Part shown: piece after piece, positions 1-64,000 of the stretch | Position numbering within the stretch: the stretch's first letter is position 1 | How the letters are laid out: every line of letters starts with the position of its first letter | From: an uncultured delta proteobacterium | GTDB taxonomy: Bacteria > Desulfobacterota > Syntrophobacteria > Syntrophobacterales > Syntrophobacteraceae | Assembly: GCA_963808625.1 (NCBI GenBank) | Contig: CAWEHK010000037.1 | Coordinates: forward strand, 1 to 64,000 | Reading direction: 5' to 3' | DNA: 64,000 nt | The notes under the pieces: generated by a model | Database searches by the model: none | Seen by the model: the letters and a program-made list of their open reading frames with translations, nothing else | Told to the model about the DNA's origin: nothing | Made by a program: the position numbers and the translations under genes

Positions 1-1
1 C

Positions 2-337
2 CAAAAGGATGGGCGCCACACCGGTCGCGATCTGGCCGAAAAACTCCTGAGCCATGACGCTCTGATGCCTTTTTCCATAGCCATCCTTTACGATACCTCC
101 ATCGATCTCAGGGATGCCTCGCTGGTGCTGTGGAAGGTCTTTAATAATGTCGATCCCAAGCGCGACATTATTAGACAAGCCGGCCGAATTGCCATCGATG
201 CCACCAGGAAGGGACCCGAAGACGATCACCATCGGCCGTGGCCGGACGATATCGTGATGGCTCCCGCTATCGTTGAACGAGTGGCCTCGCGGGCGGAGGA
301 ACTGGGCATTCAGGAACTTGTCCAACCACGCCGATAG
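2..337 (+). CDS. UbiD-family decarboxylase, C-terminal part (truncated by window edge)
   Basis: Open frame from base 2. VLWKVFNNVDPKRD...IAIDATRK...WPDDIVM is the typical UbiD/menaquinone decarboxylase C-terminus. Confidence 0.8.
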   Translation, partial: QKDGRHTGRDLAEKLLSHDALMPFSIAILYDTSIDLRDASLVLWKVFNNVDPKRDIIRQAGRIAIDATRKGPEDDHHRPWPDDIVMAPAIVERVASRAEELGIQELVQPRR

Positions 338-1190
338 TCGTAAGACCAAGCGGGTGGAATGCCGGAGAACAAAATCGCAAGAGCTTCCGTCACATGAGTC
401 GTGCAGATCCTGAATCGATCACGGACATAAGCTTTTGAAATATGATATGCTGGCTTGAAAGTCAGCGAGTATTGATGATTTATTTCCTGAGATCGCGAAG
501 TTACCACCAGCGTCTGGAAACTTGGTCGGAATCATCACCAGAGCAGGCGCGCTTAACAAAACAGCTGAGTTTCGTCTACTGGCCGCGTTGATCTAACGAT
601 AGCTCCCTTGGAGGAGGACAAATCCAATCGCCAAAAGTTGATGATTCAAAAACCATATCCACGCCAGACAATTCTCCCCTTCAAGGTTCTGGATCTGTTA
701 AGGTATCACCACTTTCTACTTTCCACGGTGACAGATTGCCGGGCTCTCAGCATAGCGGTGGCTTCACTCGGGTCTTCCTGCGAGGTTTGCCTTGGTGTGC
801 GGATGAAATGCGATTATTGAGGAAGTGGGGAGCGCTCACAGGTCAACGTATAGGCAGCTATCCATACCCGAGCGGTCGGTCAACCTGCTTTCGAGCCAAG
901 CTGCCCATCACTCCGCCCCCCAACACAATTACATACCCTGATGATGTTTCTAATCAACTGCCAAGAAATCGGCATGCAAATACTTTTTTGTTTTCTTATT
1001 GACAAGGCGCAAGAGTTTCGCTAGCAACCTATCTGCTATATTTTTGTAAGTGTTCAATTGTCTTGTTGTGCTGGCCGAAATAGGTTGAGTCGACCGCAGA
1101 ATCCTTTCGACCACTCCCGTGCTCCGATTGTCGAGAAGGCCCGAGAATGGGGCGTCAACCGAGATAATGTCAACAACCAAAAGAAGGAGA

Positions 1191-2816
1191 ATGATGAAAC
1201 GGATTTGGTTCACCATGTTGTGTAGTGTGCTGCTGGCATCTGCATTGCCTGCTCGCGCGGCCATTTTCTCTGAAAACTTCGAGTTGGGCCAGAATGGCTG
1301 GTCAGCGGACAACGGCGTGTGGGAGATTGGCGCGCCCAAAACCGTGGGGCCAGTTGCCTGTGCCGGGGGCAGCACGAACTGCGCCGGCACAAACCTCAGC
1401 GGCAACTATCCCGACGATAGTACGGATAGCCGCTTGCTCAGCCCTTCCATCGTGCTGCCCGCGGTGACCGGCACGCAGCAAATCCGCCTCCGTTTTTCGG
1501 AATGGCATCAGTACGCAGTGGCGGGCTATGAGGATGATCGCGGTAAGGTGCAGATCTCGATTTGGGACCCCAACGCGTTGTCCTGGTCGGCCTATCACGA
1601 TATTGGCGATCCAGTGCGCGCAGGCTCGCCGGTTTGGTCCGTCAAAGACCTGGATTTGACTGCCTACGCCAACCAAAAGGTGAAACTCGCGTTCCGCCAC
1701 ATTGACGATTGGGTGGACGGTGGCGACGAGGTCGCTTCTGGCTGGTACATAGACGACGTAGCGGTGATTCTGGAGACACCGCTACCCTGGACTGCTCTAG
1801 GCGGCGATTTTGAAGCGGGCTGGGGTCGGTGGAGCGCCGAAAACGGCCTTTGGGAGGTGGGCTCGCCTACGGCAGGCCCAGGCGCTTGCCACAAGGGCGG
1901 TTCTTGCGTTGGAACCATCTTGGCCGGCGATTATCCGGACTGGGACACCGATAGCGCCCTGTTCAGCCCTGAGATCCAGTTGCCTCCAATAACCGGATTT
2001 GAGGAAATCCTTCTGCGCTTTTGGGAATGGCATCAGTACGCAGTGGCGGGCTATGAGGATGATCGCGGTCAGGTGCAGATCTCGATTTGGGATCCCGCCC
2101 TCGACAAGTTGTCCTGGTCGGCCTGGAAGAATATTGGCGATCCAGTGCGGGGCTCGTCTGCCGTGTGGACACAAAAGGAAATCGATCTGACTGCCTACGC
2201 CAACCAAAAGGTGAAACTCGCGTTCCGCCACATTGACGATTGGGTGGACGGTGGCGACGAGGTCGCTTCTGGCTGGTACCTCGACGATATTGAAATCGTC
2301 GCGCCGCCGGGAGATCACGAACCCCAGGTCAACATAGTGCAGACGATCGGCATGAAAGACCTGAACGGCAAAGGCGGGCAGGTGGCGACCCTGGCCCTGA
2401 TCCGGGACGAAGTCAATGGTGACGCAATGGAAGTCTTGGTTCGGGATGCCTCCGACCTAACGCAGCATTCCATCATCAACTACGGGACGCCTCAAGGCAA
2501 GCAAGCGCCTCTCGCTTTGGCCGAAATGCCCGACCTTAACGGCAATGGCGCACCGGAAATTGCCGTGCTGATCAAGAACAACGACGGCTCCGTGGTCGTC
2601 GACATCCGCGACGCACTGACCTCGACGCTGATTAAACAAGTCAACTTTAACAAGATCAGTGCCCTCGCTAAGTCGCTTGTAGTGTTGGACGATTTGAACG
2701 GCAACGGCGTTCCCGAGCTCGGCGTATTGACTCATACCAGTAATGCCTTGACCGAGTCGCTGGTGATCAGGGATGCCGAATCCGGCAAACTCCTGAAGAA
2801 AATTGCTGTGCCGTAA
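1191..2816 (+). CDS. Secreted protein with two tandem beta-sandwich (immune inhibitor A / choice-of-anchor J-like) domains and C-terminal FG-GAP-like repeats
   Basis: AAGGAG RBS before ATG 1191/1194. Signal peptide ends in ARA-A. Duplicated FE.G..GW...GWY.DD domain. Two DLNGNG.PE..VL motifs. Confidence 0.7.
   Translation: MMKRIWFTMLCSVLLASALPARAAIFSENFELGQNGWSADNGVWEIGAPKTVGPVACAGGSTNCAGTNLSGNYPDDSTDSRLLSPSIVLPAVTGTQQIRLRFSEWHQYAVAGYEDDRGKVQISIWDPNALSWSAYHDIGDPVRAGSPVWSVKDLDLTAYANQKVKLAFRHIDDWVDGGDEVASGWYIDDVAVILETPLPWTALGGDFEAGWGRWSAENGLWEVGSPTAGPGACHKGGSCVGTILAGDYPDWDTDSALFSPEIQLPPITGFEEILLRFWEWHQYAVAGYEDDRGQVQISIWDPALDKLSWSAWKNIGDPVRGSSAVWTQKEIDLTAYANQKVKLAFRHIDDWVDGGDEVASGWYLDDIEIVAPPGDHEPQVNIVQTIGMKDLNGKGGQVATLALIRDEVNGDAMEVLVRDASDLTQHSIINYGTPQGKQAPLALAEMPDLNGNGAPEIAVLIKNNDGSVVVDIRDALTSTLIKQVNFNKISALAKSLVVLDDLNGNGVPELGVLTHTSNALTESLVIRDAESGKLLKKIAVP
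1500..2279 (+). repeat. Near-identical internal DNA repeats between the two domains
   Basis: ~1500-1567 matches ~2026-2092. ~1659-1748 is identical to ~2189-2279. Confidence 0.9.
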
Positions 2817-2965
2817 GTGGCCAAACTCCCGCTGGTTTCTTGCGATCAGGACCCGGCGGCTGTTAACGTTTATTCCTGTTGCGCATACCATGACGGGCGG
2901 GATATCCCCTCCCGCCCGTCTTTGCCAAACCTCACTGATATTCCTCAAACGTCGGCTCTACCGGT

Positions 2966-4270
2966 CTATGTATTGATATTCCCCGCCACCTCCGGGAACA
3001 CCCCGGCAACTCTGTCCATGGATGCCAGCCGCTCTTTCGCCTTCTGGAGGTGAGGCGAGTCTTGGGCGCCCTCGAAACGTTCCAAAGCCTCTGCGACCCA
3101 TTTCACCACATAGATATTTTCGTGCTCGACAAGCCTTTCTAAAATCGCAAGGCTTGCGGGACCGGGGACATTTCCGAGGACCTTGATCAGGCCCCCTTTT
3201 AGTTCGTCAAAAGCAGGATTTTCATTGAGGACGCTGTCAATAACGGTTACGGCCCGCTCCCCGAAGGTTTCAAGATTGGCAAGACATTTTTGGGCAAAGT
3301 AGGGAAAACGGAACATCGAAAGTTCTGCCAGAAGTTTGATGCTTTCATCCGTGCCATAAGCATGCAGAAGGTCCGGGACAAACAGGCTGGCCCAGGAAAA
3401 GTAATAGGTGAGGGGAAGGAGGTAAGGAATTGCCGGGGGTCCCTCGCGCTCAAGTCGTTCCAAAACCGAAGCCAGGCCCTGTCTGCGAATCAGGTAGCCA
3501 TCCTCCTGGCGGGAAGGGAAGCGCTGAGCATCATTGGCGGTCATCAGCTCCCTTGCAACCATTGCCAGCGAAGAATCCGCATGGGCTGGGAAGAGGTCGC
3601 GGTAAGCACGTGCTCGCTGAGCGATCCAGAACTTTTCAAGCCAGGTTGAAGGAGCGTAGAAATGAACGAGTTGGCTATGGTCACTTCCTTCTCTCTGGTG
3701 ATATCCCTGTTCCCGGAAGAAATCCCGTTCTTCGAGAGCCACCTGCCAGCGCTGACGGCATGCGACAGAAGCGTCATCATAATCACCCGCTGCGAGAAAG
3801 GATGTCACCAGCATATCATGAAGGCGGTCATCGTCGGGATAGGATTTCAGAAGACGGTGGGCGAGCATCTGTGCCCTTGGAAAATCCTGGGAAAACAGGA
3901 GGTCGAACCCATTCTTGACATCGTCTTCGAGTTTCTGCCGCGCTTTTGTCCGGTCCTCCAATTCCCGCAACTGGTCCTGGGGGAGGTTCTTCCTTGCTTC
4001 CTCGTGTTTGAGGAGACAGCATTTCTTGAACTTTTTGCCGGAGCCACAAGGACAGGGCTCGTTTCGTCCCGCCTTCTTCGTGCTTAGCTGCTCCGCAAGG
4101 ACGAGTTGATGGCGGGAGGTCTGATAAGCTTCAAGTCTTTTTTCGAGTTCTTCCCGCGTGATCCCATAGCTGCTGCAAATAGCCTCGGGGTCCCCACCCT
4201 GAAGCAAATCGAGGACGGGTTGCAGCGGGCCCTTTGATGGTGGCTGTGATCGCAATTTGTTCTCTTCCAT
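2966..4270 (-). CDS. SEC-C motif and HEAT-repeat protein
   Basis: GRNEPCPCGSGKKFKKCC (SEC-C Zn motif) and HEAT-like helices at the C-terminus. GAGGG RBS before ATG 4270. Confidence 0.75.
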   Translation of the reverse strand: MEENKLRSQPPSKGPLQPVLDLLQGGDPEAICSSYGITREELEKRLEAYQTSRHQLVLAEQLSTKKAGRNEPCPCGSGKKFKKCCLLKHEEARKNLPQDQLRELEDRTKARQKLEDDVKNGFDLLFSQDFPRAQMLAHRLLKSYPDDDRLHDMLVTSFLAAGDYDDASVACRQRWQVALEERDFFREQGYHQREGSDHSQLVHFYAPSTWLEKFWIAQRARAYRDLFPAHADSSLAMVARELMTANDAQRFPSRQEDGYLIRRQGLASVLERLEREGPPAIPYLLPLTYYFSWASLFVPDLLHAYGTDESIKLLAELSMFRFPYFAQKCLANLETFGERAVTVIDSVLNENPAFDELKGGLIKVLGNVPGPASLAILERLVEHENIYVVKWVAEALERFEGAQDSPHLQKAKERLASMDRVAGVFPEVAGNINT

Positions 4271-4710
4271 GAACACCCTCAAAATTCCCTTAATGGATGA
4301 TGTTGCTTGAAGACCTGGCTTATCCCATGCGAGCGATGCCGTTGCTCCGACTTCAGGAAAACTGACGGCCTACTTAACAGTTTTTCTCGATCATGTCAAA
4401 AAGATGCGATGGCTTGGCATAACCAACCCATCGGAGTTGCACCTTGACGCGCCGTAGTGAAGTGGATAAGCTAGAGCGATTATAGATAGAATCCTTTACG
4501 ATTACGCTGTCACCGCAGGTCTCACTGATGCTTTGCATGAACATCGGGGTCGAGATAGAAGCCTGGGCAATAAACGTCAGGGACGTGACTAAACGTCGGC
4601 TGAATGTGTATAAGTTAGAGTCGCTATAGAAGCCAGACGCATCAAGCGTCATGGAGGGGTACTTGAGTCATCCGATTTCAGCAAACTACCACCCGGTAGG
4701 GAAGGACAAA

Positions 4711-7700
4711 ATGAGAGCGACGAACCAATTCCTGGAGAGGCTTCGTTTTTCCCCAGGCCGGTCACCAGGCAGCCCTCTCGCAATATTGTTAATTTGCCTC
4801 TTTTGCGCCCTCTTCTTCGTTGGCCTGTCGTTGACCATGTCAAGGCCGGCAGAGAAATTACTGCGAGCGGACAGGTATGGCCAGCTCCCACTGTACTTTA
4901 TGAAGAACGAGGGGCAGCTCAATCCTGAGGTGAAGTATTACGAAAGGGGCCTGGGGCATTCCATCTTTTTTTCAGAAGAAGAAATTGTCTTCAGTTTTGA
5001 AAAAACGGGAGACCGTTTTGCTAATTTGTCTGAAGGTGAGTCCGTTGCGAGATCTACGGAAAGATCAAATTCGAGGCGCGGCGAAAAGGGCGCCGAATTC
5101 TCCCAAGTGCGGCTCTTCCCGATCGGCATTCACAAGGATGTCAGGATCGACGGCCAGGAACAACAGGATGGCAGGGTCAACTACTTCCTGGGGAAAGGTC
5201 CCGCGAAGTGGAAGACAAATATTCCAACATATGGATCCATTGTGTATCAGGAAGCCTATCCTGGCATTGATTTCAGATTCTACGGTTCGAATCAGCGTTT
5301 GGAATACGACGTCATCATCAAACCCGGCGCCAAGCCATCCCAGGTCAAGTTCGGATACCAAGGCGTGCAGAATTTCAGAACCACAGAAGAGGGGGACCTG
5401 CACTTAGAACTTCCTGATGGGGGCATCCTGGTTCACAAGAAACCAATGGCGTATCAGGAGATCAATGGGAAACATGTTAACGTCGCCGGAAGATTCGATA
5501 TCGAACAGCGGTCTCCGTACTCCTCAAAGGAAAGTCCTGACTTTGTCTTTGGGTTCGAGGTGGCTTCCTATAACGGAAACTACCCCCTCATTATCGACCC
5601 GGTGCTGGTTTACTCCACCTATGTCGGCGGCTCCGGAAGTGACGCCGGCTATGCCATTGCCGTTGACGCTCTGGGTGGCGCCTATGTGACCGGAAGAACT
5701 TCATCGTCCGACTTCCCCACCAAACCGCACTTGCAGAGCTCCTTTATGGGAGGGAGTGCCGACGTGTTTGTGTTGAAGCTCAATGCGGCGGGGGACAAAT
5801 TAGACTACTCCACCTATTTGGGGGGCAATGATACCCAATCCGGCTACGCCATCGCCGTGGATGAAACGGGCTGTGCCTACATAACGGGAGTGACCACGTC
5901 TCCCGACTTTCCCACCGTTAATCCTTATCCAAGCACCCCTGGGAGCCCAGATTCACCCCGCGCCTTTGTGGTCAAGCTGAACCCCAAAGGGTCGGTGGTC
6001 TATTCGACCTATCTCGGAGCCAGTCAAAGTGACACCGGCCTCGGGATTGCCGTGGACAGGGACGGCAAGGCTTATGTCACCGGTGAGACTTCTTCCTCCG
6101 ACTTTCCCATCGTCGGGAGTGCCTTCACCTATGGCGGCGGATCGTTTGATGCCTTCGTAGCGAAACTCGGTATATCCGGTGATGTACTTGAATATTCGAC
6201 GTTCCTCGGGGGCAATGATACCGACTCCGGTTATGGCGTCGCCGTCGATGATAACGGAAGCATATACATAGCGGGAGAAACTTCTTCATCTGACTTTCCA
6301 ATGGCCGGTGGGGCGCAGATTGAATATGGTGGCGGAGCGGCCGATGCTTTTGTGGTGAAAATCGACGGCACATCTGGTCTCATTGGCTACTCGACTTACC
6401 TGGGCGGCAGCGGCGCCGATTTTGGTCGGGGGATTGCAGTCGACCTTAATCATAGTGTTTACGTCACAGGCAAGACCTCATCGGCTTCTGGCTTTCCCCT
6501 TGCTAATCCCTGGCAGAGCGGGTTCGGCGGCGGTGCATTCGATGTTTTTGTCACGAAACTGGACCCCACGGGATACAGCCTTTCTTACTCTACCTTTCTT
6601 GGGGGCGATGGGAATGATACCGGTCAGGCCATTGCGGTGGACGGTAGCGGCAGGGCTTACGTTACCGGCCAAACCTCCGGGAATTTCCCCACGATAAAAG
6701 CGATCCAAAACGTCCATGGCGGGGGGAGTGCTGACGCTTTCGTCGCAAGGCTCAATGCCATGGGAGATAGCTTGGATTTCTCCACCTATCTTGGGGGCAC
6801 TGCCGATGACATCGGCTATGGCATTGCTACTGACTCCAAAGGCGACATCTACGTGGCGGGGAAGACATCGTCTGTCGATTTCCCCTGGATCGCCAACGCC
6901 TTTATGAAGGTGAACGGCGGAGGCTCTGATGCCTTTGTGGCCAAGCTCAACGCCCTGTTGGCCAGCTTCAGCGCCAGTCCAACCTCTGGTGGATATCCCC
7001 TTACGGTCAAGTTTACAGACCTGTCCGAAGGCACGATCTCGAGTTGGTCCTGGAATTTTGGTGATGGAAATTCCACTACTGCTCAAAATCCAAGCCACAC
7101 CTATGTGGCGCCCGGCAGTTACGCGGTAAGCCTGAAGGTCGGCGGTGAAGCTGGAAATGATACCGAGACAAGGGATGGTTATATTACGGTCACAAAACCG
7201 GACGTTACCATCGTTGCAACAAAGGCTCGTGTCTCTAAAGCGGGATCGGAAAAAGGCGAGTTTACAATTTCCCGCTCATCTTCAACAAGCGTTGACCTGA
7301 CCGTGAATTATACGCTTGGCGGATCAGCCAAGAACGGTATCGACTACCAAGCTTTGCCGGGGTCTGTGATAATTCCTGCGGGCGCCAGCTCTGCTGCCAT
7401 TTCACTCACTCCGATTGATGATGGCATCTATGACGGCAATCAGACGGCAACCGTTGACCTTTCCGGCGGCGCCCTTTATACCGTCGGCTCTCCCAATGCT
7501 GCCACCGTAACCATCGTCGATAATATTTTGCCTGCGGTGAGTGTCACGGCATCGTCTCCAAGCGTTCCGAGGTCAGGGTCGCAATCGGCTCAATTCGTTT
7601 TCACCACCAGCAAGGCTGCTTCCTTTCCGGTGACCGTAAACTACACCGTCGGCGGGACGGCAACCAGCGGCACCCATTTCAAACCCTTGACAGGGCCCGT

Positions 7701-10700
7701 TATCATTCCTGCCGGTTCTACTTCGGCAACCGTGGCGCTCACCCCCGTTGACGGTTTGTATGACGGCAACCACACGGTGGTGGTTACGCTCGCCAGCGGC
7801 TCCTTTTACACCATCGGTTCGCCCGCGACTGCGACGATAACCATCGTGGATAATTTTCCGGTGAGTGTCACGGCATCGACTCCAAGCGTCCCGAGGTCAG
7901 GCTCGCAATCGGCTCAATTCGTTTTCACCACCAGCAAGGCAGCTTCCTTTCCGGTGACCGTGAACTACACCGTCGGCGGGACGGCAACCAGCGGCGCCCA
8001 TTTCAAACCCCTGACAGGGCCCGTTATCATTCCTGCCGGTTCTACTTCGGCAACCGTGGCGCTCACCCCCGTTGATGGTTTGTATGACGGCAACCACACG
8101 GTGGTGGTTACGCTCGCCAGTGGTTCCTTTTACACCATCGGTTCGCCCGCGACTGCGACGATAACCATCGTGGATAATTTGCCGGTGAGTGTCACGGCAT
8201 CGACTCCAAGCGTCCCGAGGTCAGGGTCGCAATCCGCTCAATTCGTTTTCACCACCAGCAAGGCTGCTTCCTTTCCGGTGACCGTAAACTACACCGTCGG
8301 CGGGACGGCAACCAGCGGCGCCCATTTCAAGCCCATGACAGGGCCCGTGATCATTCCTGCCGGTTCTACTTCGGCAACCGTGGCGCTCACCCCCGTTGAC
8401 GGTTTGTATGACGGCAACCACACGGTGGTGGTTACGCTCGCCAGCGGCTCCTTTTACACCATCGGTTCGCCCGCGACTGCGACGATAACCATCGTGGATA
8501 ATTTGCCGGTGAGTGTCACGGCATCGACTCCAAGCGTCCCGAGGGCAGGGTCGCAATCCGCTCAATTCGTTTTCACCACCAGCAAGGCTGCTTCCTTTCC
8601 GGTGACCGTAAACTACACCGTCGGCGGGACGGCAACCAGCGGCACCCATTTCAAACCCATGACAGGGCCCGTTATCATTCCTGCCGGTTCTACTTCGGCA
8701 ACCGTGGCGCTCACCCCCGTTGACGGTTTGTATGACGGCAACCACACGGTGGTGGTTACGCTCGCCAGCGGTTCCTTTTACACCATCGGTTCGCCCGCGA
8801 CTGCGACGATAACCATCGTGGATAATTTGCCGGTGAGTGTCACGGCATCGACTCCAAGCGTCCCGAGGGCAGGGTCGCAATCCGCTCAATTCGTTTTCAC
8901 CACCAGCAAGGCTGCTTCCTTTCCGGTGACCGTAAACTACACCGTCGGCGGGACGGCAACCAGCGGCACCCATTTCAAACCCATGACAGGGCCCGTTATC
9001 ATTCCTGCCGGTTCTACTTCGGCAACCGTGGCGCTCACCCCCGTTGACGGTTTGTATGACGGCAACCACACGGTGGTGGTTACGCTCGCCAGCGGTTCCT
9101 TTTACACCATCGGTTCGCCCGCGACTGCGACGATAACCATCGTGGATAGTTTGCCGGTGAGTGTCACGGCATCGACTCCAAGCGTCCCGAGGTCAGGCCC
9201 GCAATCGGCTCAATTCGTTTTCACCACCAGCAAGGCTGCTTCCTTTCCGGTGACCGTGAACTACACCGTCGGCGGGACGGCAACCAGCGGCGCCCATTTC
9301 AAACCCATGACAGGGCCCGTTATCATTCCTGCCGGTTCTACTTCGGCAACCGTGGCGCTCACCCCTGTTGACGGTTCGTATGACGGCAACCACACGGTGG
9401 TGGTTACGCTTGCCAGCGGTTCCTTTTACACCATCGGTTCGCCCATGACTGCGACGATAACCATCGTGGATAGTTTGCCGGTGAGTGTCACGGCATCGAC
9501 TCCAAGCGTCCCGAGGTCAGGCCCGCAATCGGCTCAATTCGTTTTCACCACCAGCAAGGCTGCTTCCTTTCCGGTGACCGTGAACTACACCGTCGGCGGG
9601 ACGGCAACCAGCGGCGCCCATTTCAAACCCATGACAGGGCCCGTTATCATTCCTGCCGGTTCTACTTCGGCAACCGTGGCGCTCACCCCTGTTGACGGTT
9701 CGTATGACGGCAACCACACGGTGGTGGTTACGCTCGCCAGCGGTTCCTTTTACACCATCGGTTCGCCCGCGACTGCGACGATAACCATCGTGGATAATTT
9801 GCCGGTGAGTGTCACGGCATCGACTCCAAGCGTCCCGAGGTCAGGTTCGCAATCGGCTCAATTCGTTTTCACCACCAGCAAGGCTGCTTCCTTTCCGGTG
9901 ACCGTGAACTACACCGTCGGCGGGACGGCAACCAGCGGCGCCCATTTCAAACCCATGACAGGGCCCGTTATCATTCCTGCCGGTGCTAATTCGGCAACCG
10001 TGGCGCTCACCCCCGTTGACGGTTTGTATGACGGCAACCACACGGCGGTGGTTACGCTCGCCAGTGGTTCCTTTTACACCATCGGTTCGCCCGCGACTGC
10101 GACGATAACCATCGTGGATAATTTGCCGGTGAGTGTCACGGCATCGACTCCAAGCGTCCCGAGGTCAGGCTCGCAATCGGCTCAATTCGTTTTCACCACC
10201 AGCAAGGCTGCTTCCTTTCCGGTGACCGTGAACTACACCGTCGGCGGGACGGCAACCAGCGGCGCCCATTTCAAACCCATGACAGGGCCCGTTATCATTC
10301 CTGCCGGTTCTACTTCGGCAACCGTGGCGCTCACCCCTGTTGACGGTTCGTATGACGGCAACCACACGGTGGTGGTTACGCTCGCCAGCGGTTCCTTTTA
10401 CACCATCGGTTCGCCCGCGACTGCGACGATAACCATCGTGGATAGTTTGCCGGTGAGTGTCACGGCATCGACTCCAAGCGTCCCGAAGTCAGGCTCGCAA
10501 TCCGCTCAATTCGTTTTCACCAGCACCAGAGCGGCCTCGTTTCCGATAACTGTTAACTACACCGCTGGCGGGACGGCAAAAAGCGGCGCCAACTTTCTGC
10601 CGCTGGGGTCCGTAACCATCCCTGCGAACGCCACCTCTACCACCATGACGCTCACCCCTGTTGACGATCATTTGTATGACGGCAACCAAACGGTGGTGGT

Positions 10701-13700
10701 TACACTCGCCAGCGGTTCCTTTTACACCATCGGTTCGCCCGCGACTGCTACCATAACCATCGTCGACAATGATGTGCCTGCGGTGAGTGTCACGGCATCG
10801 TCGCCAAGCATCCCGAAGATAGGTTCGCAAACCGGTCAATTCGTTTTCACTACCAGCAAGGCAGCTTCCTTTCCGGTGACCGTGAACTACACCGTCGGCG
10901 GGACCGCGAAAGACGGCACGAATTACACTCTGTCGGGTTCCAGCACCATTCCTGCATTGGCTACCTCCACAACCCTGACGCTCACCCCTAAGGATGACGG
11001 TTTTTTTGACGGCAACCAAACGGTCATTGTTAATCTCGCCAGTGAGACTTCATACACCATCGGCTCCCCCAATACGGCCACGATAACCATCGTGGGCAAT
11101 GATGTGCCCGTAGCGGTTGTCACGACAGCGTCTTCAAGCGTCCCGAAGATAGGTTCGGAAACCGGTCAATTTGTTTTTTTCACCAGCAAGGCTGCTTCCA
11201 TTCCGATGACCATCAACTACACCGTCAGCGGGACGGCGAAAAGCGGCACGAATTACACTTTATCAGGCTCCGGCACCGTTCCCGCGTGGGCTATTTCCAC
11301 AACCCTGACGCTCACTCCTAAGGATGACGGTTTCTATGACGGCAACCAAACGGTGACCGTTAACCTTGCCAGTGGGTCCCTCTACACGGTCGGCTCTCTT
11401 AGTATCGCCACCATAACCATCGTGGGTAATGATTTGCCCGCAGTCAGTGTCACGGCGCCGTCTCCAAGCGTCCCCAAGTTAGGTACGCAAACCGGTCAAT
11501 TCATATTCTCCATTACCAGGCCAGCCGCATTTCCAGTGTCCGTGAACTACATCGTAGGCGGGACGGCAAAGAGCGGCGGCAATTACATTTTATTGGGGTC
11601 CAGCACCATTGGCGCATACGCGACATCCACAACCATGACTCTCCTACCCAAGGATGATGGTCTGTATGGCGGCGACCAAACGGTCACCATTAACCTTTCC
11701 AGTGGGTCCCTTTACACTGTCGGCTCTCCTGACGCTGCCACCATAACCATCGTGGGCAATGATTTGCCGGTGGTCAGTGTCATCGCACCGTCTCCAAGCA
11801 TCCCGAAGTTGGGTTCGCAAACCGGCCAATTCGTTTTCTTTTCTTCCAGGCCAGCCTCCTTTCCTTTGACTGTAGCCTATACTTTAGGCGGCACGGCAAA
11901 AAGCGGCGCCAATTATATTCTGGCAGGATCCAACACGATTGCGGCACTCGCCACTTCCGCCTCCCTTACCGTCACACCCAAGGATGACGGCCTTTATGAC
12001 GGCAACCAGACGGTTATTGTTAATCTTTCCGGGAGCACCTTTTACACTGTCGGCTCTGCCAATACTGCTGCCATAACCATCGTGGATAATAATTTGCCCA
12101 CGTTGAGCGTCGCCGGGATACCTGCAAGCATCCCACACCTGGGGCCGCAAACCGGTCAATTCGTTTTCTCAACCACAAAGGCTGCGTCCTTTCCGATAAT
12201 CGTTAACTACACCGTTGGGGGGACCGCAAAAAGCGGCACTCATTATACGTTGTCAGGGTCCAACACTATTGCTGCCCTTGCGACCTCCACAACCATTACG
12301 GTCACACCCCGGGATGACGGTCTTTATGACGGCAACCAGACGGTCATCGTCAGCCTTTCCGGGAGCGCCTCTTACACTATCGGCCCTGCGAATACCGCCA
12401 CCATAACCATCACGGACAACAATTTACCCACGTTAAGCATCGCTGCAATCCCTGCAAGCATCCCAAAGCTAGGGCCCCAGACCGGTCAGTTCGTTTTCTC
12501 CACCAGCAAGGCGGCTTCCTTTCCGATAACCGTTAACTACATCGTCGGGGGGACGGCAAAAAGTGGCACTCATTACGTTCTTTCAGGGTCCGGCGCCATC
12601 CCTGCGTTCGCCACTTCAGCAACCCTGACGCTCACCCCTTTTGACGACGGTTTGTATGATGGTAACCAAACGGTTGTCATTACGCCTTCCAGCAGCCCCC
12701 TATACAATGTCGGCCTACCCGGTAATGCGATGATCACCATCGTGGATAATAATTTGCCTGTGGTCAGTATTACGGCAATGTCTGCCACCGTTCCCAAGCT
12801 GGGGCCGCAGACTCAATTTGTCGTCTCTCAATCCCGCAAAGCCTCTATCACGATGACCATAAATTACACGACTGGCGGGTCGGCGACGGGTGACGTCAAT
12901 TACCAAAAGCTGCCAGGATCCATCACCATTCCTCCTGGCTCCGTGTCTGCAAGCATTCCGCTCGCACCCATTGATGACGGTTTGTATGATGGCAACCAAA
13001 CGGTAGTGGTTACGCTTGCCAGCGGCCCCCTTTACGCTCTCGGTTCTCCAAAGAGTGCGGTAGTCACCATCGTGGATAATAATTTGCCTGCGGTGAGTGT
13101 CACGGCATCGTCTCCAAGCATCCCGAAATCAGGCTCGCAATCCGCCCAATTCGTTTTCACCAGCACCAGAGCGGCATCGTTTCCGATAACTGTTAACTAC
13201 ACCCCGGGCGGGACGGCAAAAAGCGGCGCCAATTATGTGCCGCTGGGACCCGTCACCATCCCTGCGAACGCTACTTCCACCGCCCTGACGCTCACCGCTG
13301 TAGACGACCATTTGTATGACGGCAACCAAACGGTGGTGGTTGGGCTCGCCAGCAGTTCCTTTTACACCATCGGTTCGCCCGCGACTGCTTCGATAACCAT
13401 CGTCGACAATAATGTGCCAGCGGTGAGTGTCACGGCATCGTCTCCAAGCATCCCGAAATCAGGCTCGCAATCCGCCCAATTCGTTTTCAGCAGCACTAGA
13501 GCGGCTTCGTTTCCGATAACTGTTAACTACACCCCGGGCGGGACGGCAAAAAGCGGCGCCAATTATGTGCCGCTGGGACCCGTCACCATCCCTGCGAACG
13601 CCACCTCCACCACCTTGACGCTCACCCCTGTTGACGACCATTTGTATGACGGCAACCAAACGGTGGTGGTTACGCTCGCGAGCGGTTCCTCTTACACCAT

Positions 13701-16700
13701 CGGTTCGCCCGCGACTGCTACCATAACCATCGCCGACAATAATGTGCCAGCGGTAAGTGTCACGGCATCATCCCCAAGCATCCCGAAATCAGGCTCGCAA
13801 TCCGCACAATTCGTTTTCACCAGCACCAGGGCGGCATCGTTTCCGATAACTGTTAACTACGCCCCTGGCGGAACGGCGAAAAGCGGTGCCAATTATGTGC
13901 CGCTGGGACCCGTCACCATCCCTGCGAACGCTACTTCCACCGCCCTGACGCTCACCGCTGTTGACGACCATTTGTATGACGGCAACCAAACGGTGGTGGT
14001 TACGCTCGCCAGCGGTTCCTTTTACACCATCGGTTCGCCCGAAACTGCTACCATAACTATCGCCGACAATAATGTGCCAGCGGTGAGTGTCACGGCATCG
14101 TCTCCAAGCATCCCGAAATTAGGCTCGCAATCCGCACAATTCGTTTTCACCAGCACCAGAGCGGCCTCGTTTCCGATAACTGTTAACTACACCCCTGGCG
14201 GAACGGCAAAAAGCGGCGCCAATTATCTACCGCTCGGACCCGTCACCATCCCTGCGAACGCTACTTCCACCGCCCTGACGCTCACCGCTGTTGATGACCA
14301 TTTGTATGACGGCAACCAAACGGTGGTGGTTACGCTCGCCAGCGGTTCCTCTTACACCATCGGTTCGCCCGCGACTGCTACCATAACTATCGCCGACAAT
14401 AATGTGCCAGCGGTGAGTATCACGGCATCGTCTCCAAGCATCCCGAAATCAGGCTCGCAATCCGCACAATTCGTTTTCACCAGCACCAGAGCGGCCTCGT
14501 TTCCGATAACTGTTAACTACACCCCTGGCGGAACGGCAAAAAGCGGCGCCAATTATCTACCGCTCGGACTCGTCACCATCCCTGCGAACGCCACCTTCAC
14601 CACCATGACGCTCACCGCTGTTGACGATCATTTGTATGACGGCAACCAAACGGTGGTGGTTACGCTCGCCAGCGGCTCCTTTTACACCATCGGTTCGCCC
14701 ACGACTGCTACGATAACCATCGCCGACAACAATTTGCCCGCGGTGAGTGTCATGGCATCGTCCCAGAGCATCCCGGAAAATAGCCTGCAACCCGGCCAAT
14801 TCGTTTTTACCAGCACCAGAGCGGCTTCGTTTCCGATAAGCGTTGACTACACCCCTGGCGGGACGGCAAAAAGCGGTACCCATTTCCAACCCATGACAGC
14901 ACCCGTCATCATTCCTGCCGGTTCCACTTCTGCAACGATCGCGCTCCAGCCTATAGATGACGGATTATATGACGGCAACCAGACGGTTGTGGTTACCCTT
15001 TCCAGTTCCAGCGGCGCTCCTTACAAAGTCGGCAGTCCCAACACCGCCACCATTATCATTCTAGAGAGAGATCTCCCGACAGTTACCATCAAGGCTACGC
15101 AACCCAATGCCGTAGAGCCCTCGGTTACTGGTCTGTTTACTGTTTACCGGACGGGAACCACCACGTTGCCGCTCACCGTCACCTATAGCGTTGATGGTAA
15201 TGCAACGAGTGGCGTCCAATATGTGAAGCTTTTGGGCGCAGTAACTATTCCTGTGGGAGCCAGTTCGGTAGACATCGTGGTGCAGCCCCTTGATGACTCC
15301 ATCATGGAAGGGTCGACTACGGTCATCGTTACTATCTTATCCCCTGGTTCCTATAATGTCGGCGTCCCCAACAGCGGTACCGTTACGATTGCTGATAACG
15401 ACGCCCCTACTGTGACTATTGCGGCGAGTGACAATCGTGGAATCGAAGAAGGCATGGACCCGGGATCATTCCTGGTGTCCCGCAAGGGAAACACCAAAGG
15501 GGCGCTGACCGTTTACTATACGATCAGCACCAGCGGGTGGGCCGCAACCAATGGCGTTGATTACAATTATCTTCCTGGATATGTGGTGATCCCGGATGGT
15601 AATGCATCTGCAAGCATTCAGGTGGTGCCTATTGATGATTCACTTCCCGAAGATCGAGAAACCGTTATCTTGGCCCTTGCCGCTAATGGCTGGTACAAAA
15701 TCGGCTCTCCATCCAGCGCCACGGTCTATCTTGCTAACAACGATCTCAGCACCGCGACCATCGTTGCCTCTGATGACAATGCATCGGAGGCTGGTCCCAA
15801 GAGTGGGAAATTTACGGTTACCCGTAATTCGAAGCAAAATACTCCCCTGATTGTCTATTACACCGTTAGCGGCTCAGCTCAAAATGGGACGGACTACGAG
15901 AGGCTTAATGGTACGGTGAGTATTGCTGCGGGCACCGCTTCGACAGACTTCTTCGTAGCTCCCAAGGATGATACGGTATACGGAGGAGATCGAACCGTTA
16001 TTGTGACCCTTTCAGGAAGTGTTTATTACCTCCTCGGTAAGCCCAACAAGGGAACGGTCATTATTCATGACAACGACCTTCCAACAGTAAGTATCACGGC
16101 GCCTGTGAAGATTATCGAAGAAAATGGAACAACGGTTGGTCTTTTCACGGTAAGTCGAAAAAGCGGTGAGTCCAACGCCTGGCCTCTATCGGTGAACTAT
16201 GATAGCTCCGGCGGTACCGCAATCAATGGTATCGACTATAATGGAGTGCTCTCTGGAACAGTTACCATACCAGCCGGTGATGATAATACAAGCATTCAGA
16301 TCACTCCCATTGATGATAAGATAATGAAGGGGACCAGGACCGTTACCGCTACCCTGACGTCCAGCACTGCTTACAAGATCGCTTCTCCTGTCACGGCCAC
16401 AATTAGTATTATGGATGATGAATGGCCAAAAGTAGCTGTTGGAGCAACCAGTGACCTGGTTTCCGAGGCTGGAACGAATCCAGGTAAATTCACTATTTAC
16501 CGGACCGGGGACATGAGTTCTCCTTTAACCGTCAACTACACGATGGGTGGAAGCGCCTTTTCTGGTACTGATTATGTGGCCCTTCCCGGCAAGGTGACCA
16601 TCCCTGCCAATACATCTGCCATGGACATTGAGTTAACGCCAATAGATGATAAGACGGTGGCGCCTGACAAGACGGTGGTCCTCACCATTTCTGACAGCTC

Positions 16701-18897
16701 TTCCTATTACACCGATTCGACGACAAATCACGCAACCCTGATAATTGTCGATGCTGAACAACCCAAAGTATCCATATACATGGTGCAGAACGCCAGCGAA
16801 TCAGGAATGGTGGGACGGTTCAGGGTTCAACGATTCGGCAACTGTCATCATGACCTGACCGTAAACTACACTTCCAGCAGCACCGGTCAAAAAGATGTTA
16901 ACTATGTCGCCCTTCCAGATTATGTGACCATTCCTGCAGGTCAAGCCTTTGCCTTCATCGATGTGACGGCAATAGACGATAATCAGTCTCTGGGAGACGT
17001 GACTCTTAATGTTGCGCTCTCGCCGGATCCCCTGCCCAATCTCTCATACGCCTTGGGCACGCCAACGAGCGCCTGGCTGCTTATTATCGACACTGACCCC
17101 CCGGTTGTTGTCATCAAGGCAAGCGAGAGCAGCATCATCGAGACCGGCGTCACCACCGGCAAATTCACTGCCACCCGCACGGGCTCAACCGTCTCAGCCT
17201 TGGTTGTTCAGTATGATCTGGGGGGAACGGCAAAGAGCGGCGTGGATTTCAAATCCCCTCCGTTCCCCCTCTTGATTCCTGCCGGTAAGGCATCGGCAGC
17301 TATTAATGTAACCCCCATTGATGACAAGGAATACAAAGGGGACAGGACGGTTGTCGCTACGTTGTTGAGCAGTTCCAGCTCCGCTTACTATTTGGGCGCT
17401 CCTGACAATGCGACTATTACTATCCGTGACAATGAGTTGCCGACTGTCAGTATCACCGTGGCCGATGCCGTCGCCAACAGACCAGGCAATACGGGAAGGT
17501 TCAAGATTAACCGGACGGGTATTACAAGCGCCCCGCTAAAGGTTAAGTACAGCACCGACGGCACGGCGACGAATGGTACGGATTACAAAAAGCTTGCCGG
17601 CGCCGTCACCATTCCAAAGGGTTCTTCATCGGTCAGCATCCTGATAACGCCTGCCGGCCCTAAAGCGAAAGTCAATAAGACTGTTATCCTCAAGCCTAAG
17701 TCGAGTACTGTCTACTCTTTGGTTGCACCGAAGAGCGGGACCGTCACCATCCTGGCTGACAACCTTCCGAAAGTAAGCGTCGTTGCCTCTGACCCGACTG
17801 CTACGGAACCGGGCCTGAAGGAAGGCAAGTTTACGGTGAGTCGAACCAGAGATACGACCTCTGCGTTGACGGTCCAATACACCCTCGGCGGTACGGCCAA
17901 AAATGGTACAGATCATGTCACCCTGCCGGGAACGGTAATGATCCCTGCCGGAGCATTGTCAGCAGACATCGCCGTGACCCCTGTGGTCGATGCAATCGTC
18001 GACGACAATCAGACGGTTGTGCTCAGACTTGCAGAAACCACAGCCTACATCTCAGCAGCGCCAAGCAGCGCCACCGTCACCATCAAAGACAACAGCCCGC
18101 CGAAGGTGACCATCAAGGCAAAGGATACCAGCATCTCGGAAGACGTCGCCACACCCGGGCAATTCACCGTTACCCGCACCCGCACGGGCGCACCGACTTC
18201 AGACCTGCTTGTCAATTATGAGGTCGGCGGGACGGCAAAAGCAAATGTGGACTATAAAGCTCTTTCCAAGTCGCTGGTGATCCCCGCTGAATCATCTTCG
18301 GCAAATATCGACGTAACACCGATCGATGATAACGTTTCCAGGGGGGATAGGACGGTTATTGTTAGCCTTTCGAGTAGCACCGACTACGATTTGAGCTCCC
18401 CGGACAATGCTACGATGACTATTCTGGAGAATGATTTGCCAACGGTCAGTATCTCGGTAACCGATAATACCGCAGCTTTACCCAGCAACAACGGAACCTT
18501 TAAGATCAAGCGGGCAGGAATTACCACCAACTCGCTGGCGGTCAAGTATACCATTGATGGGACAGCCAAGAACGGCGTCAACTACAAGAAGCTTACCGGC
18601 ACCGTCACGATCCCAGCGGGTTCGTTGTCGGTAAACATCCAGATCACACCCCTTGACGATGGCCAGCCGCCTGCGGATAAATCCGTTATCTTAACCCTTG
18701 CACCCAGTAGCGCTTACACCATTGGCTTGCCAGCGAGTGGGACCGTCACCATTCTGGGAGACGATGTTCCGAGCGTTCCGATTGTCACTTTAGACCCTAA
18801 GGTCTGGGAAGAGAGTCCGAGGGAGGGGAAAGTTGCTGCCAAGAGAACCGGGGCCATGGGGTTACTTCCCTCGAAGACTAATTTCAAAGCGTCATGA
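4711..18897 (+). CDS. Giant surface protein/adhesin (~4730 aa): N-terminal hydrophobic anchor, SBBP beta-propeller repeats, PKD domain, ~35 Calx-beta domains
   Basis: Uninterrupted ORF with AAGGA RBS before ATG 4711. YSTYLGG..D.G.GIAVD..G.AYVTG.T.S.DFP (SBBP). FTDLS...WSWNFGDG...NPSHTY (PKD). Repeated TVNYT.GGTA..G.DY...V.IPAG...PIDD...G.QTV (Calx-beta). Confidence 0.9.
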   Translation: MRATNQFLERLRFSPGRSPGSPLAILLICLFCALFFVGLSLTMSRPAEKLLRADRYGQLPLYFMKNEGQLNPEVKYYERGLGHSIFFSEEEIVFSFEKTGDRFANLSEGESVARSTERSNSRRGEKGAEFSQVRLFPIGIHKDVRIDGQEQQDGRVNYFLGKGPAKWKTNIPTYGSIVYQEAYPGIDFRFYGSNQRLEYDVIIKPGAKPSQVKFGYQGVQNFRTTEEGDLHLELPDGGILVHKKPMAYQEINGKHVNVAGRFDIEQRSPYSSKESPDFVFGFEVASYNGNYPLIIDPVLVYSTYVGGSGSDAGYAIAVDALGGAYVTGRTSSSDFPTKPHLQSSFMGGSADVFVLKLNAAGDKLDYSTYLGGNDTQSGYAIAVDETGCAYITGVTTSPDFPTVNPYPSTPGSPDSPRAFVVKLNPKGSVVYSTYLGASQSDTGLGIAVDRDGKAYVTGETSSSDFPIVGSAFTYGGGSFDAFVAKLGISGDVLEYSTFLGGNDTDSGYGVAVDDNGSIYIAGETSSSDFPMAGGAQIEYGGGAADAFVVKIDGTSGLIGYSTYLGGSGADFGRGIAVDLNHSVYVTGKTSSASGFPLANPWQSGFGGGAFDVFVTKLDPTGYSLSYSTFLGGDGNDTGQAIAVDGSGRAYVTGQTSGNFPTIKAIQNVHGGGSADAFVARLNAMGDSLDFSTYLGGTADDIGYGIATDSKGDIYVAGKTSSVDFPWIANAFMKVNGGGSDAFVAKLNALLASFSASPTSGGYPLTVKFTDLSEGTISSWSWNFGDGNSTTAQNPSHTYVAPGSYAVSLKVGGEAGNDTETRDGYITVTKPDVTIVATKARVSKAGSEKGEFTISRSSSTSVDLTVNYTLGGSAKNGIDYQALPGSVIIPAGASSAAISLTPIDDGIYDGNQTATVDLSGGALYTVGSPNAATVTIVDNILPAVSVTASSPSVPRSGSQSAQFVFTTSKAASFPVTVNYTVGGTATSGTHFKPLTGPVIIPAGSTSATVALTPVDGLYDGNHTVVVTLASGSFYTIGSPATATITIVDNFPVSVTASTPSVPRSGSQSAQFVFTTSKAASFPVTVNYTVGGTATSGAHFKPLTGPVIIPAGSTSATVALTPVDGLYDGNHTVVVTLASGSFYTIGSPATATITIVDNLPVSVTASTPSVPRSGSQSAQFVFTTSKAASFPVTVNYTVGGTATSGAHFKPMTGPVIIPAGSTSATVALTPVDGLYDGNHTVVVTLASGSFYTIGSPATATITIVDNLPVSVTASTPSVPRAGSQSAQFVFTTSKAASFPVTVNYTVGGTATSGTHFKPMTGPVIIPAGSTSATVALTPVDGLYDGNHTVVVTLASGSFYTIGSPATATITIVDNLPVSVTASTPSVPRAGSQSAQFVFTTSKAASFPVTVNYTVGGTATSGTHFKPMTGPVIIPAGSTSATVALTPVDGLYDGNHTVVVTLASGSFYTIGSPATATITIVDSLPVSVTASTPSVPRSGPQSAQFVFTTSKAASFPVTVNYTVGGTATSGAHFKPMTGPVIIPAGSTSATVALTPVDGSYDGNHTVVVTLASGSFYTIGSPMTATITIVDSLPVSVTASTPSVPRSGPQSAQFVFTTSKAASFPVTVNYTVGGTATSGAHFKPMTGPVIIPAGSTSATVALTPVDGSYDGNHTVVVTLASGSFYTIGSPATATITIVDNLPVSVTASTPSVPRSGSQSAQFVFTTSKAASFPVTVNYTVGGTATSGAHFKPMTGPVIIPAGANSATVALTPVDGLYDGNHTAVVTLASGSFYTIGSPATATITIVDNLPVSVTASTPSVPRSGSQSAQFVFTTSKAASFPVTVNYTVGGTATSGAHFKPMTGPVIIPAGSTSATVALTPVDGSYDGNHTVVVTLASGSFYTIGSPATATITIVDSLPVSVTASTPSVPKSGSQSAQFVFTSTRAASFPITVNYTAGGTAKSGANFLPLGSVTIPANATSTTMTLTPVDDHLYDGNQTVVVTLASGSFYTIGSPATATITIVDNDVPAVSVTASSPSIPKIGSQTGQFVFTTSKAASFPVTVNYTVGGTAKDGTNYTLSGSSTIPALATSTTLTLTPKDDGFFDGNQTVIVNLASETSYTIGSPNTATITIVGNDVPVAVVTTASSSVPKIGSETGQFVFFTSKAASIPMTINYTVSGTAKSGTNYTLSGSGTVPAWAISTTLTLTPKDDGFYDGNQTVTVNLASGSLYTVGSLSIATITIVGNDLPAVSVTAPSPSVPKLGTQTGQFIFSITRPAAFPVSVNYIVGGTAKSGGNYILLGSSTIGAYATSTTMTLLPKDDGLYGGDQTVTINLSSGSLYTVGSPDAATITIVGNDLPVVSVIAPSPSIPKLGSQTGQFVFFSSRPASFPLTVAYTLGGTAKSGANYILAGSNTIAALATSASLTVTPKDDGLYDGNQTVIVNLSGSTFYTVGSANTAAITIVDNNLPTLSVAGIPASIPHLGPQTGQFVFSTTKAASFPIIVNYTVGGTAKSGTHYTLSGSNTIAALATSTTITVTPRDDGLYDGNQTVIVSLSGSASYTIGPANTATITITDNNLPTLSIAAIPASIPKLGPQTGQFVFSTSKAASFPITVNYIVGGTAKSGTHYVLSGSGAIPAFATSATLTLTPFDDGLYDGNQTVVITPSSSPLYNVGLPGNAMITIVDNNLPVVSITAMSATVPKLGPQTQFVVSQSRKASITMTINYTTGGSATGDVNYQKLPGSITIPPGSVSASIPLAPIDDGLYDGNQTVVVTLASGPLYALGSPKSAVVTIVDNNLPAVSVTASSPSIPKSGSQSAQFVFTSTRAASFPITVNYTPGGTAKSGANYVPLGPVTIPANATSTALTLTAVDDHLYDGNQTVVVGLASSSFYTIGSPATASITIVDNNVPAVSVTASSPSIPKSGSQSAQFVFSSTRAASFPITVNYTPGGTAKSGANYVPLGPVTIPANATSTTLTLTPVDDHLYDGNQTVVVTLASGSSYTIGSPATATITIADNNVPAVSVTASSPSIPKSGSQSAQFVFTSTRAASFPITVNYAPGGTAKSGANYVPLGPVTIPANATSTALTLTAVDDHLYDGNQTVVVTLASGSFYTIGSPETATITIADNNVPAVSVTASSPSIPKLGSQSAQFVFTSTRAASFPITVNYTPGGTAKSGANYLPLGPVTIPANATSTALTLTAVDDHLYDGNQTVVVTLASGSSYTIGSPATATITIADNNVPAVSITASSPSIPKSGSQSAQFVFTSTRAASFPITVNYTPGGTAKSGANYLPLGLVTIPANATFTTMTLTAVDDHLYDGNQTVVVTLASGSFYTIGSPTTATITIADNNLPAVSVMASSQSIPENSLQPGQFVFTSTRAASFPISVDYTPGGTAKSGTHFQPMTAPVIIPAGSTSATIALQPIDDGLYDGNQTVVVTLSSSSGAPYKVGSPNTATIIILERDLPTVTIKATQPNAVEPSVTGLFTVYRTGTTTLPLTVTYSVDGNATSGVQYVKLLGAVTIPVGASSVDIVVQPLDDSIMEGSTTVIVTILSPGSYNVGVPNSGTVTIADNDAPTVTIAASDNRGIEEGMDPGSFLVSRKGNTKGALTVYYTISTSGWAATNGVDYNYLPGYVVIPDGNASASIQVVPIDDSLPEDRETVILALAANGWYKIGSPSSATVYLANNDLSTATIVASDDNASEAGPKSGKFTVTRNSKQNTPLIVYYTVSGSAQNGTDYERLNGTVSIAAGTASTDFFVAPKDDTVYGGDRTVIVTLSGSVYYLLGKPNKGTVIIHDNDLPTVSITAPVKIIEENGTTVGLFTVSRKSGESNAWPLSVNYDSSGGTAINGIDYNGVLSGTVTIPAGDDNTSIQITPIDDKIMKGTRTVTATLTSSTAYKIASPVTATISIMDDEWPKVAVGATSDLVSEAGTNPGKFTIYRTGDMSSPLTVNYTMGGSAFSGTDYVALPGKVTIPANTSAMDIELTPIDDKTVAPDKTVVLTISDSSSYYTDSTTNHATLIIVDAEQPKVSIYMVQNASESGMVGRFRVQRFGNCHHDLTVNYTSSSTGQKDVNYVALPDYVTIPAGQAFAFIDVTAIDDNQSLGDVTLNVALSPDPLPNLSYALGTPTSAWLLIIDTDPPVVVIKASESSIIETGVTTGKFTATRTGSTVSALVVQYDLGGTAKSGVDFKSPPFPLLIPAGKASAAINVTPIDDKEYKGDRTVVATLLSSSSSAYYLGAPDNATITIRDNELPTVSITVADAVANRPGNTGRFKINRTGITSAPLKVKYSTDGTATNGTDYKKLAGAVTIPKGSSSVSILITPAGPKAKVNKTVILKPKSSTVYSLVAPKSGTVTILADNLPKVSVVASDPTATEPGLKEGKFTVSRTRDTTSALTVQYTLGGTAKNGTDHVTLPGTVMIPAGALSADIAVTPVVDAIVDDNQTVVLRLAETTAYISAAPSSATVTIKDNSPPKVTIKAKDTSISEDVATPGQFTVTRTRTGAPTSDLLVNYEVGGTAKANVDYKALSKSLVIPAESSSANIDVTPIDDNVSRGDRTVIVSLSSSTDYDLSSPDNATMTILENDLPTVSISVTDNTAALPSNNGTFKIKRAGITTNSLAVKYTIDGTAKNGVNYKKLTGTVTIPAGSLSVNIQITPLDDGQPPADKSVILTLAPSSAYTIGLPASGTVTILGDDVPSVPIVTLDPKVWEESPREGKVAAKRTGAMGLLPSKTNFKAS
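7537..10452 (+). repeat. Nine near-identical 324-bp tandem repeats (108-aa Calx-beta units)
   Basis: gtgagtgtcacggcatcg recurs at 7537, 7861, 8185, 8509, 8833, 9157, 9481, 9805, 10129 and 10453. Confidence 0.95.
13093..14742 (+). repeat. Five near-identical 330-bp tandem repeats (110-aa Calx-beta units)
   Basis: Unit starts at 13093, 13423, 13753, 14083 and 14413. A further copy of this type starts at 10453. Confidence 0.95.
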
Positions 18898-18950
18898 TGA
18901 AGTGGATAAGATGAAATGGACGCATCCAAACAAAGAAGAAGGCAGCAGCT

Positions 18951-19478
18951 ATGATCGATGATCTTCCGGAAGGACTTTCTGCCAGCTTAGAAGATTATCT
19001 TGAGGTCATCTACCACCTGGAGGGGTCCAACCGAGTCGCTCGCGCCAAGGACATCGCTGACCAAATGAGTGTGCAGCGAGCTTCGGTAACAGGAGCGCTT
19101 AAAGCCCTGGCAGGTCGGGGGCTGATCAACTACAGCCCTTACAGCTACATCACCTTGACCTCCGCTGGGCGTGCCGTCGCCCGTGATGTCATTCGCCGTC
19201 ACGAAACGCTCAAAGAATTCTTCATCGCGGCGTTGCAGCTCGACCCGGGCGAAGCCGAGGCCAACGCCTGCCGCATTGAACACGCGATTGACCCCATGGC
19301 TGTCGATCGCTTGGTTCGCTTTCTCGAATTTATCAAGATGTGCCCTCGCACCGGTCTGGATTGGCTGAGCGCCTTTGCTCGATATTGTCAAAAGGGTTCT
19401 CAGACCTCTAATTGTGAAGATTGCCTAAAAGAATGTCTTGAAAGAATCAACGTTTCTGTAAAGGTCGAAGAATCCTAA
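18951..19478 (+). CDS. mntR: DtxR/MntR-family metal-dependent transcriptional regulator
   Basis: SLEDYLEVIY...ARAKDIA...SVT..LK.L...RRHE.L..FF...ACRIEH, with a Cys-rich C-terminal tail. Confidence 0.85.
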   Translation: MIDDLPEGLSASLEDYLEVIYHLEGSNRVARAKDIADQMSVQRASVTGALKALAGRGLINYSPYSYITLTSAGRAVARDVIRRHETLKEFFIAALQLDPGEAEANACRIEHAIDPMAVDRLVRFLEFIKMCPRTGLDWLSAFARYCQKGSQTSNCEDCLKECLERINVSVKVEES

Positions 19479-19579
19479 TCCCCTGCCCTTCTTACGCGAT
19501 TATCGGAAGATCGTGAATCGTGCCGACTTCTTGCTCCCGTCTCCTGACTTTTTTCTTCTGATTGCTCACTTCTGTCTTG

Positions 19580-20515
19580 TCACTCCTGACTCCTTCTTTT
19601 TTCTGTCCTGGATCGGGCCAGTTCTATGGAAAAGTCCAAGAGCGCAGAACTTTCCTCGAAGGCCAGCTCACAAAAATCTCCCAGGTGTTCGGCACTCCTT
19701 TCAAAGTCGCTGACGAATGCCGACAAATCGGCGGCGCTGTACCATTCCTTATAACGTTTCAGACCGGCTTCCAGGTGATCGAGAACATCCTGTGAGAACG
19801 GGTTCATTTGGGTAATTGCGGAGTAAAGGGACGGGTTTTGCGCAAAAATCCGGCCGAGGAGGTTCATTTCCAGGCGGTAGCTGGGGCTGGTAAATTCCAT
19901 GGTTTCGGGAACATCCACCTCCAGTTCCCGCAGCACTCTGCCGGTCAGCATGGTAGTCACATGAAACAGGACCTGGATGATGCTCATCATGTAATCATGT
20001 TTTTCCGGGGTGCATTCCTTGATGCGCATTCCCTGGTTTTCGAAGAGCCCGCGAAGATGGCTCCATTCTTGCGGATCAATGCGCACCGGACACGCTGCCA
20101 TGGTTTGGCCTGAAAAGGATGAGATGTTTCCTCCGAACATAGGGTGCAGCCCTACGATAGATGAGGGAGAGCGCAACATTGCTTGAATGGGAGCAACCTT
20201 GAGGCTGCTTAAATCCATGAGCAATTGCTCGGGGCGAGCGAACGGAATGAGTTCTCGGATAATGCTCACCGTCTGGTGAAGTGGCACGGCAAAGAGGACC
20301 ATATCCGATATCCGCATGACTTCTTCATTGTCTTTACCCGCGTTGCAGTCTGCGATATGTACTTGATATCCTTGGGCCTTAAAGAAGCCGCCAAATAATT
20401 GCCCCATCTGACCCATGCCGCCAATGATTCCTATCCTGTTTCCGCGAATCCAGTGCTGCGATTCGCCATCTTCCTGCCCAGATAAAAAATGAGGAAATTC
20501 TTGCTGCGACTCCAT
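19580..20515 (-). CDS. tyrA: Prephenate/arogenate dehydrogenase
   Basis: IGIIGG.GQMG, DLSSLK, GLHPMFG and HD.MMS.IQ motifs. Lies downstream of aroF. Confidence 0.9.
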   Translation of the reverse strand: MESQQEFPHFLSGQEDGESQHWIRGNRIGIIGGMGQMGQLFGGFFKAQGYQVHIADCNAGKDNEEVMRISDMVLFAVPLHQTVSIIRELIPFARPEQLLMDLSSLKVAPIQAMLRSPSSIVGLHPMFGGNISSFSGQTMAACPVRIDPQEWSHLRGLFENQGMRIKECTPEKHDYMMSIIQVLFHVTTMLTGRVLRELEVDVPETMEFTSPSYRLEMNLLGRIFAQNPSLYSAITQMNPFSQDVLDHLEAGLKRYKEWYSAADLSAFVSDFERSAEHLGDFCELAFEESSALLDFSIELARSRTEKRRSQE

Positions 20516-20593
20516 ACGTAGTCCTGTGGTTAGAAAAGGGATCGAAAAAAGAGCAACTTATTAATCTACAGTCCCTTAGCCGAGCAGGCCATC

Positions 20594-21607
20594 CTAAAGA
20601 GTCCTCCCGACCGCCCTGGCCACCCGTTGGCATTCTTCGATCATCGTCGCGAAAGCCTGGGGACGCATGGACTGAGGACCGTCGCTAAAGGCTTCTTCCG
20701 GCCTGACGTGGACCTCGATGAGCAAACCGTCGGCGCCGGCAGCAACCGCCGCTCTCGAGACTGCCGGAACCAGATCTGCCCGGCCCACCGCATGGCTTGG
20801 GTCCACAATTACCGGCAAATGGGTCAACTGTTTCAAGAGAGGAATGGCACTGATGTCGAGGGTGTTGCGAGTTTCGGTTTCAAAGGTCCGGATTCCCCGC
20901 TCACAGAGGATCACTCTCTCATTGCCCTGAGCAAGGATATACTCCGCTGACATGAGAAACTCCTTTATGGTGGCGCTCATCCCGCGCTTCAGGATCACCG
21001 GTTTTTCAATATTTCCCACTTCCGTCAACAGTCTGAAGTTCTGCATGTTTCTCGTGCCAATCTGGATGATATCAGCGTATCGGCAGACCAGGACGGTATC
21101 CCTTGGGTCCATGAGCTCAGTCACCACCAGCATGCCCGTTCGTTCGCGCACCGCATCCAGGAACTTGAGGCCCTTTTCACCCCAGCCTTGAAAGGCGTAT
21201 GGCGAGGTTCGGGGTTTAAACGCCCCTCCGCGGAGAAAATGGACCCCCGAAGGCAGCAGGGCTTCAGCAATTTCCTCTAGCACCTCTCGGCTCTCCACGG
21301 CACAAGGTCCTGCAAACACCTGGATCTTTTGACCGCCGATTTCCTGACCGTTCACTCTGATCACGGTGTCTTCGGGTTTGAATTCTCTGCTCACCAGCTT
21401 GTAGGGCTTGAGGATAGGCAGCACCGATTCCACGCCGGGCATCGATTCCAGGGGCACTTCTCGCAGGATCCGTTCATCCCCGATAGCCCCGACGATGGTC
21501 CGATGTTCACCTTTTGAGATATGCGCACGGAACCCCAAATCCTCAAGGCGTCTTACAATGCGATGCAGATCATCATCTTCGTGTCCAGGTTTCAAAACAA
21601 TAATCAT
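20594..21607 (-). CDS. aroF: DAHP synthase (class I-beta, with N-terminal regulatory domain)
   Basis: AGPCAVES, RGGAFKPRTSPY, QIGTRNMQNF, LCERGIRTFE and DPSHA motifs. GGAG RBS before ATG 21607. Confidence 0.95.
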   Translation of the reverse strand: MIIVLKPGHEDDDLHRIVRRLEDLGFRAHISKGEHRTIVGAIGDERILREVPLESMPGVESVLPILKPYKLVSREFKPEDTVIRVNGQEIGGQKIQVFAGPCAVESREVLEEIAEALLPSGVHFLRGGAFKPRTSPYAFQGWGEKGLKFLDAVRERTGMLVVTELMDPRDTVLVCRYADIIQIGTRNMQNFRLLTEVGNIEKPVILKRGMSATIKEFLMSAEYILAQGNERVILCERGIRTFETETRNTLDISAIPLLKQLTHLPVIVDPSHAVGRADLVPAVSRAAVAAGADGLLIEVHVRPEEAFSDGPQSMRPQAFATMIEECQRVARAVGRTL

Positions 21608-21665
21608 GACTTTGGTCTCCTTGAAAGAACGGCATAGGCATCTCTTCGTCCGGATGCTTTGGCCA

Positions 21666-21702
21666 ATTAAAAGGGCCGTCAGGAGATTTATTCCCACGGC
21701 CC
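21666..21702 (-). terminator. Second intrinsic terminator (T2) in the aroF leader
   Basis: Minus strand GGGCCGTGGGA-ataaatc-TCCT-g-ACGGCCC followed by TTTTAATT. Confidence 0.65.
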
Positions 21703-21726
21703 GCGCTTTTGTTTGTCACTGAATCT

Positions 21727-21769
21727 GAAAACAAAAGAGCCGTGGGACCACTTCGGGATACCCACGGCT
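21727..21769 (-). terminator. Attenuator terminator (T1) in the aroF leader
   Basis: Minus strand AGCCGTGGG-14 nt-CCCACGGCT followed by CTTTTGTTTTC. Confidence 0.8.
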
Positions 21770-21821
21770 TCGATGCACTCAATTAGACTAAACTGGCAGC
21801 CTCACATATCCCAAGCGCTCC

Positions 21822-21866
21822 CTAAGGTCCGCTGCAATAATAATAACGATAATATTTCGCAACCAT
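21822..21866 (-). CDS. Tyr-rich leader peptide MVAKYYRYYYCSGP
   Basis: GGGGAG RBS, ATG at 21866, five TAT codons within six positions, TAG at 21822. Directly upstream of T1/T2 and aroF-tyrA. Confidence 0.85.
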   Translation of the reverse strand: MVAKYYRYYYCSGP

Positions 21867-21896
21867 CAGTTCTCCCCTACTTTCATTTTGTGGCTA

Positions 21897-21926
21897 ACAG
21901 TAACGAAAAAGAAAATACCTTGTCAA
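21897..21926 (-). promoter_or_regulatory. Putative sigma70 promoter of the aroF leader
   Basis: TTGACA-18 nt-TACTGT on the minus strand, about 30 nt before the leader ATG. Confidence 0.5.
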
Positions 21927-22035
21927 GCAGTTTTCCACTTGAAGTTGGTCAATATTCGCACTTGAAAACACGGGAAAGATCTTTAAGATGGGAAAACGAA
22001 GATTTGTCATGGCTTTGGCGTCCTAAAGAGAGCTT

Positions 22036-22891
22036 ATGAAGAAGAGATTTCTTGCGTTATCTTTCCGGAAGACTGCCAGTTTCATCCTGGTTCTCTTCTT
22101 TGCATTCGTCCCGACCGGTTGCAGCCACAAGGTGGTGGCGGTGGCGCCCAGTGGGTCCGTGTCCGTTCCCGCTGCCAGGCCCGTTCTTCCCCCCCAGAGC
22201 GCCGCAACCCCCAGACTCGGGCGCCAAGGTTGTGGAAAAATGTTTCATCGATCCCGGAATGCCTCACACGATCACCCATGAGGTTGCCCCGCTGGAAACG
22301 ATCTGGAGGATCTCCAAGATGTATGATGTGTCCCCGGAAGCGATCTATGCGGCCAACTCCATGAAACCTGGCGATCCCATCCATCAAGGCCAAAAGCTGA
22401 TCGTTCCGAATGCAAAAGGGGTTCGGAATGTGATCGCCCTTTACCCGAACTCACGCTGGAAATATATCGTCATCCACCACACCGCCACCGATGTTGGCAA
22501 GGCCTATCTCATCAACCGTTCACACCTGGACCGGGGTTTCTGGAATGGCTTGGGGTACCATTTTCTCATCGATAATGGCACCTTAGGAAAAGGTGACGGT
22601 CAAATCGAAGTGGCTCCCCGTTGGATTAAACAGCAGAGCGGAGCTCACTGTAATACGGCGGGAATGAATGAAAAGGGTATCGGCATTGCGCTCGTCGGCA
22701 ACTTCAATGATGAGCTCCCTACGACGAATCAGCTGCAGTCCTTGACCCATCTCCTGAAGACCCTGTCTGACTATTACCACATTCCGGCTGCCAACATCAT
22801 CGGTCACCGTGATGCTCCAGGATCAGCCACGGAATGCCCCGGCAAGCGCTTCCCGATGGCAAGCGTGCGCCAATGCGTCGCGAGACCTTAG
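22036..22891 (+). CDS. Lipoprotein LysM + N-acetylmuramoyl-L-alanine amidase (amidase_2), one frameshift near 22190
   Basis: Lipobox PTGC in the 22036 frame. LysM (ETIWRISKMYDVS) and amidase (IVIHHTA, GLGYHFLI, AHC, IGIALVGNF, GHRD, TECPG) in the 22052 frame. C homopolymer at the junction. Confidence 0.85.
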
Positions 22892-22961
22892 GGGCAGCAA
22901 TTACAAGGACCCGACCCTGGACAACCCCTTGGCATCGCAGTCCCTAGACAAGCCTCTTCTC

Positions 22962-23417
22962 AACCACGGAATACACGGAATACACGGAAAGAGTCACAAA
23001 ACAATCCTTTCAATCTGGGCCTTCGGATAGTGGCCGAAATTGATCAGGAATCCCAGTTCGTGCCCCGTGGCTTTCAAATAATTGTGGACTTGGGCACGAT
23101 GTTCATCAGCCAGTTCTTTGACGGCCTTAATTTCCACAATAATCTTTCCGAGACAGATGAAATCAGGCTTGTAGGTTTGATTCAAACGCTCACCCTTGTA
23201 ATGTAAAACCAACTCCGCTTTTGCGACAAAGGGAATCTTCGCCTCAAGAAACTGTCTTTCAAGGCATTCCTGATAGACGGGTTCCAAAAAGCCGCACCCC
23301 ATTTCGCGGTAGACCTCATAGACAGCCCCCCGAATCCGATAGCTCTCTTCCTCGAATTTCAGTTTTCCCATTTTCTCATTTTCTCATTTTTCCGTGTGTT
23401 CCGTGTGTTCCGTGGTT
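22962..23417. mobile_element. GxxExxY cassette bounded by 29-bp inverted repeats with 9-bp internal period
   Basis: 22962-22990 aaccacggaatacacggaatacacggaaa against 23389-23417 (reverse complement aaccacggaacacacggaacacacggaaa), 27/29 identical. Confidence 0.6.
22994..23371 (-). CDS. GxxExxY protein (PD-(D/E)XK nuclease-like)
   Basis: GCGFLEPVYQECL, YKPDFIC..KIIVEIKA, AQVHNYLKATG..LGFLINFG. Confidence 0.9.
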   Translation of the reverse strand: MGKLKFEEESYRIRGAVYEVYREMGCGFLEPVYQECLERQFLEAKIPFVAKAELVLHYKGERLNQTYKPDFICLGKIIVEIKAVKELADEHRAQVHNYLKATGHELGFLINFGHYPKAQIERIVL

Positions 23418-23980
23418 TAAAGCTTCTTGAGGAGGGGCAAAGCGGCGCGGAATTCCGGCGTCCCGGCTCGATTCAGCAGTTCGAAGATCATCATTTCGGT
23501 GGTGCTGATCACTGCTCCCGCTTGCTCCAGACGCCGCAACCCAACTTCCCGGTTGACCCTGCTTCTCGAAGTAACCGCATCAGCGGCGAGGTGCACGCGA
23601 AAACCCAGTCGCAAGGCATGCGCGCCGGTATGAAAGATACAGACATGCGTTTCGAGCCCTGCGAGCAGCAGGGTGCGACGCCCGGATCCTTGAATTGCAC
23701 GGAAGATCGCTTCATTTTCAAAGCAGCTGAATTCGAGTTTGTTGACTACCGTCGGCTGAGGGACTCGGTCCACCAGTTCGGGTATGAAGCCGCCTAATTT
23801 TTCGGCGTTGTGGACCGAGAACAGGATCGGAATTTTAAAGAGTTTGGCGATATCGATCAGGGCAGCAGCATTCTTGGTTACCAGATCATGCTCCAAACAC
23901 AGGTCGAGCATGACTTTCTGAATGTCAACCAGCAGCAGGATACAGTCCTCTCTTACCAGAAACTCTGCATGCGTGTTCAT
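23417..23980 (-). CDS. Isochorismatase-family hydrolase
   Basis: LLLVDIQ, K.EFSC, LAGLETHVCIFHT, DAVTSR, EM.IFELL..AGTPEF. Confidence 0.9.
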   Translation of the reverse strand: MNTHAEFLVREDCILLLVDIQKVMLDLCLEHDLVTKNAAALIDIAKLFKIPILFSVHNAEKLGGFIPELVDRVPQPTVVNKLEFSCFENEAIFRAIQGSGRRTLLLAGLETHVCIFHTGAHALRLGFRVHLAADAVTSRSRVNREVGLRRLEQAGAVISTTEMMIFELLNRAGTPEFRAALPLLKKL

Positions 23981-23994
23981 GGCTGTCCTCCCCT

Positions 23995-25129
23995 TTATCC
24001 GAAATCCGATATTCCCAGCACCAGCTTCGCCACCCGGTCCGCTACTCCCGGCGCTCCCAGCTTGTTTTTAATCCGTGCCAGGTCTTGCGCGCTGCCGTTC
24101 CAAGCGCTCCGGATGTTCCAGAAGGTCCAGCGCCTCGGCGGCAATAAGCTCGGGCTGGGCATCATTCTGCACCAATTCCGGCACGATCTGACGCCCGGCT
24201 ACCAGGTTTGGAAGGCCGATATAGCTGACTCGTATCAAGTGTCGAGCAAGATAATAACTCAGATCGGACACCCTGTTAACGATGATCATCGGCGCACCCA
24301 GAATGGCGGCTTCCAGAGTGGCCGTGCCCGAGACCGTCAGCAGCAGATCACAGGCACGCACCACGCCATACGTGTCGCCCGTCACCAACCGTACGGGAAG
24401 GTTGCGATCCCGGAGCGCAGTTTCAAAGGAAGGTGCATGCAGGGAAGGTGCAACGGGAATAATGAAAGAGACGTTGGGCAGATGCTCTCTAAGGACCTCC
24501 GCCGCATCCAGGAAAAGGGGAAGGAGAGAGCGGATCTCGCTTTGGCGACTCCCGGGCAGGAGTCCAATAAGCGGCGTCGCCTCCGGGGTCCGGTATCGCG
24601 CCCTTGCCTGCGAAAGCGATGGTGGAGTTGCCAGGACATCCAGGAGCGGATGCCCGACAAAGCATACCCTCATGTTATGCCGAGCGTAGAACTCGACTTC
24701 GAACGGCAAAATTACTGCCATCTCGTCTGCCAGACGCTTTATGGTCCGCACCCGGCGGCTCCTCCAGGCCCAGACCTGCGGACTGATGTAATAGAATACT
24801 TTGATGCCAAGTCGCTTGGCAAGGCGAGCAAGAAGGAAGTTGAAGTCGGGGAAGTCTATGAGCACAACCACATCAGGAGGGTTTTTGCGGAGGTGCGTGT
24901 TGATCGTTCGCCACGCCTGGTAAAGTACCTTGGCATGCCCGGCAACCTCAGAGAGGCCCACAACCGACAACTGGCGATGGTCCACCAGGATCGTGGCCCC
25001 GGCAGCCTCGAGAAGGGGCCCTCCCATGCACATGATGGGAGTGTTGGGAGCGTGAACCAGAAGGGCTCGTACGAGATAGGAACCGTGAAGATCACCCGAA
25101 GCCTCGCCGGCACTCAAAAATATCTTGAT
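23995..25129 (-). CDS. lpxB: Lipid-A-disaccharide synthase (frameshift near 24085; apparent ATC start)
   Basis: SAGEASGDLHG, IDFPDFN, YYISPQVWAW, LPFE, VGHPL, LLPGSR, SGTATLE. The C-terminus continues in another frame to TAA at 23995. Confidence 0.9.
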
Positions 25130-25149
25130 GATTCACCTCCGCAGAGCGC

Positions 25150-27063
25150 TCATCCAGTGCGCATCCGCTGCTCAATTTGGGCCGATATTTCCAGAGCGAC
25201 GCTCAGGGCGCGTCTGCCTTCAACGCCATCCACCGCAGGAGTGCCCCCACTTTTGATGGCGTTCAGGAAAGTGAAGACCTCTTCTTCGAGGGCATCGCGC
25301 TCCTCGATTTCCATCTCTTCCATCGACACCTGAGGATATCCTTCCTCATCCGGTTCTTCCTCGCGATAGACCGCATAGGCCCGGCGCTCAGCGTAGTCGG
25401 CGACCAGATAGGAGTTCTCCTGGAACACACGGAGCTTGCGCATATTCTTTGTGGAAATACGACTTGCGGTGAGATTGGCAACGGCGCCGTTCGCGAACTC
25501 CATCCGGACACTGGCGATGTCGGGCAAAGCAGTCAGTACAGCGACCCCCGAAGCACGGAGCTCTTGCAGAGGTGAATCCACGATATGCAAGACAATGTCG
25601 ATATCATGAATCATAAGATCCAGGATGACATCCACATCCAGGCCCCGTTCATTAAACAGGGCAAGGCGATCGGTTTCCACAAACATGGGATTCCGGAGAT
25701 GGGGGCGGAGGGCGGCGAAGGCGGAATTGAAGCGTTCGAGGTGCCCGACTTGCAGGATACAACCATGGCGCTCAGCCAGGGCAATAAGATGGTCGGCCTC
25801 AGCAACGGTCTGGGTCATGGGCTTTTCCAAAAGCACATGCACGCCGGCCTCAAGGAAGTCCCTCGCAATGGGGTAGTGGAGCGGGGTGGGCGTGGCAATA
25901 CTCACCGCCTCGACCCGCCCGATAAGCTCCCGATAATCTGTGGTGAATTCGGTTTGAAGTTGACCGGCAATCGTTTTGGCGCGGTCTCGATGAAGGTCGG
26001 CAATGGCAACGAGCCTGGCTTCCGGCAGCCTGGCGTACTTCTGGGAGTGAAACTCCCCGAGATAACCGACTCCCACCACGCCGACCGGCACGGCATCGGG
26101 CCGGGCTCTTCTTACCAGGACTCTTGGCGGTGCCAGAGGGGGAGTTGGTTGCTTCCCGAGCGAAGATTCAGCAGTCCCGCCGACAGCATCAGGGGGAGTG
26201 GGGTGCTCCCCGTCCGTCCCCGGCAAATCTCTTTGAACCACGACGCTGATGCCGCAGGCATCGGCAGTGTCAATCATTTTTTCCTGGTCGAAAATGATGG
26301 TTTTCCCCGCTTCAATCACCAGTACTTTGGCTTTGACCCGGCGCATCGTCTCAATGGTTTCCAGACCCACCGCCGGAACGTCGAACCGGAGGTCCTGCCG
26401 AGGTTTGCTGACCTTAATAACCACCGCACCTTCATGGCAGAGCTCCCCCCCGCGAATAATCGTCGCATCGGTGCCATCGATGCCTTCCACGGCCAGGACC
26501 GACAGGTTCTTGACGACGAGACACTGGCCCACGTCCAAATGTCCCATGCCCTTGGCCAATTGCCAGCCGAAGACAAGGTCCTCTTCTTCCCGTCGATTGG
26601 GCTTGCGGCGCGTCAAGATGCCTTCTGGGGCGAGGAGCGTCGGGAGGAGCATTGTGGAGGGTTCGATTTGGATTCCTTCAGCCTCCAGTTCCTGGGCAAT
26701 GGCTCGGAGAATGAAGTCATCTTTCTTGTTGCGGAGCTTGTTCAAAAGCTTGACGGCCCGCCAGTCCGGGCGGATACGGGTATAAAGCCTGGTTTTGTTG
26801 ATGGCGCCGGCCATGGCCGCACGAGTGATTCCTGCCTTCTGGAAGGCGCGAATCAACCGGTTGAGCTGTCCCAGTCTAAGCAGATGGAATTCCTCGACGT
26901 AATTTGCCAGGGCCGGGTCGGTTTCCCCCTGGAAAGCGACGGCGATCACCCGAATACCGGCTTCGGCGGCGGCATGAGCAAAAAGGAGCGGAAATTGTCC
27001 GCTCCCTGCAATCAGCCCGATTTTTTGGAGGTCCCCCTGAGGATTCAAAGAGGCTTCGACCAT
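25150..27063 (-). CDS. lpxI: LpxI (UDP-2,3-diacylglucosamine hydrolase) fused to a Gfo/Idh/MocA oxidoreductase (GnnA-like)
   Basis: GLIAGSGQFP, DVGQ, AVEGIDGTD, QDLRFDVPAVG (LpxI), then a Pro-rich linker, then VGVVGVGYLG, LLEKP, VGHLERFN, DVILDLMIHDID. Confidence 0.85.
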   Translation of the reverse strand: MVEASLNPQGDLQKIGLIAGSGQFPLLFAHAAAEAGIRVIAVAFQGETDPALANYVEEFHLLRLGQLNRLIRAFQKAGITRAAMAGAINKTRLYTRIRPDWRAVKLLNKLRNKKDDFILRAIAQELEAEGIQIEPSTMLLPTLLAPEGILTRRKPNRREEEDLVFGWQLAKGMGHLDVGQCLVVKNLSVLAVEGIDGTDATIIRGGELCHEGAVVIKVSKPRQDLRFDVPAVGLETIETMRRVKAKVLVIEAGKTIIFDQEKMIDTADACGISVVVQRDLPGTDGEHPTPPDAVGGTAESSLGKQPTPPLAPPRVLVRRARPDAVPVGVVGVGYLGEFHSQKYARLPEARLVAIADLHRDRAKTIAGQLQTEFTTDYRELIGRVEAVSIATPTPLHYPIARDFLEAGVHVLLEKPMTQTVAEADHLIALAERHGCILQVGHLERFNSAFAALRPHLRNPMFVETDRLALFNERGLDVDVILDLMIHDIDIVLHIVDSPLQELRASGVAVLTALPDIASVRMEFANGAVANLTASRISTKNMRKLRVFQENSYLVADYAERRAYAVYREEEPDEEGYPQVSMEEMEIEERDALEEEVFTFLNAIKSGGTPAVDGVEGRRALSVALEISAQIEQRMRTG

Positions 27064-27069
27064 CTGCAA

Positions 27070-27846
27070 CTACCTTGTAACCCCCCGTTTTGAACGACCC
27101 AGCATAAACTGGATGAGGTTTTCCACTTCCGGGACCGGCTCCACTTCCTGACGAATTGTCGCGATCGCGTCAGCAACCGTGAGTCCGGATCGAAACATGA
27201 TCCGGTAGCTTTTCTTTAAAGCCTGGATGGTGGTCCTGGGGAGACCACGCCGCCTCAGCCCAACCAGGTTTGGGCCATAAAGTTTGGCCGGGAGCCCAAA
27301 ACCAAGCATGTAGGGTGGCATATCCATCCTCACCCCCGATTTTCCGCCAACAAAAGCGTAGGCGCCAATGCGAATAAACTGGTGGACGGCCACCAGGCCT
27401 CCTAAGATGGCGTGATCATCAATGCGCACATGTCCGCCCAGGGTTGATACATTTGCCAGGATGACGTAGTTGCCGATAGTGCAGTCATGAGCGACGTGGG
27501 CATAAGCCATGAGCAAATTATGGTTGCCAATGCGGGTAATACCGCCACCCCGCTGGGTCCCGCGGTTGATCGTGGCACTCTCCCTGATGGTATTGTCATT
27601 GCCGATTACCACTTGCGTCTCTTCACCACGGTAGCTCAAGTCCTGGGGAGGGTAGCCAATGGTGGTGAAAGGAAAAATCTGATTGCGCTCACCAATCGTC
27701 GTCCAGCCATCAATTATGGCATGGGGTCCCACGACCGTACCGGAACCGATGGTAACCCGTGGGCCGATGATGGAATAAGCTTCTACCTTGACGTCTTCAG
27801 CCAGTTCCGCTTGGGGCGACACCACCGCCGTGGAATGAATCTCCAT
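27070..27846 (-). CDS. lpxA: UDP-N-acetylglucosamine acyltransferase (in frame with upstream fabZ, has its own RBS)
   Basis: Hexapeptide repeats, PQDL.Y.GE, IRE..TINRGT, MAYAHVAHDC, VHQF. AAGGAGGT before ATG 27846. Confidence 0.9.
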   Translation of the reverse strand: MEIHSTAVVSPQAELAEDVKVEAYSIIGPRVTIGSGTVVGPHAIIDGWTTIGERNQIFPFTTIGYPPQDLSYRGEETQVVIGNDNTIRESATINRGTQRGGGITRIGNHNLLMAYAHVAHDCTIGNYVILANVSTLGGHVRIDDHAILGGLVAVHQFIRIGAYAFVGGKSGVRMDMPPYMLGFGLPAKLYGPNLVGLRRRGLPRTTIQALKKSYRIMFRSGLTVADAIATIRQEVEPVPEVENLIQFMLGRSKRGVTR

Positions 27847-28329
27847 ATGAGGGCTTACCTCCTTCCTACCGGATAAGGCATCCATCTTCGACTTGCCAGT
27901 TTCAAGAGTCGCCAAAACTTCGGCTTCTGCCACCAACTGATCATTAACGAAGGCCTCCCCTTTCATTTTGAACACCGCTCCCCGCTGTTTGATCAGTCTG
28001 ACCTTCAGGATCAATTGATCACCGGGTCGAACAGGCTTGCGAAAGCGCACCTTGTCGAGTCCCATCAAATAGACCGCAGATCGTTCCTCCTGAGGATTAC
28101 GGGCACACGCCCAGAGCCCTCCAGTTTGAGCCAGGGCCTCAATGATCAGGACCCCGGGCATGACCGGGTGCGCTGGAAAATGGCCCTGAAAAAAGGGCTC
28201 ATTGATGGTTACATTCTTCAGCCCCACGATTTCGTCTTCACTAAAGATCAAAACCCGGTCCAATAAGAGAAACGGATATCGGTGCGGCAACAGTTTCAGG
28301 ATTTCAAGAATGTCCTTTTCCATAGTCAT
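27847..28329 (-). CDS. fabZ: 3-hydroxyacyl-ACP dehydratase (no stop codon; reads into lpxA)
   Basis: [46 protein letters not shown]. Confidence 0.9.
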
Positions 28330-29393
28330 TCCCCATGTATGACTTTCTCAAGTGCTTGGACCTTCATTTTGAGTTGTCTGAGCTCTTCCTTTAGCTGCGG
28401 CAGGCGTCTGACATTAACCGTCATCTTAAGCCATTCCTTGTGGGGCATTGCAGGACTGCCTGACACGTCCTCTCCCGCTTTGACATTTCGTCCCACCCCC
28501 GATTGAGCTCCAACCCTTGCCCCATCACCGATTTCGAGGTGTCCTACCACTCCCACCTGCCCGGCGAGAACAACGTGTTTACCCAAGCATGTGCTGCCCG
28601 AAATTCCCACTTGGGCGATGACGATGGAATGCTCCCCGATGACGACATTGTGGGCGATTTGGACTAAATTATCGATCTTCGTTCCGTGCTGGATCCAGGT
28701 TCGCCCGAAGGCAGCGCGGTCAAGGGTGCAGTTGGCCCCGATTTCGACATCGTCATCAACCTGGACAATCCCTGTTTGAGGGATCTTAACGTGGCGCCCC
28801 TTCTCATCCTGGGCAAAACCAAAACCGTCACTCCCAATGACCGTACCACTATGAATGATGACCCGATTGCCGATGCGGCACCGGTCGAGGATGGTCACTC
28901 CAGGATAAATAAGGCAATGATCACCGACCTCAACCTCGCCGCCCAGGTAAGCTCCCCCATACACCCTGCTCCCCTCACCGATGCGGCAACGGCGCCCGAC
29001 ATGGACCATCGGGCCGATCCTCACCCCGCTTGCAAGGTGCGCATCTTCTCCAACAAATGCGGTGGGGTGGACGCCCGTTGGCAGATAAGGCGGCTCCGCG
29101 AACAACTGCGCGGCGCGGGCCATGGCCAGGTAGGGCTGAGATGAGATGAGCAGGGGGCGATCGAGGTGTTCGAGAGCGGGCGGAACAATCAGTGCGGCTG
29201 CCTTGCAGTCGGAGATTAAGGGTAAGAAGCGCTCATCGCTGAGAAAACTCAGTTGATCGGCGCGTGCTTCTTCAATGGAATCCAGCCCGTAAATGCGGAT
29301 ACTGGGATCTCCCTTAAGTCTTGCCCCCGTAAGACTGGCAAGCTCCTGCAACAAAAAGGACTTAGGCGAGCTCTGATCCGGAGTAGTGTTCAT
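28326..29393 (-). CDS. lpxD: UDP-3-O-acylglucosamine N-acyltransferase
   Basis: [35 protein letters not shown]. Confidence 0.95.
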
Positions 29394-29408
29394 GACCACG
29401 CTGTCCGG

Positions 29409-29930
29409 CTACGGCCTCCAGGGCGGCAGTTTGTCTAATTCTTTAGCTACTTGCTTGGTTATGTCATCCTTGTCAGTAGCGTAGACGAGCCCCGTCTTCT
29501 CGAAGATGAAATCGTACTTTTCCTCCTTGGCAAGCTTCTCGACAACTTCATGGACCTTTTTAGCCAGTGCCGCCTGGAGATCATTCAGCTTGCCCTTGGA
29601 ATCCATAAGATATTTTTGCCCTTCCTGCTGCATGTCCCGGAGCTCCTGCTCCTTTTTGGTCTTGCTCTTCTGGTCGAGGACATCCTTCTTCTTATCGAAT
29701 TCGTCTCTCGCTCCCGCGAAGGTCTTTTGCTTCTGATCGAGATCGGCATCCATTTTTTCGGCCTGCTTTTTGAGCTCCTCGGTCGCCGCTTTACCCCACT
29801 GAGACTGCTGTAACGCTGCCACAGCATCCACAACGCCGATCTTCGGAGAAGCCGCCCAGGTTGTTGTCGTTGAAAACAAAATGATAGCCCCTAACGCTAA
29901 AACCACCCATCCCAAATTTCTTTCCTTCAT
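29409..29930 (-). CDS. skp: OmpH/Skp periplasmic chaperone
   Basis: Signal peptide, KIGVVD, coiled coil, DIT..V...LD. Lies between bamA and lpxD. Confidence 0.85.
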   Translation of the reverse strand: MKERNLGWVVLALGAIILFSTTTTWAASPKIGVVDAVAALQQSQWGKAATEELKKQAEKMDADLDQKQKTFAGARDEFDKKKDVLDQKSKTKKEQELRDMQQEGQKYLMDSKGKLNDLQAALAKKVHEVVEKLAKEEKYDFIFEKTGLVYATDKDDITKQVAKELDKLPPWRP

Positions 29931-29942
29931 GTGTCTCACTCC

Positions 29943-32610
29943 TTAGAAAAACGCTCCTGCGGAAAACTGCCACCGATACCTGTCCTCACCCGGTTCTGGA
30001 TCGAGGTTGTAGCCCCACTCAACCCGCAATGGTCCCAGAGGGGAATTCCAGCGGATACCGAGGCCGGCGTCGGTGCGAAAATCATTGATCCTGAAATCCT
30101 GCATTTTTAGAAAAGCATTCCCAGCATCAAAGAACACGACCCCACGCATGCCGATGCTCTCAACCAGAGGGAAGAGCACTTCAGCGGTGCCCAATCCATA
30201 CGTTGTACCACCTATGATATAATCTCCGTCGTAGGGTCCGACGGTCGACCATTCGAACCCCCGCAGAGAATTGATGCCTCCAAGAAAGTACCGGTCATAC
30301 AATGGCATCGAGGTATTATCATCTTCCCCAAGAATATTGATGTAACCAAACTCTCCGCGCACATACCCGACAAGCTTCCAGAACAGCGGGAAGAAAATAC
30401 CGTGGTGAACCTCAGCTTTGAGAAAGTTGCTCTCGCCTCCCAGGGAAGGACTGGCCCATTGGACCGAAGCCAGGGAGACGGCGCCGCGCGTCGGCAGAAA
30501 AGGATGATCCGTACTGTCTCGCTCCAGCGCAAGGGTAATACTGCTCGTGATCATGCTGTCTTCCTGCTGCTTGTATATGGGTGGAGCATCGTCCGGCATG
30601 TCGGTGGCCGAGGTATCGCTAAAGGTGTAATACGCTCCAATACGACTATAATTGCCGAACCGATACCCGGAACGCAGCCTGAACCCAGTGCTGTCTTGGG
30701 TAAAGTCCTGGTATTCCCGAAGCCAGTTATAAAGATCGATGCCACCAGAGATGGGGCGGTCGAACAGGTACGGTTCGGTAAAGCTCAACACGTAGCGTTG
30801 GGCCTCTTGTCCCAGATATCCTTTTACCCCCAGGTACTGGCCGGTTCCAAACAGGTTGCGCTGAGTCACCTCACCGCTGGTGAACAACCCGTCATCAGAT
30901 GAGAACCCACCGCCGGCGCTGATGGTTCCGGTCAGTTTCTCCTTGACCCTTACGTTAAGATTCATGATATCGCTTTGTTCCGTATCGGTCGGAGTGATTT
31001 CAACATCCTCAAAAAAATCCAGCTTCCTCAGGTTGTTAAGGCTTCTTTCAAGCTTGGTTGAACTGAAAAGGTCCCCTTCAGCCAGCTTCAATTCCCGGCG
31101 GATAACCTTATCCAGCGTCTTGGTATTCCCTGAGATGGTTACTCTGCCAATGTGGACGATATCCTTCTTCTTCACGTCAAAGTCGATGCTTGCACTCTGA
31201 TCCTGAGCTTCACGTTTTACAATCGGGTCGACCGTAGTATACGCATAGCCCTGGTCCATATAGGTTTTGCTGATTTTGTCCATATCCTCGCGCAGCTTTT
31301 CGCGACCAAAGTAATCTTTCGGTTTCGATTGCAGCTGTTTGACGAGGAGATCGTTGTTCTCCAAAAGATCTCCGGTAATTCCCACGCTCGATACCCGGTA
31401 ACGCTCTCCTTCCTCCACCGGAATTTCTATATGGAAGCCATCATCCTTCATGGCTACCTGAGGGGTGCCGACTTTGGCCTCCATAAAGCCCTTATCGTGA
31501 TAGAAGACGCTCAGCCGGTCAAGGTCCGTATCCAGTATGTCCTTTTGGAGGATGCCCCGGTCGGTGAACCAGGAGAGAACCATCATTTTCTCTTTGGTTT
31601 CCATAATGCTCCGGAGTTTCCGCGCGGAAAAACTCTTGTTCCCGGTAAAGCCGATCTTTTGTATGAAGACTTTACCCTTTTCATCTATGGTGAAAGTGAC
31701 CACGCCTTTCCGGGGGTCTTTGGGAAAGTCGATGGACGATTTTACATCGACATTGAAGTAGCCCTTTTGATGATAAAGTTTGATGATTTTTTGGACATCT
31801 TCAGCAAGCACGTTTTTCTGGACGACCGTGTAAGGTCTTGTGGAGATGGCGGCCAGGACATCTTTTTCCTTGATCTTCTTATTGCCGGCGACGTGCACTT
31901 CCTGAATGGTTGGATTTTCGACGACGGCAAAAATAAGCACTTTACCCGCAGGGGTATCGGAAACCTCGGCGTCCACTTTTTCGAAGAACCCCATCTTGTA
32001 GATGGCCTTTATGTCTTCTGCCACCTGCTCCGGTCGAAGGACTTCGCCTTTTTTGCTCTTGATATTTAATTTGATGGCCTCCGGTTCGATCCGCTCATTC
32101 CCGCGAACCTGAACCTCAGCAATCACCGCTTTTGCCAGGAGATGGACCGCCATGCGCTGGACGATAGTGTTGGTGGCAGCCGCCAGATTTTCCATCCCCT
32201 TTTCTTCAGCAAAGATGATTTCGGTCTTCTTCTGCCCCGAAACGTCAACGAGCTTCGCATCGAGACTGATGCTATTGCCGATCTGGTTAAAGCTACCCAT
32301 CAACGACATATTCCGCCTGCAGCCTGCGCCCGAGCAGCCTGGCCTGTTCCTCGGTTTGTACGGACTCTCCCGGCTTCACCACCTTTTCGACGTCCTGGGG
32401 ACTAACGACCCTCGCTCCCTCGGTGGTAAGTTGGCGGATCAAAAGCTCTTCAATAGTGTTTTGAATTTTCGCCGGCTCCTGCTGCTCCGCGCACGGTGAA
32501 TGGCATAATCGCAACCCTGGGATTCTGCTCCTGTGCCCACGCTGCCGACCCCAGGATGACAAGAAAAGAGGGACCCATAATCCATGGACGATCCTCTTGC
32601 CGTTTAACAT
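29943..32610 (-). CDS. bamA: Outer membrane protein assembly factor BamA with an extra N-terminal domain (about three frameshifts between 32300 and 32570)
   Basis: POTRA repeats, LRGF loop, SPLGPLR, C-terminal FF. The N-terminal pieces lie in adjacent frames (32610, 32641 and 32309 ORFs). Confidence 0.9.
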
Positions 32611-32740
32611 GGTCCTGGCCCTCCACCCTCTTAGAATTCAAAAGCCCCTATAAACCAGCTCTTTTCCGAGTAGAACCAACTCAAGCAATTCAGCTTACCT
32701 TCTATAGCCCACCCCGCCTCTCATCACAACTGATTCCTCT

Positions 32741-33442
32741 TCAATTCGCTGCTTCCAGGCGGAGTTGGCCGTCCACCAACCGCAGGGTGCGATGCATCAT
32801 GGCGGCAAGTTCCGGATTATGGGTCACGATCACCATCGTTAGACCAAGTTCCTCGTTCAGAGTCACCAGCAGTTCATGGAGTCTTCGCCCGGTCCGGCTG
32901 TCCAGGTTTCCGCTCGGCTCGTCAGCCAGAAAAATCTTCGGCCGCAAGAGCAAAGCGCGCGCCACGGCCACCCGCTGTTGCTCACCACCAGAGAGTTCGC
33001 CCACGCGATGCTGAAGCCGGTCCATCAGGCTCAGTCTTTCCAGTAAAGAAAGGGCCTGGGCTTTGACTTCCCGCTGCGGGAGGCCACCGATAATGCCTGG
33101 CATCATCACATTCTCCAGGGCGTTAAACTCCGGCAGGAGGTAATGGAATTGGAACACAAAACCAATATGACGATTCCGAAACTGGGCAAGTTCCTTTTCC
33201 TCCCACAAAAAAATGTCCTGCCCGCCAAAGAGGACTTTCCCACTTGTGGGTTTCTCGATGGTCCCGAGAATATGGAGCAGCGTTGATTTGCCTACTCCCG
33301 AGGCGCCCACGATGGCTACGCTTTCGCCGCGACGAATGACCAGATCCAGGTCCCGGAAAAGCTCGATGGTGCGGCTGCCCTCCCCAAAAACCTTGGTGAG
33401 GGACAAGGCCTGAACCTCTACTGGCTGCTGGTCACTATTCAT
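32741..33442 (-). CDS. lolD: Lipoprotein-releasing ABC transporter ATPase
   Basis: GASGVGKST, IGFVFQFHYLLPEF.ALENV, LSGGEQQR, ADEPSGNLD. Confidence 0.9.
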   Translation of the reverse strand: MNSDQQPVEVQALSLTKVFGEGSRTIELFRDLDLVIRRGESVAIVGASGVGKSTLLHILGTIEKPTSGKVLFGGQDIFLWEEKELAQFRNRHIGFVFQFHYLLPEFNALENVMMPGIIGGLPQREVKAQALSLLERLSLMDRLQHRVGELSGGEQQRVAVARALLLRPKIFLADEPSGNLDSRTGRRLHELLVTLNEELGLTMVIVTHNPELAAMMHRTLRLVDGQLRLEAAN

Positions 33443-34679
33443 AGCGCAGGGCTTCCGCCGGATCCAGCTTTGCAGCTTGACGAGAAGGATAGAGCGTCGC
33501 CACGAGACTGATGAGGATGGCTGCCAGGGCAATCATGCCGACGTCAAGGGCTTCCATCTTCACGGGAAGCGTCGAGATATAGTAGACGTCTCGAGGCAGC
33601 TCGATGAATTGATACTTCTTCAGCAGACTGCAAAGGACAAACCCCCCCAAAAGACCCAGGAGCGTCCCTGATATCCCGATCAGAAAACCTTCCATGACGA
33701 ATATCTTGCGGATGCTTGCCGTGGTTGCCCCCATGGCCTTGAGGATGGCGATATCGCGCGTTTTTTCCATGACCAGCATGATCAGGGAACTGACGATGTT
33801 AAAGGCCGCGACCAGGATGATCAAGGTCAGGATAATGAACATGACAACCTTTTCCAGTTTGAGGGCGGAGAAGAGATTGCGGTTCATCTGCATCCAGTCG
33901 CGCACCCAATAAGGAAGGCCGAGGCGAGACCGCAGGGACTCGGCAATCTGGCGAGCCTCGTAAATATCATGAAGCCTGACCTCAACGCCGGACACCGTAT
34001 CCCCAATGCCCAGAAACTGTTGTGCCGCCGTGAGGCTGATATAGGCGAGAGTATTATCATATTCATACATTCCCGATTGAATGATGCCGACCACCTGGAA
34101 CAGCTTGCTCTTGGGGACCTGTCCCATGGGCGTAAGACGCCCGGAGGGCGATATGATCGTGACCCATTCCCCCTGACGAATCCCGAGATTGTTGCAGAGC
34201 TCCACGCCGAGGATAAGGCCCGGCTGCCCGGAAGGACCCGAGGCCGAAGGTGTTTCAGAGCGCAAATCTCCCAGGTTTCCCCGGAGCATATTCTCTTGAA
34301 TGTTGATGACCTTTGCCGCGGTCTGTAGGTCGATTCCGCGCAGGATCGCACCCGACACGTTCTTCCCGGAACTGATCATGACCTGGGCGTAGGCAAAGGG
34401 AGTCGCGGCCACCACCCCGGGTTCTTTCTCGACTTCTTTCATCAGCGTCTGGTAGTTCGAGAACGCGCCGTTGAAGCTGCCCACTACCACATGGGAGGTG
34501 ATGCCGAGGATGCGGCTGCGCAGGTCGTCCTGGAAGCCATTCATCACGGCCAGGACGACAATCAGCGCCGTTACGCCAACGGCGACGCCGGCGATGGAGA
34601 TGAAGGTTATCAGGGAAATGAAGGTTTGACGCCGCTTTGCTAACAGGTAGCGAAGGCTGACGAAGAGTTCAAAATTCAT
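33435..34679 (-). CDS. lolE: Lipoprotein-releasing ABC transporter permease (LolC/E)
   Basis: ALIVVLAVMNGF, W...N.NLFSALKLEK, VAAFNI, DIAILKAMGA, P.EALRYE. Confidence 0.9.
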   Translation of the reverse strand: MNFELFVSLRYLLAKRRQTFISLITFISIAGVAVGVTALIVVLAVMNGFQDDLRSRILGITSHVVVGSFNGAFSNYQTLMKEVEKEPGVVAATPFAYAQVMISSGKNVSGAILRGIDLQTAAKVINIQENMLRGNLGDLRSETPSASGPSGQPGLILGVELCNNLGIRQGEWVTIISPSGRLTPMGQVPKSKLFQVVGIIQSGMYEYDNTLAYISLTAAQQFLGIGDTVSGVEVRLHDIYEARQIAESLRSRLGLPYWVRDWMQMNRNLFSALKLEKVVMFIILTLIILVAAFNIVSSLIMLVMEKTRDIAILKAMGATTASIRKIFVMEGFLIGISGTLLGLLGGFVLCSLLKKYQFIELPRDVYYISTLPVKMEALDVGMIALAAILISLVATLYPSRQAAKLDPAEALRYE

Positions 34680-34686
34680 ATTGTGC

Positions 34687-36182
<1,496 letters not shown>

Positions 36183-36308
36183 ACCAGACGCTCTTCTCCG
36201 TGTGAATTCCAGCTTCAGATAACCGACTCGCCATTAAGCGCATGAAAGTTAGATGATTTGCTCCGAGACGTCAAGGGCAATTACCCCGGCCTTGAGAATT
36301 ACCCTCGC

Positions 36309-36483
36309 TCACTTCTCTTTCTGCCTGCTTCTCATCATGTTGGAAACGGTGAAGGCGACGATCAGAAGACCCAGGATCAGCAAGATCCCTTTGCCTTCCT
36401 CTGAAGAGCTCAATGAGCCCAAACACCACGATAACACTTCCCCCGAGCAAGCTCAGCCACTGTGTCCACCGCGTCATAACCAT
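36309..36483 (-). CDS. Small two-TM membrane protein (one frameshift)
   Basis: GGAGGAG RBS. MVMTRWTQWLSLLGGSVIVVFGLIEL, then in a shifted frame GILLILGLLIVAFTVSNMMRSRQKEK*. Confidence 0.5.
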
Positions 36484-37054
36484 GCTCCTCCTCTACCCAA
36501 GAATTACCCACGAAAACCCCTATCGAACCGTTGGTTTTTTACGACTTGTCCTCGCAAAACACAAAAGAAAAATGATCCCGAGGGGAATGCTGAGAGCCGG
36601 ACGATGAGGAGAAGGCTGTTGACAACACCTGGCGAAAACGGACGCAAAGAAGTTGCTTTTAAAGCCCTGGCGAACGACTTCCCAGTGACTATACTAAAAC
36701 CGTAGGAAATAGGGTCCCCAAAGAAATGAAACAGGGACTGAAAGGAGTGCAAGATGGATACCCGAAGCAAAGAAAAATCTGAATTCAAGGGAGCTGTTGA
36801 GTTGCGGTGCGATCATCAGCGATGTTGGAACTGTCAGGGCGATGTTTGTGAAGAGCGGGCCGATGATGGATTTTTGGAGTTGGCCAGTTACTTCATGTGG
36901 TCATAATAAGGGAGTTTTGAGATCTACCCTGTGAGCCACTCCCTCACAATGCCCCCGGCAACAGCATATGCAAAAGACCTTGGCGCCAGCCAGGGTCTTT
37001 TGGTTTTAGACAGCCGAGCCTGTTTGGAAATTCGAGACGCCGATTTCAGATCCT

Positions 37055-37107
37055 GCATTCTTGACAGCCACGTCCCGAATTTTTGACACCCACGTCCCGC
37101 ATTTTTG
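37055..37107 (+). repeat. 22-bp tandem repeat array
   Basis: gcattcttgacagccacgtccc / gaatttttgacacccacgtccc / gcatttttg. Confidence 0.75.
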
Positions 37108-37572
37108 CCTCCTGCCCGACCTGATTTTCCTGGCGATAGCGGAGCTTGGCGAATCGGCTTTCCTTGGGGCGTTTTCATTGGCAGGTGAGTCTTTGTCACA
37201 TATAGTCCCATCCCTAGAAATGTGATAATGAAAGGTTTCGGGCAGATTTTGAAGGAGCTAGGAAACCGTGATTAATCTCAAGTGCGATCAAGATGTCATT
37301 ACGCTCGGCATTGTAAATCTCGGTGGGTGGAACATGTTGGCTTTCTGGGAACATCTGGATTCCTGCGACAAGTGCCGGCAGGCAAAGCGGCGCTGATTGA
37401 GGAGCTGAATAAAGTACTCAGCGGCGAACAGGAAGTTGAGGAGGTTTCACCCAGCCAGGAGTAAGCGCGAATCCGCCAGCTCCGCCGTGGTGTACTGACC
37501 GGCAAGGAGGCAACCTCTTTCTAAATGAAAGAGTGGTAGGCCATTATTTGAATAAGGTTCAAAAGAATAAAG

Positions 37573-38217
37573 CTACAAAGCCTTAGCCAGTCGTGGAGTT
37601 ACAAGGCGACGGTGAAAGCCAGCCGCCCAGATGTCGAGGTCCTTAAGCTGGCGCCTGATTAAAAAGAGCTTGCCGTCGGAGTCGACCACATCGGCAACGA
37701 TAAAATTCCCCTCTGACTCGAACAGGAAGAATGTAGCGTACCCGTCAGCCCGAAGCCAGCTACGATGCTTTTTTACAAAGTTTCTTATCTGGGCCTGGGT
37801 GAAGCAAAGTTTCCTCCTATCAGTATTCAGTTCGTCGAAGATTTGGGGGAAAGTCGCATCCTTTGCCATCTCGTGGACGGCCACAGGAGTTTCAGCCGTT
37901 GGATTGCCGATTTCATCGGCGTCTTTTTTGAACTCCGGGTCGATGTCACCGGTAAAGACGTCTTTCGCATCCGCCAAGTTTTCGGTTCCGTCAACAGCAT
38001 CGATGGTAAGCGAATAATCGCCGGAGATGAGCCGCAGGATAGGTTTTGTGACAACACCCGTCCAGCAATTCTCCTGGCGGAGAAACTTTTCGAGTTCAGC
38101 AAACCATTCCTGGCCGGCTTTGCTTAAAAGCTTTTCAACCAGATTGCAGATTACTCCGAGCATTTCCAGAGGGAGATCCACGATCTTACGAATTAATACA
38201 CCAAGCATGTCTTTCAT
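37573..38217 (-). CDS. Hypothetical protein (214 aa) in a decayed island
   Basis: AAGGA RBS and intact ORF. No catalytic motif recognised. Confidence 0.7.
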   Translation of the reverse strand: MKDMLGVLIRKIVDLPLEMLGVICNLVEKLLSKAGQEWFAELEKFLRQENCWTGVVTKPILRLISGDYSLTIDAVDGTENLADAKDVFTGDIDPEFKKDADEIGNPTAETPVAVHEMAKDATFPQIFDELNTDRRKLCFTQAQIRNFVKKHRSWLRADGYATFFLFESEGNFIVADVVDSDGKLFLIRRQLKDLDIWAAGFHRRLVTPRLAKAL

Positions 38218-38296
38218 AGTCAGTTCCTTTTCTCTTATTTGACTTATCTATTCCGCCAACCCACCGGTCAACCCCCGTATTTATAATGCACGTGCC

Positions 38297-38360
38297 GAAT
38301 TTTTGATCATCAAGTAGCGCATTTTTGACAGCCAGGTCCCGAAAATTTCACAGTCTCCCC
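38297..38360 (+). repeat. Second array of the same 22-bp motif
   Basis: gaatttttgatcatcaagtagc / gcatttttgacagccaggtccc / gaaaatttcacagtc. Confidence 0.65.
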
Positions 38361-38453
38361 AACGTCTGCGAAAATGAAGCATAACCGTTTTACATTATCT
38401 TCATGGAATCATCGAATCGCCCAAGCCTGCCAGCAGGGAAGGACTCCCTTCCC

Positions 38454-38690
38454 ATGGCCGAAACCAAACCGGTCTTGGCCTGCCCGTATTGCCACAGCCG
38501 AGACATCATAAGAAAAGGCAAGCGAAAGAAAAAGCATGAAACTATCCAGCTCTATTTCTGCCGGCGGAAATTCACTCCGCTTATCAGCAAGCACTGCAAA
38601 TGCCAAGTTATTGCTGCAGGCGGTGGGCAACAACAAACTGCGCCATCAGAAACTGCAGGAATTCATGCTGGCCCATGATTCCGTTAAGAT
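38454..38690 (+). pseudogene. Internally deleted remnant with an IS1/InsA-like zinc ribbon
   Basis: CPYCHS.DIIRKGKR......QLYFC..RKFT with the second Cys pair incomplete, joined to an out-of-frame fragment (NNKLRHQKLQEFMLAHDSV). Confidence 0.5.
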
Positions 38691-38837
38691 TACATCACGC
38701 TTTACACAAGGAAGGCGCCGCTTAAGGCGATTCAGGAATTGCTGGGACACGAGCGCCCCACCACCACGGATGTTTACTTGCGAAGTTTACGGGGAAGTGT
38801 TAAACAAGCGGTCAAGCTCTTGGAGGATTTAAAGTGA
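38691..38837 (+). pseudogene. Tyrosine recombinase/integrase C-terminal remnant
   Basis: APLKAIQELLGHERPTTTDVYLRSL...*: the box II LGH motif plus catalytic Tyr. Adjacent to the tRNA. Confidence 0.8.
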
Positions 38838-38890
38838 TTCACTCACCAAATTCACTCACAAGGGTTTTCAAAAGCTCGCAAACTCAATGC

Positions 38891-38967
<77 letters not shown>

Positions 38968-39217
38968 GTTTACATGGTTGGGGTGTGTGAATTGGGGGTG
39001 AATCACTTCAATCTCTCCAACTTTTTGACCGCATCTCTGGCGTTTCCTCACCTTCTCGGCGATTACGCTCAAGAATTCAGACGGACTGGCTATCCGCGTC
39101 TTTTTGAACCTCTGGAACGGACAATGTTTCTTATTGCCGGTGCTAAGGAAATCCGCCTTTGCTTCTTGCGCGCATTCCAGGAACTATTGTCTGCCATCTC
39201 CATTATTATGATGTCTA

Positions 39218-39353
39218 AGAGCGTGTCTGAAAATTCAATTTCGTGCAGCCGTCGGTCCCAAAATCCCCTCCGCCCTCCCTCGTATACAAAAGGGGGAAGT
39301 CGAAAGTCCCCCTTTCATAAAGGGGGATTTAGGGGGATTTTCAGACAGCCTCT
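39218..39353. mobile_element. MITE-like element with 17-bp terminal inverted repeats and internal CCCCCTTT..AAAGGGGG palindromes
   Basis: agagcgtgtctgaaaat ... attttcagacagcctct (15/17). No coding capacity. Confidence 0.65.
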
Positions 39354-39470
39354 CAGAAAAGCTTCGAGATTTGTGGTAAGATTCTTACGAAACACGATTT
39401 CCTCTGCAGCGTCGGAAATGCAGACCTGCAGCTTCTTCGTGTGGAGATCGATTCCAGCGTAAAAATGGAA
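39354..39470 (-). pseudogene. IS110-family transposase N-terminal remnant
   Basis: FYAGIDLHTKKLQVCISD..EEIVFRKNL, truncated at the MITE boundary. Confidence 0.65.
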
Positions 39471-39478
39471 GGAATTGC

Positions 39479-41086
39479 ATGAACTATGATCCATTATATT
39501 ATCCCTATCCCTCACGCCGCAGCATGGTCTTTGCCACCCGGGGAATGGTTGCCACCTCCCAGCCGCTGGCTGCTCAAGCGGGCCTGGAAGTATTGAAGAA
39601 AGGAGGCAATGCGATCGATGCCGCGGTTGCTACTGCTTCCTGCCTGGCGGTTGTGGAACCGACTTCAAACGGCATCGGGGGGGATGCCTTCGCCCTGGTC
39701 TGGACCGGCGGCAAACTCTACGGCCTCAACTCCAGTGGTCCGGCGCCCCAAAAACTGTCGCTCCAGGCACTCTCAGCAATAGGCCTCACGAGAATCCCAC
39801 AATATGGTGTGATTCCGGTCACCGTGCCGGGAGCGCCGGCAGCCTGGGCTGAGCTTGCCCGGCGGTTTGGAAAGCTTCCCCTGACCGCGTCCCTGCGACC
39901 CGCTATTGAATACGCCGAGCACGGTTTCCCGGTTTCTCCGGTGGTTGGCGATCTCTGGCAAGCAGCCTTCAAGACCTACCGTGCACAGAGCGGGGAAGCT
40001 TTTCAACACTGGTTTGAAACCTTTGCACCGAACGGCCGCACTCCAGCGGCCGGCGAAGTGTGGCGATTGCCCAGTCAGGCAGCGACCCTGGCGGCGATAG
40101 CCGAATCCAATGCGGAGGTCTTTTACCGCGGGGATCTGGCAGAGAAGATCAGCGCTTTCTTTCATCGGTACTCCGGCTATCTCACCGCCGCCGACCTTGC
40201 CGCTTTCAAACCCGAATGGGTTGAGCCGGTGAAGGTCAACTACCGGGGATATGACGTCTGGGAGCTCCCGCCGAATGGGCAGGGCGTTGTTGCCCTGATG
40301 GCGCTCAACATCCTGAACGGCTTTGAATTCCACGCCAGGGATGACGCTGAAACCTCTCACCGACAGATCGAAGCGATCAAACTGGCCTTTGCCGACGGCC
40401 TCCGGTGCGTTGCCGACATCCGCAAGATGAAGGTCAAGGTCGCCGATCTGCTCTCGGACGCTTACGCCGCCGAAAGGCGCAGCCTGATCGGTGACCAGGC
40501 GCTGAGCCCCTCACCCGGCAAGCCCCATCGCGGCGGCACCGTCTATCTCGCCACGGCCGACGGGGAAGGCAATATGGTCTCCTATATCCAGAGCAACTAC
40601 GAGGGCTTTGGTTCCGGCATGGTCGTTCCGGGCACCGGTATCGCGCTCCACAACCGGGGATTTTGCTTTTCCTCGGACCCTCAGCATGACAACTGTCTCG
40701 AACCCGGCAAGAAGCCCTATCATACCATCATCCCGGGATTCCTCACGAAGGATGGGGAAGCGCTCGGGCCTTTCGGGGTGATGGGTGGTTTCATCCAGCC
40801 GCAGGGCCATGTCATGGTGGTTATGAATACCGTCGATTTTCAGCTTAACCCGCAGGCGGCGCTCGATGCCCCGCGATTCCGATGGCGGGAAGGCAAAACG
40901 GTCGAGGTTGAAGCGCAATTTCCTGAACCTCTGGCGGAGGCCTTGCTGCGCATGGGCCATAACGTGAAACGCGGAGCGGTTGGTGATCGCGATTTCGGCC
41001 GTGGCCAAATCATCTGGCGCCGCAAGGACGGAGTGCTGGCCGGGGGCAGCGACCCGCGGGCCGATGGTCAAATCGCCGCCTGGTAG
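39479..41086 (+). CDS. ggt: Gamma-glutamyltransferase family protein (YwrD-like)
   Basis: GMVATSQPLA, GGNAIDAAVA, EP.SNGIGGD, PPNGQG, GTVYLATAD (nucleophile Thr), PYHTIIP, GVMGG..QPQGH, SDPRADG. Confidence 0.95.
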   Translation: MNYDPLYYPYPSRRSMVFATRGMVATSQPLAAQAGLEVLKKGGNAIDAAVATASCLAVVEPTSNGIGGDAFALVWTGGKLYGLNSSGPAPQKLSLQALSAIGLTRIPQYGVIPVTVPGAPAAWAELARRFGKLPLTASLRPAIEYAEHGFPVSPVVGDLWQAAFKTYRAQSGEAFQHWFETFAPNGRTPAAGEVWRLPSQAATLAAIAESNAEVFYRGDLAEKISAFFHRYSGYLTAADLAAFKPEWVEPVKVNYRGYDVWELPPNGQGVVALMALNILNGFEFHARDDAETSHRQIEAIKLAFADGLRCVADIRKMKVKVADLLSDAYAAERRSLIGDQALSPSPGKPHRGGTVYLATADGEGNMVSYIQSNYEGFGSGMVVPGTGIALHNRGFCFSSDPQHDNCLEPGKKPYHTIIPGFLTKDGEALGPFGVMGGFIQPQGHVMVVMNTVDFQLNPQAALDAPRFRWREGKTVEVEAQFPEPLAEALLRMGHNVKRGAVGDRDFGRGQIIWRRKDGVLAGGSDPRADGQIAAW

Positions 41087-41147
41087 CGGGTCGGTAGAGA
41101 AAACCCCAAGTACACATACGCACAATAAAGTGACCATAATCCTGATG

Positions 41148-41212
41148 CGTCATTCCGGTGAAAACCGGAATCCAGAAAAGAGTCCTGGATACCGGCTTAC
41201 GCCGATATAACG
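41148..41212. repeat. Palindromic element (GTCATTCCGG...CCGGAATCCAG type)
   Basis: cgtcattccggtgaaaaccggaatccag...ctggataccggcttacgccgatataacg, an imperfect inverted pair between convergent genes. Confidence 0.65.
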
Positions 41213-41280
41213 AACGGAATTCGGACACTCATTTGCCTTGGGCGGTACTGCTAGCGGTCCCAAAATCCTGCAGCGTTGGA

Positions 41281-41877
41281 CTAAAATCCCTGGCGGGTGC
41301 TTTCGAACAGGACCTCCAGCCAGGTCGGTTGCGCGGCAGTGAGGATGATCACGCCCCCGAACCCCACCTCCTCGGCAAACGCTACGATGTGTTCGTGGAT
41401 TCTCATCTTGGGATTGCCGATCTCCCCGACGCGATAGGCCACCCGGCTAAAGGATTTGCCAAGTCCGCGCGCGGTGAAGGGTCCCCCCGTGTGATAAAGA
41501 TCTTCAACATCCGCCGGCGCCACCGCAGGAGGAGGCAGCCCCCGAGGATCGGCGAACGAGACTTCATCAAGGACCAGGAGGCCGTGTCTTGCCTGAAAGA
41601 CCTCGGTCACGTCCAGGCCGAAAAGCGAATTCCGCCACGTCATCACGGCCTGTTCGCCGTCACGGAGCACGGCGGAGAAGACCTTTCTTCCGGTTTCGCC
41701 GTCCCTGAGCTCAACTCGCGTGTACCTGCCCGCAGGAGTCTGCGACAGAAGCAGTAACCCAAGCACAGCAAGCAAGATAAGGCCAAATTTTCTCACCCAA
41801 ACCCGAAGCCAAGACCCACGAGCAGGGAAGGACGGCGATTCTTTAAGGAGCCAAGAAAGCCAAGGGCCAAGAGCCAA
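41281..41877 (-). CDS. DUF1850-like protein associated with the TAXI-TRAP transporter
   Basis: N-terminal TM segment and W.NSL...V.E.F pattern. Directly follows the TAXI binding-protein gene. Confidence 0.6.
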   Translation of the reverse strand: MALGPWLSWLLKESPSFPARGSWLRVWVRKFGLILLAVLGLLLLSQTPAGRYTRVELRDGETGRKVFSAVLRDGEQAVMTWRNSLFGLDVTEVFQARHGLLVLDEVSFADPRGLPPPAVAPADVEDLYHTGGPFTARGLGKSFSRVAYRVGEIGNPKMRIHEHIVAFAEEVGFGGVIILTAAQPTWLEVLFESTRQGF

Positions 41878-41880
41878 GAG

Positions 41881-42877
41881 CTACTTCAGGACACCCTTTT
41901 CCTTGAAGAATTTCTGGGACCCGGGATGCAGGAAGTTCAACGCGTCAGGGGTCACCTGGTTGACGGCCGTCTCCGGGGTCATCTTGGTGGCGTCTTTCCA
42001 TACCGCAGAGAGCTCCTGGGTGCCGAGCCGAAGATGGTCTTCACGATCTCATACATCCGGTCCGCGGGGAAGTCGTCCATGGCGGTCAACACCGCCGTGA
42101 TGGCGATGGCCGGCACATCGCTTTCCACCCCGGAGTAGATGCCCTTCTCGAAAAGCGGTCGCGTGGAAGACACCGGGGTTGGCTTTCATGATTTGCTCGC
42201 GAACCTCACCGTCTACGGGCAGCAGGACGATCTTCAGGCCCGGGGTGGACGCGAGATCGATGATGGACGAGGTGGGCACGGCCCCGCTCCAGAAGAAGGC
42301 CTGGATCTTGCCGTCCTTCAGGGCGGCCACGGACTCGGTCGCCCCCAGTTTCTCGCGGCTGAAATCCTTGTTCCAGTCGAACCCGAGCGCCTTGAGCACG
42401 TAGTCGGCCTGTTCTTCCGTACCGCTGTTCGGGGCGCCGGTGGACACGCGCTTGCCCTTGAGGTCCATCAGGGTCGTGATCCCGGTCCCTTCCTTGGTCA
42501 CAATATGCAGCGGCTGCTCGTAGAAACCCAGGACCAGGCGGACCTTGTGCTGGCCCGGACAGGCCGGGGACCTTGCCCTCGTTCGCCCAGACCACGTGAT
42601 AGTCATAGCAGAAGGCCATACCCGCACGGCCTGCGGTGAGCAGTTTGAGATTGTCGATGGCCGCGGTGGTGGCCTCGGAAGTCGCTTCGGTGTTGGGGAC
42701 GTTGGTGCCAATCAGTCCCCCGATGGCGCCGCCCAGCGGATACCACACCCCTCCGGTGCCGCCGGTGGCGATGCTGAAGGAGAACTTGCCCGCGGCATGT
42801 ACTCCGGGCGCCGCCCAAACCAACAGGGCAAGAACAGTGGTGATGCAGGCAATGGTCCTGAAGCTTCGACTTTTCAT
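41881..42877 (-). CDS. TAXI-family TRAP solute-binding protein (frameshifted)
   Basis: SIATGGTGGVWYPLGG, DLKGKRVSTGAPNSGT, ALKDGKIQAFF, LHPG..KFFKEKG across frames. Confidence 0.85.
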
Positions 42878-43018
42878 GGCAATCCTCCTTAAGTTATCGA
42901 TTAATTTTGACTTCTGATTTTGGCCCCCGAAAAACAAGGGCAGCCACTCCGCAGAGACACGACATCTCAGCCGAGAAACCTCTGTAGCTCATTCGCCGAA
43001 CGATCTCGAAGCCGGCCG

Positions 43019-44903
43019 TTATCCCGCTTGCTGCCCTTCTCGGCGATGTGCCGACAGATTGTGGAGGACAACGAACATGCCAACCGCCAGGGGCGCCAAC
43101 CCCTGCAACGACAGCCCGATAGGGAACAATGCCATGGCCATCGCCGCAGCAATCAGGAGGCCCGTTCCACCATGTTCAGGGAGCTTTGGAAGTGGCCCAC
43201 AATGCCGAGCGAGAGCAGAAACAGAGCGGCCACACTGGTGAGGGTTGCCAGGAGAAAGCCGGGCAGGGTCGCATCGACGATAAGCAGATTTGCTCCCTCT
43301 GGTGTGACCGAAAAGAAGAACGGCACCAGGAAGGCCGGCAGCGAATACTTCCAGGCCTGCATCATCGACCCGAACGGGTTGCCGCCGGTGATCGCCGCCG
43401 CCGCTGAGGGTGAGAGGCCAACCGGTGGTGAGACCTCGGAAAGCACCGCGAAGTAAAAGGCAAGCAAGTGTGCCACGTGGACCGGGACCCCCACCTTTAC
43501 CAAGGCCGGGGCGACCATCACCACGGTCATGATGTACGTGGCCGTGATCGGCAGGCTCAGGCCAATGATCATGGACGCCACCATGGCGAGCAGGATGGCG
43601 AGTATCCGCGAGCCGCCGCTGGCGGACATGATCAGGCCCGAGATCTTGAGCCCCAATCCGGTGAGGGTGAAGGTGCCCACAATCAACCCGGCGGCAGCCA
43701 GGAGTACGGAGACTGGGAGCACGTTCTTGCCGCCTTCGATGACTGCCTCGATAATTTTCCGGGGCGTCAACCATTCGCTCCGGTCCTTGCTGAGAAAGCT
43801 CGTGAGCACGGTCGTCAGCAGGGCGCCGATGGCTGCGTATTCCGGAGACTTGTTCCAGACAGCCAGAAGCAGGATGAGCACCACCAGAGAGATCAGGTGA
43901 TATCCCTTGGTTCGCATGACCTGCCTACGGTCTTGGCTTCCGCCTCCGGAGGAACGAAACGGTATCGCCGCGCTTCCATTTCCAACACAAAAAAAGTCCC
44001 CAGGTAGTAGAGGAGCGTGGGCACGAGCACCATCACCACCACCTCGAAGAAGGTGACATTCAGGAACTGCATGATGAGGAAAGCGGCGGCGCCCATGAGC
44101 GGCGGGGAAATGACGGCGCCGATGCCGCCTGCCGAAATCAGCCCCGCAGCCATATTTGCCGAATAGCCCGCTTTCTTGAGGATGGGCCACATGATGGGGG
44201 CCACCGAAATCGTGGTGGCGACCCCGCTTGCCTGCGGGCCGCCCAGAAGCGCCGTCGTGATGAGGGCGCCGCGACCGGCGCTGGCCGAGGTGCGACCCAT
44301 GGTCGCCAGCGACAGGTCCAGCCAGAAATTGCCGGCGCCGGCTACGTCCATAAAGGTCCCGTAGACCACGAACAGCAGGACGAAGGACACGCTCACGGAG
44401 ATGGGCACGCCGAAGATGCCCTCAAGGGTCATGAACATATGGCCGACGATCCGGTCGATTTCATAGCCCCGATGAGAAAGGGCGCCCGGTAAATAGTACC
44501 CGAAATAGGTGTAAAGCAGGAAACCCAGTACGACGAGGGTGAAGGTGTTGTCCACCACGCGCCGCGAGAGTTCCAGCAGCAACAGGATGGCAGCGATCCC
44601 GAAAAAGACGTCCAGGGGGTCGGGAAGCGTCGAGCGACGGAGAAACTGGTCGAGGTCGCTGAGGGCGTAAACAATGCACGCCGCACCGAGAACGGCCAGG
44701 GTTATGTCAAGGTAAACAGACCAGCGGCCGGCTCTTGGGAAAACCGGGTAGACCAGAAAACCCAAGGCGAAAATGAACCCCAGGTGGACCATGCGAAAAG
44801 TGTGGGTTTCCACCGGGAAGACGGCGCCATAGAGGGACCAGCCAACGAAGGCCGTGTAGAGAATGCCGATAAAGACCGCGGATCTACCGAGAACTTCTCG
44901 CAT
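43019..44903 (-). CDS. TRAP transporter fused permease (4TM/12TM), frameshifted
   Basis: EGIFGVPI.VS, SG.AT, G..I.PP.MGAAAF, G..LP.TATYI, H...FYFA.LS.VSPPV across three frames. Confidence 0.85.
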
Positions 44904-45040
44904 TACTTCCCCTCCATGGGACCGTCACCTTGTCTCCTTAATCCCAAATATGCCGATGCCTTGTCAAGGAGGCAGAACAAAATATTTGGACTATTGCGCA
45001 ACTTGATGAGGCGGTGCGATTTCTCCCCGCCAGCAGGCAA

Positions 45041-45430
45041 TCAACTCTCTTTCCAAATGCCCTTTTCCACCAGCACCTGTCTCAAGGTTTTTAGCGCCGT
45101 ATTGGTTGCCGGCATTCCTCCATAAATGGCAGACTGAAAGATCACTTCAGCAATCTCCTCGGGTTTGCATCCCACATTGAGGGCGGCATGGAGGTGAAGT
45201 TTCAGTTCTTCAGGTTTGCCAAGCACCGTAAGGCAGGCTATCGCGACGAGCTGGCGGGTGGTGTGGGGGATCTTCTCCCTGGCATACATCTCTCCCGTGA
45301 TAAAAAGCGAGAGACTTTTGGCAAGTTCCGGGTCGAAGGCCCTCCAGAGATCATAAGGCTTCTCGTCGGCTACGCCTTCAAAATAGAGCTCTGCCGTCCT
45401 TTTTGTTTTCTCAATCAGCTCCTTGTTCAA
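45041..45430 (-). CDS. Carboxymuconolactone decarboxylase (CMD) family protein
   Basis: GE.YAR....TRQL..IA.L, ELK.HL.AALNVG...EEI.E...Q.AIY.G.PA. TTG start after GGAGG. Confidence 0.85.
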   Translation of the reverse strand: MNKELIEKTKRTAELYFEGVADEKPYDLWRAFDPELAKSLSLFITGEMYAREKIPHTTRQLVAIACLTVLGKPEELKLHLHAALNVGCKPEEIAEVIFQSAIYGGMPATNTALKTLRQVLVEKGIWKES

Positions 45431-45592
45431 AGCGCTCCCTCCTTTATCCCGTGCTTTGTAAACATGACCAGTAACGAAATCCGCAGCTCCCGCCTGCCTT
45501 CGAGAGTGGGCGCTTATGCTCACTTTCTTCGGCTTCATGCTTTCGGCTCCCCGGTATTCCCACGCTTCGTTGTGACCTTCTTGGTGTGGCAA

Positions 45593-46042
45593 TTATACCA
45601 GCCGTGGTGGTGTTGAAGCGGCAAGGTCAGGCGGCATCAGGAGTGGGATAGCCCGGCGCTTGTGTTTACGGTAGATTTGAAAATCGGTATCGAGGGTAAG
45701 AATCGAACTGCTGTCGTGTAGTTCGGCCATCCGAACCAGACACGCATCGGCGAGCGATATGGGTACGCTCCCATATTTCTTCAACAAGACTGAGACTGGA
45801 GCGATCTGGTCCGCCAGGCAAAAGCAGATTTCTAAAACCTTCCGTTGCAGCAATTCAATTACGGAGGCCATGCCTCTATTCCATTGCCTCAGCAGAAAGC
45901 ACGCCTCCGAGACAACCGCTTCGCAGGTCAATAGGGGAGGTTGAATTTGAGCCCATTGAGTCTTCGTCCAATCGTGATACCTGTCCCGTGCATTGAGAAA
46001 AGCGACCAGCGGACCCGTATCCAGGATGACTTGCCGTTTCAT
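45593..46042 (-). CDS. vapC: PIN-domain (VapC-like) toxin
   Basis: VILDTGPLVA, T.EAV.SE, SLADACLV, TLD.DF.IYR. Confidence 0.85.
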   Translation of the reverse strand: MKRQVILDTGPLVAFLNARDRYHDWTKTQWAQIQPPLLTCEAVVSEACFLLRQWNRGMASVIELLQRKVLEICFCLADQIAPVSVLLKKYGSVPISLADACLVRMAELHDSSSILTLDTDFQIYRKHKRRAIPLLMPPDLAASTPPRLV

Positions 46043-46272
46043 CTTCCGTAGTGATCCATGTGCTCAGGATTTGTGGAAAGATCCGGTGGGCCTTGCACAC
46101 ATCCCGCAAGATCATGGGCAAGGTCGAAGCAGGAGCCGGTATTCTCTTTCTTGGAAAGAAACTCCTCAAGGGCTTCACGCACGACTGCGGACCTGGTTTC
46201 GCCTCTGTTCCTGGCGGCAGACAGGATTGCAGCCAACAGATCATCCGGCAGCTTGGTAGCGATTGTCTTCAT
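46039..46272 (-). CDS. Ribbon-helix-helix (CopG-like) antitoxin
   Basis: MKTI..KLPD.L......A......RS.VVREAL. ATGA overlap with the PIN gene. Confidence 0.8.
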   Translation of the reverse strand: MKTIATKLPDDLLAAILSAARNRGETRSAVVREALEEFLSKKENTGSCFDLAHDLAGCVQGPPDLSTNPEHMDHYGR

Positions 46273-46325
46273 GGCATCCTCGCATAATACGGTTTCGGTA
46301 GTATGGTATTACGATAAATCATGAA

Positions 46326-46990
46326 ATTCAATGACTACCGGCTGAAAGCCGGTAGATTGTTGTGGGCGTAAACGCCCGGTAAGGCTAAAGCCATCTTAAC
46401 TATTCGGATGAATCCGACTCAACCTTCCGCTCGCCATCCTCAGCACGCGCGGATTCATCCCAAACTTTGAACGTTCCTGCTTCTTCAGACTGGTTTGCTA
46501 TGTACTGTTGGAGCTGTTCCTCTGTTATCGCACCAACTGTTGAGCAGAAATATCCCCGACTCCATAAGTGGCGCCCCCAGTACCGTTTCTGGAGGCTCGG
46601 AAACTCCCTTTGAAGCCGGTATGAGCTCTTTCCCTTCAGATATTGCGCTATCTTTGCCGGCGAGTAATACGCCGGAGCACTGATCAGGATGTGGACATGA
46701 TTTGGCCTTATGTTGCCCGATACTACCTGCAAACCCTTCTCCGTGCAGATCTCTCGGATAATGTCGCGCAGTCTCAAAGCCACATCGTCTTTCAAAACTC
46801 CGTAGCTGTACTTCGTCTTCCACACAAAATGGTACTTCAGCTCGGTAACAGTTTGAGCTCCTCTCTGATATCGCTCTTTCTCCATAATACTCTCCTCCGC
46901 TTGTCGCAAAGGAGTATACCGCTAAAGCATCCGTCCTTGAAAGAACATGTGCTGAAGACTTTTCCGCCTCAAAGGCGAAGGTTTATACCC
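46326..46990 (-). mobile_element. IS200-type insertion sequence (tnpA only); ends approximate
   Basis: Subterminal hairpins ctaccggct-gaa-agccggtag (46335-46355) and cgcct-caa-aggcg (~46965-46978) flank tnpA. No tnpB. Confidence 0.75.
46400..46885 (-). CDS. tnpA: IS200/IS605 family transposase TnpA (Y1 HUH)
   Basis: YHFVWKTKY, HVHILI, KGKSS, LWSRGYF..TVG, YI.NQ. GGAG RBS. Confidence 0.95.
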   Translation of the reverse strand: MEKERYQRGAQTVTELKYHFVWKTKYSYGVLKDDVALRLRDIIREICTEKGLQVVSGNIRPNHVHILISAPAYYSPAKIAQYLKGKSSYRLQREFPSLQKRYWGRHLWSRGYFCSTVGAITEEQLQQYIANQSEEAGTFKVWDESARAEDGERKVESDSSE

Positions 46991-47139
46991 GGCCCCCTGG
47001 AAATCAAAGCCATTTCGTGTGGGCGAAATGGCAAGGAAAAGGCCGAAGAAAACGGCATGGCACCCTTCTTAACCGGAAACCCTGGACTCATTTCTCACCA
47101 ATCAAAATGGGGCTCTTTGTCGTCGGCCCCGATAGCTTT

Positions 47140-47396
47140 GTATCGATGAGGAATACCGCCGCTACCACGGGGTGATTCATCTGGTCTCAACGGCCATCGG
47201 CGCGCCCCAGTTCTACCGTTACCATCCCGAGGAGCACCGCCCGGAAAACCCGCAAGAGGCGGCCGTTCTGGACGATCACCTAACCCGTATATGGCGCGGA
47301 CATGCGGGTTACATCCGCATCCCCAATGACACCCTCGACTGGTGCCCCAAGAGCGAAGCCGCCCGCACCGCCCTGCAGCGTCTGCTTTCGGATTGA
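47140..47396 (+). pseudogene. C-terminal fragment of a NadR/AAA_28-like P-loop protein
   Basis: RYHGVIHLVSTAIGA...RPE.PQEA..LD..L...W.GH. The first 91 bp are repeated at 48782-48872. Confidence 0.5.
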
Positions 47397-47469
47397 TCAA
47401 ACACAAGCCCGCTCGGGTGTGACACCAGAGTCATTCATGACCCTTTGGGATACCCCTAAACCATGCAAA

Positions 47470-47737
47470 GTAGGGTGGGCAGGCTGCCCACCAGGACTTC
47501 TCGCAGCAGCTCCTCATGTCGTCTTGCGACACCTTAAACCATGAAAAGCTGCGGGATGACGACCAGACCGACTCGGTTTCCAAAACCGAGTCGGTCTTCG
47601 CACCAGGACTTTTCGAATCAGTGAAGAAAAATGATCGGACAGGCACACTGGCGCGGCAATATTTCGCCATCCCCACTTCGCTCGGAGTGAGAGGTTGCAT
47701 GCCAGCCGGTGGACACAAAAAGACGTGCCCTCCCTAC
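47470..47737. repeat. Inverted pair of GTAG-type REP-like elements enclosing a 33-bp palindrome
   Basis: gtagggtgggcaggctgcccacc ... ggtggacac..gtgccctccctac, with inner agaccgactcggttt-cca-aaaccgagtcggtct (47565-47597). Confidence 0.7.
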
Positions 47738-47797
47738 CAGACTTTGATATATTTTACATTGGCTTTGTTATCGAGAAGTTATTAAGGAGGACGCATC

Positions 47798-48046
47798 GTG
47801 GAGCAACATGTCAGCCTGCGTGAAGCCAACCAGCACCTTTCCCGCTATGTTAAAGCGGTACAGCAGGGGCATGAGATCATCCTCACCCGCCGAGGCCAAC
47901 CGGTGGCCCGTTTGGTGGGGGTGACCAGCAAAAAGTTATTGAGCGTCGAACAGCAGGAGGCCAGAAAACGTAGCCTGCAGCGTATGCGTCGCGGTTATCC
48001 ATTGGGAGGGCAGCCTATCCGCCGGGACGAGCTGTATGAGCGATGA
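47798..48046 (+). CDS. Phd/YefM-family antitoxin
   Basis: VSLREANQHLSRYV..V..G.EIILTRRGQPVARL. AAGGAGG RBS. Confidence 0.9.
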   Translation: MEQHVSLREANQHLSRYVKAVQQGHEIILTRRGQPVARLVGVTSKKLLSVEQQEARKRSLQRMRRGYPLGGQPIRRDELYER

Positions 48047-48512
48047 GCGTTTCACTCTGGATACCAATTTGCTAGTCTATGCGATTGACCGCGATGCCGA
48101 CGAGCGACATCTACAGGCCATTGCCATTGTCGACCGGGCCGTGGAACAGGACTGCGTGTTGACCTTGCAGGTGCTTGCTAAGTTCTTCCATGCTGTGACC
48201 CGCAAAGGAAAGATGCCTGCAGCAGAGGCGCGTGAGCAGGTTAGTGACTGGCTAATCATGTTCCCCGTGGTCGCCGCAGATGGACAGGCGCTGACCAGGG
48301 CAATGGGTGCGGTACAACGCCACAACCTACCATTCTGGGATGCTCTGCTGTGGGCGACAGCCAAGGCTGCAGGCGTCACCGTGCTGCTCAGCGAAGATTT
48401 TCAGGACGGACGTGAACTGGAAGGCGTCCAGTTTCGCAACCCCTTTGCCATGGAAGACCCTTATGCAGCAGGTAATAAGGCAACCCAGCCGGGATCGAGC
48501 CAAGCTTACTGA
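48036..48512 (+). CDS. vapC: PIN-domain (VapC-like) toxin
   Basis: LDTNLLVYA, FWDALLWATA, LLSEDF, NPF. Overlaps the antitoxin. Confidence 0.85.
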   Translation: MSDERFTLDTNLLVYAIDRDADERHLQAIAIVDRAVEQDCVLTLQVLAKFFHAVTRKGKMPAAEAREQVSDWLIMFPVVAADGQALTRAMGAVQRHNLPFWDALLWATAKAAGVTVLLSEDFQDGRELEGVQFRNPFAMEDPYAAGNKATQPGSSQAY

Positions 48513-48872
48513 GCACATTGGGATTCCTCCACGGGATTGGTGGCTGAGATTTAAGCTCGACTCAAAACTGCCCCGGATCTCGATTAATGAAAGAGGCCTG
48601 CGAGAACCTGTCTTTCAGCGGCTGGTTGTGAACCTGCAGAAGAGCATCCGACAGGCGATGGCGCAGACTCTGGACGGCGAGGCACGCGTGTTGCTGACGC
48701 ATCGGGGAACGCTTGATCCGCTGGCGTTCTGCCTGGCCAATGGCTGAACGGAGGAAAGGTTCCTACGCATCACCGGGGTGAGTATCGAGGAAGAATATCG
48801 CCGCTACCACGGGGTGATTTATCCGGTCACAACGCCCATTGGCGGGCCCTGGTTCCAGCGTTACCGTCCCGA
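48513..48872 (+). pseudogene. Middle fragment of the same AAA_28-like protein, with an internal stop
   Basis: FQRLVVNLQ...THRGTLDPLAF...NG*TEE...EEEYRRYHGVI. Confidence 0.5.
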
Positions 48873-49061
48873 TAAGCAAGGCCCTTCGCTCATCACGGAA
48901 AGTAGCATACACCTCTGTCTTTTCTTGGGACGTCCTGGAAAATGCTCATCCCAGAAATCGCACCTTGAGAATTGCGGAGAGGAACCGTTCGTAGTTGAAA
49001 TTATTTCTCAGAACTCTAAAATGGCAATGAGATGCCATAATATTTGGGCAGGAGATAAGCC

Positions 49062-49334
49062 ATGAAACGAGCAAGCCTCCGCAATTTCCATGTTCCATTA
49101 TCCGAGGACCTTTATGATAAGCTCCGGGAGGAGGCTGGCCGCTGCAGGCAGCCCGCAACGGAGCTGGCAAGAGAGGCCATCGAGCTTCTGCTCAAAGAAA
49201 GACGTAAGCGCACTCTTCACGAGGCTGTGGCGCTCTACGCCGCAAAGCAGGCTGGTACTGCCTCAGATTTGGACGTGGAGCTCGAGGCCGCCTCGGTTGA
49301 GCACCTGGTCTCTGGTGGAGAAGACTCGCAATGA
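49062..49334 (+). CDS. Ribbon-helix-helix antitoxin
   Basis: NFHVPLSEDLY..LR.EA......TELAREAI. ATGA overlap with the MazF-like gene. Confidence 0.75.
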   Translation: MKRASLRNFHVPLSEDLYDKLREEAGRCRQPATELAREAIELLLKERRKRTLHEAVALYAAKQAGTASDLDVELEAASVEHLVSGGEDSQ

Positions 49335-49696
49335 AGCGCGGAGATCTTTACTGGGCTGAACTCGCTCCTCGCTCCGGCTCTGAACAAAGCGGCAGGAGAC
49401 CGGTGGTTGTCATCTCCCATGACGGCTTCAATCAAACTCCCGGCTGGCGCTCCATTATCGTGGTCCCGATCTCGACATCAGCAACCCAGGCCGTGCGCGG
49501 ACCAACAGCAGTCTACCTCCCCAAGGGAGCAGGAGGGCTTAAAAAAGAGAGTATTGTTTTGTGCCACCAAGTCACCACTCTGGATCGATCCAAGCTTACT
49601 GAACGCATAGGGGCCCTTCCGCAGAGTCTCCTCGGTGAGATTGAGAGAAGGACTCAAAGCGGCGCTGGATCTCGAATGAATAAGGGCGCCACATAA
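49331..49696 (+). CDS. mazF: PemK/MazF-family toxin (probable late frameshift; natural end ~49679)
   Basis: MKRGDLYW..L.P..GSEQ.GRRP.VVIS.D.FN, IVVPIS, Q..T.D..KL...IG.L. Confidence 0.9.
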   Translation: MKRGDLYWAELAPRSGSEQSGRRPVVVISHDGFNQTPGWRSIIVVPISTSATQAVRGPTAVYLPKGAGGLKKESIVLCHQVTTLDRSKLTERIGALPQSLLGEIERRTQSGAGSRMNKGAT

Positions 49697-49840
49697 GCCA
49701 GGGCGGACAGGCCCATATTTTTGTCCCCTCTTTTGCCCGCTCACCAGGTCCCTGTTCAGATGCCATCTCTAATTGCGTGTTGACTTTGCAGGTGTTTGCC
49801 GAGCTCTTCCATGCCGTGATTGGGCGTGAATGGATATTGA

Positions 49841-49873
49841 TGTTGGGTTTCGCTCCGCTCAACCCAACCTACA
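49841..49873 (-). repeat. GTAG-type REP-like element
   Basis: Minus strand tgtaggttgggttgagcggagcgaaacccaaca, overlapping the HEPN gene stop codon. Confidence 0.65.
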
Positions 49874-50273
49874 AATGATAGTTCTGCTTAAGGACGGATT
49901 TCACCTCTTCTACAAAGGCCTTGGCATGATCGAATGAGAGCTGCGCATCTTCAAGGGAGATCGAGCTCTGAGCGGAGTAATCAGAAATCTGCCGCAGATC
50001 AAAGGCCTCGTGAAGCCATCGAGAGAGGTCTTTTGCAAAAATGCCTCGTTTTACAAACTCCTTATCGAACAGGGACACCGCGCCACTGTGCTTGGATGTT
50101 TCCTTCTTTTCGATGGCGAGCAGTGACAGCACCGCATAAAACATCGCGTAGTAGGAGCGATTGACCGCGGGCCGGAGCATCATCTTTTCCATGAGAATCC
50201 GGGCTGCTTCCAGCGATTCGTCCGCCTGCTCCAGGCGATACTCAACGAGAGCTTTGATGTTCGGTGTTATCAC
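49869..50273 (-). CDS. HEPN domain protein
   Basis: AVNRSYYAMFYA, SKHSG, F..EFVK.G, LRQ.SDY. Confidence 0.9.
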   Translation of the reverse strand: MITPNIKALVEYRLEQADESLEAARILMEKMMLRPAVNRSYYAMFYAVLSLLAIEKKETSKHSGAVSLFDKEFVKRGIFAKDLSRWLHEAFDLRQISDYSAQSSISLEDAQLSFDHAKAFVEEVKSVLKQNYHL

Positions 50274-50590
50274 GCGGCAACCCCTTCATTCAGGACATGC
50301 TCGACAAGCGTGCTTTCCGACATGGGACCGTTTTCGAATTGGTCTTCGTCCATAACGATCGTGGTAATGACCCGATCTTCATCAAAACCCACCTCCCAGG
50401 CAATGCGGCGAATTGTTTGGGTCACTATTCGATCCACTCTCGGCAACACAACGCAGATATCAAAATCAGAATCCCATTCAGCCGTGCCGCGCGCCCGCGA
50501 CCCAAAGGCCCAAATGCGCGCTTCAGCGTATCGCTTCCGTATCCGTCCGGCAAACTTATTCAGGATCTTTTGGTCGTCTTTGCTCAACAT
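50270..50590 (-). CDS. Minimal nucleotidyltransferase (MNT)
   Basis: FGSRARG.A..DSDFDI. GTGA overlap with the HEPN gene. Confidence 0.9.
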   Translation of the reverse strand: MLSKDDQKILNKFAGRIRKRYAEARIWAFGSRARGTAEWDSDFDICVVLPRVDRIVTQTIRRIAWEVGFDEDRVITTIVMDEDQFENGPMSESTLVEHVLNEGVAA

Positions 50591-50891
50591 GACAGACTCT
50601 CACTTCTGTACCGGATTCACCTTTATGGTCCTCTTGTCGTTGGGAGGCCACTCTTTGCATTTCCAGCCGACAGTACAGATATCACATTTGCGATTGCCTC
50701 TGAAGAGCTTAACGTCACATTCTGCTCCCTTTTGGCGGTGCATGGCGCAATTTCTGTCATGCACTTACTTCCGGTCAATTGCACTCGAGCGACGTATCCC
50801 AAACAGGACCATGGCGGATGCCAATCACGGCCAGCGCAGCGTTTGACAATCGGACTGATTATGATACCATATTAGAACTGGAGGTAACAAA

Positions 50892-51173
50892 ATGAATATT
50901 TCAAGAGATATCAAACCGATTACATACCTCAAAGCAAACGCTGCCGAGCTTTTGAAGCAAATAAACGAAACCCGCCAGCCCGTTGTCATTACTCAAAACG
51001 GCGAGCCAAGAGCGGTGCTTCAGGACCCGGAAAGTTATGAGAACATGCGAAATGCCATAGGTATTTTGAAACTGATTTCCCAAGGCGAGGAGGACGTGAA
51101 GAGCGGGAGGTCCAAAGCCCAGCAAGCCGTATTCGCGGAAATAGAGAAGACCCTCAGAAAAAAAATGAAATGA
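50892..51173 (+). CDS. Phd/YefM-family antitoxin (partner toxin missing)
   Basis: DIKPITYLK..AAELL.QINET..PVVITQNGEP.AVLQD. GGAGG RBS and TTGACA upstream. Confidence 0.9.
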   Translation: MNISRDIKPITYLKANAAELLKQINETRQPVVITQNGEPRAVLQDPESYENMRNAIGILKLISQGEEDVKSGRSKAQQAVFAEIEKTLRKKMK

Positions 51174-51246
51174 AGAAAGGGTAGTTCAAAATTAACCAAG
51201 TGATTGCACCCAACTGCGACTATCATCACCCCTCGGGATGGAAGCC

Positions 51247-54200
51247 ATGAAGTCACTCCGGCTCTTTACGGGTAACAGACTGGATCTGCTGGCGACAGGC
51301 GTTGGCCAAAGTCCTGGAAACTCCGCTGGCTTCGCCCTTCGAGCAGGAAATCATCGTCGTCCAGAGCAAGGGCATGGAGCGGTGGATTTCCATGCAATTG
51401 GCGTCGCATTTCGGGGTGTGGGCGAATGGGCGCTTTCCCTTTCCCAATGCTTTTGTCTACGAGATTTTTCAACGGGTCCTCCCTGATCTTCCGGATTGCT
51501 CGGTTTTTGATCCGAAATTTTCCACGTGGAAAATCATGGGACTCCTTCCGAGTCACCTTGACGAACCCGGTTTCGAGGGCCTGAAGCATTATCTCGATGG
51601 CCCCCGTTGGAGTCTCAAGCAACTGCAGCTTTCCCGGCGCATCGCCGAAACCTTTGACCAGTACCTCCTCTATCGACCCGAGATGATCGCCGGGTGGGAA
51701 GCGGGTGAAGAGGATCACTGGCAGGCTGTCGTCTGGCGGGACCTGGCCCGGGGATGCGAGCAGCAACACCGGGCAGCCCTGGGGAAAATCCTGCTTGAAA
51801 AGATGCGAAAAGCTGCTCCGGGCGCTTTTCGCCTGCCGCAGAGGGTATCCATTTTTGGCATTTCCTACCTTCCCCCCTTTCACATGCAGATCTTTGAAGG
51901 ATTGTCGCGGCTGACTGAAGTCAATCTGTTTCTCCTGAATCCATGCCGGGAATACTGGGGTGACATTGCTTCGGAGCGGGACATCAGGAGGGTCACTTCC
52001 GGCCACAAGACCCCAGAACTTTCGCCGCAGGAGCTCTTCATCGAGCAAGGGAACCCCCTTCTCGCCTCGATGGGCACACTGGGGAAGGATTTCTTCGAAT
52101 TGATCACCGGCTTCGATTACGAGGAAGCCACGTTCTTTCGCGATCCGGGGGACGGCCACTTACTCGCCGGCATTCAATCCGATATTTTGAACCTGAGAGA
52201 TCGCGCGGAGCACGCCACTCAGCAGGCAATTGTCTCGGAGCAGGACCGCTCGATTCAGATTCATTCATGCCACAGCCCCATGAGGGAAGTGGAAGTCCTG
52301 TACGATCACCTCCTCGAGATGTTCGAACGTGATCCCGGTTTGCTCCCCAAGGACATCCTGGTGATGACTCCCGAAATTGAAATTTATGCGCCCTTTATTC
52401 AGGCCGTCTTTGACGCCCCCGAGGATGAGCGCAGGAGGATCCCTTACCGCATTGCCGACCGCAGCATGAGGAAGGAAAGCCAGGTCGTGGACGCCTTTCT
52501 TGCCATGCTGGAGCTTTGGGGTGAGCGGCTTACGGCGCCCCAGGTCCTGGGCATCCTGGAAGCGCCTGCGGTCCAGGCCAGATTCGGGTTAACGGATGCC
52601 GATCTGGACCTCATCGGGCACTGGGTGAGAGAGGTGCGGATCAGGTGGGGAGTCGATGAGGAGGACCGGCGTCAGTGGTCGTCCAACGCCTTCCGGGAAA
52701 ACACCTGGCGAGCGGGCCTCGAGCGGCTGCTCCTGGGCTATGCCATGCCGGGGAACGGCGAGAACCTCTTCGCCGGCATCCTCCCGTACGACCATATCGA
52801 AGGCAGCGAAGCCGCGGTGCTGGGAAGTTTCATCGAGTTTGTCGAAGAGCTTTTCCCGTTTGTTGCCTCCCTGAGCAGGCCCAGGACGCTCAACCAATGG
52901 TCTGAAGACCTGTTGAACGTGCTGACAACGTTTTTCCTGCCTGCTGAGGACGCCAGGCGAGAACTTCGCGAGGTGCGGCAGGTCATCGCTGATCTGGGGA
53001 ACATCCAGGAGGTTTCGGGTTTCCGTGAAGCGGTGGATATAAAGACCATCAAGTGGTATCTGGAAAAGTATCTCGAGCGCGAAGGCTTCGGCCTCGGGTT
53101 CATGACCGGTGGGGTTACCTTCTGCTCCATGCTGCCCATGCGGAGCATTCCCTTCAAGGTGATCTGCCTCATCGGCATGGATGGAAATTCATATCCCAGG
53201 CAAGTGAAGGCGCCGGATTTCGATCTCATTGCCAAACATCCCAGGCCGGGCGACCGCTCCGCGCGAAATGACGACCGCTATTTGTTTCTCGAAGCCATCA
53301 TCTCGGCGCGGGAAAAACTCTACATCAGCTATACCGGACAAAGCTGCCAGGATAACAGCACGATGCCGCCGTCGGTCCTGGTGAGCGAGCTCATGGATTA
53401 TATCAACCGCGCTTTTACGTTTCCCCAGAGTGAGGGACCTGATTCGTTGGTGATCAAACATCGGCTCCAGCCCTTCAGTCCGGCGTACTTCAAGGGGGAT
53501 CGAACGCTCTTCAGCTATGCCGACGGCCGGCTGCAAGAGGCCCGAGGCGTCCTCAAAGAGAAAACCGCCCCTCCCCTTCTCATTTCCGGAGCGCTATCTC
53601 CCCCCGAAGAGGAGTTGCGAAGCATCAACCTAACGCAATTGTGCCGGTTCTTTGGCAATCCGGCCAGGTTCTTCCTGGATAAGCGTTTGGGGATCTATTT
53701 CGAGGAGAAGAGCTCGCTTCTCGAGGAAACGGAACCTTTCGAGCTCGCCGGCCTGGAGAAATATTCCTGGAGCAGGAGCCTGCTGGAATCCAGAATGGCC
53801 GGGCGCGAATTGACCGGTCTTTTTCCTTCCCTCAAGGCCTCCGGAAAGCTTCCGCACGGAGTTCCCGGAGAATGTGTTTTTGGCGCGGCGAGCCGGAAAG
53901 TAGAAACCTTTGCCCGGGAGATGGCGCCCTACCTGCTCCCCAGGGCACTGGAACCATTGGACCTGGAGCTCCGGATAGCGGACTTTACCATCACCGGAAG
54001 GGTTTCCTCGATCTTCCAGGAGAGAATGGTGCGCTATCGTTATGCCACGATCAAGGCGAAGGACCATCTGAGCCTCTGGGTGCAGCACTTGGTCCTGAAC
54101 GCTCTCCAGCAGCCCGGCTATCCCAGGAAGAGCATGATTGCGGGTTTGAATTCGGGGAAATGGTATGCCATCGAGTATGCGCCGGTCGAAAACAGCCGGA

Positions 54201-54501
54201 GGTCCTTGAGCACCTGCTGCAAGAGTACTGGAACGGACTCGTGAAGCCGCTCCATTTCTTTCCTGAAACCTCGTTCCTGTATGCTCAGTTGGTGCTCCAG
54301 AAGGACAAGTCCCCGGAAGAAGCGCTCCGCAGAGCGGAGTCCACCTGGTCGGGAAGCGATTTCAACCGCGGCGAGGGCGAGGACCCTCACTTTCAGCTTT
54401 GCTTCAAGTCCTGTAACCCGCTCAATGCTGAGTTTCAGCGGCTCGCTATAACGGTCTTTCAACCGCTCCTGGCCAGCCAAAAAGAGGTATCTTCTCAATG
54501 A
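51247..54501 (+). CDS. recC: Exodeoxyribonuclease V gamma subunit (frameshifts near 51300 and 54200)
   Basis: EIIVVQSKGMERW, FDQYL.YRP, NPCREYWGD, CHSPMREVEVL, PMRSIPF, DDRYLFLE, HRLQPF. Confidence 0.95.
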
Positions 54502-54672
54502 GTATGGGCCAAGCCGTCACCCCACATGCACCAAGCCAAGGTTGATGGTCCCGTAGTTAAAGTCGTTATGCCAGAATCGGACCTAGTAATTTCCATGTGT
54601 TACGATGGCTTAAGGTGCCATTTTTCGAGCTTTTTACGAATTCATCGAGGTTAACCCGGGATTAGTTATGCC

Positions 54673-54791
54673 TGGCGACTGGTTGCCTGTCGGCTGATGA
54701 GCGCCATGAAAGGGCTTCCGGGTTGTGGTCACCTGAAATTTTACCTTGGCGACTGGTTGCCTGTCGGCTGATGAACGCCCTGAAAGGGCTT
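54673..54791 (+). repeat. 45-bp direct repeat
   Basis: 54673-54717 and 54747-54791, tggcgactggttgcctgtcggctgatga(g/a)cgcc(a/c)tgaaagggctt. Confidence 0.85.
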
Positions 54792-55076
54792 TATAAAATA
54801 GCCCAGGGTCAGCCACAGCGCCACCCTGGGATGGGAAGCCCGAGATCCTTTTCCTTTACCCTGAAAGGTCAGTAAATCCGACACATTTCGGGAGGGGATA
54901 AACCCCTCCCCTACAGTCCGAACTCAAACATGTGCAGCTTCCGGATGAACACTAGCTAAATCGTTGTGTCGAGATGATTTATGTAACCCCTTCAGGGTAG
55001 ATATTCGCGTTGTGCTTGGCTCCCCAGGGTGGCGCTATCGCTGACCCTGGGCTAATTTATGGAGCCCCTTCAGGGC
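54777..55076. repeat. ~300-bp composite palindrome (REPIN/MITE-like) with a nested REP hairpin
   Basis: Arm 54777-54868 (gccctgaaagggct..agcccagggtcagc..gcgccaccctggg..taccctgaaagg) is inverted at ~54987-55076. Inner gggagggg-ataaa-cccctcccctac at 54890-54914. Confidence 0.8.
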
Positions 55077-55105
55077 AGAAATATTACAGAAAGAGACCAC
55101 CAACA

Positions 55106-58100
55106 ATGAATAATATTCGCGACTTCGATCTTTTGAAAAGCCCGCTTGCCGGAACGAACCTGATTGAAGCCAGCGCCGGAACGGGAAAGACCTACGCGAT
55201 TACGGGGCTGGTCTTGAGGTTGATCCTCGAGCGGGATATTCCCATCAACGAGATCCTGGTCGTAACCTTTACCGAAGCCGCGACGAGCGAACTGAAGGAT
55301 CGAATCAGAAAGCGGTTGCGCGAGGCCATCGAGAAATTTTCGGGGGGCGGCGCCAAAGATGAGCTGCTCGAAGAACTGGTGAAAAGCCACCCGGATTCGG
55401 CGGCCGCAGTGAGACGCCTGACCTGTGCGATCAATGACTTTGACCAGGCGTCCATCTTCACCATCCATGGCTTCTGCATGCGCGTCCTGCACGATCACGC
55501 CTTCGAGAGCGGGATGTTGTTCGATACGGAACTGGTGACGGACCAGGAGCTTTTGGTTAGAGAAATTGTTCATGATTTCTGGCGCAAACATTTCTACCGT
55601 GCGTCTCCCCTTTTCTTCAATTATGCGGTCGCCCGCAACTTCAATCCTGACAGCTCTTCGCGCCATGGTGGGCAGGAACATCGCGAATCCGTATCTCAAA
55701 ATTATTCCCCAGAGCGAAGTTCCCGACTGCTCCGGCTTCGAGACGGAATTCCGGCTTCATTTCGAAAAGGTTCGCGACGCCTGGTCGTCCGCAAAGCATG
55801 AAGTGGAGGGCATCCTCACAACCGCCGACGCCCTGAGCAGAACAAAATACAGAAAAGAGAGCATTCCCGGTTGGATTCAGGCCATGGATGCTCTTCTCGC
55901 CGGTGAAGGTCGTGACTGTGCCCTATTTGATAAGTTCGAGAAATTCACGGCAAGTCACATCCTGTCGGCGCTGAAGAAAGGGGGCAAGGCTCCCGCCCAC
56001 CCATTTTTCCAGCTCTGCGACAACTTGAGTATGGCGCAACAGCAGCTTGTCGACGGTTTCGAGCAATGCCTTCTCGGACTGAAGGTTGCATTCATCGACA
56101 CCATCCGCCATGAGCTTGCGAAAAGAAAGCTGGATAAGAACATCATCTACTACGATGATCTCCTGCTCCTGCTGGATCGTGCCCTGTGCGGGCCGGGTGC
56201 GGAGAACCTGGCGGCAATCGTGAGGAACAAATTCAAAGCCGCCCTCATCGATGAATTCCAGGATACGGATGCGATTCAGTATGCCATTTTTGAGAAGATC
56301 TTTGGCCGGGGACAGAGCACCCTCTTTCTCATTGGCGACCCCAAACAGGCCATCTACGGGTTTCGGGGCGCCGACATCTTCACCTACATGGAGGCGGCAA
56401 GGCGCGCCTCCACACGCTTCACGCTCGGCGAGAATTGGCGTTCCGAACCCGCCTTGATTGCCGCGGTCAATGCCGTCTTTGCCAATGCCGGCCTTCCCTT
56501 TGTTTACGAGGATATCGCCTTCAAACCGGTCCAGCCGGCGAAAAAGAAGGAACATGAACTGCTCGTGGTTGATGGAGAGAGGTTGCCCCCCTTACAGATC
56601 TGGTTTCTAAATGCCGACAGGATCGCTGAGGGCAAACCCATCACCAGAACGAGCGCTCAAGAGGTGATCCCCGATGCCGTGGCGGGAGAGATTTCGAGGC
56701 TGCTGACGCTGGCTCGGGAAGGCAAGGCTGAGTTGGGAAAGCGGCGCCTCGAGCAGGGGGACATCGCCGTTCTGGTAAGGCGCAATGCCGAAGCCCGCCT
56801 GCTCCAGGAAGCCCTGTCAGACCTCGGGATCCATTCTGTCCTCTATAACATCGGGAACCTTTTTGAGACGCCTGAGGCGCTGGAGGTCGAGCGTCTCCTG
56901 GCAGCGGTTGCCGACCCGTCGGACGAGAGGCTCCTCAAGATAGCCCTGGTCACCGAGATGCTGGGGATAAGCGGCGAAGAGCTGGATCAAATGATCAGAG
57001 ACGAGGCCCGATGGGAGGCATGGCTGATCAAGTTTGGGGAATACCATGAGATGTGGAACAGGCATGGCTTCTTCCGCATGTTCCGGCATCTTCTCGCGCG
57101 CGAGACGGTCCTGCCCCGCCTGATGTCTCTGGTCGATGGGGAAAGGCGCTGCACCAATATCCTCCACCTTTCAGAGGTCCTTCACCAGGCGACCATTGAA
57201 AGCAATCTCAATATGCTGGGATTGGTCAAATGGCTTTCCATCCAAAGAGACCCGGATACACCAAAGCTCGAAGAACATCAGCTCCGCCTGGAAAGCGACG
57301 AAAACGCGGTCAAGCTCGTTACCATCCACAAGAGCAAAGGACTGGAATACCCCATAGTGTTCTGTCCTTTCATCGGAGATGCATCGAAGCTGAGGTCGAA
57401 TGAGGCCCCTTTCACCTTTCACGATGAAGCCGATGGGATGAGGCTGACGCTCGACCTGGGTTCACCCGACCGCGGTGAGAACGTGAAGCTGGCGGAAAAG
57501 GAGCAACTGGCCGAGAATCTTAGACTGCTCTACGTCGCCATAACCCGCGCCAAGCACCGCTGCTACCTGGTCTGGGGGCGTTTTAAGGACGCGGCGAGTT
57601 CGGCTCCCGCCTACCTCTTCCACCAGCCCCTCGCCGAAGGAGCAGACAGCCTGCCGGATGCTGTTTCCGGACGCTTCCCGACGCTGGATGATAGGGCCTT
57701 GTGGAGCGATCTGGAAGGGCTTCAAAGGAAAGCGGGCAGAGCGATCGAACTCCTGGAGATGCCACTTGAAAGAGGAAAAATTCAGCCGGCATTTGAAGAG
57801 GAAACGGTTGCACTCACGTGCCGCAGGTTTGCGGGCGGCATCAATCGCGACTGGGGAATTGCAAGTTTTTCATCGTTGGTCGGCAACCAACCGCACAAGG
57901 CGGAATGGGCCGACCGCGATGAGCCGATCACAACGGAGGCTGCCATCGAGGAGACCATCGAAGAGGACCTTGGCGAGCCCGGTCCTCCATCACCAGGACC
58001 CCTCGATATGTTTTCCTTCCCGGGCGGGACCGCTGCCGGAATTTTCCTGCACGAGGTCTTCGAAGAGCTGGATTTTAGCGGGCAGGATAAAACCGTCAGG

Positions 58101-58847
58101 CAGGAACTCATCGCAGGCAAATTGCGAACTCACGGCTTTGAAAGCTTCTGGGTGGGTCCCGTTTGCGATCTGGTCGCGAAGGTCCTGCATGTTCCCCTGG
58201 ATGCGGGTGATGGCAGTTTTACGCTCGCCCAGATTCAAGGCGACGATCGACTGAACGAGATGGAATTTTACTTCCCTCTGCAGCGCATGAGCGAGAGCAG
58301 ACTCAAAGACCTTTTCAGCCGCACTATTCGGACTGCCAAAGAGGAACTGCTGGACCGGAACACTGGCAGTGTGAATGCGCCCGAATTGATCGCGAGGCCA
58401 ATCCCCCCCTTTCCTAAAGGGGGGCAGGGGGGATTTCCTGGCCCGTCCTCCCCCTTGGAACGCCTTAAATTCAAGCCCCTGGAGGGCTTTATGAAGGGCT
58501 TTATCGACCTGGTCTTCCGGTTCCGGGAGCGCTTTTACATTGTCGATTGGAAATCGAATTTCCTCGGCGGGCGGATCGAGGACTACGGTCCGGCAGCTCT
58601 AAACAAGGCTATGGAGGAGAGTTTCTACCACCTCCAGTACCATCTCTACACCATTGCAGTCCACAAATACCTCCAGACGCGAATCCCCGGATACCGCTAT
58701 GATTCCCATTTCGGTGGGGTCTACTACATCTTTCTGCGCGGGGTTGACCCGGCGAAGGGAACGGATTACGGCGTTTACCGGCACCGGCCGCCTGTAGCTG
58801 CTATCGAGGCGCTGTGTGCAAGTCTGATCGGGAAGGTTGCATTATGA
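55106..58847 (+). CDS. recB: Exodeoxyribonuclease V beta subunit (frameshift near 55655)
   Basis: LIEASAGTGKT, TFTEAAT.EL, FTIHGFC, IDEFQDTD, GDPKQAIY.FRGAD, TIHKSKGLEY, RLLYVA.TRA, GFIDLVF, DWKSN.LG. Confidence 0.95.
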
Positions 58848-60736
58848 AGGATGAAGATCTCAACCGACTCGCTTCCACCGGGATATTTTCCTCTCTGGAC
58901 GTCCACTTTGCCAGGCTCATCACCCGTTTGAACCAGGGCTATGTTCCGGAACTGGCTCTTGCGGCCGCGCTGGTGAGCAGCTACACCCGGCAGGGCCACA
59001 TCTGCCTGGATCTGCGCGAACTGGGCGGGAAGCAATTGGTGAACGACCCCTCACCCGTGCTTTGCCCACAGGTTGCAGAATGGTGCAAAAAACTTCGCCA
59101 ATCCGATGTCGTCGGCCATCCTGGTGAATTAAAACCACTGGTCCTGGATCACGGGTCGAGGCTTTACCTCTATCGATACTGGCAATACCAGGAAGAACTT
59201 ACGGAATCCATCAAATCTCGCATTGCCGGCCCTCCGGCAGGGGTTGCAACCAACGCCCTGAAAGACCAGTTGGACCGGCTTTTTCCCTCCGATGGCAGAG
59301 GCGAGGTCAACTGGCAGAAGGTGGCGGGCTTCGCGGCGACCCGGCAAACCTTCTGCGTCATCTCGGGCGGGCCTGGGACCGGCAAAACCACAACCGTCGC
59401 CAAGATTTTGGCATTGCTTCTGGAGAAATCCTCTTCCGACACCCTTCGGATAGCCCTGACGGCGCCTACCGGAAAAGCCGCGGCAAGACTTCAGGAAGCC
59501 ATCAAGGGCGCAAGAGAAAAGTTGCAATGCCCGGAAGGGATCAGGCAGGCGATACCCGAAAACGCCTCGACGATTCATCGGTTGCTCGGGTCCATACGGG
59601 GTTCGCCCTATTTCAGGCATAACAAAGAGAATCCCCTTCCGGTTGACGTGGTAGTGGTGGATGAAGCCTCGATGGTGGACCTCGCGCTCATGTCCAAGCT
59701 GCTGCAGGCGCTTCCGCTGCAAGCTCGCGTAATTTTGCTCGGCGATAAAGATCAGCTCGCTTCCGTCGAGGCGGGCGCGGTGCTGGGAGATATCTGCGAG
59801 ACCGGTGAAAGGGCCTTCTTCTCGCAAGATTTTGCAGGGGAGCTCCAGGATGTGTGCGATTGCAGCCTCGACCCCGAGCTCCTCTCAAAAGACCTCACGA
59901 AAAAGCCCAAAGACTGCCTTATCCAGCTCCAGAGGAGTTACCGCTTTGCCGATGAAAGCGGTATTGGCCGGCTCAGCCAGGCGGTCAGGAATGGCGACGC
60001 TGAGCAGGCGATGGCTATCCTCAAGAGCGGGAAATTTCATGACCTGAGTTGGCATGCAAGGCACTCCGGAAGTTCCCCGGGCAAGGCCCTAAGAGATCAA
60101 ATCGCTGATGGGTTCAGAGGGTATTTCCAGGCTGTCGAAAAGATCAGGATTTACCGGAGCGGAGACCCTTACGCCATGATGGAGGAGATCTTTGCTCTCT
60201 TGGAGAATTTCAGAATCCTTTGCGCGGTAAGGGAGGGGTTCTCTGGAGTTGCGGCGTTGAACGCGCTGGTGGAGAATATCTTCGAGGAACAGCAGCTTCT
60301 GCAAAAAGACCGGAAATGGTATGTGGGAAGGCCCGTTCTCATAGGCCGCAATGACTATAACCTGCGTCTCTTCAACGGGGACGTGGGGATCTTTTTGCCG
60401 GACCTTTTCGCCGGGGCCGATGCCCGCGTCTTCTTCCCCGGCCAGGAAGGGAAATATCGGGCATTTCATCCTCTGAGGCTCCTCGAACATGAAACGGTCT
60501 ACGCCATGACGGTCCACAAGAGCCAGGGCTCAGAGTTCGACAAGGTAATGTTCCTTTTGCCCGACAGGGATTCCCCCGTGCTGACCCGTGAGCTCGTCTA
60601 TACGGCCATCACGCGGGCGAAACAAGCGGTATCCGTTTGGGGGTCTGAAAGCATATTCCAGAAGGCGGTTTCCCGATCCACCCGGCGGATGTCGGGATTG
60701 TCCGACGCCCTGTGGAGAAGCTCCGACCGGGAATGA
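58844..60736 (+). CDS. recD: Exodeoxyribonuclease V alpha subunit
   Basis: ISGGPGTGKT, APTGKAAARL, TIHRLLG, VDEASMVD, GDKDQLASVEAG, MTVHKSQGSEF, YTAITRA. ATGA overlap with recB. Confidence 0.95.
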   Translation: MKDEDLNRLASTGIFSSLDVHFARLITRLNQGYVPELALAAALVSSYTRQGHICLDLRELGGKQLVNDPSPVLCPQVAEWCKKLRQSDVVGHPGELKPLVLDHGSRLYLYRYWQYQEELTESIKSRIAGPPAGVATNALKDQLDRLFPSDGRGEVNWQKVAGFAATRQTFCVISGGPGTGKTTTVAKILALLLEKSSSDTLRIALTAPTGKAAARLQEAIKGAREKLQCPEGIRQAIPENASTIHRLLGSIRGSPYFRHNKENPLPVDVVVVDEASMVDLALMSKLLQALPLQARVILLGDKDQLASVEAGAVLGDICETGERAFFSQDFAGELQDVCDCSLDPELLSKDLTKKPKDCLIQLQRSYRFADESGIGRLSQAVRNGDAEQAMAILKSGKFHDLSWHARHSGSSPGKALRDQIADGFRGYFQAVEKIRIYRSGDPYAMMEEIFALLENFRILCAVREGFSGVAALNALVENIFEEQQLLQKDRKWYVGRPVLIGRNDYNLRLFNGDVGIFLPDLFAGADARVFFPGQEGKYRAFHPLRLLEHETVYAMTVHKSQGSEFDKVMFLLPDRDSPVLTRELVYTAITRAKQAVSVWGSESIFQKAVSRSTRRMSGLSDALWRSSDRE

Positions 60737-60835
60737 AAGCAGCGTTGCTCCGAAAATGGACTTCCCCTCTCCTTGTGAGCTCCCGGTCCGACTCGAAGCC
60801 CCATATATGCTTGTTAAGGTTGAAATGTCTCCTTT

Positions 60836-60923
60836 TTCACCGCAGAGAACGCAGAGGGCACAGAGAAATAATACCTTTAGAATTATTGGTTTTCTCTGCG
60901 ATCTCAGCATGCTCGGCGGTGAA
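60836..60923. repeat. 33-bp inverted repeats with 9-bp internal period around a 22-bp AT-rich spacer
   Basis: ttcaccgcagagaacgcagagggcacagagaaa against the reverse complement ttcaccgccgagcatgctgagatcgcagagaaa. Confidence 0.8.
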
Positions 60924-61102
60924 TTTCTGGGTTTGCTGGAATGAAAGATCTCACCCCAACAACTATAACTAGATGTATTTCCAAACAGATAGGGCTTATG
61001 GCCTTGTCCGCCCCAGGCTTCGGGGTTAACATCTCTGCCGCGCGGACCCAGGCCGACCACGCAACTGGCCAGGGTCGTTAAAGATTTACGAGGAGGTACA
61101 TT

Positions 61103-62186
61103 ATGAACGACAATGCAGAGGAAACCTTATCTGCGGAAGATTGTACGAGCAATATTTTTGAGCTCAGCGGGGTGAAGCTTGATCCCGACATTGCTTCGGA
61201 TATGTGGCCGAAGATACTCCAGCACAAATGGCTCTTGTCGGAGAAAGTCGGCAGGGATGTGGGGTTCCGGACGGCCTGCATCGACTTCCTGGAAAACATG
61301 GATCAGGCTGTTGATGAGTACATGAGTTACCGGCAGCGCAACATCCTCAACGAGATGGGGGCGCAAACCGTCGGCCGGGAAATATGGGATACCATCTCGG
61401 ATTCTCAACCTCCGAAACAGTTGGTCCAGCGCAGGGTCATCCTTCCGCTGACGGAGGCGGACCTTTCCCGGAAGCACGGTGTGGTCCCCCCGAAAACGAT
61501 TTTCTTTTTCGGGCCTCCCGGCACCGGTAAGACTCATTTTGCCAAAGCCATTGCCGGCATCCTCTCCTGGTGGTTCATTGAGATCGCCCCCAGCATGCTG
61601 ATGGAGGATGGCGTAGAAAAGGTCGGCGCGAATTTGCGCCGGCTGATGGAAAAGGCACGGAGTCTCGAACGAAGCGGTGCTTTTCATTGATGAGTTTGAA
61701 GAGATTGCGGCGAGTCGTGATCAGGCGGACCGGATCGACAAGTCCATTACCAATGAGTTTCTGAAACAGATTCCGTTGCTCAAAGATCAGGGAAACAGAA
61801 TACTCCTGGTATGCGCCACCAACTATATTCGACAACTGGATGCGGCCATGCTTCGCCCGGGAAGATTCGATTGCATTATCCCGGTTGGCGGGCTGGATAA
61901 CGAAGGAAGGACGACCATCTTCCAGTACTACCTGGCCAAGCTCAACACCGGGTTGATTGACCTGGATCAGGTTGTGGACATGACCTCCAAATTTACTCCC
62001 GCAGATATTGAATATTTGTTCCACCAGGTAGCCCAGTTCGCCTTCGAGCAAGAGCTCGCCACGAAAGAGGACTATCAGGTCACCACGGAGACATTCATGG
62101 AGATCATCCCGGGGGTTCGCCCATCCCTGACTGATGAAATCATTGAAGAGTTCGAAAAGGACAGTGTCACCTATTCCCGGGTCTGA
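61103..62186 (+). CDS. AAA+ ATPase (Cdc48/FtsH-like module) with an N-terminal DUF4032-like domain (frameshift near 61670)
   Basis: HKWLLSEKVGRDVG, GPPGTGKT, LFIDEFE, ATN....LD.A.LRPGRFD. AGGAGG RBS. Confidence 0.85.
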
Positions 62187-62344
62187 TGCTGAAAAGGTCA
62201 GTGAATTGCCATCAAGCGGAGAATCGAGAAAGTTCTATGGACGGTCTTTCACGGTCCCGAGAACTTTCTCGATTTGGTATGCGACCAAACTACGGTTTGA
62301 CGAAGATCATATGATCAATGATATGATCAAACACCCTGCGGCCT

Positions 62345-62497
62345 CTACGAATGGCAGCAGTCGTCGTAGTGGCCGCTCGTCAGAAGGATCTCGATATCGA
62401 TTGCATCAAGCTCTACGCGGCGCGTTTCATCTGCCACACCACCGGTCGCCTCAACACGCCTTCTCTCTTTGCCCACTTTCTTTTCTTTGACTTCCAT
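62345..62497 (-). CDS. Putative 50-aa small protein ending in HYDDCCHS
   Basis: GGAGG RBS 6 nt before ATG 62497. Reads MEVKEKKVGKERRRVEATGGVADETRRVELDAIDIEILLTSGHYDDCCHS*. Confidence 0.5.
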   Translation of the reverse strand: MEVKEKKVGKERRRVEATGGVADETRRVELDAIDIEILLTSGHYDDCCHS

Positions 62498-62951
62498 GAC
62501 ACCCTCCGTATATCCAAAGTCCGACCATTCGGAATTTTAATTTCGATTTCAAGGTCTTGTTGCCAACGCTTGAAATATAAGGCGCATGGTTATGATGTCA
62601 ACATAAGCATATTGCAACATCTCCTCAGTGACCGCTTTGCAGGTGCCTGAGATGCTTCTAACTTAGTGGCACAATTAACGGTACGTTGACTCGCTTTCAA
62701 CCGACATCTTTAGAGACGCTCCAAGTCGAAAATCTGAAGTTGAGCAACCTCACGGAAAATCAGATTGCGAAATAGCCCATCCTTCGTTTTGGTCCGGCTC
62801 GGGCAGGGATTTTCTGGATGAGTTTGAGGTCGTCCTCCAGGATGAACCGGCCTTTCACCCATCAGGACGCGAAGTACGTTTTGTGGTCTTGGCCGGCAAC
62901 CATGGCATCGCGAACCGCAGGCACTCTGTCAGGTCAGGAGGTATGTTCATG

Positions 62952-63442
62952 TTACGGTGCCGGCCACCCCATGATGGGTACCGTGCTGATGCTGTTCTTC
63001 GGGCTCCCCTCGATCACGCGATCGCTGTACGCCACGTAAACCAGCACCTGGCGTTCGCGGTCGAAGAAGCGCACAACTTGAAGGGTCTTGAATACGAGGC
63101 TGCGGCGCTCGTCGAAAACGCGCTCGCCGTCTTTGAGCTCACCGACGATCCTGATCGGGCCAACCTGACGACAGGCGATGCCGGCATCACTCGTATCCTC
63201 CGCCACGCCCATCTGGCCTTTCACCCCACCCGTTTCCGCCCGGGAGATGTGGCAGGCGACGCCCTGGACTTTCGGGTCATCGAAGCCGTCGACCACGATC
63301 TTGTCGTTGGGCCCAAGCAACGGAAACGCGTGTTGACCGATCCGGTCGTGCCGCGGTCGGGGCGACTGAAGATCCACCATCCGAAGAGCACAACGACCAA
63401 AAGGATGCTTGCGCCGAGAATCATGCCGATCTTTTTGATCAT
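62952..63442 (-). CDS. creA: CreA-family protein (one frameshift near 63320)
   Basis: N-terminal TM, then DKIVV..FDDPKV.GV.C..SRA.TGG.KG..G.AED.SDA.I.CRQVGPI...SLVFK.LQVVRF.D, GSPKNS.S.VP. Confidence 0.9.
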
Positions 63443-63531
63443 CAGTTGCCCTCCCTGAGTGCTTCCGGCCATCAAACCTGGTGCCGTTTGGTGGTGAGAG
63501 GCGGCGCCGGACGATGGCCGGCGATCACACC

Positions 63532-64000
63532 TTATTCGATGAATACAACACAGGAGATCACGGTCACATAGCCACCCTTCCTGCCATTGGCGACACAGGG
63601 GAAGGAGAGTGCTTCGACCACTTTCCCACTCATCAGGTAGATCTCCTTTTTCATCATAGTCTTTATCGGGATCGAATTCGACCCCCAGCGTCGTCGCAGC
63701 ATGGTGGACGCCAGGTCTTCAGCGAAATCACCACCTCGATTTCCTCTTTCCCGTACGCATGGAACTCACTGATGTAGCCGTACTGGTTCCTGTCAGTGGG
63801 AAAGGCAATGCCAACTGAGGCCCCGATCATCCTCCGATACTCATTCGTAGTGAGCCTTGCCACCACACAGAAGGTTATCTGCCCAGGTTGAAGGAGTTTG
63901 AGGCCCTCCTCCGGGTCGATGATTTCACAGTTCGGCGGCAAAATGCTCGACACTCTCACAATATTCTGCTTCTCGATCCTGGCATCCCGAAGCGCCAACT
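63532..64000 (-). CDS. pdaD: Pyruvoyl-dependent arginine decarboxylase (partial, frameshifted)
   Basis: ALRDA.IE..N.V.VSSI.PP (Ser-Ser cleavage site), ASVG.A.P.D...YGY.SE.H. The C-terminus (LGVEFDPD...) lies in another frame, ending at TAA 63532. Confidence 0.85.

Follow-up and report, generated by a model that had tools for sequence, protein, structure and literature searches.

The segments of four-segment attenuators, such as trpL, pheL and thrL of E. coli, carry a conventional numbering. Classical attenuators have a short leader with a run of cognate codons and an antiterminator that overlaps the 5' arm of the terminator (passages of PMC9413887). For the attenuator of the histidine operon (hisL) of E. 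coli and Salmonella, the excerpted text of PMC10989985 describes helices CD and EF in termination and helices BC and DE in read-through. In Bacillus licheniformis, the erm(K) leader carries two Rho-independent terminators next to each other (excerpt of PMC4335068) and is classified as a leader-peptide transcription attenuator (excerpt of PMC5418344). In the Salmonella mgtCBR leader, two uORFs respond to two independent and additive signals (PMC3641672, in part), and the rimP leader contains tandem terminators whose stems carry inverse motifs (PMC2965389, in part).

We have analysed a leader upstream of an aroF-type gene in a stretch of 64,000 nucleotides, here called the window, from an uncultured delta proteobacterium. 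Two terminator-shaped hairpins (T1 and T2) stand here against two antiterminators (AT1 and AT2), and the middle hairpin would relay one ribosome event, as it does in hisL according to the same excerpt. The original prediction held that no such relay had been described; this is contradicted by the wiring of hisL, BC and DE versus CD and EF, which is the same, and by the two adjacent terminators that the excerpt reports for erm(K). The Tyr attenuator is widely conserved and varies the textbook histidine-operon design; it is not a new kind of switch. It differs from hisL, where the excerpt places uridines after EF only, in that most middle hairpins of this family are followed by a terminator tail as well. 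Moreover, both hairpins are built from nearly identical copies of a single arm motif, and the signal would be Tyr (Phe and Trp in paralogous leaders). Measured against hisL, the locus has the relay pairings, and it has neither the A:B helix, which is absent from the folding, nor a U-tract confined to the last hairpin. Beside erm(K), compared by its excerpted description, it is similar in shape, with two adjacent hairpins behind one leader ORF that may both terminate; there, macrolide-induced stalling precedes a resistance gene, whereas a run of Tyr codons precedes biosynthetic genes here. The single-terminator relatives of the Tyr element belong to the same kind as trpL, pheL and thrL, which differ in having one terminator and no relay. 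Two termination decisions per leader are also reported in the excerpts on mgtCBR and rimP; in contrast to the two uORFs of mgtCBR, one uORF would drive both hairpins here, and section 7 of the rimP source describes no leader peptide. Since the relay of hisL and the double terminator of erm(K) are known, neither element is new by itself. What looks undescribed is their combination in an amino-acid-sensing, copy-built relay of the hisL type with a terminator-shaped middle hairpin. Our literature search found no description of this attenuator family. The study by Lopatovskaya et al. 2010, available as a summary that speaks of 'chains of RNA helices' (excerpt of PMC4833913), may cover delta-proteobacterial cases; the accessible text of PMC6851288, PMC10272879 and PMC11857589 contained no relevant passages.

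The features of the locus are as follows, in the order of transcription.

21897..21926, minus strand: candidate sigma-70 promoter, read from the sequence (TTGACA 21926-21921, 18-nt spacer, TACTGT 21902-21897)
21871..21877, minus strand: Shine-Dalgarno-like GGGGAGA of the leader ORF
21822..21866, minus strand: leader ORF, MVAKYYRYYYCSGP followed by a stop, 14 codons, five of them TAT Tyr codons
21798..21822, minus strand: segment B, 5' strand of the antiterminator AT1 (partner 21770-21744)
21738..21769, minus strand: T1 hairpin (segments C:D), 5' arm 21769-21761, 3' arm 21747-21738, -18.7 kcal/mol
21726..21737, minus strand: U-rich tail of T1, 7 U in 8
21706..21718, minus strand: A-rich linker complementary to the T1 tail, which lengthens AT2 in the window copy
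21692..21747, minus strand: AT2 relay helix (D:E), T1 3' arm and tail against linker and T2 5' arm
21673..21702, minus strand: T2 hairpin (segments E:F), 5' arm 21702-21692, 3' arm 21684-21673, -18.8 kcal/mol
21665..21672, minus strand: T2 tail TTTTAATT, weaker than the T2 tails of the paralogues
21631..21664, minus strand: third, weaker hairpin ahead of the aroF Shine-Dalgarno sequence (region folded, -12.2 kcal/mol)
20594..21607, minus strand: class I-beta DAHP synthase (aroF-type), 337 aa, matching NCBIfam NF006421 (E 6e-149) and TIGR01361, both above cut-off
19580..20515, minus strand: prephenate dehydrogenase (tyrA-like), 311 aa, matching NCBIfam prephenate dehydrogenase models (best E 1e-60, every match under its curated cut-off)

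The DAHP synthase starts at ATG 21607 behind the Shine-Dalgarno sequence AAGGAG (21622-21617), and the tyrA-like gene is probably co-transcribed with it. The genes downstream of the Tyr leader thus belong to aromatic amino acid synthesis and are cognate to the leader codons, and the leader ORF has both a Shine-Dalgarno sequence and the codon run expected of an amino acid attenuator. Five Tyr codons in an ORF of this size would occur by chance with P about 3e-5 (at 3% Tyr). An aromatic-rich leader was found in 29 of 30 orthologous DAHP synthase loci, the remaining locus being truncated by a contig end. The leader ORF is presumably translated. The candidate promoter is not listed by a consensus promoter scan, its -10 element matching at 3 of 6 positions; the TTGAC hexamer occurs at a similar position in relatives. 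In the window copy and in the relatives L002 and L004-L006, the leader ORF ends just where segment B begins, so that the OFF state of the window copy is sensitive to the ribosome footprint. One paralogue and most relatives have a later stop, and in the majority of relatives translation runs through B. The leader peptide and hairpins of L309 are identical to those of L007, whose genome belongs to the genus of the window. Elsewhere in the window, positions 4651-18897 hold an ORF of 4748 aa that probably encodes a surface protein and contains many repeats, each of about 110 aa, in tandem.

We consider it moderately likely that a ribosome-mediated attenuator sensing charged tRNA-Tyr controls aroF-tyrA through a five-segment relay. 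When Tyr is scarce, the ribosome would stall at the Tyr run, B would pair with the 5' arm and loop of T1 to form AT1, and T1 would be blocked. The freed 3' arm of T1 would then take the emerging 5' arm of T2 (AT2), and the polymerase would read past both sites. When Tyr is plentiful, the ribosome at the stop codon would mask the start of B, so that T1 would form and end some transcripts. With segment D held in T1, T2 would be free to fold and to end most of the remaining transcripts. T1 would therefore serve as relay and first terminator at once.

The segments and their energies were obtained by direct folding. T1, T2 and the complementary linker lie on the minus strand at the positions of the original prediction; its extent for T2 (21702-21666) covers the hairpin and falls one base short at the end, as the tail reaches 21665. 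AT1, in which segment B pairs with the 5' arm, the loop and the inner 3' arm of T1, folds with -36.2 kcal/mol. The 3' arm of T1 doubles as an antiterminator strand against T2, and this second helix, AT2, folds with -28.3 kcal/mol. As a duplex it reaches -27.8 kcal/mol compared with a shuffle mean of -12.9, and 0 of 2000 shuffles of the downstream strand were as strong. This bears out the predicted pairing between the T1 3' arm and the T2 5' arm, which is also conserved and better kept than a mirror control (below). The 3' arm of T2 (21684-21673) contains a bulged G and its tail only four U, followed by AA; the better tail of the window copy is that of T1. A simple terminator scan listed neither T1 nor T2, owing to the long loop and the bulge. 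The third hairpin (21631-21664) has a short TTCTTT tail, and similar hairpins are present in same-genus copies. Without translation, the leader folds internally and AT1 stays intact; within this folding we found no A:B helix that would hide segment B in the absence of a ribosome, and a superattenuating 1:2 helix is not evident because the untranslated fold keeps AT1. Rfam gave no gathering-score match in the window and, in 21550-22000, no hit to a leader family even with E relaxed to 10.

One half of AT2, the pairing of the U-tract with the A-tract, is particular to the window copy. The linker hairpin folds with -8.1 kcal/mol here and with -1.8 to -3.6 in two paralogues and the closest relative. 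As a family trait this long pairing was rejected, the linker hairpin reaching -5 or lower in just 15 of 121 loci.

Folding models with a ribosome on the leader (equilibrium folding, ribosome edge 9-15 nt beyond the A site) gave a clear dependence on ribosome position in the window copy. With the T1 3' arm complete, the probability of T1 was 0.00-0.19 for Tyr stalls versus 0.59-1.00 with the ribosome at the stop codon, and once the T2 5' arm had emerged, AT2 reached 0.39-1.00 for Tyr stalls. By folding and conservation, antiterminator and terminator are mutually exclusive, and in the equilibrium models the choice depends on the position of the ribosome; both are expected of an amino acid attenuator. 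On these models, a single stalled ribosome probably opens both predicted terminators.

According to the original prediction, any polymerase that leaks through T1 encounters an intact T2, and this does not hold at equilibrium. With the ribosome at the stop codon, AT2 has a probability of 0.99-1.00 and beats T1 in the OFF state. The A-rich linker adds strength to AT2 in this copy, which is why it outcompetes T1; including the window copy, 5 of the 57 modelled loci behave in this way. A role of T2 as back-up against leakage therefore requires kinetic trapping of T1. Pre-emption by an earlier-formed structure is a general mode of attenuator operation and may apply here; the estimated barriers are 10.8 kcal/mol from T1 to AT2 and 3.9 for the folding of T2 from the T1 state. 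Once fully made, T2 has a probability of 0.95-0.98 in every state, with a barrier of 6.4 kcal/mol from AT1+AT2. The proposed comparison of T1+T2 (-57.1) with AT1+AT2 (-54.9) under a stalled ribosome is indecisive, since T2 refolds in all states and AT1+T2 is lower still (-66.5).

In order to compare relatives, we collected the upstream regions of 182 loci from six gene families. They comprise 32 loci of this DAHP synthase (the best 30 orthologous loci of 41 genomes and 2 paralogues), 37 loci of a second DAHP synthase, the best 30 matches each of a paaK-like AMP-binding enzyme, a trpB-like PALP enzyme and a DeoC/LacD-family aldolase, and 23 loci of a periplasmic binding protein (transporter). 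The transporter set is circular because its 23 loci were selected by the hairpin pattern. Hairpins were called by folding and then registered on the arm motif. Of all loci, 127 were tandem, 33 single or decayed and 22 without a leader or an arm-like hairpin. After removal of 6 miscalls from the 127, the tandem set comprised 121 loci in 63 gene-by-genus groups; seven of the 33 single or decayed loci (L060, L101, L103, L110, L170, L174, L218) are tandem by eye and were missed through the window edge or the motif filter. The leaders differ between the gene sets: they are Tyr-rich upstream of the DAHP synthase and the transporter, Trp-rich upstream of the second DAHP synthase and the trpB-like gene, Phe-rich upstream of the paaK-like gene and mixed upstream of the aldolase. 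Elsewhere, Trp leaders precede trpE and a PALP-family trpB-like gene, and Leu-type leaders precede leuA-like genes. The four metatranscriptomes examined gave small word shares; in two of these RNA runs three short contigs of relatives span the leader and one ends at 21735, in the T1 tail, a position that contigs cannot establish as a transcript end.

Whether AT2 is a mere by-product of two similar hairpins can be judged from the mirror helix of the T1 5' arm with the T2 3' arm, which served as control. In 56 of 63 groups the mirror helix was weaker than AT2; with the circular transporter set left out, this was so in 51 of 56. Core mismatches out of 441 numbered 3 for T1, 9 for AT2, 25 for T2 and 60 for the mirror helix, the last two being inflated by bulges. 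T2 has 69 non-Watson-Crick columns; in 56 of these the 5' base formed a Watson-Crick pair with the T1 3' arm, and in 12 the 3' base formed one with the T1 5' arm. Cognate arms of AT2 fitted better than swapped ones in all but 0 of 5000 permutations overall and 9 of 5000 within gene families; the same test gave 94 and 334 of 5000 for the mirror helix. Paired with 283 ordinary terminator 5' arms, the T1 3' arms reached a mean of -7.6, compared with -18.1 for the cognate arms. Because the registration of T2 used its 5' arm, the test was repeated without any T2 call on 136 loci, 46 being excluded because the leader, the arm or the T1 anchor was lacking, because of a miscall or because the downstream sequence was too short. 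Downstream pairing then favoured the T1 3' arm in 49 of 73 groups, or 56 of 73 after shuffle correction, which agrees in sign with the anchored test and is weaker. The upstream partner of T1 exceeded shuffles in 67 of 73 groups. Since the genera are related, these group counts are not independent trials and nominal P values overstate the effect.

Covariation across relatives, a check proposed with the original prediction, is sparse because both arms come from one near-invariant motif. The T1 wobble columns are neutral and lend AT2 no support: the T2 5' arm copies the T1 5' arm 19 times and complements the T1 3' arm 16 times. Single AT2 mismatches are present in L007, L189, L190 and L194. The dependence of the relay on ribosome position was recovered among the relatives. 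In models of 57 loci, AT2 had a mean probability of 0.61 at one stall position and 0.55 at another, compared with 0.10 when the ribosome stood at the stop codon. For the better stall it was 0.78, compared with 0.24 with the leader stretch shuffled, and higher than this control in 53 of the 57 loci; at equilibrium, just 27 of the 57 homologues showed switching of T1 itself. We consider it quite likely that the relay is functional, and the poorer retention of the mirror helix across aligned arms supports selection on AT2 rather than its origin as a by-product.

Natural variants of the tandem differ mainly in their tails. Of the 121 loci, 87 have at least 6 U in 8 in both tails, the window copy among them, 21 in T2 alone, 11 in T1 alone and 2 in neither; if 4 U are required in the first 5, a stricter criterion, 34 of 63 groups pass with both tails. 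In 13 loci the T1 tail has at most 4 U in 8 while T1 and AT2 are retained (e.g. L219, L222-L224, L198), and these are spread over the trpB2, aldolase-type, transporter and paaK sets. That T1 is kept without a U-tract in several lineages points to relaying as a separate role of T1. Relatives without T2 have a strong T1 tail (L014, L016-L021, L197, L200-L202, L205), and some single-terminator leaders (L070) encode the complement of the arm within their leader ORF. In the gene family of the window, T2 decays in some genera (L013, L015) and L009 and L010 have no T2 hairpin; the T1 tail has 5-8 U in all tandem loci. This series would fit a duplication of the terminator followed by loss of either tail. 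The arms themselves vary as well. One family of the Trp-leader DAHP synthase set has both T1 arms in an ACC form and the T2 5' arm has followed, even with a mismatched T2 stem, and in L218 the T1 arm is unrelated, but its 5' sequence is nearly repeated within T2, so that the relay pairing is kept differently. Two aldolase-type loci, L215 and L216, have lost the T2 tail, and their T2 5' arm can pair with sequence abutting the Shine-Dalgarno sequence; they may have switched to translational control. Trp leaders with tandem hairpins in GC-rich genomes (L073-L078) have little or no T2 U-tract, and two of them stand before confirmed trpE-like genes.

Among 314 terminator-like hairpins of the whole genome there are only 4 same-strand tandem pairs, all after Tyr/Phe-rich leader ORFs. 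The arm motif GCCGYGG/CCRCGGC occurs in 8 of the 314, 6 of them at such leaders; a genome-wide terminator motif as the cause of the likeness between T1 and T2 was rejected on this count. A small regulon of further predicted attenuators of this genome lies at C10:70195+, C52:44270-, C5:13940-, C21 (L146), C42:17781- and C2:52959+ of G000. Tandem hairpins are found at a Tyr leader before a LivK-type binding protein, a Phe/Tyr leader before a paaK-like ligase and Trp leaders before a trpB-like gene and the second DAHP synthase; single terminators are found at a Tyr leader before a chorismate mutase-like gene and a Leu leader before leuA. Two copies of the DAHP synthase, 93-94% identical and with the same leader and tandem hairpins, are located at C33:50874+ and C33:186073- of G000. 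Both match in two pieces and one contains an internal TGA; they may be frameshifted or misassembled.

The tandem pattern was found in 67 of 401 genomes of the phylum compared with about 17 for a reversed control; some matches are not attenuators, and the gap limit excluded the window's own copy. A collection-wide scan gave at least 119 stretches, of which 80 were inspected. Among these 80 listed matches, 46 have an aromatic-rich short ORF upstream, and 38 of the 46 have U-tracts after both hairpins. The matches listed include Desulfobacterota groups, Aquificales, Spirochaetota and Deferribacteres, and also many Chloroflexota with non-aromatic leaders. In Chloroflexota and Chlorobiaceae records (L259, L275, L278, L284, L291, L307, L314, L320 and others) the leader ORFs ahead of the same double-hairpin module are non-aromatic and often have a CRSAP-like end. 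The downstream genes there are ABC-transporter, acetyltransferase-like and phosphatase-like, as judged from N-terminal sequence alone.

In the proposed scheme both sites would terminate, and a plain attenuator of the hisL type is the main alternative to a double terminator. In such an attenuator, T2 would be the sole terminator and T1 just a relay or pause hairpin, whose U-run would either signal a pause or be left over from duplication. The weak T1 tails of 13 loci in four gene sets, where T2 remains strong, would fit, as would the excess of T2-only over T1-only U-tracts (21 versus 11 of 121) and the precedent of hisL with uridines after EF only (excerpt of PMC10989985). However, every tandem T1 in the gene family of the window has 5-8 U and the decaying hairpin there is T2; moreover, relatives lacking T2 rely on the same T1 as their only terminator, and the window's better tail is that of T1. 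We regard this explanation as unlikely for the window copy. The opposite assignment, with T1 as the sole regulated terminator, T2 as a duplicate acting as a leaky constitutive terminator or as an RNA-stability or processing element, and AT2 as a by-product of the shared arm, appears somewhat less likely again. A hairpin duplication yields AT2 automatically, T2 is missing or decayed in several lineages and refolds in all states at equilibrium with a small barrier difference, and the wobble-column test is neutral on AT2. Against this, a by-product should leave the mirror helix as well kept as AT2, which is not the case, and the T2 5' arm followed the ACC change of the T1 arms whether its own stem was mismatched or not. 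T1 loci without a tail are sensible only as relays. In addition, 108 of 121 loci have a T2 tail of 6 or more U, and such a T2 would block expression unless antiterminated.

The near-invariance of the arm GCCGYGG/CCRCGGC could also reflect a recognition site for a protein, e.g. an elongation factor, of which the tandem gives two, AT2 being incidental or secondary. The arm is constant over Tyr, Phe, Trp and Leu leaders and several phyla, where pairing would permit covariation, and within the genome it is confined to the few hairpins counted above; in the excerpt on rimP, a sequence-conserved terminator stem has been interpreted as a recognition site (PMC2965389). Yet the layout survives arm variants (ACC, CCATGG and the unrelated T1 of L218 with its downstream 3'-arm partner), and several pairing partners alone can freeze a sequence. 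We hold this reading to be very improbable. Returning to the relay with two terminators: given a functional relay, it is fairly probable that both predicted sites terminate in the window copy, and overall the chance of two working predicted terminators there seems slightly better than even. Any gain in tightness of the OFF state would follow from the two sites acting in series.

For the family as a whole, we see an even chance that these leaders form a widespread, uncatalogued group of attenuators in which a duplicated terminator module builds its own relay. One ribosome decision would gate two terminators in series and the OFF leak would be multiplied down, with lineages tuning the device by keeping both tails, by reducing T1 to a pure relay or by losing T2. 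The module would work with Tyr, Phe, Trp and Leu leaders in Desulfobacterota and with non-aromatic leaders in Chloroflexota. The principle, attenuation with a relay or with two terminators, is already known. If the proposal is true, classical attenuation would reach a large group of anaerobes for which the literature search found no description. The natural series of single terminator, double terminator and relay-only T1 may indicate how RNA switches gain dynamic range, and it suggests a simple route to a relay of the hisL type: a terminator is duplicated and its 3' arm becomes the next antiterminator.

Follow-up and report, generated by a model that had tools for sequence, protein, structure and literature searches.

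A putative tyrosine-codon leader attenuator with two terminators ahead of aroF-tyrA in an uncultured member of the Syntrophobacteraceae

We identified a leader region ahead of the aroF-tyrA genes of an uncultured delta proteobacterium (Syntrophobacteraceae) that was probably (at roughly 85%) a ribosome-mediated transcription attenuator, in which stalling on Tyr codons under a shortage of charged tRNA-Tyr would turn on aroF-tyrA. The leader lay on the minus strand of the window, by which we mean the whole 64,000-nucleotide stretch of contig CAWEHK010000037.1 (assembly GCA_963808625.1) that was analyzed. A short upstream open reading frame (uORF) with a Tyr run, two terminators (T1 and T2) and alternative pairings could be read from the sequence, and tyrosine would be the signal to which this arrangement responds. 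Judged in this way, the leader appeared to carry the sequence-testable marks of a classical leader-peptide attenuator, and its weak point was the partial masking at the stop codon in this copy.

The leader and its operon in the window

The features of the locus, all on the minus strand, were the following.

21926-21921, minus: -35 hexamer TTGACA (sequence)
21902-21897, minus: candidate -10 hexamer TACTGT, weak, 3/6 consensus, 18-nt spacer (sequence)
21877-21872, minus: leader RBS GGGGAG (sequence)
21866-21822, minus: leader uORF of 14 codons, ATG at 21866, TAG ending at 21822, peptide MVAKYYRYYYCSGP
21854-21837, minus: five TAT codons within six uORF positions
21820-21798, minus: segment 2, which supplies the antiterminator's 5' strand and has its core at 21812-21806 (pairing and comparison)
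21769-21749, minus: segment 3, 5' arm and loop of T1 and also 3' strand of the antiterminator (pairing and comparison)
21769-21728, minus: terminator T1, 3:4 stem 21769-21738 (-18.7 kcal/mol) and interrupted U-tract 21737-21728
21747-21738, minus: segment 4, 3' arm of T1
21714-21706, minus: A-rich stretch that could pair with the T1 U-tract and lengthen the 4:5 helix
21702-21665, minus: second terminator T2 with a short U tail; segment 5 is 21702-21691 and segment 6 is 21682-21673
21622-21617, minus: RBS of the DAHP synthase gene
21607-20594, minus: aroF-type DAHP synthase, type I-beta (PRK08673, 495.9 bits against a cut-off of 335; TIGR01361 above cut-off)
20515-19580, minus: predicted tyrA, prephenate dehydrogenase family (PRK11199 at E 1e-60 and PRK08655, all below cut-offs)

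We proposed the following sequence of events. When tyrosine is plentiful, the ribosome would arrive at the stop codon and sit over the 5' side of segment 2; T1 (3:4) would form and the transcript would end near 21730. Any leak past the weak T1 U-tract would then be stopped near 21667 by T2 (5:6), which is free to form. When tyrosine is scarce, the ribosome would be halted at 21854-21837 and segment 2 would bind segment 3 before segment 4 appears. The freed segment 4 would then take segment 5, T1 and T2 would both be disarmed and aroF-tyrA would be transcribed.

The initial annotation of this DNA had described most of these parts within 21727..21926. The 14-codon uORF with its GGGGAG RBS was found where it had been drawn, with all five TAT codons and with no Phe or Trp codon. 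T1 was likewise in its proposed place, as was the antiterminator, in which 21820-21798 pairs with 21769-21749. The downstream genes, which had been named aroF and tyrA, matched DAHP synthase and prephenate dehydrogenase-family profiles. The proposed promoter held only in part, since the TTGACA hexamer was present but its -10 partner was weak and the start site was putative. The extent was also revised: the parts within the annotated interval were real, but the element ran on to T2.

A consensus promoter and terminator scan of the window called neither the leader promoter, which was missed because its -10 element is weak, nor T1. Among the leaders compared below, a TTGA[CT] word preceded the start by at most 130 nt in 41/41, and TAnnnT stood 16-19 nt away from it in 16/41. 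At gathering and E-value thresholds, Rfam placed no relevant family on the leader, and no Trp, Phe, His, Leu or Thr leader model matched it. A rule that combined an RBS, a short ORF with at least four Tyr in eight codons and a terminator gave four matches in a genome-wide scan (4.8 Mb), and all four were ahead of aromatic-pathway genes (three aroF-tyrA, one pheA). Given this specificity, the element in the window was not a chance arrangement.

The nearest named records of the DAHP synthase were Syntrophobacteraceae and Syntrophobacterales MAGs at 77-87% identity. Two more mntR-tyrA-aroF-lipid A neighborhoods, with frameshifts, were present on contig C33 of the assembly (~42800-57200 and 183300-194100). 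A triplication of aroF-tyrA in the window organism was considered and rejected, since these copies were whole neighborhoods including lipid A genes and had 77-87% identity; they probably came from related organisms whose DNA entered the bin, or from a chimeric contig. Elsewhere in the window, 4651-18897 (plus strand) held a surface-protein-like, repetitive ORF of 4748 codons with many tandem repeats of ~108-110 residues. At 27070-28329 (minus strand), FabZ-like and LpxA-like sequences (by eye) shared one 419-codon frame, possibly through a fusion or a missing stop.

Conservation of the Tyr run and of the pairings

An orthologue search covered 61 genomes, and we examined the 39 whose listed match was a close orthologue (at least 66% identity). 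Among the matches listed, the remaining genomes had only paralogues of ~50-57% identity and were left out of the count. The initial annotation had pointed to relatives as the place to look for a conserved Tyr run and covarying stems, and both were found there. Namely, a Tyr-run uORF with T1 preceded the orthologous operon in 37 of the 39 genomes examined (among the matches listed), although these genomes were non-independent kin and relatedness inflates both conservation and pairing counts. All 37 genomes examined from the same order (among the matches listed) had the uORF and T1, with truncation at a contig end in one. The two genomes without the element belonged to another order, and in these a coding frame, which by eye we take to be TrpA-like, stopped ~70 nt ahead of aroF.

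For comparison we used a set of 43 leaders, made up of the 37 genomes, the two extra copies on contig C33 and four non-duplicate named loci; the duplicated loci L045, L046, L048 and L075 were removed before counting, and 41 leaders had a full ORF. These 41 contained 228 Tyr, 67 Phe and 23 Trp codons, with at least three Tyr codons each. Tyr exceeded Phe in 39/41, and six lacked Phe altogether. TAT accounted for 70% of the leader Tyr codons as against 47% in long ORFs. The uORF ranged from 14 to 36 codons, and the residues around the Tyr run were variable. Among the first 30 loci tyrA adjoined aroF in 29, the exception being a locus that stopped at a contig edge. In most relatives the antiterminator strand (segment 2) lay within the uORF; in the window and four congeners the TAG was shifted upstream, to just before segment 2.

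Pairing was counted on a plain MAFFT alignment of the 41 leaders, and compensatory changes were seen in T1 and in the antiterminator. T1 was paired in 99.2% of cells and had two-sided changes at 5/9 pairs. In the window register the antiterminator was paired in 80.2% of cells, 17 of them two-sided; none of 500 shuffles was as high, and slid controls gave 15-58%. Since the antiterminator register slides between clades, an alignment-free partner-swap test was added. A leader's own strand outbound the mean partner of other genera in 38/43 leaders (18/22 genera), and the own partner was strictly the best in only 9/43. The antiterminator duplex beat shuffles at p<0.05 in 29/43 leaders and did not in 14/43. 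In the free window leader, the segment 2:3 duplex (-27.7 kcal/mol) corresponded to the MFE, with z = -3.45 for the whole region. On this comparative evidence, T1 and the antiterminator appeared as conserved, mutually exclusive pairings that share the T1 5' arm.

Ribosome position, the second terminator and alternative readings

Equilibrium folding was non-discriminating as a test of the switch. T1 prevailed even under a stalled ribosome in 31/41 leaders, which implied that the switch must be kinetic, the choice being settled ahead of the synthesis of segment 4. In snapshots of the transcript before segment 4, the T1 arm was blocked with a median probability of 0.87 when the ribosome stood at the Tyr codons (41 leaders). 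With the ribosome at the stop codon, the median was 0.20 for a footprint of 9-12 nt and 0.07 for 15 nt, and 33-40 of the 41 leaders switched by more than 0.3. When all leaders were modelled without a ribosome, blocking of the T1 arm fell by more than 0.2 in 16/41.

For the window leader, the full-length model gave a P(T1) of 0.00 at the last Tyr codon and of 0.64, 0.93 and 1.00 at the stop for footprints of 9, 12 and at least 13 nt. When the RNA on the 5' side of the ribosome was retained in the model, the values at the stop for the same footprints were 0.26, 0.85 and 1.00. In the snapshot at the stop, the T1 arm was still blocked at 0.86 with a footprint of 9-13 nt and at 0.11 with 15 nt. The suggestion of the initial annotation that a ribosome at the stop masks the antiterminator agreed with the window models only at footprints of ~12-15 nt or more; because the early TAG stands just before segment 2, this masking is partial in the window copy and depends on the footprint assumed. 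The free window leader folded into the antiterminator, with a P(T1) of 0.001. This preference suggested that no 1:2 protector is at work in the window copy and predicted that an ATG mutant would read through.

The T2 hairpin repeated the 5' arm of T1. The 5' arm of T2 can pair with the freed 3' arm of T1, so that a single stall would likely open both terminators. T2 was present in 25/43 leaders (21 by a strict rule, and the window, L002, L008 and L034 by inspection, having been missed through a threshold or over-extension); segment 5 alone was present in five, and 13 had no second hairpin. Before segment 6 exists, the 4:5 helix had a probability above 0.8 in 26 of the 28 leaders modelled. Once segment 6 was present, T2 won at equilibrium in 9/28, the window included (0.93). 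From these pairings it seemed reasonably probable that the freed segment 4 disarms T2 via segment 5 in a relay. A 4:5 duplex was also found in 27/30 leaders of paaK (see below), which had the same twin layout though their T2 was unlike T1. The U-run of T1 was of five or fewer in 19/25 leaders with T2 and of at least six in 13/13 leaders with a single terminator, the groups being hand-assigned and the leaders non-independent kin. If the relay is true, opening two weak terminators in a single step would multiply the ratio of on to off expression.

It was plausible, though less likely than not, that the same Tyr switch operates but that T2 is merely a duplicated, weak back-up terminator, which is unswitched and constantly trims read-through. 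Such a role would fit the resemblance of segment 5 to segment 3 and to a terminator motif of the whole lineage: almost every leader terminator in the lineage carried one shared arm motif, and the 4:5 complementarity may therefore be partly a by-product. It would also fit the equilibrium preference for T2 over 4:5 in the nine leaders above and the absence of T2 together with segment 5 from 13/43. However, a constitutive terminator before aroF would lower induced expression, and segment 5 was kept without T2 in five leaders. Moreover, at the sites where the T1 arms disagree, segment 5 tracked segment 4 at 22, segment 3 at 11 and neither at 15, with 14 of the 22 segment-4-tracking sites coming from a single genus. 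The spacer between segments 4 and 5 also often folded, drawing the two together.

Other readings concerned the signal or the state of the switch. That the leader reads aromatic amino acids broadly, or the modification state of a tRNA, rather than Tyr alone appeared unlikely. The 67 Phe and 23 Trp codons of the relatives and the mixed codons of the phylum-wide homologues would suit a broad sensor, as would aroR of Corynebacterium, which has a Tyr codon and whose reported response is confined to Phe (PMC11802643, in the part of the text available). The excess of TAT in the leaders could in turn reflect wobble-dependent slowing. Against a broad sensor stood the five Tyr and zero Phe or Trp codons of the window leader, the 6/41 Phe-free leaders and the presence of tyrA in the operon. 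The position of the stop just upstream of segment 2, with free-RNA and short-footprint models that favor the antiterminator, could instead mean that the switch has decayed in the window genome, with the antiterminator prevailing and the operon expressed for the most part constitutively. This was distinctly unlikely, since five genomes of the genus kept the stop position with the Tyr run, the RBS and both terminators, and since the full-length model switched P(T1) from 0.00 to 0.93-1.00 at footprints of 12-15 nt. We gave very little weight to a functional Tyr-rich peptide, or to a protein or ligand in place of the ribosome as the driver of the RNA switch. Conservation was limited to the Tyr run, peptide length and sequence varied, and the codons downstream of the run varied with the RNA pairing. 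In favor of a protein, a TyrR-type HTH activator was encoded in the assembly, but its gene neighbored an aminotransferase-like gene on a different contig, and the window had no TyrR-box match.

Known systems and the wider aromatic leader family

In the E. coli trp, phe and his leaders, a 2:3 antiterminator is set against a 3:4 terminator, and the his leader forms a chain of hairpins but has a single terminator. The window leader differed from the E. coli leaders in that it would sense Tyr codons and had two terminators, apparently no 1:2 protector and no Rfam match. What appeared novel was Tyr as the probable sensed amino acid together with the probable two-terminator relay, the design itself being that of the classical trp, phe and his leaders. 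According to the available part of PMC11802643, E. coli trpL, pheL-pheA, pheM-pheST and hisL were alike in having a short uORF with codons for the product and a U-tract terminator upstream of biosynthetic genes.

Tyr sensing by attenuation was proposed in 1980, when Camakaris et al. put forward a Tyr-tRNA hypothesis for aroF-tyrA of E. coli (as cited in the available parts of PMC2659441 and PMC8632094), and this hypothesis has been used to label a Shewanella motif. Tyr sensing was reported absent from the aroR-aroF attenuator of Corynebacterium glutamicum, which responded to Phe and on which Tyr had no effect (Neshat et al. 2014, as summarized in PMC11802643, PMC11525245 and PMC4046766, each in part). 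Both aroR and the window leader are, as far as those texts go, leader-peptide attenuators at a DAHP synthase gene with a Tyr codon, but aroR has only Phe-Tyr-Phe, whereas the window leader has five Tyr, no Phe and tyrA downstream. Table 7 of PMC1173090 listed attenuators predicted in the Merino database before tyrA operons, among them one for DAHP synthase I-beta > tyrA of Thermus thermophilus; in the part of that paper available, the words "leader peptide" occurred zero times and there was no Syntrophobacterales entry. The Camakaris hypothesis and these predictions concerned the same gene pair as the window, yet the available portions described neither a Tyr leader peptide nor a test of one. 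In Acholeplasma, a different phylum, the uORFC-13-1 motif (Brewer et al. 2021, PMC8632094, in part) is a predicted uORF with a terminator upstream of aroF that its authors read as Phe-sensing. The view of the initial annotation that Tyr attenuation is rarely described agreed with the literature searched, which lay largely outside the subscription journals and in which neither a demonstrated Tyr-sensing leader peptide nor a twin-terminator attenuator was found.

T-box riboswitches (RF00230) and TyrR also control tyrosine genes, by tRNA charging or tyrosine, and neither matched here. RF00230 had no match in the assembly (84.6% complete), and the TyrR box had 0 matches in the window at up to two mismatches. 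By inspection, the HTH match mentioned above looked like an unrelated PAS/sigma-54 activator and was rejected as TyrR. In the same incomplete assembly, no tRNA-Tyr gene was found and a Trp-leader scan gave no match.

Similar leaders stood ahead of other operons, and their codon content tracked the operon: Tyr ahead of aroF-tyrA, Phe ahead of paaK and mixed codons ahead of pathway-entry genes. At G000:C52 (~44430-44240, minus strand; L122), a Phe-rich twin-terminator leader preceded genes for a phenylacetate-CoA ligase, an ACT-domain protein and an ABC transporter. With its counterparts L123-L151, such paaK leaders were Phe-rich in 28/30 loci (206 Phe as against 35 Tyr), which suggests that phenylacetate is used for making phenylalanine. 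At G000:C42:17907-17770 (minus strand; L152), a leader with five Tyr, two Phe and one terminator preceded pheA-aroD-aroE-aroA. A similar leader was found no more than 600 nt away in 8/30 loci of this operon and was absent from the closest congener locus (L153). Further observations in this genome were a Leu-run leader with a terminator ahead of leuA (2-isopropylmalate synthase; G000:C2:52822, plus strand, L217) and similar hairpins before the indolepyruvate oxidoreductase alpha gene (G000:C50:73254, plus strand, L219) and a branched-chain ABC binding protein gene (G000:C10:70236, plus strand, L218). In the 90 nt inspected at L218 and L219 there was no control-codon uORF.

A covariance model built from the 41 leaders and run on 150 genomes of the phylum matched 60 of them at E values of at most 0.001, these values being rough. 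Among the best 26 loci outside the training set, 25 had an aromatic-rich uORF. The 22 downstream genes scanned encoded ADH synthase (10), DAHP synthase (8), shikimate kinase (2), TrpE (1) and an aminotransferase (1). The leader of the trpE locus contained WWWW, and those of the pathway-entry genes were mixed Tyr/Phe. At distant DAHP synthase loci, a uORF with at least four Tyr in eight codons was found at 5/72. Leaders with Tyr, Phe and in some cases Trp codons, followed by terminators, were also seen before DAHP synthase genes in other phyla (L062 and L089, Anaerolineales; L114 and L117, Brocadiaceae). In a record titled Candidatus Woesearchaeota (L067), a short ORF with a Tyr/Phe run at its end lay ~313 nt upstream of a DAHP synthase gene, and a clear terminator was not seen at that locus.

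Taken as a whole, the evidence inclined us, with slightly better than even confidence, to a fuller view of this leader as a Tyr-only attenuator with twin terminators opened by a relay, the Tyr branch of a phylum-wide family that is retuned for each operon and that may replace TyrR and T-boxes in these anaerobes. Such leaders annotate the metabolism of the genes downstream, as with paaK. The leader is a short sequence and directly testable. If the proposed mechanism is true, tyrosine would join the amino acids that are sensed by ribosome-mediated attenuation.
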